Assembly: GCA_009885955.1 (NCBI GenBank)
Contig: VFJS01000061.1
Location: 30,228 to 94,227 of the forward strand
Source: Spirochaetia bacterium
GTDB taxonomy: Bacteria > Spirochaetota > UBA4802 > UBA5550
Direction of reading: 5' to 3'
Length of the DNA stretch: 64,000 nucleotides
The translations under genes and the position numbers were made by a program. The notes under the pieces were generated by a model. It made no database searches. It was not told the DNA's origin and saw only the letters and a program-made list of their open reading frames with translations. Positions 1-64,000 of the stretch are shown piece by piece (positions within the stretch are counted from its first letter, which is position 1; each line of letters opens with the position of its first letter).

Positions 1-514
<514 letters not shown>

Positions 515-582
515 TTGTTATCCTCCAATAGTACTAATCATTTTTGTTAAATAAAATTACATTTTATTTTTCCAGGGAATTT

Positions 583-867
<285 letters not shown>

Positions 868-949
868 TTATAATAAATTAACCAATACATTTCAAGCATT
901 TTTTTTGACATTCTCCTTGGCTCACTTCAACCCACAAATGTATAGAAAA

Positions 950-1091
950 GGGGGATAAGGGGATATTTGAGATAGGGGGATAATAAATTGCATAATGAGA
1001 ATTATTCATTATATTTATAGTATATGGATTTGTAACTTTTTGAATAATAATATTTTCCCATCTCCTCATCCCCTCCTATCTCCCTATCTCC
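950..1091. repeat. Inverted pair of degenerate GGGGATA / TATCTCCC tandem repeats around an AT-rich spacer
   Basis: 950-982 gggggataaggggatatttgagatagggggata versus 1056-1091 tcccatctcctcatcccctcctatctccctatctcc. Confidence 0.5.
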
Positions 1092-1148
1092 ATTTTCTTT
1101 AACATGGCAAATGCGGGTAGTAGTTAACCGCTTTGGAGAGGATCCGGG

Positions 1149-1197
1149 CGGTGCAATGAGCACTTCGGCATAGCTCAGTGTGACACTTGTCGAAGCG
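1149..1197. repeat. REP-like hairpin (CTTCGACAAG / CTGAGC...CGAAG type) just 3' of the ligase gene
   Basis: cttcggca (1163-1170) pairs with tgtcgaag (1188-1195) with one mismatch. Family resemblance is from recollection. Confidence 0.4.
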
Positions 1198-1204
1198 GGC
1201 GAAG

Positions 1205-2626
1205 TCATAACTCGCTGACAAAGGGGATAACCTTCCCGCCGCGGCTGTCCATCCCCAGGCCTTCATCAAACATGACCGTGAGCGGCAGGCCGCCCAGCAC
1301 ATTCTCCAGCGCAGATATCACCAGTTTTTCATCGGGCTTTGAATCCATGGATACCGGCCTTAGTATCAGCTCGCATGACAGGTCTCTCCTCTGGATGAAC
1401 CTGTGCTGAACATAGGAGAACCTCTTCAGCGACTGTGAGATGTCCACGGGGTTGATAAGGCTGCCGTCACCCTTTCGGAGGAGCACGGGTATCCTCCCCT
1501 CCAGGCCCCTGATCCTGGGCATGGGATCTCCGCAGCTGCAGGGCGAAATGTCAATGTATCCGAAATCTCCCATCCTGTACCTGAGCAGAGGAAGGAAGGG
1601 GTTCCTCCCCCCGGTAATTACAATCTCCCCCCTTTCTCCATGGGGAAGGGGATTGCCGTCCGGGCCTGCAATCTCAATATATATGTCGTGGGGAAGTATA
1701 TGAAACCCGTCGTCTTCCGGGCAGGTATAGGCTATGGGCCCGGTCTCGTTGGACGAGTACCAGTCAATGACCGGGCACCGGTAAAATTCCCGGAGCTCCT
1801 TTTTCAGTCCCGCGGCCATGGCAACGGCCGTGGATATGATGGCCTTCGGCCTGTATGATATTCCCTGCTTCAGCATTTCGGCAAAGGATATGGGGTCGCC
1901 GTTCAGGAAAAAGGGGTTCATGGCATGAGAGTATTCATCCGCGGCGCCGGCATGGGGCCATTCGGAGGATTTCAGGTTTATCTTGATAAAACCGGCCCCG
2001 CCCCATGAGGTCACAACAGTGGCGCATGTCACGGTATGGTTCTGCGCTCCAACGAGTATGGTGGCAACCATGCTATCGTTCCATTCCGGAGAGAGGCCGT
2101 GGCGTCGGAGCACGAAATCAACCATGGGCTCATAGCTGCACGCGCCAACGGGGTGCTGGACAACCTTGATGGCATGCCCCGTGGTCCCGGCAGTATTAAA
2201 AATTACGATCCGTTTAATATCAGCGCCATCAGGGATAAACATCCCGGGCCTTCGCGCAAGGTCCTCCCTGGACATGAAGGGTACCTCTGTCCATCCCTTT
2301 TCCAGGTCATATTCCGCACCGGGTCGTGTCCTGAATGCCGGAACTTCAGGAAGCAGCAATTTCATCTTTTCCATAATGGCCGGTGAAGGGATGCCGGCGG
2401 CCCACTGCCCGGGTGACCTTTTTTTCCAGAGGCTGTCCCCGAAAGAATTCACTACACTGAGATCTTCAATTGTGAGCCTGTCGCCGTAATGGGAATTCCA
2501 GATGGGGGCCGAGGGGTGGTCCTTCATTTTGCTGATTAAAGCGGCCCACGAGGGCTTTATGAGCGGGGTGTGCTCTGCAAGCCTGTATTTGTTTCCTTTA
2601 ATATCTATATTTTCCATATGTGTCAT
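1205..2626 (-). CDS. Phenylacetate-CoA ligase / CapK-like adenylate-forming enzyme
   Basis: ANL motifs FNTAGTTG (P-loop), YSSNETGPIAY, PLLRYRMGD, CSCG...GLEGR. Confidence 0.8.
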   Translation of the reverse strand: MTHMENIDIKGNKYRLAEHTPLIKPSWAALISKMKDHPSAPIWNSHYGDRLTIEDLSVVNSFGDSLWKKRSPGQWAAGIPSPAIMEKMKLLLPEVPAFRTRPGAEYDLEKGWTEVPFMSREDLARRPGMFIPDGADIKRIVIFNTAGTTGHAIKVVQHPVGACSYEPMVDFVLRRHGLSPEWNDSMVATILVGAQNHTVTCATVVTSWGGAGFIKINLKSSEWPHAGAADEYSHAMNPFFLNGDPISFAEMLKQGISYRPKAIISTAVAMAAGLKKELREFYRCPVIDWYSSNETGPIAYTCPEDDGFHILPHDIYIEIAGPDGNPLPHGERGEIVITGGRNPFLPLLRYRMGDFGYIDISPCSCGDPMPRIRGLEGRIPVLLRKGDGSLINPVDISQSLKRFSYVQHRFIQRRDLSCELILRPVSMDSKPDEKLVISALENVLGGLPLTVMFDEGLGMDSRGGKVIPFVSEL

Positions 2627-2628
2627 TG

Positions 2629-3288
2629 CTAATCCCTGGTGACCTTACTCGATTCATTCTCCCTGTCGATCTCCTCCTGTATCTTCCTCTGGCGCTCGGC
2701 CTCCTCGAGCCTCCGCTTCTTCTCCTCGGTCCGCTTTTTCTCCAGCATAATCTGGTGCTCTCTCGATTTTTCAACTATCCGCTTCTGCTCTGCGCTGTCA
2801 ATAATGTTGAACCTGTCCCTGGCCTGGCTCTCGTCCTCCCCATCAGGCCTGTAACCGAGAAATGCCAGGACGTAACGCACGAGTTCCTCCCTCCTGTCCG
2901 GTTCGGAAACAAAAAGCCCTGCCCGTACAAGAGATGCATGCTCCCTGAGCCCGGAGATGAGGAGTTCCATCATTTTTTCCCTGAATCCAGGGATGGCCTT
3001 TGCGTTGTCCCTGAACCATGCATGGAACAGAAGCCATGCCGCAACCTGGACAACGAGGAGGAAATTCCTGTTCCCGGGATTATTATTGAGCTCAAATATC
3101 CCTTCACCTTTTTTGCTTAAACCAATGCCCCCGGTGATCCTGGATAGATCGGAAACCACCGCCGAGGTACTGATAGTCCCTTCATGCATGTTTTCAGCAT
3201 TCAGGAGCATGGGCTCCATGAGAAAATATTCCGGGCATTCGGCCAGGTGTGAGGTTAACAGTTCAAGTACCGGGCCTTCCTTATTCAT
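2629..3288 (-). CDS. Hypothetical protein with C-terminal coiled coil (MoxR operon)
   Basis: 219-aa ORF translationally coupled to its neighbours; EPDRREEL motif; charged helical tail. Confidence 0.75.
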   Translation of the reverse strand: MNKEGPVLELLTSHLAECPEYFLMEPMLLNAENMHEGTISTSAVVSDLSRITGGIGLSKKGEGIFELNNNPGNRNFLLVVQVAAWLLFHAWFRDNAKAIPGFREKMMELLISGLREHASLVRAGLFVSEPDRREELVRYVLAFLGYRPDGEDESQARDRFNIIDSAEQKRIVEKSREHQIMLEKKRTEEKKRRLEEAERQRKIQEEIDRENESSKVTRD

Positions 3289-5062
3289 AATTTCTCCTGC
3301 TGAACTCCGAAGCGAATATAATGATATCCTCCCATGTACTTATGGTATACACATTCCATCCTTCATCATTCATCCTCTTCATATTTTTAGAATCCGTTGA
3401 ATAGGGTGAATGGAGCACATAGGTCCCGCCGCCTGCGGCATTGGCAAGGGAGATCCTTGCCACGTCCCAGCCGTCGTTGGTCTTATAGGTGTCGCTCCGG
3501 ATATCATCGGACTTCTCCTCGAGCATTGAAAAGATATCGGAATCGGTGATAACGATTATATGTACGGGGTTGTCGCCTTTCCTTCTTTTGAAAAATGTCT
3601 TTGCCAGGCGGCGGATACCGAAGGCATAGCCGGTGCCCAGGTAGCCGGTGAGCACCTTTAAAATTTCATACTCGCTCCTTTCAAAACCCTCAGTGGACAT
3701 GGAGCTCCCGGGCTCGCCTGAAAGCACAACCATGACCCTTGCCCCTGCCCTGAGGGCCGAGAGGGCCATGATGACACCTGCAAGCACCGGGTAGGACAGG
3801 GTGTACTGGGGATTGGGCATGGACCCGGAACAATCGATGCCGATGTAGAGATCGAGGGGAACCCTGGACGGCGTTGAGCCGGGGCTATCGCCGTAGACCC
3901 TCTGAACCGTGGTTATGCCCGGCACGGGCCTGGGGCTCACCATGATGGAATCAAACCAGCTCACATCCTCCATGGGCATGCCGATGTCCCATGTCTCCAG
4001 GCCTTCGGGCAGGGGGTCGCTCTTTTCGCCGATCTTCTTCTCGGGAAACCGTACAAGATACGGCAGGGCCCTCTCCTTGTAATAGCGCAGGGCAATGTCA
4101 TGGTCGGTGAGGTCTTTCCTCATGGCCCTTAACAGCGTCCCGTATTCCGAAACTCCCCTGAAGTTCTTCCGGCTTTTTATACCCCCCTTCTCAGCCTTGC
4201 CACCTCTCCTGCTGCCGGCTTTTTCATCTTCACCCTTCTCTCCCGGATCCATGTCATCCATTCCGGCAAGATTTCTGTCCATGGAGGGATGGACCGGCGC
4301 CTCCATTTCTCCGTCGTCCATCCCGGTGAGCCCCGAGGGTTCACCCCCCTCCCCTGCATTTCCTGTGTCCAACCACCCCTTCGTCTGAACCGGTGATCCG
4401 GCACCCTGGCCGTCGGGTAGATAGATGTAGCAGAGAGCGGCAAAGGAGCCGGCTCCGTCGATCCAGTCCCTGGCATAAAACCTCACGAGCCTGGCCCCGA
4501 GCCTGGCATCTGCCTCCATCACCTGATCCACATCTGAATCCGTAAGCGTCCCTGAATGAAGGGACCAGAGTATTTCATATATGCGCATGTAAAAATTCCA
4601 GAGAGGCCCCCCGTCCTTATCTTTTAACGCCTGGTAGACGCCGGCTATGTTAACGCAGAACCTCCTCTGCAGCCTGTCGTTGATGAGCAGGTCGGAGTAT
4701 AGATTGGAGACAAGGGATGCATGATCCTCCTTTTCAGGGAGGCCCTGCCGTATCCTGGCAATCATGAATCCCAGGTCGGTGAGGTCCGACGGGCAGTATA
4801 TGTGGTGGCCGATTTCGTGTGCCATGATCTCAACGGCAAAATTTTCAAGGTGCCGTTTAACCACATCGCTGAGGCTGATGACAACGGAATGATCAATAAG
4901 GCGAATCATTGCAAAGTTGCCGCCCATTCCCTCTTTTTCACTTTCCCTGCTGTCTATGCACCACCGGGGCTCCGAGAGCCTGGCAAAACCGCTCCAGACC
5001 CCCAGGGCATCGGGCCATAACCGGAGCCATGCCTCCCTGAGTTCACGCAAATTACCGGGCAT
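3281..5062 (-). CDS. vWA-domain protein with N-terminal HExxH metallopeptidase-like region
   Basis: AHEIGHH at the N-terminus; MIDAS IDCSGSM and VITDSD in the C-terminal part; acidic/Gly-rich linker between them. Confidence 0.8.
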   Translation of the reverse strand: MPGNLRELREAWLRLWPDALGVWSGFARLSEPRWCIDSRESEKEGMGGNFAMIRLIDHSVVISLSDVVKRHLENFAVEIMAHEIGHHIYCPSDLTDLGFMIARIRQGLPEKEDHASLVSNLYSDLLINDRLQRRFCVNIAGVYQALKDKDGGPLWNFYMRIYEILWSLHSGTLTDSDVDQVMEADARLGARLVRFYARDWIDGAGSFAALCYIYLPDGQGAGSPVQTKGWLDTGNAGEGGEPSGLTGMDDGEMEAPVHPSMDRNLAGMDDMDPGEKGEDEKAGSRRGGKAEKGGIKSRKNFRGVSEYGTLLRAMRKDLTDHDIALRYYKERALPYLVRFPEKKIGEKSDPLPEGLETWDIGMPMEDVSWFDSIMVSPRPVPGITTVQRVYGDSPGSTPSRVPLDLYIGIDCSGSMPNPQYTLSYPVLAGVIMALSALRAGARVMVVLSGEPGSSMSTEGFERSEYEILKVLTGYLGTGYAFGIRRLAKTFFKRRKGDNPVHIIVITDSDIFSMLEEKSDDIRSDTYKTNDGWDVARISLANAAGGGTYVLHSPYSTDSKNMKRMNDEGWNVYTISTWEDIIIFASEFSRRNYE

Positions 5063-6086
5063 GGCTGCGTACCGCGATGAGGAAAAGGTGGTGGGATTCC
5101 GGAATAGTCACCGCCATGGTAAAGGTGCTGCAGGCAAAGCTCGATGCACCGGCAAGTTCATGGAAATCCCCCTTAAGGCCGCCAAACTCCGCGGCCCCGG
5201 CGGAATTGATTGTACCTCTGCATACCGGTCCGCCGCCCGCGAGAAGGGACGGGTCAACCTTCGTCAGGGTGGTCCCGTAAATATCTGCGGATATAATGAA
5301 TGACAATTTCCCGTCATAGGCAACAATCCTCCCCTCAACCGTTTCAACAAGGGGCGGTGAAATGAAAGGGCCGCCAAAGCCGCGGAATCCGCCGGCCGAT
5401 GAAACCATTTCCAGGTGTCTTGCGGCCCCACCGGCCGGCAGGGGATGGTCCTGGGGATGGAACCAGGGGTCACCCTCCAGGGAATTCAGAACTGAAGCAA
5501 GCTCATTGCCGGCAACAATTTCCGGAATGCCGAGGATTATCCTCTGAACAGGGGGCTGAAATTTTTTTATAAGGTCAAGGGCACTGTCCCGGTAATGGGC
5601 CAGGCCGCACCTCCAGGCAAGGGCCTTGCCGTAATCAAGCAGCTCTTCTTTATTCCCTGCATGGCCCGCCAGGGAGACAAGGGTTTTCTCCCAGGCCGCT
5701 GCGGAATTGTAGGATGTCAATGAAAGGTTATAGATGGCATTGGCCGCGATTCTCGGAAAGGAGACCGGGTCCACAATAAAATAGCGGATATAGGAGAGCA
5801 TGATATTTCTCCACAGACCCCTCAGGCCGGCTGCGGCGCTGAACATCCTACTCCCCAGGGCCTCGATCCCGAAATCGTAGAGGGCTTCGCATATTTCTCG
5901 CGGCGTCCTGCCCCCATGCATTGACGCGGCATCGGCAACGGGCTGTGCGTCTTCTGCAAGGAAGAAGGAAAACTCCGCTGCATGAAGGCCCGGGTAGACC
6001 CTGCGCATGGCATGGAACCTGCTGTTGTATTCACCCTGCCGCGCGCTCAACTCCAGTGCCAGGACGCCTTTTATCAATCCTTCCAT
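5052..6086 (-). CDS. Hypothetical protein (MoxR operon)
   Basis: 344-aa ORF overlapping both neighbours; helical N-terminus with AWRCGLAHYR; Gly-rich GGFRGFGGPF followed by beta-rich C-terminus. Confidence 0.7.
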   Translation of the reverse strand: MEGLIKGVLALELSARQGEYNSRFHAMRRVYPGLHAAEFSFFLAEDAQPVADAASMHGGRTPREICEALYDFGIEALGSRMFSAAAGLRGLWRNIMLSYIRYFIVDPVSFPRIAANAIYNLSLTSYNSAAAWEKTLVSLAGHAGNKEELLDYGKALAWRCGLAHYRDSALDLIKKFQPPVQRIILGIPEIVAGNELASVLNSLEGDPWFHPQDHPLPAGGAARHLEMVSSAGGFRGFGGPFISPPLVETVEGRIVAYDGKLSFIISADIYGTTLTKVDPSLLAGGGPVCRGTINSAGAAEFGGLKGDFHELAGASSFACSTFTMAVTIPESHHLFLIAVRSHAR

Positions 6087-7648
6087 TTCAGCCAGCGCAG
6101 ATAGTTTGTATACCGCTGATGCAGATACTTCAGTTTAATGACATTGTCATAGATATGGCCGTAGATCTTCCTCTCCTCACTTATCTTTTTCAAAATCTTT
6201 TCGATCTTTGCAAGCTCCTTCCTCACGTCTTCTTCGCCCACGCCGTCAAGCCCCCTGTCAAACGTTTCTTCAAGGTCTCTCAGGGGATCATTTTTATCAA
6301 GGTCCAGCTTGTCATACTCCGCGCAGGACATGTCGAAGAGCTGCCGTATCCAGCCTATCCTGTCGCTCCGGTACACGTTGTTCCTGTCCTGGGAAAAAAA
6401 AGGGGAATCCTGGTTGGGGACAAGCTTGTCGTGAAGGACAAAGGGGATCACCTGCCTGGTGTCCTCCAGGGATACCGTGGAATCGCCCCTGAAATAAGCA
6501 ATGGCCTTTACAAAGGTCAGGATGGTCATGAGGGCCCTCACTGAAAGGCCGTTGTTTGTCTGGCTGCCGAGGTCCTTTATTTTGTCCTTCCCCGTATCCA
6601 TGGAGGAGAGGATATGAAAATCCAGGCCCGAAAGCTTCACCGTGTCCTTGGTCTTATACTCGAGCTGGTGCGCGGCATATTCAAAAAATTCGAACTGGCT
6701 CGCAAAAAACTCAATTCTACGGAGGAGCTCAGCGGGTACCGATACGGACAGGAGCTCCCTGTTCATCCTGCTGATCTCCTCATCATTGAATATAATCTGC
6801 TTCGGAACGATCTCCTCGGGCTTAATGTTGTCCTCGATCCGGGACAATAACTCGCCCAGGAACCTGGTGTTGAAATGGAGCGCCTTCACGACGATATCGA
6901 TCCTGTCCCTGAGGGCCTCAATGACCTGGTAGGTGCCTCCGCCTGCTTCATCATTGGCAGTGAGGTACCAGGCCGCTTCAGGGCACTCATAGATCTGGTC
7001 AAGGATCTCGGCATAGTTGTCTGCCATGACCGTGAGGAGGCAGGACTGGGTCCTTGTCGGTATCCTGTTATACTCATCAATGATCTTCACCCTCATCCCC
7101 AGCCATTTCCTCCAGGCAATGCGGATATCCGACATGTTCTGTGCGTTTACCAGGTCAGCAGGGAGCGGGTTTCCCAGGAGATCGGTAATGGTCATCTGTG
7201 GCTGGCCGTGCTGGATAGCACGCTTGAGCTCCTTTATGGGATACCCGGCAAGGATCCCCATGAGTATAGCACTGGCGGTCTTCCCCCTGCCCGGGCCGCC
7301 GACAAGAAGGCACCTTTTTCTCGTTGCCAGGTTAAGGAGGGGAAAAAGAATAAAGCTCGAGTAGCTCTGCCCTGAAGGGAGGAGCATCCTGCTCTTCATA
7401 TCCCCCAGTGGAAAGGAGAGGGACGGCCCATCCTGGTACTCAATGTCGTAATAGGGGCTGATAATGGCATTGTTCACCATCCAGAAATAGGCCTGCCTCA
7501 GCTTTTCATCAAGGCCGGAACTCTCCTCTGACACCCCGGCTTCACCTGCCAGGGGGCCCTGGTAGAGATCTGCCACATCGAACTTTTTGATCTTTTTTGC
7601 CTTAATGGGGTTAGTGGGGGATTGGGAAATTTTTTCTGTCTTGTTCAT
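6074..7648 (-). CDS. MoxR-like AAA+ ATPase
   Basis: Walker A GGPGRGKT, Walker B IIDEYNR, TAN sensor, EALRDR arginine finger. Confidence 0.85.
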   Translation of the reverse strand: MNKTEKISQSPTNPIKAKKIKKFDVADLYQGPLAGEAGVSEESSGLDEKLRQAYFWMVNNAIISPYYDIEYQDGPSLSFPLGDMKSRMLLPSGQSYSSFILFPLLNLATRKRCLLVGGPGRGKTASAILMGILAGYPIKELKRAIQHGQPQMTITDLLGNPLPADLVNAQNMSDIRIAWRKWLGMRVKIIDEYNRIPTRTQSCLLTVMADNYAEILDQIYECPEAAWYLTANDEAGGGTYQVIEALRDRIDIVVKALHFNTRFLGELLSRIEDNIKPEEIVPKQIIFNDEEISRMNRELLSVSVPAELLRRIEFFASQFEFFEYAAHQLEYKTKDTVKLSGLDFHILSSMDTGKDKIKDLGSQTNNGLSVRALMTILTFVKAIAYFRGDSTVSLEDTRQVIPFVLHDKLVPNQDSPFFSQDRNNVYRSDRIGWIRQLFDMSCAEYDKLDLDKNDPLRDLEETFDRGLDGVGEEDVRKELAKIEKILKKISEERKIYGHIYDNVIKLKYLHQRYTNYLRWLKWKD

Positions 7649-7976
7649 ATATTATTCCCTTACATTAATCTGTTTTATTCTGCAAGTACAATTAATAATA
7701 ATTAAAATTGTTCATCGAATAATCCGCGCTGACCATGTTTTTTCATGATATCCCATCCAAGTATTTTTTGCTTGAATGTTTATATCATTTCATGTTTAAA
7801 TGTCAATTTATATTGAGATTTGGGAAGCCCCCATAAATGATATAAAATATTTTATAATGAAAATTAAAATAGGAATAATTTTATCCTAAGAGAGAACCAT
7901 GAAAAATAATATTTTATGGTTTACTTGAATTAAATATAATCCTGTTTTCTACATTTTGTATAATTAGCGAACATTA

Positions 7977-8001
7977 CTCCGTGTCTCAGTGCCTCTGCGG
8001 C
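7977..8001. repeat. Solo copy of the CTCTGTGTCTC-type repeat also present at 14289-14431
   Basis: ctccgtgtctcagtgcctctgcggc differs at 3-4 of 25 positions from the arms at 14407-14431 and 14289-14313 (reverse complement). Confidence 0.7.
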
Positions 8002-8258
8002 AAAATTTTTTTATTATATTAAACCCCGCAATAAGTACCCTATTGTGACAATGAATTTTCAGGATATCCTGAATTGCAGCTGCATGAAAACATCATGTTT
8101 GCTCTCGAACATCTCCTTATCCCCTTTTCTTACATTCTTTAAGAATATAAAATTCATTTTTTTAGTTATATGTATAATAAAAAAGTTGAAAAAAAATAAA
8201 CCTTTTCCAATATTGTCAAACTGATTACTAAAAGGAATTTTAACAAGAGGAAAATAAT

Positions 8259-8447
8259 ATGGCAAAATGTGAAGTATGCGGAAAATCTGTCCAATTCGGA
8301 CATAATGTAAGCCATTCCAATAGAAAAACAAAAAAAATGTGGCATCCCAACATTAAAAAACTGAGAGTCGTTGAAAACAAAAGAGTCCTGAGAAAGAATG
8401 TCTGCACAAACTGCATCAAATCTGGTAAAATCACCAAGGCAGGATAA
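8259..8447 (+). CDS. rpmB: 50S ribosomal protein L28
   Basis: MAKCEVCGK...GHNVSHSNRKTKKMWHPN...VCTNCIKSGK. Confidence 0.97.
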   Translation: MAKCEVCGKSVQFGHNVSHSNRKTKKMWHPNIKKLRVVENKRVLRKNVCTNCIKSGKITKAG

Positions 8448-8457
8448 ACAGCCTTCT

Positions 8458-9993
8458 TCAATAATCCGAATTTTTCCAACCCTTTAAATAATAACTATAA
8501 AGGACAGGACGGTTAAAGGAATTAATCCCGGTCTCTGATATTGATGTGTCCATGGGAAAATAAAGGGAATTGATAAAAGCCTCCCAGGAAAAATAGGAAA
8601 ATCCTTCCATCTCCCTTTTATCAGGCTTAAAACTCACTGGATTGATATTCTCATTGGAAGCAATGTTGAACCCCCAGTCGCCGAAGGATGGTATAAACAC
8701 ATGGTAGGGAACAACATTCCTGAAGACCCTCCCAAGGGTACGGTTGATGCACCAGAAGGCATCCCTGGCAAACAACGGCGATGTGGACTGCGTAACAAAG
8801 ATGCCTCCCGGCTTCAGGGAACGGCGCACCAGTGAGAAAAATTCCACGGAGTAAAGTTTGGAAATCGTTTCGTCGTGGGGGTCGGGAAAATCGGCAATAA
8901 TGATGTCGTATGTTTCGCTGCTCTTCATCAGATACGAATAGGCCTCACCCACAATCACCCTGACCCTGCTGTTTTCCAGGGATTTTTTGTTGAGCATGGA
9001 CATTGAGGAATTATACCTGGCAAGGTCGATCATGGCCCTGTCGAGCTCTACCAGGGTTACCGACTTTACATCGCCCTTCCTGAGAATCTCCCTCACTGCA
9101 AGCCCGTCGCCTCCGCCCAGGACAATAACATCCTTTGATTGGCTCCCGTTCATGAACAGCGCAGGGAATACAAGCATTTCATGATACCGGTATTCGTCCG
9201 ATGCAGAAAACTGAAGCGATCCGTCGAGGTAGAGCCTGAAGTCCCTGCCGCTTCTTGTGAGGACGATCTCCTGAAAATCAGACCTCTTGGAGTAAATGAT
9301 ATCATCATAATAGAGCCTCCTCTGCATCACCTGGGTCAGGGCATCGGATTTATAGGCGAGTATTGAAAGCAATACGATAAGCAGGGCAGGCACAAGAAGA
9401 TGCAACTTTCTTTTCCCCGGATATTCAATTTTTACCATGACCAGGAGAGCCACCCCCATGTTTATCAGGCCGATGATGAAGCTCGAAAGGAGCCTGCCTG
9501 CCACAGGGAACAGGAGGAGCGGAAAGAGCAGCGAGCCTGCAAGCCCGCCCATGTAGTCCAGAGTGAGAACATTTGATATAATGTCTTTGAACGCTCCGTG
9601 CTTCTTCAAAATGCGCGTCAGGAGGGGTATCTCCAGCCCCACCATGGTTCCGATTAACACGAGAAAAAACAGGTGGAGCAGGTAGTATGACGGTGAAAAG
9701 GAGAAAACCATGGAAAGGACCAGGACCGAAAGGCCTCCCGTAAAACCCAGGGCGGTTTCAATGATGATAAAGTCCCGGAGGATATTATTCACGAGAAATC
9801 TGGAAAGGAAGGAACCGATCCCCATGGAGCTGAGAAAAACCCCGATTGTTATTGAATACTGCTGCACCGGGTTTCCCAGGAGATAGGTAGCCAGGGAACC
9901 GAGGACGAGTTCATATATAATTCCGCAGAGTGAAAGTACAAAGACAGAAAAGAGAAGTAATTTTTCCTCGGAAAAGTTTAATGTCCTCTTCAC
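8458..9993 (-). CDS. speE: Polyamine aminopropyltransferase (spermidine synthase) with N-terminal multi-TM domain
   Basis: About 7 TM helices, then DGSLQF...DEYRYHE, VLGGGDG, VELD and ADFPDP. Confidence 0.9.
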   Translation of the reverse strand: MKRTLNFSEEKLLLFSVFVLSLCGIIYELVLGSLATYLLGNPVQQYSITIGVFLSSMGIGSFLSRFLVNNILRDFIIIETALGFTGGLSVLVLSMVFSFSPSYYLLHLFFLVLIGTMVGLEIPLLTRILKKHGAFKDIISNVLTLDYMGGLAGSLLFPLLLFPVAGRLLSSFIIGLINMGVALLVMVKIEYPGKRKLHLLVPALLIVLLSILAYKSDALTQVMQRRLYYDDIIYSKRSDFQEIVLTRSGRDFRLYLDGSLQFSASDEYRYHEMLVFPALFMNGSQSKDVIVLGGGDGLAVREILRKGDVKSVTLVELDRAMIDLARYNSSMSMLNKKSLENSRVRVIVGEAYSYLMKSSETYDIIIADFPDPHDETISKLYSVEFFSLVRRSLKPGGIFVTQSTSPLFARDAFWCINRTLGRVFRNVVPYHVFIPSFGDWGFNIASNENINPVSFKPDKREMEGFSYFSWEAFINSLYFPMDTSISETGINSFNRPVLYSYYLKGWKNSDY

Positions 9994-10268
9994 TGCTTGT
10001 TGATTTTCATTTCGGCCGGGGGGTTCTCAATTTTCCTTGATGCCGTGCTTGGCGACATGATGACCGACGCGATGATTATTGAAATGCCGATGATAACAGC
10101 CCCGATAATAATCCCCAGCGATATGTTCTGGTCGTCTTCTATCTCTTTTTTCACCGAGAAGGGCGCAAAAAAATTGATGATTAAAAAGCCCACTCCCATC
10201 AATATAATCCCCACCAGGGAATAGATTGCCGTATCGATGATGCCGGTTAAAATGTTATTCCAGTCCAT
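9990..10268 (-). CDS. DUF350 small membrane protein
   Basis: Two TM helices around KEIEDDQNISLGI; start placed at MDWNN. Confidence 0.8.
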   Translation of the reverse strand: MDWNNILTGIIDTAIYSLVGIILMGVGFLIINFFAPFSVKKEIEDDQNISLGIIIGAVIIGISIIIASVIMSPSTASRKIENPPAEMKINKQ

Positions 10269-10302
10269 GGTTAAAATCCTCCACATTTAAAATTTTCATT
10301 TA

Positions 10303-10488
10303 TCATTTGCCTCCTCTGAAACCCCTGGGACCCCCTGCGATGAAACCGCTCCCATGACGGATGGACTTCCTCATCTCCCGGTGCTTCGAGATGTAATCAT
10401 TCCCGGCCCTGGGATATCCTACAAGAAAATGGGACATGGCAAAGCCTCCTCCCAGCAATATCAGGGCAATTGCAATATATTTAGCCAT
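10303..10488 (-). CDS. Small membrane protein with Gly/Arg-rich tail
   Basis: Single TM, ends RGFRGGK, as typical for the small gene in DUF4178-DUF350-SpeE clusters; RBS present. Confidence 0.7.
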   Translation of the reverse strand: MAKYIAIALILLGGGFAMSHFLVGYPRAGNDYISKHREMRKSIRHGSGFIAGGPRGFRGGK

Positions 10489-10508
10489 ATTCCCGCCCCC
10501 AAAATAAA

Positions 10509-11891
10509 TTATTTAGATGCAACATCAAAGGGGAGTTCATTATACATCCGTGCCTTTGTAATGTTGACAATGATTAACACTATCATGAGCACGGCAGCTA
10601 TGAGATAGTATCTTACGCTCCCGGCTGCCGTTAACGAATATTTCACCGAATCTATCTCCCTCTTCTTTTCACTGTAGAGCTCAAGGTAGGCGTAATATTT
10701 CCCCGGCTCGTCAATAACAAAGGATGATGAACCCCGTAAATCATTTTCATGCCACGTACCTTCGCTATCGACACCCTTCTCATCCCAGAAATCCCCTGCC
10801 ATTGTATAGGACTCAAGGGGGTCTTTCAGGGCATCTATTTCACTGAAAAGATTTTTGAGGACCGCTATGCCCGTCTGGCTGTCAGTTGCTTTTTTAAAAT
10901 TGTCTTCTTTAAGCAGCATGAACCTGAAGGACTGCCATGAGAGGTTGAGGCGCTGAACTTTTTCATCAATATAAATATCAACATCATAGAGGCCGTTTTT
11001 CCTTGAAAGTTCAAAGGGCCCGTACACGACCTGGCTGAAATAGCTGCTCTGGCTGTTTTCAGACACTGGCTCGTTGCTTGTGATGACGCTCTTCCCCACC
11101 ATTACATTTTTTACAGTTTCATAGGAGGCATAGCTGTAGATGGCAAGGATGAAAGATAACATGGCCCCCGCAGTGAATATGAAACTGCCTGTACGGTAGA
11201 GCCTCCTCTTACTCATCGTGTTTTCATAGGATTTCCTCACGTCCTCCCTGCCGAAGGCCTGGATATAATCCTTGTATGAAACAGTAACACCCATGGTCAC
11301 GGAGACTTCATCATCCGTCTGTTCTATGGTAAAATTGCGGCCATCCTTTTTAAAATCATAGCAGGTTACGGCCTCGCCGATTTCAGGCTTCCATGTGAGC
11401 TCTCCCTCGAAAAAAACAATGCGGCCCGAGTAGGCTGTGTCCCTGTTTATTTTTTTTCCTTCGAATATAATCGACGAGGTATCGGACTCCAGGTCTATGG
11501 ATTCGGGAACATACTCCTCGTAGGAATTCAGCTCCCCGTCCTCCTCGACGAAATAGTGCTGCACCCCGTCACTCGATACGGCAAGCCATTCGTCCCATGT
11601 GGACTTCTCGTATTCGTCCTCCTCCTGCATCCTGATCCTGCCGATGATTTCATATTCCACGCCGCCCAGGATCCCCTTGAGGCCGAGTTTGAACATGGAA
11701 TTTCCGACGTCCTGGGTAAAGTCATCGGCGAAATACCGGTAAAACTCCCCGGTGTACTGGTCATACTCTTTTCCGCAAGAGAGGCACCTGCCTATGGGTG
11801 CCTCTTCATCTTCGTCAACGGTGCGGTAGGTCTTGACGACATCCCCGCCGCAGCCCGTACATTTCAGCTTGCTGTTTTCACCCTTTCCCAA
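10509..11891 (-). CDS. DUF4178-domain membrane protein with N-terminal Zn ribbon
   Basis: CxxC...CxxC; YEIIGRI...WDEW...; FEGELTW; two TM segments. Confidence 0.75.
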   Translation of the reverse strand: MGKGENSKLKCTGCGGDVVKTYRTVDEDEEAPIGRCLSCGKEYDQYTGEFYRYFADDFTQDVGNSMFKLGLKGILGGVEYEIIGRIRMQEEDEYEKSTWDEWLAVSSDGVQHYFVEEDGELNSYEEYVPESIDLESDTSSIIFEGKKINRDTAYSGRIVFFEGELTWKPEIGEAVTCYDFKKDGRNFTIEQTDDEVSVTMGVTVSYKDYIQAFGREDVRKSYENTMSKRRLYRTGSFIFTAGAMLSFILAIYSYASYETVKNVMVGKSVITSNEPVSENSQSSYFSQVVYGPFELSRKNGLYDVDIYIDEKVQRLNLSWQSFRFMLLKEDNFKKATDSQTGIAVLKNLFSEIDALKDPLESYTMAGDFWDEKGVDSEGTWHENDLRGSSSFVIDEPGKYYAYLELYSEKKREIDSVKYSLTAAGSVRYYLIAAVLMIVLIIVNITKARMYNELPFDVASK

Positions 11892-11893
11892 TG

Positions 11894-12505
11894 TTACGGG
11901 CCCTCCCCGGCAATTTCTATATCTCTTCTGAGCAAGGGCCTTCCGGTAAATATTTCCACTTCATCATCGGTCATCTCTATTGAAACTTTTTTCCCTTCAC
12001 TGATGCCGTCAAGAAAAGTGACCCTGGTTCCCGGCTCCTGGTAGTAGTAGAGCTCCCCCTCGCCGCTCTCAATTTCCGCTATACCTTTCTCCTTTATCAT
12101 GACCTTCTTTCCCCCGACAATCATGTTCTGCCCGGCCTTTATTTTCTCAGGGTCGGGTAAGTCGGCAGCTTCCAGCATCTCGAAATATATGGCATAGGTG
12201 CCGTCGTCCTCGGCAAACCATGCAGTGCCCCCGTCATATTCAAGGAACCATTCATCATAATGGGCGCCCTTGCAGGCATACCTCATCCTGCCCAGGGCCC
12301 TGAAGGGCTTCCCGAGAATCGTCCCGCTGGAACCTACGCTGAAAATTGAAGGGTATTCGGCAAGTTTCGGATATTTTCCCGAAATATCAAGTCCGCTGTC
12401 GGTTATCCGTAAATGCGTTCCACAATAGCCGCACACCACAACCTTGCTGAACCTGTTTACAATTGCAACAGGCGCACCGCATGATGTGCAGCCGAGGGAC
12501 GGCAT
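11894..12505 (-). CDS. DUF4178-domain protein with Zn ribbon
   Basis: CTSCGA...CGYCG; GRMRY...YDEWFL; GEGEL. Confidence 0.75.
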   Translation of the reverse strand: MPSLGCTSCGAPVAIVNRFSKVVVCGYCGTHLRITDSGLDISGKYPKLAEYPSIFSVGSSGTILGKPFRALGRMRYACKGAHYDEWFLEYDGGTAWFAEDDGTYAIYFEMLEAADLPDPEKIKAGQNMIVGGKKVMIKEKGIAEIESGEGELYYYQEPGTRVTFLDGISEGKKVSIEMTDDEVEIFTGRPLLRRDIEIAGEGP

Positions 12506-12520
12506 ATTATGTTAAAAGCC

Positions 12521-13648
12521 TTACTGCTGTTCGCCGCACTCAGGGCAGAACTTTGCCCCGGGCTTCAGCTTGGCATTGCACTTTTTGCAGTTTGAGCCCT
12601 GAAGATTGGCGCCGCATTTCGGGCAGAACTTCGCTCCCGCAGGGATGTTTTCCTTGCATGACGGACACGGCTCCGTAGCTACGACCATTTCCTTCCCGCA
12701 TGAAGAACAGAATTTGGCAGCGGCCGGATTAACCGTATTGCAGTGGGGGCACTGTTTCTGGCCCTGCTGCTGCTGGCCCTGTCCGCCGCCCATCATGTTG
12801 CCCATCATGTTGCCCATCTGGTTTCCCATGCCCATGCCCATTCCGGCGCCCATCATGCCCCCGGCCATTCCATCGCTGCCGGCGGCCTTCTCCATGGTGT
12901 CAAAGGTCCTCTTCATCTTGTAGTCATCGCCGCCCATGATGTTTATCTCGGCCTTGTCCGCCAGGGCTTTTTTCAGCCTCTTGACTGACTCGTCCTCTTC
13001 GGGAATATTTATGGATTCAACGGCAAACCGGAGAAGCTCAATGCCGAAACTGGAAAAATCCTCGAGCATCTTTGCCTTGCCCGCGGTCCCGATCTCATCA
13101 TAGTATGCAACGAGTTTAAGGATTGTGATGCTCTGCTTGATCATGAACTCGGCAATGAGATCCTGGATCTTCGGCATGATAATCTGGTCACGGACCCCGG
13201 AACCAATGGCATCGGTTGTGAAGGCCTGCCATGTCCCGATGGCCGTAATAAGGAAGCTCTTTATATCCTTGATCCTTATGGAATAGGATCCGAAGGCCCT
13301 GATGGGTACGGGAATATTATAAATGGGGTCAAGGAGCTGAATCGGCTGTTTTGTCCCCCATTTCAAATTCGGGATTTCGGACTTATTAATAAAGTATACC
13401 TCTGCAGGGAAAGGGGTCTTTCCTCCAAAGGGAATGTTTATGAGTTTTCCAAGAAGGGGAATGTTCTGGGTAACCAGGGTGTGCCTCCCGGGGCCGAAGG
13501 AATCCAGGGCCTGGCCGTTCTTGAAAAATATTGCCTCCTGCCCCTCCTTGACTATGAGCTGGGATCCAACGGCAATATCCCCCTCCTTGAACCTGTTTAT
13601 CACCTCACCGGGAGCATTATTCCATTCAACAACATCAAGAAGCGCCAT
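12521..13648 (-). CDS. SPFH (band 7) domain protein with C-terminal double zinc ribbons
   Basis: GSQLIVKEGQEAIF...PGRHTL..NIP...KWGT; Met/Gly-rich linker; three CxxC...AKFCxxCG repeats. Confidence 0.9.
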   Translation of the reverse strand: MALLDVVEWNNAPGEVINRFKEGDIAVGSQLIVKEGQEAIFFKNGQALDSFGPGRHTLVTQNIPLLGKLINIPFGGKTPFPAEVYFINKSEIPNLKWGTKQPIQLLDPIYNIPVPIRAFGSYSIRIKDIKSFLITAIGTWQAFTTDAIGSGVRDQIIMPKIQDLIAEFMIKQSITILKLVAYYDEIGTAGKAKMLEDFSSFGIELLRFAVESINIPEEDESVKRLKKALADKAEINIMGGDDYKMKRTFDTMEKAAGSDGMAGGMMGAGMGMGMGNQMGNMMGNMMGGGQGQQQQGQKQCPHCNTVNPAAAKFCSSCGKEMVVATEPCPSCKENIPAGAKFCPKCGANLQGSNCKKCNAKLKPGAKFCPECGEQQ

Positions 13649-14197
13649 TTATATTACCTCCATAATAACATTTTTTCTCTCATCGAGCATTGTTTCAAAA
13701 TTCCTGGACTTTTCCCTGACAGCCTTTACCGCGGACTTAAAATCGTCCCCCTGCGCGGTCCCGAGTTTAGACAGGGCCTCATTGAATTCATCAAGGCCCG
13801 ATAGGAGCCTCCAGTCATATTCAAGGAGCCTCTCCTTATCAGCCTCGGTCACCTTCAGCTTGGAGGCCGATGCAGAAGTACCGTAATCGGCATATTTCAC
13901 CTTTCTGTGGAGCTTCTCAAAGTTCATGTTCAGCGTATCGAGCTCACCGAGATATTCGAACTTACTCTCCTTGCTGTAGCCGGTGATGATATCGGAGATA
14001 TCGTTCTTTATCTTCTGGATTCTGTCCGCCATAAAATCCCTTACCACCTGGTCGGCGGCATAGCTTTCGGCTGCCTCGACAAATCCCTTGAACCCCGGGA
14101 TAAGGTTACCCAGCTTATTTGTGAGGTTGTCGATAAGGTCCCTGTTTTCACCTATTCTTTTTTTTACGTTTGATAAATCTGGCTGCATGGTTTTCAC
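13649..14197 (-). CDS. Hypothetical all-helical protein, first gene of the SPFH operon
   Basis: IPGFKGF...ADQVVR...KYADYG...LLEYD; abuts the SPFH gene. Start could be 14188. Confidence 0.75.
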   Translation of the reverse strand: MKTMQPDLSNVKKRIGENRDLIDNLTNKLGNLIPGFKGFVEAAESYAADQVVRDFMADRIQKIKNDISDIITGYSKESKFEYLGELDTLNMNFEKLHRKVKYADYGTSASASKLKVTEADKERLLEYDWRLLSGLDEFNEALSKLGTAQGDDFKSAVKAVREKSRNFETMLDERKNVIMEVI

Positions 14198-14288
14198 CCT
14201 CTCAATTTAGAATCGGAAGCGGATGATATTTACATCCGCTCACCCTGGCGTTAAATTCGCCATATTTAATGGGATATAAAAAGACTCA

Positions 14289-14431
14289 GCCACGGAGACA
14301 CTGAGACACAGAGTATGATTAAGCTTGTAATCAATATTATTTATTTATTAAGTAATATCAATATACAATTGCTTATAGTAACATTACATATAATCAGCTA
14401 AAATTTCTCTGTGTCTCTGCGCCTCTGCGGC
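14289..14431. repeat. MITE/REPIN-like element: 25-bp imperfect inverted arms around a 93-bp AT-rich spacer
   Basis: gccacggagacactgagacacagag (14289-14313) and ctctgtgtctctgcgcctctgcggc (14407-14431). Confidence 0.7.
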
Positions 14432-14564
14432 AGCATCTTTTTTTTGCCCCCTGTTTTTATAAAGAAATCCCATTTACAGAAAATACAGGATTTATTCCTT
14501 TTTTTTAATTTTCATAACTACAGTCTGATTTACTCAAAATATGAATAAAAGTCAAGATAATATT

Positions 14565-14894
14565 TCATTCTTCCCGGATATCACCCAATGAGTCCTGTAT
14601 CTTCATCAATAAAGAGGCATATTCCTTTTCTGCTTTCAGGTATTTCACAATGAGCTCATCGTCAGAAAGATTCACCAGCATTTCTGCAAGATCAGCCCTC
14701 TCAAAAGACTCAATGATATCGCCATTAATCTCCCTTTCAGAGATGCTACGGTTAAGCTCTCTGCATTCATCAAAGAGCTTTTGTGACTCTGGATTGTTAT
14801 TGAGTTCGATGAATGTATTATGAAAATTAATATAAACATCGCTTCCGGTTATCATAATGCCAAGGCTGTTGGCTTTATCAAGAATTTCCTGCAT
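14565..14894 (-). CDS. YlbF/YmcA (Com_YlbF) family protein
   Basis: MQEILDKANSLG..I..SDVY...NPESQKL...IVKYLKAEKEY; start placed at 14894. Confidence 0.65.
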   Translation of the reverse strand: MQEILDKANSLGIMITGSDVYINFHNTFIELNNNPESQKLFDECRELNRSISEREINGDIIESFERADLAEMLVNLSDDELIVKYLKAEKEYASLLMKIQDSLGDIREE

Positions 14895-15067
14895 AGCTAT
14901 ATAATACAAAAAAAATCCTCCTTTGTAACAAAATTTTTTCCAAATAACTAAAAAAACGGGAGTTTTCACCTAAAGAAACACCTCTTAATATCCTGGGAAT
15001 CTCTTTTTGTTTGACATTTTAACAGCGGGTTAATTAAATTACATGGATAATATGCGGGAGAGAGATT

Positions 15068-15424
15068 ATGACAGATTTAAAGCAGCTCATAGAGGATGAA
15101 AATAAGATCGAAACGGTTGTTTCAAGCGATATTAAGTTCAAAGGAAAAATGAAGTTCAGAAGCTCCCTGAAAATCAGGGGTACTTTTGAAGGGAAGATTG
15201 AGACAGAAGGTTTTCTCATAATCGGCAGGGAGGCGGTTGTAAGCGCGGATATTTCTGCAAAAATTGTCTCTATAAGCGGTGAGGTCAACGGCAAGATAAA
15301 GGCCAGCCAGGGGATCCATCTCCATAAGAACAGCAGGACAAGGGGCGACATCATAACCCCGGACCTCATGATGGAACAGGGCGCCTTTTTCAACGGCACA
15401 TGCATCATGGATGAAAAGAGCTGA
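15068..15424 (+). CDS. Bactofilin (polymer-forming cytoskeletal protein)
   Basis: Beta-helix pattern ETVVSSDIKFKGKM...IRGTFEGKI...GEVNGKI...GAFFNGTCIM. Confidence 0.9.
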   Translation: MTDLKQLIEDENKIETVVSSDIKFKGKMKFRSSLKIRGTFEGKIETEGFLIIGREAVVSADISAKIVSISGEVNGKIKASQGIHLHKNSRTRGDIITPDLMMEQGAFFNGTCIMDEKS

Positions 15425-15450
15425 ATTCCAGGAACCCCGGAGCATATTCA

Positions 15451-16125
15451 GTGCGCCTATCCAGAACTTTTAAAATTGCAATAGTAATTTTCCTGATTTT
15501 TGCATCGGCTGCATTTTCATGGGCTGATAATGAAAAGGCCCAGCCCAATGCCGCTATAGGATTCGGCGGCTCATTTGGAAGATACAATATATATACCCCC
15601 TCCCGCGGCTCTGATACACTGGAATGGTCTAACGGTTACGGGATCCAGGGGGGGTTTGTATTTGAACAAATGTTCAGCAACAGGATCGGGATACAGTCCG
15701 GCCTGTGGTATGGCGAGTCGAAAATAAAAGTATATGACGGGAAAAATGCCGGAGATATATCCCTCAAAACCCTCTCAATGCCCTTTTATTTTGTATTGTC
15801 TTTTAACAGCCAGTCAGTGGGTTTCAATTTTCTGGGAGGGTTTAATTTTACCCGTATAGTAGCATCGGATTATAATAATAATTCCATAATAAATGAAATA
15901 CTTCTCTATGTTAATGAAAATCAGATTGCCATGTCCGGCGGTTTCAACATTAAATTCAGGATAACCAGTTTCACCGATTTTTTCATAGGCATGCTTGCTG
16001 ACTTCAGCCTGAACAAGTTCATCAACGATACAATTAAAACCGATGTCACGCACCTCTATAACATCAGGGGAACCGGCGGTTTCATGTTCAGAACAAATAT
16101 CTTCCCCATCAGCGAAAAACTCTGA
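15451..16125 (+). CDS. Outer-membrane beta-barrel protein
   Basis: Signal peptide followed by alternating aromatic/Gly beta-strands. Confidence 0.6.
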   Translation: MRLSRTFKIAIVIFLIFASAAFSWADNEKAQPNAAIGFGGSFGRYNIYTPSRGSDTLEWSNGYGIQGGFVFEQMFSNRIGIQSGLWYGESKIKVYDGKNAGDISLKTLSMPFYFVLSFNSQSVGFNFLGGFNFTRIVASDYNNNSIINEILLYVNENQIAMSGGFNIKFRITSFTDFFIGMLADFSLNKFINDTIKTDVTHLYNIRGTGGFMFRTNIFPISEKL

Positions 16126-16166
16126 GGTATAACTTTTCAGACCAAAAAATATTCCGAGGGCGGCTA

Positions 16167-18041
16167 ATGAAAAAATCCCTGTTTATAAAACTATTAATCA
16201 TACTTGCCCCGGCGCTCCTGTCTGCTGCCCCTTACAATGAAAGCGCAATAAGAATAACAGACCTTGCCGACATGGTATTATATGAAAACTACCCCGGGAT
16301 CGAGGCAGAACTCAAGGGGGGAGTGAACATCAATGCCCCCACCGGAGCTCTGGGCCGGCCTACAGCCCTTATGCTGGCATCGGGAAGGGGAAATCTCAGG
16401 ATGGTGGAATTCCTGGCAGGCAGAAACGCCGCAATAAATCAGAAAGACGACGATGAAAATGATGCGTTGATGTATGCAGCGCAGAGCGGTAATGTCAAAA
16501 TAATAAAATTCCTCCTGTCAAAAGGAGCGCATGTTGACAATGAAAACAACAGGGGAAAAACCGCCCTGGAGATAGCATCGGAAAAAGGGGATGATGTTAT
16601 GGTGAAGCTGCTCCTCGACAAGGGCGCCGACAGGGGGATCGGCCTGTCCCTGCCTGCAGCATCGAGATACGGATACTCATCAATACTAAAAATGCTGTTA
16701 AAAAAAAACGCCCTGGTCACCCTGAAAGACCGCAACGGGGCGACGGCATTCTTCCACGCTGCAGAAGGGGGGCACCGGGAGGCTGCGGAACTCCTTCTTC
16801 AGAACGGGGCCGATGTAAACATGGCCAGGAAGGACAGCGTCACTCCAGTCATGGCATCGGTAATGAACGGGGACACAGCCATGACCGCGCTTCTCCTTTC
16901 AAAAGGCGCGGCCCTGGAGCTTAAAAACAGCGAGGGCAGGACAGTATTCATGGAGGCGATAAGGACAAATATGCCGGAAATCAACCGCCTCTTTGTGAAC
17001 AGTAATATTAATATACATGACCGGGACTTCAAACTCGATACCGCGCTCCACTACCTGTGCCAGGTTCCGGAAAATCCCGACATGAAAATGGCAGACACCC
17101 TGTTGAAAAAGGGAGCTGCCGTGAATATAAAAAACAGGGATGGAAAAACTCCTCTTATGTATGCCTCTGAGAAGGGGCATCTCGAACTGGTTAAACAGCT
17201 TCTGGGCAGCGGAGCCGATGCCCGGGCTGTTGATAAGAACAGAAAGGACGCGATGGCACTGGCCGCCCTATCGGGCCATGACGAAGTTGTGGCCCTGTTT
17301 AAAAGCACGGGCCTGCCGGATACAGGAATAAAACCTGATGCCCGGGCCACAAGGGAAGTTCTGGATAACCCGGGGACAGTAAGATTTTTCAGCGCAGTAA
17401 GGAGAGGTAATGCGGCAGTTATCATCCAGGAACTGGAAAAGGGATTTACTGTTAATACAAGAGACAGGGAGGAAAATACGCCGCTCATCGCACTGTCCAG
17501 GTCGCCGCTTCCGCAGAAGGTTAAGGTTTCAATTACCGCCATTTTAATAAATGCCGGGGCCGGAGTGAATCATGAGAATTCAAAACCCCTTGGCGCCATT
17601 GACTATGCATTGGAATACAATGATTATGAACTGGTGAGGCTCCTCATTGAGAAAGGGGCCGGAAGAAAAGGGCTCCCTCTTCTCCTGTCAGCCTTTACAA
17701 ACGGCGACATGGATACGGCGAATTACATTGTGAGTAACAAAAATATTAATGTGTCGGAAGCCCTCCTGACAGTGGATGATTACAGGATAGTCAGACTGCT
17801 TGTTGAAGCGGGAGGAGATGTAAACTTCAGGGACAGTGCCGGCAGAACGCCGCTCATGCGCAGATGTGAGCTGAATCCTGGATGGGGATTTTACCGGAAC
17901 AGCCTGGCCATAGAGGAATATTTGAAAGCTGGCGCCGACATTGATGTAAAGGATTCCAAAGGGATCAGCGCTCTTGCACTATCCAGGGCCTCGGGAAACA
18001 GGAAATTGTCCGAGTTCCTTGTGAGCAAAGGGGCGAAGTGA
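16167..18041 (+). CDS. Secreted ankyrin-repeat protein
   Basis: Signal peptide plus more than 12 G.TxL..A...G repeats. Confidence 0.9.
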   Translation: MKKSLFIKLLIILAPALLSAAPYNESAIRITDLADMVLYENYPGIEAELKGGVNINAPTGALGRPTALMLASGRGNLRMVEFLAGRNAAINQKDDDENDALMYAAQSGNVKIIKFLLSKGAHVDNENNRGKTALEIASEKGDDVMVKLLLDKGADRGIGLSLPAASRYGYSSILKMLLKKNALVTLKDRNGATAFFHAAEGGHREAAELLLQNGADVNMARKDSVTPVMASVMNGDTAMTALLLSKGAALELKNSEGRTVFMEAIRTNMPEINRLFVNSNINIHDRDFKLDTALHYLCQVPENPDMKMADTLLKKGAAVNIKNRDGKTPLMYASEKGHLELVKQLLGSGADARAVDKNRKDAMALAALSGHDEVVALFKSTGLPDTGIKPDARATREVLDNPGTVRFFSAVRRGNAAVIIQELEKGFTVNTRDREENTPLIALSRSPLPQKVKVSITAILINAGAGVNHENSKPLGAIDYALEYNDYELVRLLIEKGAGRKGLPLLLSAFTNGDMDTANYIVSNKNINVSEALLTVDDYRIVRLLVEAGGDVNFRDSAGRTPLMRRCELNPGWGFYRNSLAIEEYLKAGADIDVKDSKGISALALSRASGNRKLSEFLVSKGAK

Positions 18042-18069
18042 ATATATTTTTGCAGACAATACCCTATTG

Positions 18070-18429
18070 TTAATTTGACACAGCAGGCCAATTGAGTGAA
18101 TCTGGGACTTTTCTCTTAATTGCGTCTTTTAATTCCACCTCTATGGGTGTAACTCCCCCGCATTCCGTAGTCTGCCGTTCCGGCTCCCTGCAGGTGAACG
18201 AGGCGGTGAATTTATAAATGGCTACCCGCCGGTTGTTGAGACAGTTCCATATATACACATCATAGCCGCCATCGCTGCCCGTCCGGTATGACTGGTCCGG
18301 AGGCTGCATGCCGGAAAATTTAGTCCAGGATTTTGAGCAGCAGCCGGAGAGGATGAATAAGAAAATGACAAGCTGCAAAGGAAGCATACTCCCTTGCACG
18401 CCCCCTTTGCAGCCTGACCTTGAAAACAT
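18070..18429 (-). CDS. Small Cys-rich putative lipoprotein
   Basis: LVIFLFILSGCC lipobox-like motif; start uncertain. Confidence 0.5.
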   Translation of the reverse strand: MFSRSGCKGGVQGSMLPLQLVIFLFILSGCCSKSWTKFSGMQPPDQSYRTGSDGGYDVYIWNCLNNRRVAIYKFTASFTCREPERQTTECGGVTPIEVELKDAIKRKVPDSLNWPAVSN

Positions 18430-18438
18430 AATAAACTT

Positions 18439-19392
18439 CTACCCCAGCTTATCCATCATGGCCGGGATCACCTCAAAGAGGTCGCCCACTATGCCGTATG
18501 TGGCTATGTTGAATATGGGAGCTTCCGGGTCTTTGTTGATGGCCACGATGCACTGTGAGCCCTTCATCCCTGCGATATGCTGTATGGACCCGGAAACGCC
18601 TGCAGCGATATAAAGATCCGGCGTCACGGTCTTGCCCGACTGGCCCACCTGCCTGGAGGGTTCAACCCATCCCGAGTCTACTACGGGCCTTGTGGCAGCG
18701 TACTCTCCGCCCAGTTTCTTTGCAAGGGGGATAATCATCTCCTTGTACTTGTCCCCGTCCTTCACTCCCCTGCCGCCGGTAACAATGACCTTTGCCTGGG
18801 TTATATCAATGGAGCCTGCCATGGTCTCAACAATCCCGATTATCTTTCTCTTGAGATCTCCCATGGATACGGCGACATTGACAACGGTTCCTGCGCTGCC
18901 TGCCGCCTCGGGGCTGTAAGCCCCCTTTTCAAAGGTTGCGACGAATTTGCCGGTCTTTACCTTTTTATCCTCCTGGATCTTTCCGTTATAGATGTTTCTC
19001 GTGAGTATCAGTACGCCTCCTTCAACATGGGCCTTGTTGCAGTTTGATACAATACCGGCGCCCAGTGCCATGGCTGCCTTTGCGGCGAAATCGATACCGT
19101 TGTAGCTGTGGGCTATGAGTACCCCCTTCACATCCTGTGCGCCTGCCAGGGCCTTTACCGCCTGTGCATACCCTTCGGGGGTGAATGATGCCAGGCCGGC
19201 ATCAACAACTGAGAATACCTCGCCGATGTACTTAGATATCTCCTTTGCCATGGAATCGTCATTTGAGAATACGGCTGCTGCGGCGCCGCAGCCCATGGCA
19301 GCGCCGATCTCCTTAGCCGCCCTGCAGAGCTCAAAGGATGACTCGGTGATCGTTCCGTTTTTATGTTCTACAATTGCTATTATCTTTCCCAT
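18439..19392 (-). CDS. etfA: Electron transfer flavoprotein alpha subunit
   Basis: RQVGQSGKTVTPDLYIAAGVSGSIQHIAGM...AINKDPEAPIF. Confidence 0.95.
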   Translation of the reverse strand: MGKIIAIVEHKNGTITESSFELCRAAKEIGAAMGCGAAAAVFSNDDSMAKEISKYIGEVFSVVDAGLASFTPEGYAQAVKALAGAQDVKGVLIAHSYNGIDFAAKAAMALGAGIVSNCNKAHVEGGVLILTRNIYNGKIQEDKKVKTGKFVATFEKGAYSPEAAGSAGTVVNVAVSMGDLKRKIIGIVETMAGSIDITQAKVIVTGGRGVKDGDKYKEMIIPLAKKLGGEYAATRPVVDSGWVEPSRQVGQSGKTVTPDLYIAAGVSGSIQHIAGMKGSQCIVAINKDPEAPIFNIATYGIVGDLFEVIPAMMDKLG

Positions 19393-19402
19393 TGTGAGCC
19401 TC

Positions 19403-20179
19403 CTATATTACCTTTGCCTGGTTCTTGAGTTTATCGATGAGCGCTGCCGCGGCAGTAGCCGGGTCGCCTGCGATTATTTCAGCCTTGTGCTCTGAAACCG
19501 GAATGAACATCCTGATAAATTCGGTCCTTGAATCCGTGGGTGTACCCAGGTCTGCCGATGTTTTCGCTTCAAGGTTCTTCTTTTTGGCCTTCATGATTCC
19601 GGGGAGGGTGGGATACCTGGGCTCATTTATTCCAGACTGTATTGACAGCACCGACGGGACTGAAATCTCAACCACCTCGTTCATACCGCCTTCCAGCTCC
19701 CTGTTGAGTTTGAGCCCCTTGTTGTCATTTACCAGTTCAAGCTTCACCACATTGGTGCAGTGCGGCCAGCCGAACATGTCAGCCAGCATTACACCGGTGA
19801 CGCCGGCCTGGTCGTCTTCTGCCTGCACACCGGTGAGCACAAGGTCCACTCCCCCGATCTTTTCAATGGCCTTCCATAAAGCTGATGCAACGACAAAGTT
19901 GTCGCCGGCCTCGATTACCGGATCGTTTATGTGGACCCCCCAGTCCGCGCCCATGGCAAAGGCCTGCCTGATATCCTTACCTGCCCTATCGGGCCCGGCT
20001 GTTACAATGATTACCTCACCGCCGATCTTCTCTTTGAGCTGCAGGGCCGCCTCAACAGCATAATTGTCAAAATCATTAATCTTGTAGGCAACCTGAGTTT
20101 CATCAACGCGTTTCTCATCAAGAATCTTAAACTTCGATTCCATGTCGGGAACCTGTTTCAAACAGACAACAATCTTCAT
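19403..20179 (-). CDS. etfB: Electron transfer flavoprotein beta subunit
   Basis: MKIVVCLKQVPD...AMGAD...NEPRYPTLPGIMKAKKK; start placed at 20179. Confidence 0.95.
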   Translation of the reverse strand: MKIVVCLKQVPDMESKFKILDEKRVDETQVAYKINDFDNYAVEAALQLKEKIGGEVIIVTAGPDRAGKDIRQAFAMGADWGVHINDPVIEAGDNFVVASALWKAIEKIGGVDLVLTGVQAEDDQAGVTGVMLADMFGWPHCTNVVKLELVNDNKGLKLNRELEGGMNEVVEISVPSVLSIQSGINEPRYPTLPGIMKAKKKNLEAKTSADLGTPTDSRTEFIRMFIPVSEHKAEIIAGDPATAAAALIDKLKNQAKVI

Positions 20180-20354
20180 ATTATTACTCCCAATAAAAAA
20201 TTTTTGAAAAAGGACTAAGGACAAACAAAAAATTATACCCTTGCATATTTTTTTATCGAAAAGATGCCGGGTGGCGTCAATCCGATTTTATGAAATTCAT
20301 AATTACATAAAATGTTAAAATGTCAATATTAATCGGAAAAAAATGGAAATTTTT

Positions 20355-21299
20355 TTACTCAGGTATGATAACACCCTCGGGCATGACCATGACCGGCCGG
20401 GCCTCACCGGGATTAAATGGGGCCCTGAGGACTATTTTTTCCTCTTTGCCTTCAATAAATTTCTTCCTGTCGTGGTCCCTGAACCTGACAATAAGCTCGC
20501 CCTTACCTTTCTCAAAAAACAGAAAACATGACCTCACATTTCCCAAATCCCTCCTGATGCCCGATATATTCACAAAAAGGGTATTGTTCATATCCCCGGG
20601 GCGGCTCCGCTGATACTCCCCGAAGGGAGGGAGCGTTGTATGGCCAGAGAGCCACAGGTCAACCCGGTACTTTTTCAGGACATTGACAAACCTGCCGGAA
20701 TCAAGAATTTTGCTCCTGTGGATCGATGAGAAGACAAGGCCGCTCTCCGGGATCTGGGCATGGGTTATGGTTATGACGGTCTTATCCTGATTTTTTGTGA
20801 CGCACTCCTCCCAGAATCGGAAGGAGTGGTCCGATATTTCCGTTGGAGAGCTGTTAATCTCATCTGCGAGAAATATGATAATGACATTGCCCCATATGAC
20901 AGAATAGTAGAGGGGCTTTTTCATATACTTGAAGAAGTTGGCAATGTTCCTGGCGTCATGATTCCCGGTGATCTCATACCAGTATGGGACAGCGGCCATT
21001 TTTCTTGTCTCAAGGATCCACATGAAGTCATTATCGCTGTCACTGTACTGGACTATATCGCCGGCCATGATCCCCATATCCACCGGCTGGAGGTTGTCCC
21101 TTACATCGGCTGCGGCGATTTCATAGTGGGCCCGCTCTTTCAAGTTCCGCGGCTGTATGTCGGAATGGGCCCATATGACAAGACGGTTCCCGGGATAATT
21201 TTTTTCCTGTGCAGGGGAATCGCCGCCCTTGAGGACATGAATAGGGTAAAAAACAATAATGGCGGCAATGAGTGTCACGGAAGGAATAATTTTTTTCAT
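20355..21299 (-). CDS. Exported calcineurin-like metallophosphoesterase
   Basis: SDIQ, AGD, GNHD, TH and SGHT motifs; N-terminal signal/TM. Confidence 0.8.
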   Translation of the reverse strand: MKKIIPSVTLIAAIIVFYPIHVLKGGDSPAQEKNYPGNRLVIWAHSDIQPRNLKERAHYEIAAADVRDNLQPVDMGIMAGDIVQYSDSDNDFMWILETRKMAAVPYWYEITGNHDARNIANFFKYMKKPLYYSVIWGNVIIIFLADEINSSPTEISDHSFRFWEECVTKNQDKTVITITHAQIPESGLVFSSIHRSKILDSGRFVNVLKKYRVDLWLSGHTTLPPFGEYQRSRPGDMNNTLFVNISGIRRDLGNVRSCFLFFEKGKGELIVRFRDHDRKKFIEGKEEKIVLRAPFNPGEARPVMVMPEGVIIPE

Positions 21300-23014
21300 T
21301 TCTTCACTTTTGCCGCGGCAAGAATGGCCCGAATCTGCTCAGCCAGAACCTCTTTTTTTGCAGTACATGGTTCGCCTCCCATTCTCGATTTTACCTCTAT
21401 CTCTCCGCTGGCAAAATAGTTCTTCCCGGCAACAACCCTTACCGGTATGCCGGTAAGATCTGCATCGGCAAATTTTACACCGGGGCTCACCCTCCTGTCG
21501 TCATACAGCACATCAAACCCCGACTCTTTCAGGAACCCGTAGATTTCATCGACAGCGGCAGTTTCAGCCTCGGTCTTCGCTATTCCAATAAAGTATATAT
21601 GAAAAGGGGCAACTTCGACGGGCCATATGATCCCCCTCGCATCATTGTGCTGTTCAACAACGGCAGCCATTGTCCTGTTCACCCCGATGCCGTAGCACCC
21701 CATAATGGGCACCGTCTCCTTTCCGTCCCTGTCAAGGACCGTGACTCCCATGGAACGCGTGTACTTGTAGCCGAGCTTGAAAATATGGCCCACCTCTATC
21801 CCTTTTCTCTCATACATCGGCGTGGAGCATGACGGGCACCGGTCGCCTTCCATGGCAGAGGTGATGTCTGCCTCATCCTTTATAATGAAGTCCCTGCCGG
21901 GATTGACCCCGGTGTAATGGAGGTCCTTTTTATTGGCCCCGGTTATTGCATTTACTGTATCCTTTACAGAGAGGTCAAAAATTGTCCTCATTTTAAAATC
22001 ATTTACCGGGCCGGCAAAACCTGTGGGCGCCCCGGTGAGTTTCAGAATGTCCTCATCGGTTGCAAGGCCAAGCTCCACGGCCCCGAGGATGTTCTTGAGC
22101 TTCACCTCGTTTATCTCGCGGTCGCCGGGGACAACGGCCATGGCCGGCTTCCCGTCTGCCATGTATATGATGCTCTTCAGAAACCTGCCGGCACCGCATG
22201 AAAAAAATGCGGTGAGGTCGTCGATTGTCCTGACCCCCGGTGTATCCACGGACGCAAGCCCCTCCGGCGCATCCTTCTCCCGGGGCCCGGCACCCCTGCC
22301 GTAAGCTGCCTTTTCCCTGTTGGCCCGGTACCCGCATCCGTCGCAGAGGAGCAGTACCTCTTCTCCAACGTCAGATGCCACCATGAACTCCTCGGAATTT
22401 GAACCTCCCATGGATCCGGTGTCCGCCTGGACAGGGATGGTTTCAAGGCCGCACCTCTCGAAGATCCTCCGGTAGGCCGTTCTCATCCCCTGGTAGGATT
22501 CCTCGAGCCCCTTCTCGTCAAGGTCAAAGGAGTAGGCATCCTTCATGATGAACTCCTTGCTCCTTATGACCCCGTACCTTGGCCTTACCTCGTCCCTGAA
22601 CTTTGTATTTATCTGGTAGGCATTGACCGGGAGGTCCCGGTATGATGAAAGTATCTGCCGGAGCACCGCGGTAAAGGCCTCCTCGTGAGTGGGGGCCAGC
22701 GAATATTCCATGCCGTTCCTGTCCTTTATCCTGAACATCTCAGGCCCCATGGTATTCCACCTCCCCGACTCCTTCCATAAATCGGCGCTGGTGAGCTCGG
22801 GCATGAGGAACTCAAGGGCGCCTGCCCTTTCCATCTCCTCCCTGATTATCCCGATAATCTTCAAGAGCACCTTCACCCCCAGCGGAAGGTAGACATACAT
22901 CCCTGCCGATTCCTTCCTGATAAGACCGGCCCTGGTCATGAGCCTGTGGCTCACAACCACGGCATCGGACGGGTCCTCTTTCATCGTGGGAAGAATATAT
23001 CTCGTCATTCTCAT
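21296..23014 (-). CDS. proS: Proline--tRNA ligase (with editing insertion)
   Basis: PTHEE, KFRDEVRPRYG, IEVGHIFKLG, MGCYGIG. Confidence 0.97.
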   Translation of the reverse strand: MRMTRYILPTMKEDPSDAVVVSHRLMTRAGLIRKESAGMYVYLPLGVKVLLKIIGIIREEMERAGALEFLMPELTSADLWKESGRWNTMGPEMFRIKDRNGMEYSLAPTHEEAFTAVLRQILSSYRDLPVNAYQINTKFRDEVRPRYGVIRSKEFIMKDAYSFDLDEKGLEESYQGMRTAYRRIFERCGLETIPVQADTGSMGGSNSEEFMVASDVGEEVLLLCDGCGYRANREKAAYGRGAGPREKDAPEGLASVDTPGVRTIDDLTAFFSCGAGRFLKSIIYMADGKPAMAVVPGDREINEVKLKNILGAVELGLATDEDILKLTGAPTGFAGPVNDFKMRTIFDLSVKDTVNAITGANKKDLHYTGVNPGRDFIIKDEADITSAMEGDRCPSCSTPMYERKGIEVGHIFKLGYKYTRSMGVTVLDRDGKETVPIMGCYGIGVNRTMAAVVEQHNDARGIIWPVEVAPFHIYFIGIAKTEAETAAVDEIYGFLKESGFDVLYDDRRVSPGVKFADADLTGIPVRVVAGKNYFASGEIEVKSRMGGEPCTAKKEVLAEQIRAILAAAKVKK

Positions 23015-23095
23015 ATACGTTCCATCCTGTAATTAATAAAATTAGCCCTATCCAAAATATTGGAAAAACATTGTTATTCATATTCCAATAACTAC

Positions 23096-23288
23096 ATGCC
23101 CTCACCGCGCTCTGCGCACCCTCTCCCGATAGGGAGAGGGTTTTTGTGTATAAAATAATTAAAAATAGAAACTGTGTTTTTCATTTTTTGTGAACTCAAT
23201 TAGATATCTATCGACATGATACCTAAGGTCTGTAATTACCACAACCCCCCTCTCCCTACCCCGGGAGAGGGGCCGGGGGTGAGGGCAT
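23096..23288. repeat. REPIN-like doublet of CCCTCTCCC...GGGAGAGGG hairpin repeats in inverted orientation
   Basis: Arms at 23096-23140 and 23245-23288; perfect terminal inverted repeat atgccctcacc / ggtgagggcat; about 100-bp AT-rich spacer. Confidence 0.8.
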
Positions 23289-23304
23289 GAGATTTAAGCG
23301 CTTT

Positions 23305-24411
23305 TCAATATAAAATAAGATCATCCCGGTTGATGACCTCGTTAAAGTACTTACTCCCGAGGATCTTCTTTATATCATGGGACTTTTTGCCCATTATCTT
23401 CTTTAATTCCTCTACATTATAGTTTACAATCCCCTTCCCGATGAGGGCTCCATCGGAAGTGCTTATGTCCACGGGGTCACCCATATCAAAATCGCCCTGT
23501 ACATCTGTGATGCCCGAAGCAAGCAGCGATTTCTTTGCATCCCTGAGCGCTATGACTGCGCCGCCGTCAATGGTAATGAATCCGTCGGGTTTCCTGAGGG
23601 CAAGCCACTTTTTCCTGCTCCCCAGTGACCTGTCTTTGCCTATGAAGATGGTCCCTATCCTCTCTCCGTCGAGGATGCGGCCCAGTACATTCTTCTCGCT
23701 CCCCCTTGCAATGACCATCATCTCGCCGAATCTGATGATAAGCTCGGCAGCAAGGATTTTTGTGAGCATACCGCCAGTGCCATAAACCGATCCAGCCCCC
23801 CTGGCGTTCTGCATGATCTCCTCGGTAATTTCGAAAACTTCATCGGCAGGCACAGGGTCTTTCAGGTCATGGTAAAACCCGTCCACGTCGGAAAGGAGGA
23901 TGAGCAGGTCGGCATCTATGAGGCTCGATACATACGCAGAGAGGGTGTCGTTGTCTCCGAATTTTATCTCCTTGACGGTGACCGAGTCATTTTCATTTAC
24001 TATGGGTATAATCCCCATGTCCAGGAGAGAAGTAAAGGTGTTCCGCGCATTCAGGTAGCGCTTGCGGTTTTTTATATCGTCCTCGGTAAGGAGGATCTGG
24101 CCGATAGTGTATCCCTTTTTTTTAAAAATGGCCCTGTATTCATTTATCATGATCGACTGGCCTACAGCGGCAAGGGCCTGCTTTTCAGGGATTGATAGAG
24201 TGTTCCTGTTCCTTCCCATGGCGCCGGCGCCGGCGGCAACAGCCCCTGACGAGACTATCACCACCTGATAGCCCCTTTTTAAAAGGGCTATCACTCCTCC
24301 GGCAATCCTGGACATCTTTTTCCTTGAGAGGTTTCCGTCTTCGGCAATGGTGGATGTGCCGACTTTAACTACTATCTTCCTCACATCTTTAAGATGCTCT
24401 TTGCGTGGCAT
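23305..24411 (-). CDS. proB: Glutamate 5-kinase
   Basis: VVKVGTS, NENDSV...FGDNDTLS, GTGGM.TK, C-terminal PUA domain. Confidence 0.96.
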   Translation of the reverse strand: MPRKEHLKDVRKIVVKVGTSTIAEDGNLSRKKMSRIAGGVIALLKRGYQVVIVSSGAVAAGAGAMGRNRNTLSIPEKQALAAVGQSIMINEYRAIFKKKGYTIGQILLTEDDIKNRKRYLNARNTFTSLLDMGIIPIVNENDSVTVKEIKFGDNDTLSAYVSSLIDADLLILLSDVDGFYHDLKDPVPADEVFEITEEIMQNARGAGSVYGTGGMLTKILAAELIIRFGEMMVIARGSEKNVLGRILDGERIGTIFIGKDRSLGSRKKWLALRKPDGFITIDGGAVIALRDAKKSLLASGITDVQGDFDMGDPVDISTSDGALIGKGIVNYNVEELKKIMGKKSHDIKKILGSKYFNEVINRDDLILY

Positions 24412-24412
24412 G

Positions 24413-25396
24413 TCAACCGTCCATGAGATCGTCAATAATTTCGATAAGGCCGGTTATATTTTTTTTGTCAACGGCCGATATTGCAAGCAGTTTATTGCCT
24501 TCTAATATTAAAATTCTCTCATTAAGCTCCTCTTCATCAAGGAGGTCCGACTTTGTAAGGATGATATAGCCCGGCTTTTTCAGAAGTTCGCCATTGTAAA
24601 ACCCCAGCTCCGATTTCAGGAGCTCAAGGTTGTAGAGGAGGTCATCGCCTGTGCATTCAATAAGGTAAAGAATTACCTTCACCCTTTCAATATGCTGGAG
24701 AAATGAGAGGCCCAGCCCATGGCCCTTGTGGGCCCCTTCAATGATTCCTGGAATATCGGCTATCCGGTAGGGCTTCCCGCCCCGTCCCTCAATGATGCCC
24801 AGGTTGGGGATCAGTGTTGTGAAAGGGTAATTTCCAATCTTCGGCCTGGCATTGGTAAGAATAGAAAGCAATGTGGATTTTCCCGAATTGGGCAGGCCCA
24901 CAAGCCCTATATCAGCAATTAATTTCAGGTTCAGGGTTATGAGGATCTCTTCTGTTTTTATCCCGGGCTGCGCGAACCTGGGAGTTTGAAAAGTCGACGA
25001 CTTAAAAAAGGCGTTCCCCTTTCCTCCTATTCCCCCTTCTGCTGCAAGGTACCTGGTATTTTCATCGACCAGGTCAACAAGGATATCCCCGGACTCAGCA
25101 TTGATGATCTGGGTTCCCGGAGGGATTTTTACAACAAGATCATTCCCGTCGTGGCCTGTCCTGTTTGCGCCCATGCCGTGCATGCCGTTGCCCGCCTGGT
25201 AGATCCTGTTCTTGGAAAAATGGGAAAGGTTGTGGAGGTTCATGTTCGTTTCAAAATAGACGCCCCCCCCCTTGCCTCCGTCGCCGCCGTCGGGCCCCCC
25301 CTTGGGCATATACTTCTCCCTCATGAAGGAGACAGAGCCCGGTCCGCCGTTTCCCGCCTTCACCCGTATGGTTATGGTATCTGTGAATTTTGCCAA
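24413..25396 (-). CDS. obgE: GTPase Obg
   Basis: PKGGPDGGDGGKGG, GLPNSGKST, YPFTT, DIPG; TTG start. Confidence 0.96.
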   Translation of the reverse strand: MAKFTDTITIRVKAGNGGPGSVSFMREKYMPKGGPDGGDGGKGGGVYFETNMNLHNLSHFSKNRIYQAGNGMHGMGANRTGHDGNDLVVKIPPGTQIINAESGDILVDLVDENTRYLAAEGGIGGKGNAFFKSSTFQTPRFAQPGIKTEEILITLNLKLIADIGLVGLPNSGKSTLLSILTNARPKIGNYPFTTLIPNLGIIEGRGGKPYRIADIPGIIEGAHKGHGLGLSFLQHIERVKVILYLIECTGDDLLYNLELLKSELGFYNGELLKKPGYIILTKSDLLDEEELNERILILEGNKLLAISAVDKKNITGLIEIIDDLMDG

Positions 25397-25408
25397 TATA
25401 TGACTCCC

Positions 25409-25442
25409 AAAATAGAAGGCGAGGTCTAAGAACCTCGCCTTC
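25409..25442 (-). terminator. Intrinsic terminator between rpmA and obg
   Basis: 11-bp stem gaaggcgaggt / acctcgccttc with 6-nt loop, followed by TATTTT on the minus strand. Confidence 0.65.
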
Positions 25443-25469
25443 GCAGATAATCAAAATATAAATAGCCTG

Positions 25470-25733
25470 TCAGACTGCAGGTGCAGGATACACGGAAACT
25501 TTCTTTCTCCTTTTATCGAGCCTCTCAAAGGTGACAAAACCGGTTATTGTGGCAAAAAGGGTATCGTCGCTCCCCCTGCCCACATTGTTGCCGGGGTGGA
25601 TCTTGGTTCCCCTCTGCCTCACGATTATTGTTCCCGCATTAATAAGCTGGCCTCCGAATCTCTTTACACCCAGCCTCTGGGAATTCGAATCCCTGCCGTT
25701 TCTTGTTGAGCCGCCGCCCTTCTTGTGTGCCAT
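25470..25733 (-). CDS. rpmA: 50S ribosomal protein L27 (short form)
   Basis: [16 protein letters not shown]...[10 protein letters not shown]. Confidence 0.98.
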
Positions 25734-25745
25734 TGTAATCTCCTG

Positions 25746-26120
25746 TTATACTTTGACGGCTTTATCATCAAAATGTATTTCCATGATGCCGTCGTTGTTT
25801 TTTAATATTTCCATCAGGCCGATGAGAAGGAGCCCCGCTATTGTTTCGAGCTTAATCATCTTTTCAATCCCCAGGCCTGTTATGCTGAATTCGCTGCTTA
25901 TGTATCCGTCCCTGATTGTCAGATCCTGTTCTATTTCAGCTATCCTGGATATTCCGGCCACTGCAGTCTGTGCCAGAACCGAAACCGCCGCGCAAACCAG
26001 GTCTTCACCCTTTTTCCCTGTGCCGGAATGGCCTTCAACCCGTATACCTGCAGCCTTTGACCTGTCCTTAAATCCTATACCCCTGTCAAAATAGATATTT
26101 GAAAATTGTATCTTAATCAA
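25746..26120 (-). CDS. prp: Ribosomal-processing cysteine protease Prp (DUF464) homolog
   Basis: EGHS...DLVCAAVS (His/Cys dyad); located between rplU and rpmA. Confidence 0.85.
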   Translation of the reverse strand: MIKIQFSNIYFDRGIGFKDRSKAAGIRVEGHSGTGKKGEDLVCAAVSVLAQTAVAGISRIAEIEQDLTIRDGYISSEFSITGLGIEKMIKLETIAGLLLIGLMEILKNNDGIMEIHFDDKAVKV

Positions 26121-26141
26121 GCTTCATCAATATGAAGGGTT

Positions 26142-26456
26142 TCAGCTTACCGCAACACTGCTGATCTTTATCTGCGACAGGTCCTGGCGGTGCCCCATGG
26201 TTTTCATGTAGTTCTTTCTCTTCTTGAATTTTGCCCCGAAGACCTTCTTTCCCCTGATGTCGCCGAGGACCTTCGCCTCGATCTTCACATTTGCCAGGTA
26301 GGGCTGGCCGATAAGAACCTTTTCCCCGTCTGCCAGGAGGAGCACCTTGTCAAAGGTTATATCCTGCTCCTTCTGGATATTCAATTTATCAACGCTTATT
26401 ACCGCGTCGTTCTCCACCCTGTACTGTTTACCGCTTATTTCAACAATTGCATACAT
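26142..26456 (-). CDS. rplU: 50S ribosomal protein L21
   Basis: MYAIVEISGKQYRV...GHRQ. Confidence 0.97.
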   Translation of the reverse strand: MYAIVEISGKQYRVENDAVISVDKLNIQKEQDITFDKVLLLADGEKVLIGQPYLANVKIEAKVLGDIRGKKVFGAKFKKRKNYMKTMGHRQDLSQIKISSVAVS

Positions 26457-26565
26457 AATCCTTATCTAAACCTCTTTAATTATAAAAAAATCATACGGCA
26501 TGGCGCTATTCAGGAAACCGAGGGAGACTTACCTGAAGCTCCTATTGCTTTTCCACCCTTTCGTC

Positions 26566-26639
26566 TGGGCCCACAAGGAATTGAACCTTGGACCCCCTGA
26601 TTATGAGTCAGATGCTCTAACCAACTGAGCTATGGGCCC
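26566..26639 (-). tRNA. tRNA with CAT anticodon, most likely tRNA-Ile2 (lysidine); CCA not encoded
   Basis: GGGCCCATAGCTCAGTTGGTTAGAGCATCTGACTCATAATCAGGGGGTCCAAGGTTCAATTCCTTGTGGGCCCA folds as a cloverleaf; G1-C72 pair and no triple G-C anticodon stem argue against fMet. Confidence 0.85.
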
Positions 26640-26843
26640 TGAAACCATATAGAGTGCCATCTATCATAATACACGACTTTCTGTCAAGAAAATTTACAAC
26701 ATGGAGAAAATTGAGGCACTTATTTATAATGCAGAATATAAAAACACGGCTACTATAACCATTGGCACTCTGATTTTCTTCATTATTGTTTAATCTATCA
26801 ACAGATTAATTTTTTTAAGATAAAATTTATTAAAATTAATAGT

Positions 26844-27007
26844 TTAAAAATCGGCTGATTCAATCATTACAACGATATCAATGTCGCTATCATCTTTCAT
26901 TTATTCGCGGGCAGCAGATCCGAAAAGACCAAGACGTATTAAATGATATTTATTTCCGTATGCTATGATAAAATTTTTAGATTGTCGAGTATTTCATTTT
27001 TTTCCAT
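26844..27007 (-). pseudogene. Decayed minimal nucleotidyltransferase (MntA-type antitoxin)
   Basis: MEKNEILDNLK, 1-nt frameshift, then NFIIAYGNKYHLIRLGLFGSAARE*MKDDSDIDIVV; the GSxAR...DSDID motif is interrupted by an in-frame TAA. Confidence 0.7.
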
Positions 27008-27163
27008 ATCATTATTCCTGTATTATTCTTCATGATAGGAATCTGCACAAATAAATGATAAAAACAGATCCCGAAAATCGTTAAAAAAAATAGAAAGTAT
27101 TTAATAAAACCCTATTCAAGAGACAGAATAAAAGTACTCTGCCTTAAAATTTATAAAAAAGTT

Positions 27164-27715
27164 TTAAAATCCTCTAAATTCTTTTCTTTTATCTTTATTT
27201 TGATCGGCTTCTCGTCTTTTTGCAATTTCTCTATCTTCATACATTATACAATTTTTTTGATATACATTACCAATACCAAGCAAACATTGAGATGCTTCTA
27301 ATCTATATTTAATGGTATCCCATCCACACCATTCTACATTTCCCAAATTATCAAACTCACATTTAAAAGGATTACCATATTTTTCTTTTAAATATGATAA
27401 AAATTGATCCCATTCACTTGAAGACATCTGTATCATCTCAACACGAATTGAATATAGTTCATTCTCGTAAAAATATAATCTTATCTCATTAACCTTTTTA
27501 TCATTTATTTCTATTTGAATTGAAATAAATTTATTATCAACATAAACCCTGTTTTCAAATTTTGAATAGTTTTTTTTAATTTCCCCTAATACTTTTTCTT
27601 TGGAATCCCCAATAATAAATTCTTTATATCCAAAATTACTTCTTTTGTTTTCTGATGAAAATAAAGTTATGCTGAAAAATGAAATTCCCATCAATATTAA
27701 TATAATTTTTCTCAT
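27164..27715 (-). CDS. Exported hypothetical protein (low GC)
   Basis: MRKIILILMGISFFS signal peptide; LKEKYGNP motif; start placed at 27715. Confidence 0.7.
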   Translation of the reverse strand: MRKIILILMGISFFSITLFSSENKRSNFGYKEFIIGDSKEKVLGEIKKNYSKFENRVYVDNKFISIQIEINDKKVNEIRLYFYENELYSIRVEMIQMSSSEWDQFLSYLKEKYGNPFKCEFDNLGNVEWCGWDTIKYRLEASQCLLGIGNVYQKNCIMYEDREIAKRREADQNKDKRKEFRGF

Positions 27716-28164
27716 GTTCCCCCTATAAAAAATAATAATTGAAAATGATAGATGACCTTGCTCCCGAATCATAGACAGAAAGAATCCCCATCTGATGCTT
27801 CATTCATGCAAGATTGCATCAATAATTTCTAAAAAAATCATCATAACCATTTTTTTTAACTATTATTCTAACCGTAATATGACTTATTAGCATCCCTCAC
27901 ATTCATAAACTGATATTCTAATTTTAGCTCACTATATAATACCTCGACTATTCAAAATTTTCGCTGTTGGTTATTGGTTTTTTATAATATTTGTGTATAG
28001 AATATAAATTGCCCTTTTGGATATAAGATACAAATTCCATTTTCTATCAGTTCCTGTAATTATTCTATAAAATATATTTTATGACAATCACAAATAATAA
28101 AATTAATGTTTTTCAATAATTCTTCGAATTATCGATTAAAATCATCACTCTCACCCAGAAAAAT

Positions 28165-28827
28165 TCACTCTACTCCCGCAATTTTTAATATCCCTTTTCG
28201 AAAACATTGAAAACTTGGAGATCGGTTTTCCACTACATTAATGTGAGGTGTGATATTTCTTGCCCATTCATGTTTCAAGGAACCGATCACATGATATGGC
28301 TTATCTTTAAGCGAAGCGATCCCGCCATGATACACAGCATCGGCAAGCAATTCCCATGTTCTGCATATCGTATCGTTTTTATAGGTATTTAATATGGCTG
28401 TTTTCACGGAAGGATAAGCTTTCATTATAGCATTGATATCCCCTAAAAGCCATGCTTCCATTTCTTCGACAGCTATACGAAATAAAGTATCTGGATGAGG
28501 ATTACACGCATCTTTTAACTTTAGCAATTCCTTTTTAAAATCGATACAGTTATTTTTATCGTTATCGACAACAACTACTACAGAAACATCTTTATATTTG
28601 ATATATGTTTTTCCATAGGCAATTAATAAACGGGGAAGACGGTCAAGCAGGATACGTTTCCTCGGATTAGTTTTCCCCATTAAATTTCTGGGAATATACC
28701 CAATCCCTTTATAAGAAATAATACGATAGGTACATATATTTCCTGAAGGACCGATAATTTTACTTAGTATAACCTGTAACATTTCTTTCCCGGAACTATC
28801 CTCAACAAGAATCTCGAGGTGCTTCAT
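28165..28827 (-). CDS. DUF4276-family (TOPRIM-like) protein
   Basis: ILVEDSS, VVVVDND, EEMEAWLLGD, NRSPSFQCF. Confidence 0.75.
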   Translation of the reverse strand: MKHLEILVEDSSGKEMLQVILSKIIGPSGNICTYRIISYKGIGYIPRNLMGKTNPRKRILLDRLPRLLIAYGKTYIKYKDVSVVVVVDNDKNNCIDFKKELLKLKDACNPHPDTLFRIAVEEMEAWLLGDINAIMKAYPSVKTAILNTYKNDTICRTWELLADAVYHGGIASLKDKPYHVIGSLKHEWARNITPHINVVENRSPSFQCFRKGILKIAGVE

Positions 28828-28829
28828 TA

Positions 28830-30077
28830 TTACTTGTGACCTCCCTCAAGATAATCACTATACCACAAACTGCCTAATGGCAGCCCCTCTGACACCATAT
28901 TTTTTATTAATGGATCATCGCTTGCCCTTCGAATTGTTGAAAAACCGTTATCTCCCTTTTCAAGTATCCATACCTCATCAGGGCTCAATGCATCAACGAA
29001 GTATGGTTGATGTGTCGTAATAAATACCTGGGGGCTATTTATTTTACCGGTGGCATGTACCCGAAATTCATTCGCGAGCGTTTCTAACAGTTTATGGTAG
29101 AGACCGTTTTCCGGTTCTTCAATACATACAAATGGAGCCGGTTCCGGATCTTGTAAAAGTAAAAGATAACAAAACATTTTCAATGTACCATCGGACATTT
29201 GCTGTTGTGTAAAAGGCTTCACGAAGCCTTTGTCCTTGAAAAGTAGATATAAATTATTGGTAACTTCATCTCTATAAGTTAGAATTTCACCAATGCCTGG
29301 AATTTTTTCAGATATATCTTTAAGAATACGTTTAAAAATGATAGGGTGATTCCGTTCCAGATATTGAACTACATTGCCCATATTATCGCCATGAAGATTC
29401 AGATGTTTTTGAATACCAGCCTGGGGAATGGTACGAGCCGCGTCGGGTGTAAAATAGCTGAGATACCAGCTCTGAATGAATTGTTTGAATTTAGTAATAC
29501 GTGGGTGTTCTTTAATGTGCTCCGCAAGTGTCACGATTGCCAGCTTATAAGGATCTAACTCAATTTCAATTTGATCAAGGTCATCCCCTTCCACGCTATC
29601 CGTACCGGTCCATGCGCGGCCTTTACCTCTTTCAAGCCATAAAAAAGACAAGGGTTGTCCTTTACTTTGTCCTTTCCGGCGCTGACGCAGACGTTCGCTT
29701 ACAACAATGGGCAATTGTGTAATTTCGTCTTTATTTATATATACTTCATAGGTTATCGGTCTGTCATTCAATGATTCACGATAATATATCGTTATTCCAA
29801 TTGGATCCGTGACACCTAATGTAAATAGTTTATCGAGACCTCCTCTGTTTCGAGCATTACATGCCGTTTCAATATCAGTTTCCATGCAATCGGCTAAAAA
29901 TCCAAGCACATCAAATATTGTACTTTTCCCCACGCCATTTTTGCCGATAACGGCAGTTAGAGGAGTTAATTGTTCGGCATCCTTCAGGTCTGGGTCCGTA
30001 CCTATGCGTCCCAATGCAACATTTCTCAATGATCGGTAATTTTGTATTTTAAAACCCTCAATTAATGCCACAATCAT
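28830..30077 (-). CDS. ABC-type ATPase (AAA_21 / AbiEii-like)
   Basis: IQNYRSL, GKNGVGKS, MSDGT, IEEPENGL, ITTHQP. Confidence 0.9.
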   Translation of the reverse strand: MIVALIEGFKIQNYRSLRNVALGRIGTDPDLKDAEQLTPLTAVIGKNGVGKSTIFDVLGFLADCMETDIETACNARNRGGLDKLFTLGVTDPIGITIYYRESLNDRPITYEVYINKDEITQLPIVVSERLRQRRKGQSKGQPLSFLWLERGKGRAWTGTDSVEGDDLDQIEIELDPYKLAIVTLAEHIKEHPRITKFKQFIQSWYLSYFTPDAARTIPQAGIQKHLNLHGDNMGNVVQYLERNHPIIFKRILKDISEKIPGIGEILTYRDEVTNNLYLLFKDKGFVKPFTQQQMSDGTLKMFCYLLLLQDPEPAPFVCIEEPENGLYHKLLETLANEFRVHATGKINSPQVFITTHQPYFVDALSPDEVWILEKGDNGFSTIRRASDDPLIKNMVSEGLPLGSLWYSDYLEGGHK

Positions 30078-30352
30078 TTATCTCCATTTAATAAACGTTA
30101 TTCTTTCGGAAAAAGATTTATGGCTCCCTGGAAAAACTCCTTGATAAGGGAAGATATTCCGTTGGAAGGCTCCTTCTTTTTTTTATGATACGGTTGCAGT
30201 AGAATTTTTATAAGGAATAAATTTTAAATTTCATTTCTTACCACATACGGGTTTATTCTTCCGAATCAGGCAATCCTTTCATCAGGCGAATCACGGCGAA
30301 GATGATTAATGATAATTAATTTTTCCTTTCATAAAAATTAATCCCCCATCAG

Positions 30353-30916
30353 CTACTCCACGGTAATTCCGGCCACATAGGGGTTCCCGAGGTTTCCCGA
30401 GCCCATTGAACTTTTCTTATTTATTTCCTCGGCATCGGAATAGGCTTCAACTATACCCACAACATGAATAATGGCAGTGATGAAGAAGAGGAGCCCTGAG
30501 ACAATCACCTTTGACTGAAAGTCGGGACCCTTGTTCTGGACAAAAGACCGGTAAATGTAGTAACCGGTCACCGAGTACCCTGCCCCTGCTGCAAGGCAGA
30601 AGGCAATCCCTTTCAGGTCCTTCCTGAGGTATATCTGGCCGCCCCCGGGGATAATAAGTGAGAGCAGGCACGCAAGCCGTGGATCTTTTCTCTCACCCTT
30701 CCGGGAGCTATACCTGCTTTCCGCGGTCCGGCCTGAGACTTCAACATCTTCAGAGCCCCTGTCATCGCCCCTGAAGATCTTTTTACTCTCGTTTTTTTTC
30801 CTGGCTCCCTCCTCCTCAATTGTAAGGGGGTAGAGAGCCGGCATGAAATGGTAATTCATTAAAAACAGTATGGCTAATGTCATTGCTGAAACCCTGCTGA
30901 ATCTCATGTTAACCAC
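30353..30916 (-). CDS. Hypothetical membrane protein (TM2-like segment)
   Basis: KDPRLACLLSLIIPGGGQIYL plus TM helices. Confidence 0.65.
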   Translation of the reverse strand: MVNMRFSRVSAMTLAILFLMNYHFMPALYPLTIEEEGARKKNESKKIFRGDDRGSEDVEVSGRTAESRYSSRKGERKDPRLACLLSLIIPGGGQIYLRKDLKGIAFCLAAGAGYSVTGYYIYRSFVQNKGPDFQSKVIVSGLLFFITAIIHVVGIVEAYSDAEEINKKSSMGSGNLGNPYVAGITVE

Positions 30917-30937
30917 CTTCCGATAGAGTTGTCATTT

Positions 30938-31981
30938 TCACAGGAAGGAAACCCTGTTCCTGCCGTTTTTTTTGGAGACGTAAAGTGCCCTGTCTGTCCT
31001 TGATATCAGGTCCTCCTTTACCCTGTCCGATTCAGGGTCGAGCTGGGATATGCCGATGGATATGGTAATGCCCAGTTCATCGTCGCCGTTTTTAAGCTTT
31101 ACATTTGCGATGCTCTCCCGTATCCTCTCAGCTGCTATAAGGGCCTCAGTAATTTCCGTTTTGGGCATGATTACGGCAAACTCCTCGCCGCCATACCTTG
31201 CAGCGGTGTCCGACGGCCTGATGTTTTCCATCAGGACCTGCGCGACCATTTTCAACACGCTGTCGCCGGTTATGTGGCCGTACCTGTCATTAAAATCCTT
31301 GAAATGATCAATATCCGCCATGATGAGTGAAAGAGGCTTTTTGGTAACAAGTGACTTCTCAAAGATCTCATTAAGTGTGGCCTGAAAAAAGTGATGTATC
31401 TTCAGTTTCGTCATCATGTCCGTTGTGGCCATGTCGTAGAGCCTGGCATTGTGAATTGCTATGCCGGCAAGTGATGCAATCTGCAGAACATAATCCATCT
31501 CCGAGGGGCTGAATTCCACCTTTTTTATGCGCTCACCGAGAATCATGATGCCGTTGAGCTCCCCCTTGCTCACCAGCGGCACAATAAGCCCCGGGTCGAG
31601 CATTTTCAGCAGGCTGAAAGACGAGTCGGCGAGGTTGCCCTTTATCAGATCCTCCAGGGTGAAACACCTGAATTCCCTCGCGATGAACCTCACTGTTTCA
31701 GAGAGGGATATTATTTCATATTCCGTTGTATGGTCTATTTCAAAACCCTTGTAATTTCTGTGAAGGGTGAAATTATCAAACCCCACCCCTTTTCTAAGAA
31801 ATATACCGGCTTTTAAAAGCTGCATCTGCCCCATGAGCGTAAGCAGTATAGAATCGATAAGGGTGTTATAATCAAGCGTAGAACTCAGCCCCTTGCTGAT
31901 CTCCAGGATCTGCTTCAGGTCGTAAATTTTTCTTTCATACTGCTCAATTTCCACAGGCCATGTAATATTCTGTTCGGGCAT
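30938..31981 (-). CDS. GAF-GGDEF diguanylate cyclase
   Basis: GAF domain; DIDHFK..ND.YGH..GD; RxxD I-site (RPSD); RYGGEEF. Confidence 0.92.
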   Translation of the reverse strand: MPEQNITWPVEIEQYERKIYDLKQILEISKGLSSTLDYNTLIDSILLTLMGQMQLLKAGIFLRKGVGFDNFTLHRNYKGFEIDHTTEYEIISLSETVRFIAREFRCFTLEDLIKGNLADSSFSLLKMLDPGLIVPLVSKGELNGIMILGERIKKVEFSPSEMDYVLQIASLAGIAIHNARLYDMATTDMMTKLKIHHFFQATLNEIFEKSLVTKKPLSLIMADIDHFKDFNDRYGHITGDSVLKMVAQVLMENIRPSDTAARYGGEEFAVIMPKTEITEALIAAERIRESIANVKLKNGDDELGITISIGISQLDPESDRVKEDLISRTDRALYVSKKNGRNRVSFL

Positions 31982-32169
31982 GATATATCCTTAGTTTATG
32001 ATAGAAACTGATTAAAAAATAACAGGTTTTATGAAAAAATTTATGATCCGCTCAAAGGGTATTATAATCATATCCTTTTTATAATATCAAACTAACAATA
32101 AAAGTTTTACCTGTCAAAAAAAAATCTTAATTTCAATAATATTTTGATAAATCATCTGAAATGCCATAC

Positions 32170-32889
32170 CTACCCTGCAAGCGCAATGGCCTCTTTGAGA
32201 TCGATCCGCCTGTCGTATATTGATTTCCCCAGGATACAGCCCTTAAGGCCCATGTTCACATATTCCTTCAGTTTTTTAATATCGGAATATGACGCAATGC
32301 CTCCCGAGGCAATGAGCTCTATTCCTTTGATCTCAGTGAGGATTTTCTCAATGGTCGGAAAATTAGGGCCGCTCAGCATGCCGTCGGTTGAGATGTCGGT
32401 GTAGATTATCTCTTTTATATCGATACTGACCAGCTCTTTTATGAACTCCAGCGCGTCCAGATGGGATATATTTTTCCATCCGTGCGTAGCCACCATGGAA
32501 TTTCTGGCATCTATTCCGGCAATGATGTACTTCCGGTATTTCTCAATGATCCCGCTGAACTCCGGCCGGAGCACCACGGTGCCCAGGATTATTCTGTTAA
32601 TACCGGCATCAAGGTATTTTTCCACCGATTCCATGGACCTGATTCCGCCGCCGACTTCAATCGGGATTTTCACTGATTTTTTAATTTCAGCAATCAGATT
32701 AAAGTTTACCGTATCTCCCAGAAAGGCGCCGTCAAGATCCACAACATGGATAAGCTCAGCGCCCATGTCCTGGAACTCCCTGGCAACATCAGCCGGGCTT
32801 GTCGAATATATTGTTTCCTTCCCCGGGTCACCCTGGAGGAGCCTTACGCAGTTTCCATTCCGTATGTCGATGGCCGGGATTATGAGCAT
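32170..32889 (-). CDS. hisA: ProFAR isomerase
   Basis: IIPAIDIRNGNCVRL.QG, HVVDLDGA, VGGGIR, TDISTDGML.GP. Confidence 0.96.
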   Translation of the reverse strand: MLIIPAIDIRNGNCVRLLQGDPGKETIYSTSPADVAREFQDMGAELIHVVDLDGAFLGDTVNFNLIAEIKKSVKIPIEVGGGIRSMESVEKYLDAGINRIILGTVVLRPEFSGIIEKYRKYIIAGIDARNSMVATHGWKNISHLDALEFIKELVSIDIKEIIYTDISTDGMLSGPNFPTIEKILTEIKGIELIASGGIASYSDIKKLKEYVNMGLKGCILGKSIYDRRIDLKEAIALAG

Positions 32890-33491
32890 ACAAGCCCGGT
32901 AAAGTTCTCGATTATTTTAAGCCCCCAGTTATGGCTCTTTTCCGGGTGAAACTGGGCCGCGATGAGGTTTCCCTTCCCCACGATACACGGGAACCTGACC
33001 CCGTAATCAACCTCGCCCAGCATCCATGTCCTGTCCTCGATCTCGGGATAATAGGAATGAATAAAATAAAAGTAGGGATCCCCGGGAATGCCTTCGAGAA
33101 ATTTTGATTTGTCCCGTATGGCAACATTGTTCCAGCCCATGTGCGGGACTTTATATCCTGCCAGGCTGAATCTCTTCACCTTCCCTTGTATGATATCCAG
33201 GCCTCTGGAAAAACCGAACTCCTCGCTTGATGAAAAAAGGAGCTGGAATCCCAGGCAGATGCCGAGGAAAAATCCCCCTCCATGAATGAACTCCTTCAGT
33301 GGCCCGGTCCATTTCAACTCGTCCAGGTGCTTCATGGCCATTCCGAATGCCCCGTCGCCCGGCAATATGAGGGCTTTTGAGTCTTTGATAGATGCAGGGT
33401 CGTTTGAGATCCTGACCCTGCCGGTATACTTCTCAACGGCTTTCACCACAGACCTGAGATTCCCCATCCCGTAGTCAATGACCGTTATCAA
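32880..33491 (-). CDS. hisH: Imidazole glycerol phosphate synthase glutaminase subunit
   Basis: DYGMGNLRSV, GICLGFQ, PHMGWN, QFHPEKS. Confidence 0.96.
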   Translation of the reverse strand: MITVIDYGMGNLRSVVKAVEKYTGRVRISNDPASIKDSKALILPGDGAFGMAMKHLDELKWTGPLKEFIHGGGFFLGICLGFQLLFSSSEEFGFSRGLDIIQGKVKRFSLAGYKVPHMGWNNVAIRDKSKFLEGIPGDPYFYFIHSYYPEIEDRTWMLGEVDYGVRFPCIVGKGNLIAAQFHPEKSHNWGLKIIENFTGLVCS

Positions 33492-34081
33492 GAGAGGCTC
33501 CCCTTGAGGGACATTATTTTATCATTTAGGTAAGGGTCTATTGAACAGGCCTTGAACAATGAAAGGCCCAGCGCCTTGTATATGGATTCATGGATGTGAT
33601 GCCTGTTTTCACCATGCAAAACCCTGACATGTATGCATATTCCCGCGTTGACGGCAAAGGAACGGAGAAACTCAAGTGTAAGCTCTTCACTAAATTTTTT
33701 AATGACACCGCTGAGTTCCATACCCTCATACCGGAAGTAAGGCCTGCCGGAGAGGTCAACTGCCGCAAGGGTGAGAGCGTCATCCATGGGGACTGTTGCG
33801 TCACCGAAGCGCCGGAGCCCCTTTTTCTCACCAAGAATTTTTTTAAATGCAAGGCCCAGGCTGATGCCGATATCCTCGACCGAATGGTGATCGTCTATGT
33901 GGTGGTCGCCTTTGCATTTAAGCTTAAGAAAAAACCTTCCGTGTTTCGACATTGATGAGAGCATGTGGTCGAAGAAAGGTACTCCGCTGTCTATTGATGA
34001 TTCTTCCAGGGATGACAGCTCCAGCTCCAGTGCGATATCCGTCTCCCGTGTAATTCTCTTCTCTTCCGATTTACGCTTCAT
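33488..34081 (-). CDS. hisB: Imidazoleglycerol-phosphate dehydratase
   Basis: FFDHML, DDHHSVED, PMDDA, GENRHHIHE. Confidence 0.96.
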   Translation of the reverse strand: MKRKSEEKRITRETDIALELELSSLEESSIDSGVPFFDHMLSSMSKHGRFFLKLKCKGDHHIDDHHSVEDIGISLGLAFKKILGEKKGLRRFGDATVPMDDALTLAAVDLSGRPYFRYEGMELSGVIKKFSEELTLEFLRSFAVNAGICIHVRVLHGENRHHIHESIYKALGLSLFKACSIDPYLNDKIMSLKGSLS

Positions 34082-34091
34082 ACTATTCCGC

Positions 34092-36962
34092 CTAATATTC
34101 AAATCCTATGCTGAAGAGTATTTCTCTTCGCCCGATAGACTTATTATCACAGGGCCACGCATAGTCAAGTTTTAAAATAATTATAGGAAAAATTGCAAGC
34201 CTTAATCCAAAGCCGAAATCACTCTTCAGATCGTCATATCTTCCGGTAGTTTTATTTAAATAATTAAATTTCCCGTCCCAGGCGGACCCTGCATCATAAA
34301 AAATGACCCCCCCGATATTGCCGGTGCCGATAAACAGGGGCCAGCCGAACTTGATTCCCTCGATAAATGTAAAACGGAATTCGGTATTTACAAAGAACAT
34401 CTTTGTCCCGCTATATTCCAGGAGCGGATGGCCCCTGAGCGTATTGAACCCGCCAATGGCGTATTTAAAATACCTGCTCTCTTCACCGGAAGTCCTGCCG
34501 CCGGCCCCCCTGAAGGCGAAAACATATTTTTTACGTAAAAGAAAATATCTCCTCATATCAACATTGATATCCGAATAGCCGGCGTCCCTGCCTGATATGT
34601 CAACAGCCCTTTCCACTTCAACCCTCCCCCTGAAACCGTCCACGGGGACCATGCCGCTCCAGAGAACATTGTCATAGACCATGGAGGCCGAGGCCCTGTT
34701 GACATTGAACATTACGTCGGGGTTTGATACAAGCGGCGAATAGTCCTTTTCGATCCTCCCCGACGATACCTTCAGATCAAGCCTGAAATACCTGGTAAAG
34801 GGATAACTGGCTATGCCGTAGCAGCCGTAACTGTCCATGCCGGTTATTCCGTAATTGACATTATGGATGAGCTGGTTTATCCCTTCCAGTGAATATATGA
34901 GAAAGGGGTTCTTCTGCCGGTACATGCCGAAACCGAAATCCCACCGGTACCTGAGATAGTAATAGGCCAGGTCCAGGTTATAGTCTCCGCTGCCGTCCTG
35001 GCGCAGATAATTTGCCGTGAAGACAGTCCGGTGGTTCCCCAGGAGATCGGAAAAGGAGATCTGTACAATGCCCATCAGACCCTGGTTCACAATACCCGCC
35101 AGCCCGAAATTCACCGCGTCCGCGGCGAGCCAGGGGTCGTAATTCCTGAATACCGAATCTCCGATGCTGAAAGGAGACAGGGTTTTATCATGGACCATGT
35201 ATTCTGTATCCCGTGCGGCCAGGTCGATTTTACGGTCAATATTGCCAATCTCCTTCATGAATATATCATACCCGGCATTATGATAGGATACAAAGGCAAT
35301 ATTCTTTCCATCAGGGAACCACCTGGGGTAAAAGATACCGGAGAGGGCATTGGTGACCATGGATTCTTTACCGGTGACCATGTCATGGACATAGGCATTG
35401 TAAATGCCGGTCCTGTTTGATATATAGAGGATCCTGTTCCCGTCGGGCGATATGTCGCACTGGAGGCTGCTCCCCGGGCCGCCGGTGACCAACTCCCTTT
35501 TCCCTGTAGCGATATCAATCCGCTCTATTTCATATGCCCCGGACACTCCCCCCGACTCCTCTACTCTGCCCGAAGAAAAGATGATGCTCCTGCCGTCAGG
35601 GGTCATCCTGGGGTACCTCTTGGGGGATCTGTCGCCGGTCACCAGCGACAGCCTGCCGGTCTCAAGGGAGAGGAGATATATCTGCATTGACCACCCTCCG
35701 GTGCCGATGAAAACAATGAACCTGCCGTCCGGAGAGACCGACGGATCGCGCAATTCCCTGACAGGAGGTTTAATCTCCCTGATTATTTTCCCCGAATCAG
35801 GGTCAACCATGTATATGACATCCCTCCCGCCGGACTGGGCGGTAAATACCACGGCTCTCCCGTCCCCGGTCCAGGTGAGGTAATTTTTAAAGAGGTGCAT
35901 TCCCTCGAACCGCTCCCCCCTGTCAGCGGAGGCAAGGACCTTCACAATTTTCTCTTTCTTATCTTTAATCCCGCTGCTGTCTATGGATGCTGTTACAAGG
36001 CTTGCATAGATATCCCTGTTCGTGAGATAGGCAATTTTTTTCCCGTCCGGGGAGAGCGCGGGGCAGATGTTGATGGATGACCCCGTCTTCTCATGGAAGG
36101 TGATCTGTTTTCCATCATCATCCCCGAAATTTCTCTCTTTAGCCAGGTGAAAATAGCGTTTCTTGAAAAACCGTATCCATTCCCTGTTCATGTCCTCCAG
36201 GTCGTGTCCGGTAACAGACTTCATGGCCTCATCAATGGATGAAAGATCCCTGATATCGCGGAAGAGCTCCCCGACGGCAAACTTTCCGTAATTTTTTTCC
36301 AGGAAGAAAAAAAAGGACTGCCCCTCCTTGTAAAGAAGATACATGCCGGCAAATTTGAATTCGGCCAGCTCCTCCAGCGTGGAATACTTTTCATTGAACA
36401 GCGCGTCCCTCATGACCATGTCAGCAGTTTCATCAAACCCGGCTGAAATATATTCAGCCATGCCCTCTGCTATCCAGAGGGGAACTTTCGATATGTTGAA
36501 CCCCGGAAATAGAGACGATGATTCACTGGAGAAAAGAATATTGAACTGGAACGCATGGACCAGCTCATGAACCAGGACATGCCTGAATTCGCTCTCCGAG
36601 CCGGTATAGGGGACTACGACCCTGCTCTTGATGGAATCGGTAAATCCCCCGGTCCCTTCACCGGGGAGATAGGGGATGATATTATTGTTCTGGAACCCGG
36701 CATGGGACGGGTATACAATAACCGGCACGGCCTCGGTGAGTTCATGTCTTAGAAGGTTGGCAATATGTACATACCCGTTTTCGGCAATTTCCGCTGTCTT
36801 GAGGGCCAGTTCCTCCATGCCCCCGGGATAGTGGATGTCGAAATGGATTGTTTTTAACTGCTTCCATTCATATATATCATAGTTGATCTTATTCTTGCCG
36901 AAGGGATGGAGCGGCAGATTTAACAATAGAAGGATAGAAATGACTAAAATGGGTGATTTCAT
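34092..36962 (-). CDS. Omp85-family protein with peptidase-MA-like (HExxH) and PD40/TolB propeller domains
   Basis: HELVH...PLWIAEGMAEY; repeated SPDG motifs; C-terminal barrel with GGFNTLRGH and FSIGFEY terminus. Confidence 0.8.
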   Translation of the reverse strand: MKSPILVISILLLLNLPLHPFGKNKINYDIYEWKQLKTIHFDIHYPGGMEELALKTAEIAENGYVHIANLLRHELTEAVPVIVYPSHAGFQNNNIIPYLPGEGTGGFTDSIKSRVVVPYTGSESEFRHVLVHELVHAFQFNILFSSESSSLFPGFNISKVPLWIAEGMAEYISAGFDETADMVMRDALFNEKYSTLEELAEFKFAGMYLLYKEGQSFFFFLEKNYGKFAVGELFRDIRDLSSIDEAMKSVTGHDLEDMNREWIRFFKKRYFHLAKERNFGDDDGKQITFHEKTGSSINICPALSPDGKKIAYLTNRDIYASLVTASIDSSGIKDKKEKIVKVLASADRGERFEGMHLFKNYLTWTGDGRAVVFTAQSGGRDVIYMVDPDSGKIIREIKPPVRELRDPSVSPDGRFIVFIGTGGWSMQIYLLSLETGRLSLVTGDRSPKRYPRMTPDGRSIIFSSGRVEESGGVSGAYEIERIDIATGKRELVTGGPGSSLQCDISPDGNRILYISNRTGIYNAYVHDMVTGKESMVTNALSGIFYPRWFPDGKNIAFVSYHNAGYDIFMKEIGNIDRKIDLAARDTEYMVHDKTLSPFSIGDSVFRNYDPWLAADAVNFGLAGIVNQGLMGIVQISFSDLLGNHRTVFTANYLRQDGSGDYNLDLAYYYLRYRWDFGFGMYRQKNPFLIYSLEGINQLIHNVNYGITGMDSYGCYGIASYPFTRYFRLDLKVSSGRIEKDYSPLVSNPDVMFNVNRASASMVYDNVLWSGMVPVDGFRGRVEVERAVDISGRDAGYSDINVDMRRYFLLRKKYVFAFRGAGGRTSGEESRYFKYAIGGFNTLRGHPLLEYSGTKMFFVNTEFRFTFIEGIKFGWPLFIGTGNIGGVIFYDAGSAWDGKFNYLNKTTGRYDDLKSDFGFGLRLAIFPIIILKLDYAWPCDNKSIGRREILFSIGFEY

Positions 36963-37002
36963 GGCCCGTTACTGCCCGGGTAAACCGCTGCCCGATGCCG
37001 GG

Positions 37003-37650
37003 TCACATCTTGTCTAAAAAATAGAGGGATTTTATTTCATCGGACGAAACCTTTCCTTCATGGATGATCTCCAGGTCTTTGCCTGTAAGGTCAACAATGG
37101 TGGGGAAAGGGTGCTCCCTGCAGAGCTCATCTATGATAACGGTAATCTCTATATTTTCCTGGTACAGGCTTACAAGCTTTTTATCCTTGAGCTTGAAAAA
37201 TCTCCCATTGTCATACCCTTTTATGAAAATCAACGGGCTGCCCATTGAGTCTATGATATCCTTCATATACCTGTTCTTGGGCAGGAGTACCATGGTTGTT
37301 GCCGAGTGCTGGAGGGGATCTCTTCTGTTCAGCTTCACGATGACCTCCCCGGGCCAGATCCGGTGAAGAAAATCAAATTTCATCTTATCGATGAGGGCAA
37401 TATCCTCAAGCATCCTGAACGTTGAAATCATCTGGAGAATACCGCTTTCATCGCCGCCGCAGATTTTCTCCAGCCTCTGGCGGACCCCTGATTCATCCAT
37501 TGAGATTATGCCGTAAATATGGTCCACGGGCATGGCTGCCAGGCCGCCGCTCTTCAAAATATTGATTATAGAACCCTGGAGCTCCCTGTCAATTGCGCCG
37601 CCCTTCTTCAGTTTTTTAAGTGAAATTATCTGGTTATTACCGGCTGTCAT
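37003..37650 (-). CDS. Divergent Sua5/TsaC (YrdC)-fold protein
   Basis: GGLAAMPVDHIYGI, WPG, PTIVDLT...IIHEG resemble YrdC, but KxR and SxN motifs are not evident. Confidence 0.65.
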   Translation of the reverse strand: MTAGNNQIISLKKLKKGGAIDRELQGSIINILKSGGLAAMPVDHIYGIISMDESGVRQRLEKICGGDESGILQMISTFRMLEDIALIDKMKFDFLHRIWPGEVIVKLNRRDPLQHSATTMVLLPKNRYMKDIIDSMGSPLIFIKGYDNGRFFKLKDKKLVSLYQENIEITVIIDELCREHPFPTIVDLTGKDLEIIHEGKVSSDEIKSLYFLDKM

Positions 37651-38214
37651 AGTCGCAGATTCTCTCTTTACAGTTAATTTCCCTGCTCAGCAGATCACAG
37701 GTTATTCTGCCAACCACATTCTCTTCGCAAATTCTATAGTGGGCGTAGTGTATATGCAGGCACTTGATGTTCGATATGTTCCCGACACCGCCGATGCCTG
37801 TCTCAAAGAGCCTGGTGTTTTCATCGAGGGAACTCACATCCCCCAGATAATGCCTGAATACCTTTTTCCTGAGAAAAAAATAATGGGCATGGGAAAATTT
37901 CATCTTTGATTCGAATTCATTCTCATTACCAATGAAGCCTGATATCTTTTCAATATATCCCATAGATTCCAGTTCATGGATCCTCCTGTTCATGTATGGA
38001 CAGGTGAGCCAGATGAGAGTGGAAAGGGACTTGAAGTTTATTTTCTTTTCCGAGTTCTTATAGTCGCCCTCCCTTACAGGGTAAAGCATGATAATTGACG
38101 GATAGTTCCAGCTGCACCTTTCTATTATCCCGGTAATATGGATATTCTCCGTATTAAGCTGTTTCTTAATTACATCAATATCCCGGTCATTATAATCATT
38201 AAAAATATAATCCA

Positions 38215-38215
<1 letters not shown>
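37637..38215 (-). CDS. DUF501-family protein
   Basis: TLIWLTCP...LES.G; GIGG...IKCLHIHYAH. Confidence 0.85.
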
Positions 38216-39937
<1,722 letters not shown>

Positions 39938-40141
39938 TTACATGTACCAATTATTAATCGCTTATTGTGAAAATCTCCGCAGAAACCCCTGAATAGGGAA
40001 GAATTTCGAATAAAATACGAAATACCCCGGTGATTCTGCCGTAAAAATCAGCAAACCTGGAGCCTGAATTATTATCAAAACTATCATTTCAGTTAATTTT
40101 AAATAAATCAAGTAAAATTCGATAAAAAATCGGTAATTATA

Positions 40142-40489
40142 TCATTCAATATATACGGCATCGGACCAGAGTTTTTCAAGCTGATAATAATCGTCCATCT
40201 CCCTGGTGAAAAGATGTACCACTATTTCATTGAAGTCCAGAACAATCCAGCCGGAGTTTAAATCGGGCCTCCCCCTCTCCCTGAATCCGGATTTAAAAAG
40301 GTATTTTTCAAGCTCTCTTGCCATAGATCTGCAATGGATATGGGAATTGCCCACTGAAATCAGAAAATAATCAAAATCAGGCGAGAGCTCCTTCACATCC
40401 ATGATTACCGTGCTCAGAGCCTTTTTATCGCTCAAAATATTTCTGCAGTTTTTTACCGTTTCTCCGGTATCCCCAAGGGGCCTCTTCAT
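40142..40489 (-). CDS. rsfS: Ribosome silencing factor
   Basis: DKKA, DYFLI, WIVLDF..IVVHLF, YYQLEKLW. Confidence 0.92.
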   Translation of the reverse strand: MKRPLGDTGETVKNCRNILSDKKALSTVIMDVKELSPDFDYFLISVGNSHIHCRSMARELEKYLFKSGFRERGRPDLNSGWIVLDFNEIVVHLFTREMDDYYQLEKLWSDAVYIE

Positions 40490-41589
40490 TTTACCATATC
40501 CTTTCCGGTAATGATGAGTACATTGTAAAAAAGCGCATTATCGATGACAGGCTGGATATTCTTTATCCCTGAAAGTTTTGAGATCTTGTCCAGGGATGGG
40601 ATATTCCCTTTCCTGCAGATTATCATTGAATCGGATATTTCCCTGTAGGGCGATGTGCCGAATTCGATTATGCTGAGCCCCTCTTTTATGAGGGAATTCC
40701 TTAATTTTCTGGCCAGCCCCGGGACATCGGAGCCGTTGACGATCTTTATCCGTAACTGTGATTCCGAAAATTTCCCTACAACGAGAGGGGTCATAAAATC
40801 CTCTTCATAGATCTTATAAGAGATGTCGTCCACGGTATAGAGTTCCTCCTTGAGAACGCCCGGGAGGAGCGAGGTCATGATATGCCCCTTTTTAAAGACA
40901 AAGTCACCGGCGGTCACGAATTCCCTGGGAAGCATGTTTGTCTTTATGGTCTTCAGTATTTCAGTGACGAATTTCAGGTTTCCGAATATTTTCTTCCTCT
41001 CCTTATTGTAATAGAGGTTGAGGATAATGTCCTGCATCCTGTCGTATCTTGAAAAGATGGAATTGTCCTGGGAGCTGTGTATGTACTTCAGCGCCTTGCT
41101 GCCGTCGAAATAATTCAATCCGGGATGAAGATCAGGGATATTCTTCACCTGGTCAAGTATGAAGATATCGATCCCTTCAATGAGGTCAATGATCCTCCTC
41201 ACATCAGGAGAGTACAGCTCAACATAAAAGGGGACATGTATCTTGAGATCAGCCATGAAGGCGTTCTTTATTTTTTTGAAATCGGTAAAATCAATATTGT
41301 CAATACGGGTGAACCCCTTATCGCTGTCGCTGTCCCTGATGCTGTATGATGGGGGGATGAAGGTAACACCGATATTGTTATTTACCGGATTTATGGTCAC
41401 CAGGGCAAAGTGCTTGTGCATATTTCTATTATAGATGCCGCTCCCGGCCACAAGGATGTTTATGAGCCGTTTTTCACCGGCAAGCTTTTCCACGGCATTC
41501 CTGGTGGTGATATTTTTGTAATATGCAGCTGCGATGATGATCATCAGGCCCAGGGCCGAGCCGAAGAGTATCAATAATTTCTTTTTCAA
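40486..41589 (-). CDS. LCP-family protein with LytR C-terminal domain
   Basis: N-terminal TM; IDLIEGIDI; IVNGSDVPGLARK; IITGKD. Confidence 0.75.
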   Translation of the reverse strand: MKKKLLILFGSALGLMIIIAAAYYKNITTRNAVEKLAGEKRLINILVAGSGIYNRNMHKHFALVTINPVNNNIGVTFIPPSYSIRDSDSDKGFTRIDNIDFTDFKKIKNAFMADLKIHVPFYVELYSPDVRRIIDLIEGIDIFILDQVKNIPDLHPGLNYFDGSKALKYIHSSQDNSIFSRYDRMQDIILNLYYNKERKKIFGNLKFVTEILKTIKTNMLPREFVTAGDFVFKKGHIMTSLLPGVLKEELYTVDDISYKIYEEDFMTPLVVGKFSESQLRIKIVNGSDVPGLARKLRNSLIKEGLSIIEFGTSPYREISDSMIICRKGNIPSLDKISKLSGIKNIQPVIDNALFYNVLIITGKDMVK

Positions 41590-42170
41590 TGTAGATACAA
41601 CCCCTTTTTATAAATATATTCCTCCACGGGCCCGGGGACCATGTACCTGATGCCGAGGCTGTTCCTCACCCGGTCCCTGATCATCGTCGAGCTTATCCCG
41701 ATGACAGGGTTCCCTGAATGAACCAGCCCGCGGCATTCCCCCCGGATCCCATTCCTGAATACCGGCTCCGCGCCCCTGTTCATTACAATGAGAGAGACAA
41801 GGGAGAGCAGCCTCTCATAATCCTTCCACGTATCAATCTCGTTAAAGGAATCGCTCCCCACGATGAGGGAGAGGGATGCGCCGGGATGAAGCCGAATCAG
41901 ATCATCCACGGTGCTGATGGTGTATGACGGGCTCTCCCTTTCAATCTCCATGAGCGATACGGAGAGACTTTCGTTCCCCTCTATGGCGAGCCTGACCATG
42001 TTTACCCTGTCCGCGGCCGGCGTTGCGCAGGCAACCTCCTTGTGCACCGGGGCGCGCGCAGGCACAATGATTATCCTGTCCAGGAGGCATTCTGTTCTGA
42101 TGAACTCGATGCCCATCAGGTGCCCCAGGTGAACCGGGTTGAAGGTGCCTCCGAAAATTCCTATCCTCAA
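41586..42170 (-). CDS. nadD: Nicotinate-nucleotide adenylyltransferase
   Basis: GIFGGTFNPVHLGH, SYT, ISSTMIR. Confidence 0.95.
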   Translation of the reverse strand: MRIGIFGGTFNPVHLGHLMGIEFIRTECLLDRIIIVPARAPVHKEVACATPAADRVNMVRLAIEGNESLSVSLMEIERESPSYTISTVDDLIRLHPGASLSLIVGSDSFNEIDTWKDYERLLSLVSLIVMNRGAEPVFRNGIRGECRGLVHSGNPVIGISSTMIRDRVRNSLGIRYMVPGPVEEYIYKKGLYLH

Positions 42171-42172
42171 TA

Positions 42173-43423
42173 TTACCTGGTCTCCCCTTTTCCGTACACG
42201 ATATATTTGAGCGTCGTAAGGCCCTCCACGCCCATGGCCCCGCGGGCATGGAGCTTCTGCGTCGAGATGCCCACTTCGGCGCCGAGCCCGAACTCGCCGC
42301 CGTCATGGAACCTTGTTGAGGCGTTGACAAAAACCGCAGAGGAATCGACCTCCCGGAGGAACCGCTCGGCGTTCAGGTAGTCCGATGTTACAATGGCTTC
42401 GGAATGGGACGAGGAATGCATGGCAATGTGCTCCATGGCTGCTTCAAGGGAATCGACAATTTTTACCGACAGGATAAGGTCCAGGTATTCAGTGTCCCAG
42501 TCAGCATCGGAGGCTTTCTTTATTTTCCCCGGAGCCAGGGCAGAAGTCCTGTCGCATCCGCGGATCTCCACGCCGGCATTAAGAATGGCTGCCAGGAGCT
42601 TCTCCTTCCCGCTGAATTTTTCATGGATCAGCAGGGCCTCCATGGCATTGCAGACGCCGGGCCTCTGGACCTTGGCATTTATACAGATATTGACAGCCAT
42701 TTCCGTGCCTGCGCTCTCGTCAACAAAGGTATGGCAGATCCCCTTGTCATGCCGAATGACCGGGATAGTGGACTCCTGAACGACCATTTTTATGAGGCCC
42801 TCGCCCCCCCTGGGTATCACGATGTCTATGTGGCTGTTCATCTTCAGAAATATGGGGACTATCTCCCTTTCAGTCTTTTCAATGAATGATACTGCCCCTT
42901 CAGGACAGCCCGCCCCGAAAAGGGACTCCTTTATGATGTTATACAGGGCAAGGTTGGAATGTATCGACTCCTTTCCCCCTCTCAGAATAGCGGCATTGCC
43001 CGACTTCAGACACAGAGCGGCAATATCAGTGGTGACGTTGGGCCGTGATTCATAGATGACGGCCACAACCCCGATGGGGACCCTCATCTGGCCTACGCGG
43101 ATGCCGCTGGGGCGCACTTTCATATTTTCTATCCTTCCCACAGGGTCGTCGAAAAGCGCAATCTCCCTCACCGATCGGGACATGGCCCGGATTCTCCCTT
43201 CATCGAGAAGGAGGCGATCGATCATGGCGCTGCTCATGCCCGACTTTTTCCCTTCATCTATGTCTTTTTTGTTTTCAGCAATGATAAAAGGTATGCTATC
43301 ATCGAGCCTGGCTGCAATGGCATTCAGGACGGCATTCTTCTCCCGTGTGGAGAAATTGGCTGTTTTTTTCGAGGCCTCTTTCGCCCTTGCGCAGATATTT
43401 TCAATGTATTCCCTGTAATCCAT
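42173..43423 (-). CDS. proA: Gamma-glutamyl phosphate reductase
   Basis: YESRPNVT, PRGGEGLI, VCNA, NASTRF.DGGEFGLGAEVGISTQKLHARG. Confidence 0.97.
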   Translation of the reverse strand: MDYREYIENICARAKEASKKTANFSTREKNAVLNAIAARLDDSIPFIIAENKKDIDEGKKSGMSSAMIDRLLLDEGRIRAMSRSVREIALFDDPVGRIENMKVRPSGIRVGQMRVPIGVVAVIYESRPNVTTDIAALCLKSGNAAILRGGKESIHSNLALYNIIKESLFGAGCPEGAVSFIEKTEREIVPIFLKMNSHIDIVIPRGGEGLIKMVVQESTIPVIRHDKGICHTFVDESAGTEMAVNICINAKVQRPGVCNAMEALLIHEKFSGKEKLLAAILNAGVEIRGCDRTSALAPGKIKKASDADWDTEYLDLILSVKIVDSLEAAMEHIAMHSSSHSEAIVTSDYLNAERFLREVDSSAVFVNASTRFHDGGEFGLGAEVGISTQKLHARGAMGVEGLTTLKYIVYGKGETR

Positions 43424-43701
43424 AAAAGTACCCTGGTTGTTAAATTTAATTTTGCTTATTTGATAATGAACGGCTAATTTTACAAGAAAAATTTTATACC
43501 CCTGAGGTTTTCATTTCCTGTCGCAGTGTATCCTATGATAGAACCGGCATAACAGAATTACAGGGAAAACTTTGAAAATAATTTAAATGATTAATATTAT
43601 CTTGACACCCGGTTCAATAAAATAAATCATTTATATTATAAAGTTTTTTTAATAATGAGAATATACAGTAAATTTTCCTTAATTTAACATTTCAATTTTT
43701 A

Positions 43702-43896
43702 ATGAAAATAAAAGAAATAATAAAACTAATTGAAAATGACGGATGGTATCTAATACGGACAAAAGGGAGCCACAGGCAATTTAAACATCCGGTAAAAACA
43801 GGACGCGTAACCATAGCCGGCAGATTGTCCGATGATTTAGCACCAGGAACTCAAAACAGCATTTTTAAACAGGCAGATTTAAAAGGAGAAAAATAA
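43702..43896 (+). CDS. hicA: HicA toxin (mRNA interferase)
   Basis: DGWYLIRTKGSHRQFKHP...GRVTI...DLAPGT. Confidence 0.92.
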   Translation: MKIKEIIKLIENDGWYLIRTKGSHRQFKHPVKTGRVTIAGRLSDDLAPGTQNSIFKQADLKGEK

Positions 43897-43900
43897 CAAT

Positions 43901-44110
43901 ATGAATAAATTTCTAATTGTAATTGAAAAAGCACGCAAAAATTTTTCTGCGTATTCTCCGGATATCCCTGGTTGTGTCGCAACAGGGTCTACCATAGAAG
44001 AGACTGAGAAAAATATGTTCGAAGCCATAAAAATTCATCTTGAAGGTCTTGAAGAAGATAATATTTCCATTCCAAAATCTACATCTATAGCGGAATATAT
44101 AATAGTATAA
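43901..44110 (+). CDS. hicB: HicB antitoxin (short form, no DNA-binding domain)
   Basis: FSAYSPDIPGCVATGSTIEE...EAI..HLEGL. Confidence 0.9.
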   Translation: MNKFLIVIEKARKNFSAYSPDIPGCVATGSTIEETEKNMFEAIKIHLEGLEEDNISIPKSTSIAEYIIV

Positions 44111-44141
44111 ATGTATACCTGAGTGATGTTTCATAATTAAA

Positions 44142-45119
44142 TTACTTCCTCCCCATGATCTTCTTCAGCGCTTCAAACACCGCGTCGTATTCCCCGCCGG
44201 CATTCCAAGCTACCCAGCCCCTGGCCCCGGTTGCCTCTGAAGCCAGTATCTGCAGCTCCACATACTTCTCAAGGGAGACCCCGGCCCACTGGATGTTGTA
44301 CTTAAAAGATTGGATGTAGGGATGAACGGCAACCTTTGTATCCTTGAGTCGGGTGAGCCCCCTGGTGACCCCCTCTTTTATGGTCTCGCCGGGATGGGAC
44401 ATCCAGTACTGGTTGTCCAGGAAGTGACTGGGATAGAGCATGGGATAGACCACATCCATATGAGCAGCAAAGAGCTCCAGCTGCTGGCCGATATTGTCAT
44501 TTTTATTGAAGACGATGCGGCCGAAGAGATCGGCCGAAAGCTTCACCTTATTTTTATTTGCCACTTCCCGTATGCCGGAAAGGAGGCCGCCGATAAATTT
44601 ATATTTTGCCTCCAGGGAGTAGTTTCCGTCAGTGTCCTTGAACCGTATATAGTCGAGCTGGACCTCGTTAAACCCGGCAGCTGCCGAGGCTTCCACAAGC
44701 CGGTATATGTCATCGATCCTTTTCTTCGGCACGGGGAGAACCCCCAGCCCGTCGGGAAAGCAGACAATCCGCGCGGCCAGGTACACACCGCTGCCCGTAA
44801 GGAATTTTATGGTATTCCTGTCTATCCTGGGTTCCAGGGATCCGCCATGGACGTCAATGACCATCATGTTGATGCCAAGGGGGGCACCCTTCTCCATGAT
44901 TTTTTTGAGATACGCCGGGCCCGATGCCCTGGTGACGGGAAAGTAGAGGCCCCTCATGGGGAGGTCCGCGTTCACCGTCTTTTTATCATCCCTTGACTCT
45001 TCTTTCTCACTCTTCCTCGGCTCCCCTGCGGAGCCCCTGCAGGTGAATGTGAAAAACGCAGCCGATGACGTCAGGAACAGGGTAATAAATATACCGCATA
45101 AAATTTTTCTATTTTTCAT
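44142..45119 (-). CDS. Putative glycoside hydrolase (DUF4015-like TIM barrel)
   Basis: ARIVCF, GFNEVQLDYIRF, SADLFG, IGQ, PMLYPSH, WNA. Confidence 0.8.
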   Translation of the reverse strand: MKNRKILCGIFITLFLTSSAAFFTFTCRGSAGEPRKSEKEESRDDKKTVNADLPMRGLYFPVTRASGPAYLKKIMEKGAPLGINMMVIDVHGGSLEPRIDRNTIKFLTGSGVYLAARIVCFPDGLGVLPVPKKRIDDIYRLVEASAAAGFNEVQLDYIRFKDTDGNYSLEAKYKFIGGLLSGIREVANKNKVKLSADLFGRIVFNKNDNIGQQLELFAAHMDVVYPMLYPSHFLDNQYWMSHPGETIKEGVTRGLTRLKDTKVAVHPYIQSFKYNIQWAGVSLEKYVELQILASEATGARGWVAWNAGGEYDAVFEALKKIMGRK

Positions 45120-45123
45120 AATA

Positions 45124-47121
45124 CTATTTCACCGCCATCTCTTCCTTCGTTGGGATATCCTGTTCCGCGATTCCGCAGAGCACCTCGTCGGTCATGGGGG
45201 TTATTTCGGCAATCCTGTTGGCCTGTTTTTCCACGATCTTCTCAAATATATTTCTCGCCAGCCTGCCGTTGCCGAAAGTCTTGTCCCTGGCCGCATAGAG
45301 CAGGGTAAAAAGTTTAACCAGCGCTTCTTCGGCAGGGCCGTCTAATTTGAAGCTCACGTTGCCGCAAAAGACATTAAAAATTTTCATGAGCTCCTCGGGC
45401 CGGTAATCTTCAAAATAAAAGTACCTGCTGAACCTGGATTTAAGCCCGGGATTGGAATTGATAAAGCGCTTCATCTCATCGGGGTAGCCTGCAACGATGA
45501 CAACGAGGCGCTCCCTGTTGTCCTCCATCCTCTTGAGAATGGCGTCGATGGCCTCCTGGCCGAAGTCCTTCCCGCCGTCCGATGGGCTGAGGGAATACGC
45601 CTCGTCTATGAATAGGACGCCGTCCAGGGCCTTCTGCACGATTTCATCAACCTTGATGGCTGTCTGCCCCACGTAGCCGGCCACGAGCCCTGCGCGGTCC
45701 GTCTCAATGATGTGCCCCTTTTTCAGGAGGCCCAGGCATTTATACACCTTCCCGAGGAGCCTGGCTATGGTGGTCTTCCCTGTGCCGGGAGGGCCGTGAA
45801 ATACGGCATGGAGCGACAGCGGCGTCGCAGGGTACCCCCTCTCCTTCCGCTCCTTCTGGACCTTGATGAGGTTTATGAAGGTCTTTATCTCATCTTTAAT
45901 ATTGTTCATGCCCACAAGGGTGTTTATCTTCTCCATGACCTTTTCAAGGGTATCCTCTTCCACAGCCTCACCCTTTGCAGAGTCCGTCGTTCCCCTGCCG
46001 TCTGAAGCTCCTGCAGCGGCACTGGAGCCTATGAGGTCCTTTATCTGCTTGAGCCTCTCCTCTTCAGCCTTGCTTATTTCTCCGTCCGATTTCATGAGGC
46101 CCCCGGCAAAAAGATAATAGGCATTGCCTGCCTCTACAGCCCGGCTTGTGCCGCGGGAAGTGTCGTAATCCTTCAGCCGGGCCAGTGCCGGCAGGGCCTT
46201 CCCCTGGATATCGATCTTTGTCTCTTTAAGCTTCTGCGAAAGCTTTCCCCAGTATTCCATGAGGTACCCCCGGTATTCCTCGGGGAACAGATCGAATCTG
46301 AAAAATTTTTCCGATTTTTCAATGTCCTGCCCCTGGTCCCCGGGGTTGAACGGCATTATCACCATGGCTATGAAAAGCATCTCCTGGCCGGCAAGGGAAC
46401 CGTCGGCCATGCTGCAGAGTGAAGAGAGGACGATGAGGTCGTTTACCATGAGTTCCTTCATGCCGCTCCCGTATTCGCCGCCCAGGAGTGGGGAGAGGGC
46501 TTCATATATTTTCTTTGCCTCGAGAAAGAGAAAGTTGATATTGATAAAATCATCGCCGCTTTTATTACCTGCAGTCACATTCTCGTTTGATTTCAACAGG
46601 TCCGAGGTGAACTTATCGATGAAGTCGGGGATTGATATCTTTTTTATAAACATGTCTGTTATGCTGTCCAGTGTCCCGGCAGAATCATCCTTCTTGGCTA
46701 CCACATCGTTCCCGGTCCGGTTCTCAATGAGCCCTATGAACTTCCTGGCCGAAGCCTCGGTGACAAAGGATTTGAATGATACAGACCTGTCCCTTAGCCT
46801 GAAAGTTATTTTCACCGATGAATACCCCTTCACAAAATCGACCCTGGTTATTTCATTGAAATCGATAGTGTCGGTGAACGATTTTGACTTTCCTCCGGAG
46901 GCGAAAAAGATTTTCCTGTCCGATACGCACAGTACGCCCGGGGCCTCGTCTGAGCCGTCTGCGTCGGCTGTTTTACTGTAAAACCCGTCAAGGATATCGT
47001 GGATGGTCTCGTCATCACGGACAATGGAGCGGACACCTTTTAAAACCGCGTTCTTGCCCGATACCAGCTGCCAGTTGTATATCCTTCCGAGTTCTTCTGC
47101 AATCCTGTCTTTGGAATCCAT
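45124..47121 (-). CDS. CbxX/SpoVK-type AAA+ ATPase with N-terminal PH-like and TerB-like regions
   Basis: C-terminal LVGM..IK, GPPGTGKTT, GYVGQTA, LFIDEAYSL, NPGLKSRF, FGNGR; N-terminal GVLCVSDRKIFF; ADG and SDG..E motifs. Confidence 0.85.
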   Translation of the reverse strand: MDSKDRIAEELGRIYNWQLVSGKNAVLKGVRSIVRDDETIHDILDGFYSKTADADGSDEAPGVLCVSDRKIFFASGGKSKSFTDTIDFNEITRVDFVKGYSSVKITFRLRDRSVSFKSFVTEASARKFIGLIENRTGNDVVAKKDDSAGTLDSITDMFIKKISIPDFIDKFTSDLLKSNENVTAGNKSGDDFININFLFLEAKKIYEALSPLLGGEYGSGMKELMVNDLIVLSSLCSMADGSLAGQEMLFIAMVIMPFNPGDQGQDIEKSEKFFRFDLFPEEYRGYLMEYWGKLSQKLKETKIDIQGKALPALARLKDYDTSRGTSRAVEAGNAYYLFAGGLMKSDGEISKAEEERLKQIKDLIGSSAAAGASDGRGTTDSAKGEAVEEDTLEKVMEKINTLVGMNNIKDEIKTFINLIKVQKERKERGYPATPLSLHAVFHGPPGTGKTTIARLLGKVYKCLGLLKKGHIIETDRAGLVAGYVGQTAIKVDEIVQKALDGVLFIDEAYSLSPSDGGKDFGQEAIDAILKRMEDNRERLVVIVAGYPDEMKRFINSNPGLKSRFSRYFYFEDYRPEELMKIFNVFCGNVSFKLDGPAEEALVKLFTLLYAARDKTFGNGRLARNIFEKIVEKQANRIAEITPMTDEVLCGIAEQDIPTKEEMAVK

Positions 47122-47122
47122 A

Positions 47123-47809
47123 TCATCCCCTTTTTATAAGCTCTTCCATACCTTTCCAGAAGGCCTCTTTATCAATCTCATTATGCAGGTGCTTTGCGAT
47201 AAGCCCGCGCATGTCACTGGAAAAGGCATCCCAGTATTTGTCGGCCCATCCTTTCGGGAACCCGTCCAGTTCCTCTTTTTTAATGGTGCCCGTGGCATAG
47301 GCGATAAACTGCTCCACCATGGCAAGCATAACATCGGCCGGAAGGGGCGCCATGCTTTTTTTCTGCCCCGGGGACGGAACCCACGTATCCAGGAGCAGCT
47401 TGAGGTGGTCTTCCGGTATGTAGGGGTTATGCTGAAGGATGATGTCCGCGGCAAGCATCCTGGCACCGCGGTGCACCGCGTCATAGGCCTGGCCGAGATG
47501 GACCCCCATCCCGGAGGCTATCCCCTTTGCCAGGCCCGCATGTAAACCGCCCTGCTCCTTTTTTTCCACACGCCGTTCAATGGCACCCTTGACCAGGGCC
47601 AGCTCGTCATCGGGAATTACCTTCAGGATGTAATCCACGGCCCACAGGAGCTCATTCTTTCCTGCAATTTTATGGAGCTCCATGTTCCCGGCTGCAGTGC
47701 CTCGCTTTGTCCGCTTCTCATAGGCTCTGACCAGAAAACTGATGTCCCCTAGAGCAGCCCTGTTGAGGATAAAGCTTATGATCCTGTTCTTATCTTCACT
47801 ATTTGACAT
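47123..47809 (-). CDS. Hypothetical helical protein coupled to the AAA gene
   Basis: 228-aa ORF ending 1 nt before the ATPase start. Confidence 0.7.
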   Translation of the reverse strand: MSNSEDKNRIISFILNRAALGDISFLVRAYEKRTKRGTAAGNMELHKIAGKNELLWAVDYILKVIPDDELALVKGAIERRVEKKEQGGLHAGLAKGIASGMGVHLGQAYDAVHRGARMLAADIILQHNPYIPEDHLKLLLDTWVPSPGQKKSMAPLPADVMLAMVEQFIAYATGTIKKEELDGFPKGWADKYWDAFSSDMRGLIAKHLHNEIDKEAFWKGMEELIKRG

Positions 47810-47834
47810 GTATTAATCTGCCCTGCGTAATTCT

Positions 47835-50800
47835 TCAGTTTTCCTGAAGGAGAATTACCATGCGGAGATAGCACTTTTCCGCGAATGCCGCGATCTCCGC
47901 CTCAAGGTTGGGGAGCTCGGAATCGCCGAAGACCGCATCCATGAAGGGTATAATCCTCTCGTTCATATTTTTTGCTCTGAGCCTCTGCTGCTGGATGAGC
48001 GCGTTTATCTGCGATGTCGCTGCAGTCTCGTGCATGCAGCCGAAAGGACCCACGTGGTAGATGCCGGATATGTCCGGGAGCAGGCCCCTGGTGAACATGT
48101 GAGCCTCCCCGATGGATATGGGGGACTCACCGGTGACAAGCCTGTCGTATATGAGGTCCTTCTGGGCCGAATCTATCATGTGTTCGGTGCTGTGGGGGTC
48201 CCTTCCATTGAGAAATTCTCTGAAGGGGAAGTAGAACCTATTGCTGGTTCTCTTCATGTATATACGCTTGATAACGGCTTCCAGCAGCTTTTTCCACCGG
48301 CCCGCCCTGATGTACTGGCGAATCGCCTTTTTGTTGGTATATTCAAACCACTGGGAGAGCGAGGCAAGCCTCACCTCCAGGCCGTACTTCTCCAGGAGCC
48401 TGATGGAATCCTGGTTTGCCTCGGGATGGGACCTGACAAAAATCTCGCCGTTCATCATGACTATGGGCTTCCTCTTCAGGGCAGGGTCAATGAGCGATGC
48501 GTACCGTTCAGCCCCCTTTTTCATGAGAGCGGAAAGCGCTTCCGAATCGGACCCTCTCTCCACGATTCCGTAGAGCTCCCGGCTGAGTTCCCCGTATGCC
48601 CTGTCGGCGGAACCGGATTCGCGCTCATAGGGCCTGGTACGGAGCAGGGCATCGGCCAAAATATCGTTGCACGTGGTACCCTTGAAATAGAGCTGTATGA
48701 GCCTTGCAATCTCCACCGGCGGGATGGGTACATTGGAGTAATCAACTTCGCTGTCGGGATTGAATATGGGAACACCGCTGAATCCGCATTCGTCAAAAAA
48801 TTTTCTGAGGATTACAAAATACTGCCCGAACCTGCAGGGCCCGTTCGTCATGGGCTGAAAAACCAGGGCCTTCTCCACCGGGTCGATTCCCCTCTCTTTC
48901 AGTTCAAAAAGCCAGGCAAGGCAGTCGCCCACCTGGAAGGTGAAGGGGCTGCAGGCATTGGAATATACGAATTTCGTTGATAACTCGCAGCCCTTCGCCG
49001 TTCTCGTCTTCATCACCTCGGATTCGTACCCCAGCGACCTGAAGGCCGCGGAGATCACATGGGAGTTCTCGCCCATATAGGGTATTCCTACAATCCTCCC
49101 CTTCATCTCGGGCCCCTGTACGGTTATCCTGAAGTCATCAAGGGTTAAGGGTCTGTGCCTGTGACTTTTTACCACCTCGAAATTTGCCAGTGCCCGTGTG
49201 CCGAACTGGGCGTTGCTCGAATGTCCGTCGGTCTGGAGCACCAGGTGCGGCTTTCCGCTCCTGTTTATGATACTCTCCTCGTGAAAGATGATCATGGAAT
49301 CGGCGCCGCAGTTGAAATTGGTTTCGCGGACCGGGAAAAAGCCGGGGTCCATGGCTGTGAGCAGGTTGTAGTTGATGATCCTGGCTCCCTGGTACCAGTA
49401 CATGTTTTCGGCTATATCGCTTATATCATAACCGGGATCTCGTATGAAAAATGACGGGACAAAGTGAAGGCCGTTCGATGCAAAGAGTTCATGGATCCTT
49501 GAACTGGCCTTATCGTCAAGGATGGTGTAACCCCTTCCGATGCCCAGGAATATCTTCACATCCCTCTTTTTAAGGGCGTCCACAATTCTGGCCCCCCTGG
49601 AGTATATTTCATCCAGAAATTCCTTCTCCGCTGCATGGGCAAGCCCGAGGGCCCTGGAAACGTCATGCATGGAGAACCTTCTGCCGAAGACCCTTTTTAA
49701 ATCCTTATAGATTGTCCTGTCTATGGGATAATCGGGATTATTGAAGTTTACCACGGGCAGGAGCGCGTCGCTGCTGTCAATGCTCAGAGCAACCCTTGCA
49801 AGGAACCCGTCGCCGGCCACATAGGGGCAGAACTTTTTCCCTTCCCTTCCTATAGCATTCACCAGGAGGATCCAGTCCCTCCCCTTTCTCATATGTTTTT
49901 TCAGAAAAGCTGCATGGCCATGGGCAAGTTTTACCGGATAACATGTTTCCGAGTGAGAATGATTGATACCCATGGCCACAATGGCGTCGTCGGATTCCGG
50001 CGATACTGCTATGTCAAAACCCAGGGACTTATACAGGGCGGTGTAAAAGACCCCCTTCTCGTTGAGAAAGGTCAGGCTCCTGGGAATGAGGATCCTCTCC
50101 CGGACACCGGGGGCACTAATATCTGAAACATATTTTTCAAGATGCCTGGCAAGCATGTTCCGGTACATGGCAACATAGTCAGGGGCCCTTCTCCCTGAAA
50201 CGCCGGTATTCCCCTTGGGGCATGCCCCTCCTGAATAGACCATGTCGCCTGCCATCTCATACATCTGCAGCATGCAGTCCTTAACTCCACACGAAGCCTC
50301 GACAAGGGTACTGCAGTTTTCCGTTCTCCTCACAAAGTCCATCTCCCCGATTTCCAGGCCGCGGAATTTAGACCCGCGCGGGATGCCTTCGCCCGCAGCT
50401 CCGGCTATCTCGCCGTGAAGTGCAATGGCAGCGCCCAGGGCCCCGAAAAGCTGGCGGTGGGGAAACGCGTTGATATCCATGCCGGTATGCATGGCCAGCG
50501 CTGCAAGGCATGAGATACCATTGAATGGACCGCCCTGGGCCGAGGCAGTCTCCCCGAACTTTTCGTTTCCGACAAACTTGTTCACATATCCGCCCATGAA
50601 TCCATAGACGATGGCTGCAGCAATCTCGTCCCTGGGGAAACCCAGTGCAACGAGCCTGGAAATGCCGGCCTCGGTAAAGACCCCGCACGTATCGTCAACC
50701 ACCGGTGTGCTTGCGGCCCTCATGGCATGTTCATGGAATGTGCTGCTGATGTCGAGGCCGATCATCTCGGCCATGTTCTGCATGGTCTGGCCGGTGCCGG

Positions 50801-52277
50801 CCATGCAGCTCAGGTTCATCTTTGATTTATTCACCGTGCCGTTGGGGTTGAACCGGGTAAATTTCGCGTCCTGGCCCCCGAGTTCGAAAATGGTATCCAC
50901 CCCGCCATTGAAGTGCCTCACGCCGAAGGCGTGGCAGGTAATTTCATCCTTTACAATATCACTGGATTTCATCGCAGGGTTTTTTTTCTGGTCGATAAAG
51001 AGTTTATGATAAAAAGCTCCCGAGGAGCCTGTAAATGCCGTGCCTGTAATCTCAATTCCGCTTCCAAGGTGCCTGCTGATCTGCCTGAATATCTCCTGCG
51101 CCGCCTGTAGCGGACGGCCGCTGGTATTGAGGCAGATCTCCGCAATGAGCTCAAGGTTTGCTTCATCGACAATTACAGCTTTGGTAGTTGTAGAGCCGCC
51201 GTCCATGCCCATGAGGACCCTGCGCCTGTGGCCTGCGATCCCGGCATATATTTTCAGATCATCCTTCACCGCCTCAGGGGACGTATCGTTCACAGACCGT
51301 ACCTTGCTCAGAGCATTGCTCAGAGGAGGGGCTTTTTTTATGCTCTCTTTATCGGATTTTGATATGCCGGCCAGGTCTCCGGGCTTAAATTTCATTCCCA
51401 TATTGCCGGCTTTTATGACAGCGCCGATTGCCCCTGCCTTCTGAAAGTTTTCAGGCACATCAATTGCCATGCCGAGTTCTGCCTCGAGCATCCTGACCAT
51501 GGCCCTTGATGCGAATACGCCGCCTGTGGCAATTGCCTGCTTCGAAGGGTCGAAAATCCTGGTCCTGAGGACATCGGAGCGGTAATTTCTGATTATCCTT
51601 ACACATGTCCCTTTAAGGATATTTCCAATTGTTTCGCCCCGGTTCTGAAGGTGGATCATATCTGACTGGATTACGACACCGCACCTGCCGCCAACGCTCA
51701 CATCCCTGTCTGAAAGCTCCAGTTCTTCAACTGCCCTCGAAAAGGTCTGTTTCAGACGGTTCTGCAGAATCTCCCTGTTCTTTCTCCTGTCATCGCCCAT
51801 GGTGACAGGAAACTCGTTCTCAAAAAACCTGCGGCACTGCCTGGCAATCAGTATGCCGCTCCCGCCGCCGCATTTGGTGCCGGTGCCGTGATCCTGGGTG
51901 AAGGACATGAACCTTGTCTCAACATTCACCCTCTCCTTCTCAAAATAGTATGGATCCTTTGCACCGATGTGGAATATATACTGAGCTTCCGGGGCTATCC
52001 GGCTAGCACCGGCCGGGATGGTAATGGTATCATGGTAAAAAGGCATACCGAGCCTCGCTGCTATAAGCCCTGAGATGCTCCCGGTGAAGGCTGTAGTTAT
52101 AATATCTTTGTAGGGGAAAATGGCAAGGATATCCGAATAGATGTCAAAAAGGGCATCGGCGGGATTTCCGAAATGGAAGACTGTTTCAGGTGAATGGCAT
52201 ATGTTTAACCCCCTGTCTGCGACAACGGCATTTATTGAATCAGTCCCTATATCAAATCCGACATAATATCCGCTCAT
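47835..52277 (-). CDS. Fused 2-hydroxyacyl-CoA dehydratase activase (two BadF/BcrAD ASKHA domains + DUF2229 + dehydratase-like region)
   Basis: GFDIGTDS and GMDGGSTTTK; KCGGGSG and SCMAGTG; ELGGQDAK; SETCYPVKLAHGH; FNCGAD; GPCRFGQY; PFGCM. Confidence 0.88.
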   Translation of the reverse strand: MSGYYVGFDIGTDSINAVVADRGLNICHSPETVFHFGNPADALFDIYSDILAIFPYKDIITTAFTGSISGLIAARLGMPFYHDTITIPAGASRIAPEAQYIFHIGAKDPYYFEKERVNVETRFMSFTQDHGTGTKCGGGSGILIARQCRRFFENEFPVTMGDDRRKNREILQNRLKQTFSRAVEELELSDRDVSVGGRCGVVIQSDMIHLQNRGETIGNILKGTCVRIIRNYRSDVLRTRIFDPSKQAIATGGVFASRAMVRMLEAELGMAIDVPENFQKAGAIGAVIKAGNMGMKFKPGDLAGISKSDKESIKKAPPLSNALSKVRSVNDTSPEAVKDDLKIYAGIAGHRRRVLMGMDGGSTTTKAVIVDEANLELIAEICLNTSGRPLQAAQEIFRQISRHLGSGIEITGTAFTGSSGAFYHKLFIDQKKNPAMKSSDIVKDEITCHAFGVRHFNGGVDTIFELGGQDAKFTRFNPNGTVNKSKMNLSCMAGTGQTMQNMAEMIGLDISSTFHEHAMRAASTPVVDDTCGVFTEAGISRLVALGFPRDEIAAAIVYGFMGGYVNKFVGNEKFGETASAQGGPFNGISCLAALAMHTGMDINAFPHRQLFGALGAAIALHGEIAGAAGEGIPRGSKFRGLEIGEMDFVRRTENCSTLVEASCGVKDCMLQMYEMAGDMVYSGGACPKGNTGVSGRRAPDYVAMYRNMLARHLEKYVSDISAPGVRERILIPRSLTFLNEKGVFYTALYKSLGFDIAVSPESDDAIVAMGINHSHSETCYPVKLAHGHAAFLKKHMRKGRDWILLVNAIGREGKKFCPYVAGDGFLARVALSIDSSDALLPVVNFNNPDYPIDRTIYKDLKRVFGRRFSMHDVSRALGLAHAAEKEFLDEIYSRGARIVDALKKRDVKIFLGIGRGYTILDDKASSRIHELFASNGLHFVPSFFIRDPGYDISDIAENMYWYQGARIINYNLLTAMDPGFFPVRETNFNCGADSMIIFHEESIINRSGKPHLVLQTDGHSSNAQFGTRALANFEVVKSHRHRPLTLDDFRITVQGPEMKGRIVGIPYMGENSHVISAAFRSLGYESEVMKTRTAKGCELSTKFVYSNACSPFTFQVGDCLAWLFELKERGIDPVEKALVFQPMTNGPCRFGQYFVILRKFFDECGFSGVPIFNPDSEVDYSNVPIPPVEIARLIQLYFKGTTCNDILADALLRTRPYERESGSADRAYGELSRELYGIVERGSDSEALSALMKKGAERYASLIDPALKRKPIVMMNGEIFVRSHPEANQDSIRLLEKYGLEVRLASLSQWFEYTNKKAIRQYIRAGRWKKLLEAVIKRIYMKRTSNRFYFPFREFLNGRDPHSTEHMIDSAQKDLIYDRLVTGESPISIGEAHMFTRGLLPDISGIYHVGPFGCMHETAATSQINALIQQQRLRAKNMNERIIPFMDAVFGDSELPNLEAEIAAFAEKCYLRMVILLQEN

Positions 52278-52559
52278 GAAAAACCTGAAATATATTTGTT
52301 TATCTATACATTCCTATACCGGAAAATCCAGGAATTGGACCGATCCGGCTGAGTTATTGACACAATACAATATGAAGCCGGTAATGCAACAATTTATTCT
52401 GAAATTTGCGGAAACCATAACAGGTTATTATTCATTGATGGCGCTTGGAGATTATGTTTATTTGCTTCAAAATAAATAATAAACAGGTTTTTAAGCAGTA
52501 TTTATTGTAGTACAAAGCATATAATCATGTAATAACGAGTTAGTAATCCATAAAAATAT

Positions 52560-52877
52560 CGCTCAGAGTATTTTAGTATTTTATCAAAACATTGGGTTGA
52601 TCCCTTCGAGGTGATGGTTGGCAATCATTTAATCCTGCTCAGAGAAGGGTTCATGGAGCGAAGTAATTACAATATGATATAGTATATTATCTGTATCTTC
52701 ATTATGCCTTATAGCTCAGAGCAATTAATTTTCCAATATAAAAACAGGGGTTATATACCAATAATTTTGATCGTTGAATAATATTTAACATTAATAACAA
52801 ATTATTTGGGCTGTTTTATCGGTTCAATTGCTGGAAGTGAAATACATGGAAACACATTAAAAAAATTGCTCTGCATA
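52560..52877. repeat. Cluster of TGCTCWGAGCA-like palindromes 3' of the RAYT gene
   Basis: Copies at 52560, 52636, 52713 and a degenerate one at 52867. Confidence 0.75.
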
Positions 52878-52962
52878 AGTTTTATATTAATGCTGAATAA
52901 TTACTTTGAGTGGGGAATTTCAATGAATTGCAGTATAAAAAATATATTGTAGTTTTTTTGAA

Positions 52963-53565
52963 TTATGAATGTAAAATATATTCCGGGAAAATTTTTTTCC
53001 TGAAATTCTCTTCGAAATCAAGAAATTTCTTCACCCTATCTTTAAATGAAATTCCGAAATTTAAAAAATATTTATGATATGTTAATTTTACAGGCGATAT
53101 ATAATTTTCATCAATATAAAAAAACATACAACCATATATATAATTTCTTGCGTCAGTAACATAATTTGCCATGACCGGATTATTAATTATATAACAATTA
53201 ATGTAATTAAATGCCATTTCAGGATCATCTGACTCCTCAATTATGGTATCCCCAAATCTTTCATTCCAGAAAGGACCACTCCTACCCATCTTTTTATTAT
53301 ACCTGATTGCATATTGAGCCTTAATGAACTGCATTATCAATGATATTGAAGGACCTTCTTCAAGAGTTCCAATAAAAAAATGGAAATGGTTATCCATGAT
53401 TACATAGGAAAAAAGTTCAAATCTATATTTTTCAAGGGCCATATTCATGACTTTAATCATAAGGTCCTTCATCTTATCATGTTTCATCATATTTTTTTTA
53501 TCAATGCATCTTGAATATAAATGATAAGTAAGGTTAGGCTCGCACCTTCTTACAGGATTTGTCAT
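52963..53565 (-). mobile_element. REP-associated tyrosine transposase (RAYT, Y1 HUH family)
   Basis: YHLYSR, YVIMDNHFH (HUH), GPFWNERF, YIINNPV; very AT-rich. Confidence 0.88.
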
Positions 53566-53646
53566 ATATTCTCCAGTTTCCTAAATTCAATGCAATACAT
53601 TTCTTATATTAATACGATTAAAACAGGAGAATATAGAAAGAAAAAT

Positions 53647-53900
53647 TGCTCTGAGCATAGTTTTGTTCTTCTGAGAAACAAAGAAATGTTAAGGTAAAAT
53701 CCTCTCATTCCATCAAAAAATCGGAAAAATCCTTAGAGCAAAACCAGAAGAATCTTTTGAAAGTAATGATGTAAAAGATAACAAAAATTCATAACTCTTG
53801 CCAAAATTTACATATAAAGCAGAAATTAACAAAAAATGCATGAAAAAATTGAATGCTCTGAGCAAGGAAATTGCAAGGAACAATGAATTAGCTCAGAGCA
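53647..53900. repeat. Cluster of TGCTCWGAGCA palindromes 5' of the RAYT gene
   Basis: Perfect copies at 53647 and 53854, near-perfect at 53890, degenerate at 53730. Confidence 0.8.
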
Positions 53901-54069
53901 ACCTAAAATGAGCAACCTAAATTATTTATTAATTCCGGTTCATAAACATCTTATTTTTTATTTGAAATGTCCAAATTTCGGCTCAACAAAAGGGTGTGGT
54001 AGAATGAACCGGCATTGGCAGGTTACTGAACAAAAAAAATTAAGGCCCGCTACCAGCATGAAGATGTTA

Positions 54070-54111
54070 TTTACCCTGAACGGCCCCTCGTACCAGGCAA
54101 TTCAGGGTAAA
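54070..54111. terminator. Stem-loop downstream of the NHL lipoprotein gene
   Basis: tttaccctgaa / ttcagggtaaa, 11-bp perfect inverted repeat with 20-nt loop. Confidence 0.35.
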
Positions 54112-54143
54112 GCAATAATTTTATTCAATCTCCATACATACTG

Positions 54144-56540
54144 TCAATAGAAGAGACAACGATGATTATACCTATCAACAATATACAATCTACCGTTGGA
54201 ATCAACACTGACACCCGAAGGATTATTCAAGCTGTCAGCACTGAGCCCTCCCTTATTCATTGTATAGGTTGTAAAATTCCTTCCCTGACCATAAACAGCT
54301 ATGGCTGTGGTGCTCGTTCCTGGGTAATACAATACTCGATGAGAACTATACGCAGCGATAAATACACCACTGGCACAAGCGACTACCTCATAGGGGGCTG
54401 TTAATGAATTGCTATTCACCCCATTAACAGTTTGATATGTGCTGGTTGCAAAATTGCCACCCTGGCCATAAACCCGCGTTGCCGTTGTGCTTGTACCTGA
54501 AAAATAGAGCACGCGGTTATTTACTCTATCAGAAATATATACCCCGCTGCCATATGCTGATACTCCATTAGGCTCATATAAGGAATTAGCGCTAAGACCG
54601 CCATTATTTGGTGTTGCAGTTGAGAAACTCCCTCCCTGGCCATAAACCCGCGTTGCCGTTGTGCTTGTGCCGGTGTAATACAAAACCCGATTATTATCTC
54701 TATCTGCGATATATACCCCGCTTGAATCAACTGCAACACCAAAAGGAGCAAACAGTGAATTTTCACTTGTACCCCCATTATTGGCTGTGTTAGTAGTGAA
54801 ACTTCCGCCCTGGCCATAGACCCGGATCGCCGTGGTGCTTGTACCACTATAATACAATACTCGGTTATTATTTGGTTCAGCAATATATATCCCGTTTGAA
54901 TCAATAGCTATTGACTGTGGAAAATATAAACTGTTGGCACTAATCCCGCCGTTATTTGGTGTTGAAGTAGTAAAACTCCCACCCTGTCCGTATACACGGG
55001 TGGCCGTAGTGCTTGTACCGCTATAATACAATACTCGGTTATTATATCCATCAGCAATATATACCCCGGTTGATGTCACGGTAATACGATATGGAGTATT
55101 TAGGCTATTCGCGCTTATCCCCCCATTATTACTCGTATTCGTTATAAAACTCCCTCCCTGGCCATAAACGCGGAGAGCCGTTGAATTATAGACATAGAGA
55201 GTTGTCTGCTGGACTGAAGAGCCCCCGGCATTTGTCGCGACTACAATGATCCGGTACATGGTGCTTGTAGAAAGGCCGGAAAACAGGCGCCCAGCGGCAG
55301 AGACGTCAAAGGGTCCCTGGGTGGCACCAAACACATTGGTACCTGAGGCAAAGATTATTCCGTCAACACCAAGGAAGGCATTGACAGTGGGTGCCGGATT
55401 GCCCCCGGCGAAAAAGGTGGGCAGATCCAGGGTTATGGATGACGCATCGGAAGCTGATATAACCAGGGGATTTAGTACCGGCACCGTTGATGTGGTGCTC
55501 TGGGTAATCTGCTGCACTGAATACCCGGCGCTGTTTTCCGCCACAACAATGATTTTATATGCCGTCGCGGCGCTCAGGCTGGTAAATTGCTTTGATGATG
55601 TGGCTACATTCACTGGCCCCTGCAGGTAACTGCTCACGGAGGTGGCTGTCACTGATATGGAGGCGCTTAATCCTAAATATGCCAGGACCGTGGGAGTGGG
55701 GTTCCCTGCTATGGAAAAGGTTGGTTGTGCCAGGGTTATGGTTGTAGCATCGAATGAAGATATGGAGAGCGCGTTCAATACCGGCGTTATGGCGGCCGTG
55801 CTCTGGACAATCTGCTTCACCGAATATCCCTGGCTATTTTCAGCCACAACAATAATTCTATAGGTGGTATTGGTACTCAAGCTGGAAAACTGGCATGTGG
55901 ATGTGGCAACGCTCACCGGCCCCTGCGTTGAATTACTCACGGTAGAACCGGAAACCGTTATGGTCCCGTCAATTCCTATATAGGCCCTCACCACGGGTAT
56001 CGGATTCCCGGCGGTGGAGAAGGTCGGCTGGCCCAGGGTTATGGAGCTTAAATCGGACGCGGTTATGACAAGGTTATTCATTACCGGTGCTATGGACGCC
56101 GTGCTCTGTATGATCGATTGTACCGAATAGCCCGCGGTATTTTGCGCGATTACAACGATTTTATAGGTGGTATTGGCGCTTAATCCGGTGAAGGTGCAAT
56201 CACCTGATGAGGCGTCAATTGGCCCCTGCTCATAATTGTTCACCGATGAACCCGATATGGTTATGGTCCCGCTCACTCCGATATAAGCAGCCACAATGGG
56301 TACCGGACTCCCTGCGGTTCCAAAGGTCGGCTGGGACAGGGTGATGGAGCTGGAATCTGACGCCGTTATAACAAGGGCGTTCATCACCGGTGCAACGGAT
56401 GACGGGTCGGTTCCGGAAGAATAATTTGTCCCAAGCGGGTCATTGGGATTGTTATAATCGATTTCACCCCCCACATTATCGCATGACACCTGTGTTAAAA
56501 TTAATGAAAGGGATAAAAAGATAAAAGATAATTTATTCAT
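54144..56540 (-). CDS. Surface lipoprotein with four Fn3-like repeats and an NHL-type beta-propeller
   Basis: Lipobox TQVSC then NNPNDP; four ~101-aa repeats ending T.Y.IIVVA.N..G.SV; six ~58-aa RVYGQG / YIAD..NNRVL repeats. Confidence 0.85.
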   Translation of the reverse strand: MNKLSFIFLSLSLILTQVSCDNVGGEIDYNNPNDPLGTNYSSGTDPSSVAPVMNALVITASDSSSITLSQPTFGTAGSPVPIVAAYIGVSGTITISGSSVNNYEQGPIDASSGDCTFTGLSANTTYKIVVIAQNTAGYSVQSIIQSTASIAPVMNNLVITASDLSSITLGQPTFSTAGNPIPVVRAYIGIDGTITVSGSTVSNSTQGPVSVATSTCQFSSLSTNTTYRIIVVAENSQGYSVKQIVQSTAAITPVLNALSISSFDATTITLAQPTFSIAGNPTPTVLAYLGLSASISVTATSVSSYLQGPVNVATSSKQFTSLSAATAYKIIVVAENSAGYSVQQITQSTTSTVPVLNPLVISASDASSITLDLPTFFAGGNPAPTVNAFLGVDGIIFASGTNVFGATQGPFDVSAAGRLFSGLSTSTMYRIIVVATNAGGSSVQQTTLYVYNSTALRVYGQGGSFITNTSNNGGISANSLNTPYRITVTSTGVYIADGYNNRVLYYSGTSTTATRVYGQGGSFTTSTPNNGGISANSLYFPQSIAIDSNGIYIAEPNNNRVLYYSGTSTTAIRVYGQGGSFTTNTANNGGTSENSLFAPFGVAVDSSGVYIADRDNNRVLYYTGTSTTATRVYGQGGSFSTATPNNGGLSANSLYEPNGVSAYGSGVYISDRVNNRVLYFSGTSTTATRVYGQGGNFATSTYQTVNGVNSNSLTAPYEVVACASGVFIAAYSSHRVLYYPGTSTTAIAVYGQGRNFTTYTMNKGGLSADSLNNPSGVSVDSNGRLYIVDRYNHRCLFY

Positions 56541-56563
56541 AACTACTCCTGGGATGCAATAGA

Positions 56564-57508
56564 TTAAAACTGAATCGTGATTCCGGTCACTATACAGGGC
56601 CGGTTGAAATAATTGTTCCCCTGGGAAATCATGGGGCTCATGTACACAAAAGGAATAATTCCTGGATCAAAAATATTAAGTCCCCGGGCACTTCGCGCAG
56701 GGGAAAAAGCAAAGTACTGATAGAAAAAATATCCTGCAGCCAGGAAGGACGCTCCGCCCACTCCATAGGAAATATTTCTGTACAGGGCAAATTTCGCAGC
56801 GTCATCCCTGTTGCTTTTCATATCTTTATGGAGCTTTTCAGCCTCGGCCGATGCTGTTGCCGCCTTATATTTAACTGCCATGGAATCATAATCAGATTTC
56901 AGTGAACCCACCTGCATGTTGAAGTAATATCCCCCTCCAAACGACAGGAGAGATAGCCCGGTAAAGCCGAAGGCAGGGACACCGTAGGGGTTCCCTGCCC
57001 CCTGTTTTTTATCGCCGCCCCCTTTTCCAGCCACCCCTTTCTTATCAATGCTGCCGACCAGTTTACTGACGTAATTTGAAACAGTGGAGTGGAGATCACC
57101 CTCATCATTTGCAACGGCCTTCTCACTGAATTCAGCCACCCCTTTCTCTACGTCAACGATCCTTCCGGTTATTATTATTTTCCCGCCAAGCTTCATCACC
57201 GAACCGACGAGGATTTTCCTTGCACTCAGGACTTTCCCCATCTCAACCGCGCAGGAAACATCGGTGCAGCCCGATTGCTGCACACCCTGCTCCTTCAATA
57301 TCTGGTTCATCTGGGCCCTTTCGATAATGATGAACCTATCTGCGTTGATGAGCTCGTTCCGTATCAATTCCGATATCTTCCCCGCATCGGACACCGATAT
57401 GTCCTTTGCTTCAAAATCCATTATGGCAATCCGCATCTTTTCCTGGGAATATCCGGCGATTGCGGAGACAAGGAATAATATTGTCAAAAAAAGTTTTATC
57501 ATTTTCAT
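56564..57508 (-). CDS. CsgG/HfaB-like exported protein with C-terminal hydrophobic helices
   Basis: RIAIMDF...FIIIERAQMNQILKEQ...GCTDVSCAVEMGKVL. Confidence 0.75.
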   Translation of the reverse strand: MKMIKLFLTILFLVSAIAGYSQEKMRIAIMDFEAKDISVSDAGKISELIRNELINADRFIIIERAQMNQILKEQGVQQSGCTDVSCAVEMGKVLSARKILVGSVMKLGGKIIITGRIVDVEKGVAEFSEKAVANDEGDLHSTVSNYVSKLVGSIDKKGVAGKGGGDKKQGAGNPYGVPAFGFTGLSLLSFGGGYYFNMQVGSLKSDYDSMAVKYKAATASAEAEKLHKDMKSNRDDAAKFALYRNISYGVGGASFLAAGYFFYQYFAFSPARSARGLNIFDPGIIPFVYMSPMISQGNNYFNRPCIVTGITIQF

Positions 57509-57715
57509 GACTTCTCCTTCAAAATTATTATATGACTTTTAAAAATCATATCCTGGCATTGATCTGATTTAAAGAGGATAATGAGTTATGCCTGTTTGAT
57601 GATAAAAAATTTTGTTGTGAGAAAAAAATTTCTCTGCAATAATCTATTCCCATTTGCTTATGAAATAAATATACAAAATCTGCAAATTTTGGAGTTTTAA
57701 AATATTTTATTTTAC

Positions 57716-57738
57716 AGAGAGAGAGAGAGAGAGAGAGA
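57716..57738. repeat. (AG)11A microsatellite, intergenic
   Basis: Counted directly; about 210 bp upstream of the CsgG-like start. Confidence 0.92.
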
Positions 57739-57822
57739 ATGTAACTGCTCAACAAATTATCAATATGTATTATCCCCTCCATCAATACAATTTTATAATA
57801 CAATTTTATCCTTTATGCTCTT

Positions 57823-57845
57823 TTGCTTGCTTGCTTGCTTGCTTG
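57823..57845. repeat. (TTGC)5TTG tetranucleotide microsatellite, intergenic
   Basis: Counted directly. Confidence 0.9.
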
Positions 57846-57935
57846 ATAGTATGATTATTTTTAAATACAATAATCATACATTGATTAACTGTCAAGAAAA
57901 AAAAATTTATTCCAGGTTTAATAATGTTTCCCGTG

Positions 57936-58613
57936 TTACTTCATCCTGTTCTTCTCCCGAATCCTCTCCATCATCTCCTTTGCTTTGTCCCTGGCCTTTA
58001 GCTCGTTTGAGTCGCACGGGACGTCCCAGGGCTTTGTTATGTTCCAGGAGAGCTTTATCAGGAGTGGACTTTCAGGTAATGCCCCGGGGTCGCACATGGT
58101 ATATCCCATAAATTCAACAGGTTTTTCCTGGTACGAGGCACGCACTGCATCCCGTATGAGGCCCGGGTCCCCCTGGAACTGCAGGTCAATGAGGGTTACC
58201 TGTTTTCTGAAACGTTCTATAAATTCGATGGGGACATTGTACAGAATCGGGTGAAGGGCTTCGGTCCCTATGATTTTGTTCTTATCATCAACGCCATTCT
58301 TCATAAGGGCTTTCAGCGCCTCCCCGGTGCTGTGCCCCGGGGATTCAGGACCGCCGAGGATGAGCCAGCGGATATTGGGGTTGGCAACGACATTACATAT
58401 TATTTTCTCAAAGCCGATATTTGGGGTCTGGACAGTCCCGGAAAGTGCGGCCCCGCTTTCAGCGCCTGCACGCACCAGGGATTCAATCTCCGGCGGAATC
58501 TTGTCCTCATCGGTATTCAGTATTATGGCCACGGCGGCAGGGGAAAAATCATTCCCCCGGATGTAACGACCAGGTTCCGGGGGATAATCGGGATGGGATT
58601 TTACTTTTAGCAT
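57936..58613 (-). CDS. Soluble MtrA/MtxA-like corrinoid protein (tetrahydromethanopterin S-methyltransferase subunit A homolog)
   Basis: G.YI.G...SPAAV; GAALSGTVQTPNIGFEKIICNVVANPNIRWLILGGPESPGHSTGEAL..L.KNGVD...IIG...P...N.P...IERFRKQV, collinear with archaeal MtrA including the GH.TG cobalt-ligand His; AAGGAG RBS. Confidence 0.85.
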   Translation of the reverse strand: MLKVKSHPDYPPEPGRYIRGNDFSPAAVAIILNTDEDKIPPEIESLVRAGAESGAALSGTVQTPNIGFEKIICNVVANPNIRWLILGGPESPGHSTGEALKALMKNGVDDKNKIIGTEALHPILYNVPIEFIERFRKQVTLIDLQFQGDPGLIRDAVRASYQEKPVEFMGYTMCDPGALPESPLLIKLSWNITKPWDVPCDSNELKARDKAKEMMERIREKNRMK

Positions 58614-58650
58614 GGATTACTCCTTTCAAGATGATATAATTCACTTATTG

Positions 58651-58732
58651 TGCTCTGAGCTTCCTGGCTTTCCACTCGCCGTGCTCTGAGCTCCTTCACC
58701 CTGTTCCGGGAGACGAGCCGGGGATGGGGTAT
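58651..58732. repeat. Two TGCTCTGAGCT palindrome copies plus a degenerate CCCTCTCCC-type repeat
   Basis: Copies at 58651 and 58682; 58691-58732 resembles the arm at 23245-23288. Confidence 0.65.
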
Positions 58733-58807
58733 TTATCAAAAAAATTCCCCTCCTGAACCAAAAAACAACGTTCTCATGCCCAAATAAAAACATACACTTC
58801 CTTGATT

Positions 58808-60157
58808 TTATAACATTCTCTCCAGTTTTTGAACTGCCATCTGTACCGGATCCCACGGGCTGCTGAGCGGGGGCGTGTAGCTCAAGTCGTAATTACTGAA
58901 TTCCCGGACGGTCATCCCGTGATAGATTGCGGAAGCAAAAATATCAACACGCTTTGAAACTTCGGTTTTATAGGCACCGAGCATCTGGGCCCCCAGTATT
59001 CTTTTAGTTGCTTTATCAGCAATCACACGAATATATATTTTTTCAGCTATCGGATAATAGGCCTTGTGGTCCCAGGTTTCGAAATCGGCGTATATTGGTT
59101 TAAATCCGGCATCAATGGCTTCCTTTGCATTCAGCCCTGTCCGGGCAGCGACTTTATCGAATATTTTCACCGACTGCGTCCCCAGCGACCCGGCAAATTC
59201 CCGGTTTCCGCCAACGGCATTTTCACCGGCGATCCGCCCATGCTTGTGGGCTACTGTTCCCAGCGGCAGGTAAGTGTATTTTTGCAAGAGTCTATGCCAT
59301 GTCTCAGAACAATCCCCGGCCGCATAGATATCAGGAATATTTGTTTCCATCTTTTGATTTACTTTGAAGGCACCTTTTGTGCCTGTGTCGATTCCGGTTG
59401 AGCGGCCCAAGCCGGTATTTGGAACACTGCCGACGGATACCAGCACCATGTCGGCCTGGAGTTCTAATCCCCCGGATCCTTTTACCGTGAGAGTGTCACC
59501 GTTTTTATCGATTGACTCAACGGAAATTTTATTATGCACGGTAATTCCGGCCTGTATGAGCATATCCTTTATTTTTAGGCTTAATTCGATATCCATTGAC
59601 GGCATAACCGATTCGGCGAATTCAACAACGGTCACTTTCAAACCACGGCTGGTGAGCGCCTCGGACATTTCCATGCCGATATAACCGGCGCCGATAATGA
59701 CCGCTGTCCGGGGGTTTCGCTTTTCAATAAATTCATCAATGGCGAATGCCTCGGGCATCCAGCGCAGAAAGAAAACGCCGGGATGATGGATCCCCGGGAT
59801 ATCAGGCTTTACCGACACCGCGCCGGTACCGATGATCAGTTTATCATACTCGAGGGTTTTCGCAATGCCCGCGTTATCAATTACTCTGATCGTTTTATTC
59901 CGGATATTAACAGTTTCAGCCCGATGCTCCAGGAGAAGGCGGACACCTTCCTTTTCGATCTCCTCTCTTGTACGGTGGGCAAGGTTCTTCCAGTGTTTCA
60001 CTTCATGGCTAATGTAATAGGGCAGCCCGCAGATACTGAAATTTGGATAGTTATCGCCAACAATCATGGTTGCCACAGCTTCCGGATCAAGTTCGATTGC
60101 TCTGAGCGCGGCACTGATGCCTGCATCGCTGCCGCCGATGATGACAATATTTTTCAT
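58808..60157 (-). CDS. CoA-disulfide reductase / NADH oxidase family flavoprotein
   Basis: IIGGSDAG, FSICGLPYY (single redox Cys), IGAGYIG.E, YAAGD, DLSYTPPLS..WDP. Confidence 0.9.
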   Translation of the reverse strand: MKNIVIIGGSDAGISAALRAIELDPEAVATMIVGDNYPNFSICGLPYYISHEVKHWKNLAHRTREEIEKEGVRLLLEHRAETVNIRNKTIRVIDNAGIAKTLEYDKLIIGTGAVSVKPDIPGIHHPGVFFLRWMPEAFAIDEFIEKRNPRTAVIIGAGYIGMEMSEALTSRGLKVTVVEFAESVMPSMDIELSLKIKDMLIQAGITVHNKISVESIDKNGDTLTVKGSGGLELQADMVLVSVGSVPNTGLGRSTGIDTGTKGAFKVNQKMETNIPDIYAAGDCSETWHRLLQKYTYLPLGTVAHKHGRIAGENAVGGNREFAGSLGTQSVKIFDKVAARTGLNAKEAIDAGFKPIYADFETWDHKAYYPIAEKIYIRVIADKATKRILGAQMLGAYKTEVSKRVDIFASAIYHGMTVREFSNYDLSYTPPLSSPWDPVQMAVQKLERML

Positions 60158-60252
60158 ATATGACGCACCCTCCTGAAAAGTGAATGTTAAATGCTTATAT
60201 AGGATGATAATTCAATTTGCAATAGATGAAGAGCTTACTGACAGATCTTTCA

Positions 60253-61335
60253 TCATATAAAAAACTTTTTCCTGAACCAGAGCGAAACATTGACAAGCCC
60301 GATGAGAACCGGCACTTCCACAAGGGGGCCCACAACCGTGGCAAAGGCTATTGGCGATGCGATTCCGAAAACCGCAATGGCAACTGCAATGGCAAGCTCA
60401 AAATTGTTGCCGGATGCGGTAAATGCCAGTGTCGCGCTTCTGCTGTAATCAGCACCCAGCCTGCGGGCCATGAAAAAACTTACCATGAACATGATAACAA
60501 AATAGCAGCTGAGCGGTATGGCGATCCAAAGTACGTCCTGGGGATGATAGATTATCTGTTTCCCCTGCATGCTGAACATCACCACAATGGTAAAAAGAAG
60601 GGCTACAAGGGTTATGGGTGATATCTTCGGGACAAAGACTCTGTCATACCACTGGTCCCCCTTTACCGGCAGAAGGATAACACGGCTGAGGATCCCCGCG
60701 CCAAAGGGTATGCCGAGATAGATCATTACACTGACGAATATTTCTCTTATGGTTACATTAACAACCATCCCCTGGAGGCCGAAAAATGCCGGGAGAACTG
60801 TTACAAAAATCCAGGCATAAACCCCGAAGGTGAGTATCTGAAATATACTGTTCAGCGCAACCAGCCCGGCTGCATACTCGCTGTTGCCGCCTGCAAGCTG
60901 GTTCCAGACCAGAACCATGGCGATACAGCGGGCGATTCCGACAAGGATGAGGCCTACCATGTAATTACCCCACCGCGGATCCGGGCCGAAAATTGAGGGG
61001 GCGATGAAACCGAAAAACAGGACTGAAAGGGCGAACATTAAAATGGGCCCCACTATCCAGTTCTGGATTAAGGAGAGGCTCACGATTTTAACATCGGCAA
61101 AGACCTTGGGCATCAGCTCATATTTGACCTTTGCCAGGGGCGGGTACATCATGAGGATGAGCCCGATGGCGATGAGGAGATTGGTGTTTTCCCCAACCGT
61201 GAGTGCCTTGTTGAAACTTTCAACGGCTCCCTGAAAAACAAAACCGACTGCCACCCCAATCCCCATGGCGAGAAATATCCAAAGCGTTAAATAGCGGTCG
61301 AGAAAGGATAATTTTTTTGTTAAACCGACTGTCAT
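60253..61335 (-). CDS. acr3: ACR3-family arsenite efflux transporter
   Basis: [57 protein letters not shown]. Confidence 0.96.
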
Positions 61336-61393
61336 ATGCAAACCCCATGAAATATTTATTTTTTAAAACGGATATTACAAGAAACTTGAAGTG

Positions 61394-61429
61394 GCTGAAT
61401 CCAGGATGGATCTGCATCCGGGATTCAGC
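61394..61429. other. 15-bp stem-loop overlapping the arsR stop codon
   Basis: gctgaatccaggatg / catccgggattcagc, one mismatch, 6-nt loop. Confidence 0.6.
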
Positions 61430-61811
61430 ATCTCTCTTTTTGTTTCCCATTTTTTCTATCCGTGTCGCTCCAGCATTGCATCAATGTGCCGCTGGCCTTT
61501 TTGTTTTTCAGTTTGTCAGTATCAAGGCGGCAGGCATCAATTTTTTCAAAGGATAATGCAAGATATTCCACGAGCAGAGGGTGTTCACTCATGAAATCAT
61601 CATTTATTCTGTAAAATACCCACTGGGCATTTTTTCTGGATTTCAGTGCCCCTGCCACGCTCAACCTGTTCAGATGGCGCGAAACGTTTGTCTGGGAAAG
61701 ACCGAGAATTTCCTCGATCTCACAAACGCAGAGCTCACCCTGCATAACAAGGTTCAATATTCTAAGCCTGTTGCTGTCCCCAAGTGCCTTTAATGTTTTT
61801 TCCAGTTCCAT
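61425..61811 (-). CDS. arsR: ArsR/SmtB transcriptional repressor
   Basis: KALGDSNRLRIL...ELCVCEI...SQTNVSRHL..L...QWVFY. Confidence 0.93.
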   Translation of the reverse strand: MELEKTLKALGDSNRLRILNLVMQGELCVCEIEEILGLSQTNVSRHLNRLSVAGALKSRKNAQWVFYRINDDFMSEHPLLVEYLALSFEKIDACRLDTDKLKNKKASGTLMQCWSDTDRKNGKQKERC

Positions 61812-61842
61812 GAATAGTATTTTTATGGTTCAGTGCTTTATA

Positions 61843-61894
61843 ATGCGTATATTCAAATATATGCATATACTAACAATATACATAATTTTGTCAA
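61843..61894 (-). promoter_or_regulatory. sigma70-like promoter and ArsR-type operator upstream of arsR
   Basis: Minus strand TTGACA (61894-61889), 16-nt spacer, TAGTAT preceded by TGn; followed by the 11-2-11 inverted repeat atgcgtatatt-ca-aatatatgcat (61843-61866). Confidence 0.65.
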
Positions 61895-61912
61895 TATATT
61901 TTACAACTTTTT

Positions 61913-62128
61913 AGCTCAGAACAACTTTTTGTTTGCTCAAAACTGTTTGCTCAGAGCAATTATCCCGCTGCTAAAAGTATTTCAGACCTTTGCTCAGAGT
62001 ATTTGACACTAGCTGGCTGGCTTGATCAGAGCAACTTTATTTGTTTTAGCTTCTATTTGCTCAGCCAGCGAAAAAGCCCGGTCCCTGAGCTGAGTTGGGC
62101 TCAGAGCAACTAACCACTGCTCAGAGCA
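61913..62128. repeat. Dense cluster of TGCTCAGAGCA-like palindromes
   Basis: Good copies at 61913, 61948, 61991, 62023, 62098, 62118; degenerate at 61934, 61969, 62058, 62081. Confidence 0.85.
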
Positions 62129-62165
62129 ATAAACCTTATTTCAATAACGGGATAAAACCAATAAT

Positions 62166-62397
62166 TCACACATAAAAGATAAGATATAAACCGCCTGTAA
62201 TTACCAGCATTCCACAAACCTTTTTCAGTATCACCGTGCCTTTTGACTACTCATTCCAGTTAAAATAGCTCTGCACAGCTTCTGTGAAGGTTCCGGCCAA
62301 TATGATAACGGAGCAGTGGCCTGAGGCATAGGCCGGGATTAATGATGCCTCCAGTAATGATAAAAGCCGGAATAACGAATTGGATTAATTTTTTCAT
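62166..62397 (-). pseudogene. Remnant of a CcdA/DsbD-like membrane protein (C-terminus), joined out of frame to an unrelated N-terminus
   Basis: MKKLIQFVIPAFII start in one frame; a second frame reads PAYASGHCSVIILAGTFTEAVQSYFNWNE*SKGTVILKKVCGMLVITGGLYLIFYV with an internal TAG. Confidence 0.55.
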
Positions 62398-62417
62398 TTT
62401 ATTTTCATCTTTAATAT

Positions 62418-62579
62418 TTATTTGTCAAGGTGATTTTTCATCCCCTTGATGGACGAAGATGATATACTCCCGAGGAGTTCTTTCACCAATGCCAGCGCGT
62501 CGTCCCTGTCACTGTCAAGGACTATCCGCTTCATACGGATTACATCATTATAATTGAATGTTACATTTTTTGTTTCCAT
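62418..62579 (-). CDS. Small hypothetical protein (53 aa, below the ORF-track cutoff)
   Basis: METKNVTFNYNDVIRMKRIVLDSDRDDALALVKELL...HLDK; GAGG upstream; co-oriented in the ars cluster. Confidence 0.55.
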   Translation of the reverse strand: METKNVTFNYNDVIRMKRIVLDSDRDDALALVKELLGSISSSSIKGMKNHLDK

Positions 62580-62669
62580 ACAACCGGCCTCGCGAAATTA
62601 TTTATGAAATACATCTTTTTGATGAGGCCGGTCACTGGCCTAAAATCCCGTTGCACCATGGCGCCCATT

Positions 62670-63677
62670 TCAATATATAAGATTAAACAGATACCCCACC
62701 AGCATTATCCCTGTTGCCACAATGCCGACAAATATAAATATCAGCGGGAGCTTCAGCACTTTCTTCAATATGATCATCTCGGGAAGGGAAAGGCCGATGA
62801 CCGACATCATGAAGGCAAGGGTTGTACCCAGTGATGCCCCCTTTTCCAGAAGCGCCTGCACGATGGGAATTATCCCCGCGGCATTTGAATACATGGGGAC
62901 CCCGATAAGCACCGCTGCCGGGATGGACCACCATGCCGATTTCCCCATAAGCGAGGCCATGAAATTTTCCGGCACATAACCGTGGATGCCGGCTCCAACG
63001 CCGATCCCGATGACGATATATATCCAGACCCTGGAAACTATTTCTCTTACCGCCGCATACCCGGCATTGATCCTGTCTGCCGGGTTAAGCCGTAGTTCCT
63101 CAAGTTTCATGTCTCCGGCTTTTATCTCATATACCCACTCCTCTACATAGCGTGTCAGGTTGAGTTTCCCGATAATCCAGCCCGAGGCTATAGCTATGAA
63201 AAGTCCTGTGCCGGCATAGAGCAGGGCCGTCTTCCATCCGAAAAGGCCGAAGAGAAGCACCAGTGCTACTTCGTTAATCATGGGTGCTGCAATAAGAAAG
63301 GAGAAGGTAACTCCTAAAGGGATACCGCTCTCCATGAAGCCGAGGAATAGCGGAATGGCTGAGCATGAGCAGAAGGGGGTAACAATCCCCAGAGCGCTGG
63401 CCATGATATTCCCGACAAAAAGGGGTTTCCCTTCAAGGGCTTTCCTTGTTTTTTCCGGCGAAAAGAATGAGCGGAGGATGCCCACGAAGAAGACGATGAA
63501 TGTGAGGAGCATGAGCACTTTGGGAACTTCAAACATAAAAAAACGAAGGGCTTCGGTGAGACTGGAGCTCCGTTCCATGCCCATAATTGAATAGACGATA
63601 TAGTTTACCCCTCTCTCAAGGTTAAAGTAGAGCGCTGCTCCGGCAGGCAGGAGTAATAGCGGAATGAAAGCCCTCAT
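62670..63677 (-). CDS. ArsP/DUF318-family permease
   Basis: TPFCSCSAIPLF.G, P.GVTFSFLI..P.INE, GVPMYSNAAG, IGLSLPEMI.L; start placed at the ATGA overlap. Confidence 0.9.
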   Translation of the reverse strand: MRAFIPLLLLPAGAALYFNLERGVNYIVYSIMGMERSSSLTEALRFFMFEVPKVLMLLTFIVFFVGILRSFFSPEKTRKALEGKPLFVGNIMASALGIVTPFCSCSAIPLFLGFMESGIPLGVTFSFLIAAPMINEVALVLLFGLFGWKTALLYAGTGLFIAIASGWIIGKLNLTRYVEEWVYEIKAGDMKLEELRLNPADRINAGYAAVREIVSRVWIYIVIGIGVGAGIHGYVPENFMASLMGKSAWWSIPAAVLIGVPMYSNAAGIIPIVQALLEKGASLGTTLAFMMSVIGLSLPEMIILKKVLKLPLIFIFVGIVATGIMLVGYLFNLIY

Positions 63678-63910
63678 ATGGTGCTTATCCATTTTTTTAT
63701 TTCATCCTTTGATGGAATTTTTCCCGCAATCCTGACCACTCCATCAACCACAAGGGCCGGAGTAGCCATGACTCCGTATGCCATAATCTCTTTGATGTCC
63801 CGGACTTTTGTCACTTCAGCGTCTATACACAACTCCTTCACCACTTCCTTAGTGATTTCCTCAAGTTTACTGCATTTAGCGCACCCGGTACCCAGTATTT
63901 CAAGTCTCAT
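63674..63910 (-). CDS. Small redox-active disulfide protein (MTH895-type thioredoxin)
   Basis: ILGTGCAKC...YGVMATPALVVDG. Confidence 0.92.
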   Translation of the reverse strand: MRLEILGTGCAKCSKLEEITKEVVKELCIDAEVTKVRDIKEIMAYGVMATPALVVDGVVRIAGKIPSKDEIKKWISTI

Positions 63911-64000
63911 GTTATTGTCCCTTTATAATTATTATGATGATAAATTGACCAAATTGCCATGAATGAAAAAAAAAATTTATTTATTTCTGCAAGTCATGAT

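Follow-up and report, generated by a model that had tools for sequence, protein, structure and literature searches.

Corrinoid proteins and arsenic enzymes

ArsM, which methylates As(III) with S-adenosylmethionine, belongs to the class I SAM methyltransferases and binds As(III) at a three-Cys site. ArsI, the C-As lyase that acts as a demethylase, is a dioxygenase that requires O2. HgcA is marked by the cap-helix motif N(V/I)WCA(A/G)GK. According to the available part of PMC7438021, hgcAB, the genes of corrinoid metal methylation, are flanked by acr3, arsC, arsR and arsM. As for the anaerobic demethylation of arsenic, its enzyme is still unknown (PMC10579292; bioRxiv 10.64898/2026.08.27.747368); in the available parts of both sources the corrinoid methyltransferases of methylotrophic methanogens are favoured, and the MtrA-like family goes unmentioned.

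In the Na+-pumping methyltransferase MtrA-H of methanogens, MtrA carries the methyl group on a corrinoid whose cobalt is ligated His-on (5L8X, 8Q3V, 9QTQ-9QTS). A cytoplasmic MtrA homologue of Methanothermus fervidus (5LAA) has also been described (Wagner, Ermler & Shima 2016, PMC4915002), and in the part of that paper available, bacterial MtrA homologues are mentioned in passing, with no function given. A literature search found no link between the MtrA-like clade treated below and arsenic.

Organisation of the locus

The window, that is, the whole stretch of 64,000 nucleotides that was analysed, comes from a Spirochaetia genome that is 98% complete. According to the sequence and the list of open reading frames, arsR, acr3, a flavoprotein gene and the mtrA-like gene follow one another on the minus strand, all co-oriented (Table 1), just as an earlier note on this DNA had described them together with the promoter and the 11-2-11 repeat of arsR. 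The ArsP permease and the thioredoxin that it had placed upstream of arsR are also there, and their genes overlap by 19 nt.

Table 1. Features of the ars locus (positions of the window)
Feature	Position	Strand	Description
MtrA-like	57936..58613	-	225 aa; soluble MtrA-family corrinoid-protein homolog; PF04208, NF002126
Spacer flavoprotein/MtrA-like	58614..58807	-	194 nt; AGGAG 7 nt 5′ of ATG
Flavoprotein	58808..60157	-	449 aa; FAD pyridine-nucleotide disulfide oxidoreductase, single-Cys CoADR/NADH-oxidase class (Cys43)
Acr3 arsenite efflux permease	60253..61341	-	TIGR00832 407.8 bits > cut-off 282.8
ArsR/SmtB repressor	61425..61811	-	HTH_5 E 1.1e-15; NF033788 89.3 > 55 bits; ELCVCE motif
11-2-11 inverted repeat, candidate ArsR operator	61843..61866	.	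91% complementary
Predicted sigma-70-like promoter TTGACA-16-TAGTAT, extended TG	61867..61894	-	10/12 consensus matches; consensus match only
ORF, 53 aa, no known family	62418..62579	-	no Pfam or NCBIfam match
ArsP_1-family permease	62670..63692	-	PF03773 E 5.7e-72; SaoE and SO_0444 equivalog cut-offs not reached
MTH895/ArsE-family thioredoxin-like protein (CxxC)	63674..63910	-	TIGR00412 112.9 bits > cut-off 62

The ELCVCE motif of ArsR is a putative As(III) site, as in R773-type ArsR. The 11-2-11 repeat sits immediately 3′ of the -10 element and is the one site of its kind in the window, against 0 expected from shuffles; the same search in locus L068, which overlaps the window end, returned that one site only. 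A second arsR, also with ELCVCE, lies upstream of the thioredoxin-like gene just past the window end (L068 2205-2540). From arsR through acr3 and the flavoprotein gene to mtrA-like, the intergenic gaps measure 83, 95 and 194 nt, with no terminator-like site in any of them; the last gap has no Rfam match at E<=1 and an unremarkable fold z-score of -0.88. These four genes probably form one unit, read from the predicted, ArsR-controlled promoter and de-repressed by As(III), although co-transcription of the mtrA-like gene is not assured, owing to the 194-nt gap upstream of it. By tblastn the 53-aa ORF is found again in two related ars loci, L094 and (at 58% identity) L192, in both close to trxE, and it has no match across 56 genome loci.

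The flavoprotein matches the Pfam domains Pyr_redox_2, Pyr_redox and Pyr_redox_dim. A single active-site Cys43 can be read from the sequence, and TIGR03385, the CoA-disulfide reductase model, is the best NCBIfam match, with 374 bits against a cut-off of 578.8. PRK09564 gave 343.9 bits against 458, and every equivalog cut-off was missed, so that the protein is called CoADR/Nox-class and not a proven CoADR. In 3 of 6 Spirochaetota genomes an ortholog (55-72% identity) adjoins acr3, arsC or arsP; in 2 more it lies 2.4-2.5 kb from an MtrA-like gene. Both genes occur together in ars loci in 5 of 80 metagenome loci and in 2 further Spirochaetota genomes, and the flavoprotein was found in none of the 54 genome loci of the first neighbourhood survey. 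That is to say, it is an occasional and not an obligate partner.

The MtrA-like protein and its clade

The membership in the MtrA family, for which the earlier note had proposed a profile search and a tree, is borne out by PF04208 (E 2.4e-34, 118.9 bits against a cut-off of 25), by NF002126 (174.2 bits against 161) and by phmmer with PDB 5laa (E 1.5e-31). The AF2 model has a pLDDT of 91.1 and recovers the Rossmann-like MtrA fold (Foldseek TM 0.92-0.94 to 5LAA and 5L8X, E 1e-17), the input alignment of this prediction having itself contained MtrA sequences. The GH.TG motif that had been noticed corresponds to G93-H94-S-T96-G97, and the protein ends in a charged C-terminal helix. Over 19 residues its hydropathy peaks at 1.03, whereas four anchored MtrA representatives reach 2.4-2.6, which confirms that there is no membrane anchor.

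The cobalamin contacts were mapped from the M. fervidus homolog, as given in the available part of PMC4915002, via pairwise alignment to 5laa. Thr53, Asn55, Gly57, Asn64 and His84 of that protein correspond to T63, N65, G67, N74 and H94, all five of which are shared by every one of the 173 family members, His94 being the predicted cobalt ligand; Tyr18 corresponds to Y17 (Y in 154/173, F in 18/173). On this conservation, the protein is likely to bind a cobamide. Glu54, which hydrogen-bonds the His ligand, is absent from the window copy, which has Pro64 instead (E 130, P 39, A 3 and V 1 at this position among the 173). In addition, Cys73 is found in all 173 members of the clade, at a position that holds A, S, G or V in anchored MtrA representatives, and Cys160 is kept in 171 of 173, with Ser only in the window copy and its 89%-identical relative. 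The window copy is therefore atypical for the family in both Glu64Pro and Cys160Ser, and its ORF is intact and of family length.

The gene belongs to a separate MtrA-family clade of ~225 aa, whose members share 60-77% identity across Spirochaetota, Actinomycetota, Chloroflexota, Desulfobacterota, methanogens and Bathyarchaeia. In the tree this clade stands apart from the MtrA group by a branch of length 1.4 with support 99, and the window sequence has a long terminal branch (0.39 against a median of 0.17). In the clades just outside there is a CFeSP-type FeS domain (P0128) or else a ferredoxin domain (P0133), which were counted for a redox-active corrinoid; in more distant clades a thymidylate-synthase-like domain (11/27) or the pterin-binding DUF4346 (3/27) is found. 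The distribution of the gene is patchy and accessory-like: within the phylum 18 of 301 genomes have it, and among relatives 1 of 40.

As to the rest of the genome, a profile search for MtrH (PF02007), to which control genomes responded, gave no match, and PF04208 matched the window gene alone, so for MtrH and MtrA the statement that the window holds no other mtr subunit extends to the whole genome. It extends likewise for arsM, for which nothing exceeded the cut-off (best 81.8 bits against 263). The absence of arsC, however, applies to the window operon alone, for a thioredoxin-type arsC lies elsewhere, unlinked, on contig C70. The supply of the cofactor is represented by 12 matches to B12-binding domains and a Wood-Ljungdahl corrinoid (CFeSP) cluster, and by a RACo-type activator.

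Linkage to arsenic resistance genes

The earlier note would have given up a link with arsenic if homologs showed no enrichment near ars genes, and such enrichment was found. A core ars gene (acr3, arsP, arsC, arsM, arsA or arsD) lies within 5 kb in 60 of 131 loci, in 25 of the 44 loci with flanks of at least 8 kb, and in 47 of 93 clusters after dereplication at 90% identity; 71 of the 131 loci, and 19 of the 44, have none within 5 kb. Counted over the same 131 loci and distance, the neighbours are ArsP (32), Acr3 (31), ArsR (28), DsbD_TM (24), DGC (15), TrxE (14), ArsC (12), ArsM (11), ArsA (7) and ArsD (4). Since acr3 is single-copy in this genome of 4.77 Mb, an estimated ~0.3% of positions fall within 5-6 kb of it, against 31/131 homolog loci with acr3 within 5 kb, so that the linkage is far above chance.

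Most often the gene follows directly on acr3 or arsP in the same orientation; of the upstream neighbours that bear a label, Acr3 accounts for 11 on the same strand and 1 on the opposite one, and ArsP for 9, all on the same strand. In a relative of the same family (G007) the order is arsR-trxE-arsP-DGC-(160-aa ORF)-dsbD-acr3-mtrA-like-arsC, with 41 nt between acr3 and mtrA-like; the gene stands directly between acr3 and arsC here and in L195 and L196, and same-strand gaps of 2-41 nt or overlaps surround it in L002, L094 and G007. Ars-linked copies make up 7 of 8 Spirochaetota loci (partly overlapping the 131-locus set), and on the tree the link extends over at least six phylum-level lineages, namely Spirochaetota, Actinomycetota, Chloroflexota, Methanomicrobiales, Methanosarcinales and Bathyarchaeia. 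Thiol proteins (TrxE, Trx, DsbD_TM, DGC, C_GCAxxG_C_C) are frequent in these clusters. The neighbour clusters include no conserved methyltransferase that could load the methyl group or accept it, and no second conserved gene context emerged for the ars-free loci. The best explanation is that the clade supplies an accessory gene to the ars operons of strict anaerobes, both bacterial and archaeal, and the protein quite likely takes part in the arsenic response.

Possible roles

A tentative proposal, favoured here but held with less than even confidence, is that the protein is a methyl-cobamide carrier acting on arsenicals, by methyl transfer to or from arsenic. The cobamide would be bound base-off/His-on through His94, and the protein would cycle between Co(I) and methyl-Co(III), the methyl group being loaded by an enzyme encoded elsewhere in the genome and passed to As(III), a SAM-independent route to methylarsenicals. 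In the reverse option, which is chemically the same reaction, it would be taken from pentavalent methylarsenicals. As(V) intermediates could be reduced by the thiol/disulfide proteins of the cluster, here the Cys43 flavoprotein and the thioredoxin-like protein, in other clusters Trx and DsbD-like proteins, and ArsP and Acr3 would export the products. Several observations speak against such a carrier. ArsM stands beside the gene in 11 of 131 loci, where a methylase would duplicate its work and a demethylase would run a futile cycle with it; the gene lacks a conserved methyltransferase partner nearby, and no MtrH was found in the genome; about half of the loci are ars-free; the window copy lacks Glu64 and Cys160 and has a long end branch; and MAs(III) made under anoxia offers no obvious detoxification.

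Another reading is a thiol-based accessory, in which As(III) binding or a redox disulfide would depend on Cys73 and Cys160, perhaps together with His121 or His94, and the protein would serve as a cytoplasmic chaperone, buffer or sensor handing As(III) to Acr3/ArsP, with the cobamide absent or only structural. The near-invariance of both Cys in the clade, the difference from anchored MtrA at position 73, the transporter gene that most often directly precedes mtrA-like, and the wealth of thiol proteins in the clusters are all in keeping with it. However, the cobalamin contacts, including the His ligand, are invariant and hard to account for without the cofactor; there are two conserved Cys, where As(III) sites usually use three; and the window copy lacks Cys160 and is nevertheless kept as an intact, family-length ORF in an ars operon. 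Such a role is considered unlikely.

It is rather improbable that the protein does not act on arsenic at all. In that case it would carry, store or protect corrinoids in general, or belong to C1 metabolism; it would move along with mobile ars islands, or be required where arsenic stress harms B12 enzymes, and the linkage would reflect co-regulation or hitch-hiking only. The ars-free loci and the lack of a second context would agree with this, as would the patchy, transfer-like distribution and the reading of non-methanogen MtrA-like proteins as parts of C1 methyltransferases (PMC11291895 and PMC9723677, in their available parts). Against it, the linkage persists over the lineages named above with tight same-strand spacing, unlike a passenger gene, and neither MtrH nor a pterin-binding partner is present in the genome.

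Cob(I)alamin in methanogen extracts reportedly generates hydrides from arsenic, and Co(I) could act here as a strong reductant or nucleophile, for instance reducing arsenate or pentavalent organoarsenicals or forming volatile arsines with electrons from ferredoxin-type partners. Cobamide-dependent reduction in place of methyl transfer is very doubtful even with the FeS and ferredoxin fusions of neighbouring clades, the 12 of 131 loci with arsC nearby, the acr3-mtrA-like-arsC order and a window operon that has no arsC itself, since ArsC co-occurs with the MtrA-like protein and is not replaced by it, the genome holds its unlinked arsC, no electron-donor gene is conserved beside mtrA-like, and the MtrA family is known, in the available part of PMC4915002, only as a methyl carrier.

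Comparison with known systems

The ars linkage points to a B12-dependent step, so far unstudied, in the way anaerobes deal with arsenic, for which two arsenic enzymes are possible functional analogues. ArsM is likewise a resident of ars operons but contains no cobamide; ArsI would be the analogue if the MtrA-like protein removes methyl groups from arsenic. HgcA/HgcB resemble the MtrA-like system in outline: in both, a corrinoid protein of anaerobes is linked with a toxic element and has helpers of the ferredoxin type, ars genes are among the neighbours, and no dedicated methyl-loading enzyme adjoins. The fold of HgcA is nevertheless unrelated; it is CFeSP-like and includes a membrane domain as well as a cap helix that provides a Cys ligand, and the cap-helix motif is absent from the 225-aa MtrA-like sequence. 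The genome has a separate hgcAB locus, whose true HgcA carries GINVWCAAGK.

With MtrA of the MtrA-H complex the protein shares the Pfam family, the fold and the matching His. Unlike it, the protein has no C-terminal transmembrane helix, and its bacterial host has no mtrH (MtrH and MtrA searched); membership in an Mtr complex is therefore impossible, and the database name "tetrahydromethanopterin S-methyltransferase subunit A" is a family label and not a function. The clade further differs from MtrA in the invariant Cys73 and in His121, where MtrA has Ile111. [quoted passage not shown] The ars-linked clade departs from 5LAA in an extra helix at residues 41-52, in a conserved C-terminal extension of ~55 residues, and in its genomic setting, which is that of ars operons and not of methanogenesis.

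The ars Cluster in the Window

Gene identities in the window were taken from the ORF list and from Pfam and NCBIfam scans, and these, together with a promoter-like site and an inverted repeat upstream of arsR, bear out the earlier note's observation of an MtrA-like gene at the end of an arsenic-resistance operon.

Features of the ars cluster, listed 5′ to 3′ along the minus strand from the thioredoxin-like gene to the MtrA-like gene
Feature	Position	Strand	Basis or remark
Thioredoxin-like gene, MTH895/ArsE family	63674–63910	-	TIGR00412
ArsP_1-family permease, overlaps thioredoxin-like gene	62670–63692	-	PF03773, E 5.7e-72
53-aa ORF without family	62418–62579	-	Pfam and NCBIfam scans
Promoter-like TTGACA-16-TAGTAT, upstream of arsR	61894–61867	-	Consensus match
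11-2-11 inverted repeat, directly after promoter-like site	61843–61866	.	Single site in window
arsR	61425–61811	-	ORF list, Pfam/NCBIfam scans
acr3	60253–61341	-	TIGR00832, 407.8 bits vs cut-off 282.8
FAD pyridine-nucleotide disulfide oxidoreductase, 449 aa	58808–60157	-	Pfam/NCBIfam scans
MtrA-family protein, 225 aa	57936–58613	-	PF04208, E 2.4e-34; NF002126, 174.2 vs 161

A second ArsR/SmtB repressor of 111 aa lies just outside the window end (2205–2540, minus strand, in L068, the locus overlapping that end), where it precedes the genes for the thioredoxin-like protein and ArsP; therefore, the locus contains two ArsR-headed units, and the motif ELCVCE is present in both ArsR proteins. The 11-2-11 repeat of the first unit has no second copy at the second arsR unit in L068. 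No terminator-like site was found in the gaps of 83, 95 and 194 nt between the arsR, acr3, flavoprotein and MtrA-like genes. The 194-nt gap has an unremarkable fold energy (z −0.88) and ends in a good ribosome-binding site before the MtrA-like gene; neither within it nor across 57400–64000 was a riboswitch or other RNA matched in Rfam at E ≤ 1. For the 53-aa ORF, tblastn gave matches close to trxE in related ars loci, one in L094 and one in L192, the latter at 58% identity, so that such clusters may encode a genuine small protein here.

Beyond the cluster, two microsatellites, one of (CT)n and one of (AAGC)n, are located just 3′ of the mtrA-like stop codon (about 57715–57738 and 57822–57846). 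The cluster is followed by the genes of a CsgG/LpoB-like lipoprotein (56564–57508) and of a 798-aa protein with fibronectin-III-like and NHL repeats (54144–56540), on the minus strand, which appear unrelated to the ars cluster. An IS200-like Y1 transposase gene (52963–53565, minus strand) sits inside an AT-rich stretch at about 52000–54000, where G+C is 0.28–0.34 as against about 0.45–0.55 around it. Elsewhere in the same genome, contig C70 (L059, 1477–1923) holds the gene of a thioredoxin-type arsenate reductase, which has a CX5R loop and two additional Cys.

Fold, Ligand Residues and Clade of the MtrA-like Protein

Among solved structures, the MtrA-like protein is best matched by a cytoplasmic MtrA homologue from Methanothermus fervidus with bound cobalamin (5LAA, E 1.5e-31) and by the MtrA of the Mtr complex, and the AlphaFold model (pLDDT 91.1) gives target TM-scores of 0.92–0.94 on 5LAA and 5L8X. 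The cobalamin contacts given in the available part of PMC4915002 were transferred via alignment to the solved relatives: His84 corresponds to His94, Thr53 to T63, Asn55 to N65, Gly57 to G67 and Asn64 to N74. None of these five positions varies among 173 clade members, and Tyr18 corresponds to Y17, a position occupied in these members by Y or F. Hydropathy reveals no hydrophobic anchor, and neither MtrH nor a second MtrA was found in the source genome; therefore, this is an MtrA-family protein that cannot be a subunit of an Mtr complex.

The window copy itself is divergent. At position 64 it has Pro instead of the Glu that pairs with the His ligand (among the 173 members, E in 130 and P in 39), at position 160 it has Ser where 171 of them have Cys, and it is placed on a long branch in a quick IQ-TREE analysis. 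If Cys160 matters for function, the window copy may work differently or less well. Complex prediction of the protein with Acr3 scored 0.00 in two runs, which gives no answer and counts as evidence neither way.

A word-indexed search yielded 2,438 homologous proteins at E ≤ 1e-5, and the best 120 of these are 66–100% identical, about 225 aa long and, where named, annotated as "tetrahydromethanopterin S-methyltransferase subunit A"; the ESM Atlas likewise gave MtrA-named clusters only. In the quick IQ-TREE of 81 rows, anchored MtrA lies across a long, well-supported branch from this clade and the other soluble proteins related to it. The clades just outside the ars-linked one contain fusions to a ferredoxin or to an FeS domain of the CFeSP type, and more distant clades contain fusions to thymidylate-synthase-like or pterin-binding domains, which favour redox-active corrinoid chemistry. 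In a sister group of the ars-linked clade, the proteins P0129–P0131 carry a Cys-rich C-terminal extension of about 200 residues without a Pfam family, and P0129 has in addition a weak TusA-like N-terminus. An apparent ArsC-MtrA fusion (P0139) was taken as an adjacency or gene-call artefact, because its inter-domain sequence resembles out-of-frame read-through.

Linkage of the Clade to ars Genes

For the neighbourhood survey, 56 genome and 80 metagenome loci were gathered, their ORFs were called and clustered, and the clusters were named with Pfam and NCBIfam. After removal of two weak loci (L056 and L057) and of four in which the ORF caller missed the gene (L042, L104, L127 and L172), and addition of one from a relative of the same family (L071, genome G007), 131 loci were obtained. 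A core ars gene (Acr3, ArsP, ArsC, ArsM, ArsA or ArsD) is present within 5 kb in 60 of the 131. These loci are not independent samples; a record can appear in more than one of the genome, metagenome and G-handle sets. Where 8 kb or more of flank is available, the proportion is 25/44, and after dereplication of the MtrA-like proteins at 90% identity, 47 of 93 clusters are ars-linked; the linkage of homologs to ars genes, which the earlier note had made a check on its reading, is thus upheld.

Among the labelled genes immediately upstream on the same strand, acr3 (11 loci) and arsP (9 loci) are the commonest. In G007 the order is arsR-trxE-arsP-DGC-(160-aa ORF)-dsbD-like-acr3-mtrA-like-arsC, with a gap of 41 nt after acr3, and the MtrA-like copy there is a typical clade member that has Glu64 and Cys160. 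The ars-linked rows of the tree come from Spirochaetota, Actinomycetota, Chloroflexota, Methanomicrobiales, Methanosarcinales and Bathyarchaeia. Within the phylum the distribution is patchy, the MtrA-like gene being found in 18 of 301 genomes and in 1 of 40 close relatives, which is the pattern expected of an accessory resistance gene. In the loci without ars genes, about half of the total, no second conserved context was detected, a generic ABC ATPase cluster not being specific. Carriage on plasmids was seen for distant DUF4346-fused relatives only, on Planococcus and Paraburkholderia plasmids with uninformative context.

Companion Genes

The flavoprotein has its top scores against CoA-disulfide reductase models, yet falls below every equivalog cut-off; its single Cys, Cys43, is typical of the CoADR/NADH-oxidase class. 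As an obligate partner of the MtrA-like protein it was rejected, a homolog occurring in none of 54 genome loci. It is present in 5 of 80 metagenome loci, among them L141, with the same order as the window (acr3-flavoprotein-mtrA-like), and L094, with acr3-mtrA-like-flavoprotein. The phylum sample contains six close orthologs: three adjoin acr3, arsC or arsP, and two others, in the Spirochaetota genomes G280 and G236, lie 2.4–2.5 kb downstream of an MtrA-like gene. The flavoprotein thus comes from the same gene pool but joins the MtrA-like gene only occasionally.

In close relatives, namely in L192 of G280 (8173–10481) and in L096 (6100–8371), a tandem pair of radical SAM/SPASM genes separates the mtrA-like and flavoprotein genes. 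Their products are similar to maturases of metalloenzymes (TIGR04317-like, at about 255 bits against a cut-off of 380, which they do not reach). The window lacks the pair, and a search of the source genome at E ≤ 1e-10 did not find it; present in just 6 of 131 loci, it was discarded as a core partner.

Proposed Role and Alternative Explanations

Arsenic methylation and demethylation in anoxic soils govern arsenic speciation in rice and straighthead disorder; of the known enzymes, ArsM uses SAM and ArsI needs oxygen. For the MtrA-like clade, the family, the fold, the ligand conservation, the ars linkage and, upstream, an ArsR promoter-like site and candidate operator are shown by the analysis. 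On this basis it is tentatively proposed that the ~225-aa clade acts as the corrinoid catalyst in an unrecognised cobamide-dependent arsenic methyl-transfer system of anaerobes, either as a SAM-independent arsenite methylase or as the long-sought oxygen-independent methylarsenical demethylase, and that it would be widespread in sediments, paddy-type soils and methanogens. In the favoured mechanism, the protein would carry a cobamide and be made in response to As(III), a methyl group would be exchanged between cobalt and arsenic, pentavalent intermediates would be reduced by thiol proteins, and the products would be exported by ArsP or Acr3. The source genome shows wide B12 use, with a Wood-Ljungdahl corrinoid cluster and a RACo activator. 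Dimethylarsine formation by Methanobacterium was reportedly found to be methylcobalamin-dependent by McBride and Wolfe in 1971; the arsenite-methylase version, if true, would supply an enzyme behind such old observations in methanogens.

Several findings count against methyl transfer: among the neighbour clusters no methyl-loading or methyl-accepting enzyme is conserved near the gene, ArsM adjoins it in 11 of 131 loci, an ars link is missing from about half of them, and the window copy shows the Pro64 and Ser160 departures and the long branch. A thiol-based arsenite chaperone or sensor acting via Cys73 and Cys160 is rather unlikely. A role not aimed at arsenic at all is somewhat less likely still, and so is reduction driven by cobamide.

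Comparison with Known Corrinoid Systems

In the full-text literature, as searched outside subscription journals and supplements, no paper was found that ties an MtrA-like protein to ars genes. Bacterial homologues are noted in the accessible text of PMC4915002, where no function is given, and MtrA-like proteins of non-methanogens are read as parts of C1 methyltransferases in the relevant passages of PMC11291895 and PMC9723677. In those of PMC10579292 and bioRxiv 10.64898/2026.08.27.747368, the anaerobic arsenic demethylase is treated as open, and other corrinoid methyltransferases are considered. The protein family and the fold are known; what is new is the conserved functional setting and the clade-specific features, among which are a helix at residues 41–52 and a C-terminal extension. 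A corrinoid family embedded in ars operons of many anaerobic phyla is a concrete candidate for a missing B12-dependent step, and its homologs are annotated in databases as a methanogenesis subunit only. Even if the chemistry differs, this family adds a new and common accessory gene to those described for ars operons of anaerobes, and in genome surveys it should not count as evidence of methanogenesis-type C1 metabolism.

The source genome also carries an hgcA-hgcB pair on contig C76, behind a MarR-like regulator gene (L074, 1381–2406 and 2413–2721). HgcA (341 aa) has the cap-helix sequence GINVWCAAGK and a membrane domain, and HgcB is a 102-aa ferredoxin that ends in CC; therefore, the organism is a putative mercury methylator as well. 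According to the portion of PMC7438021 at hand, hgcAB, the corrinoid system for mercury methylation, is reported among ars genes. It offers a parallel to the MtrA-like gene; in this genome hgcAB occupies a separate locus. The parallel to the unexplained ars neighbourhood of hgcAB hints that corrinoid proteins and the handling of metalloids may be more widely connected.
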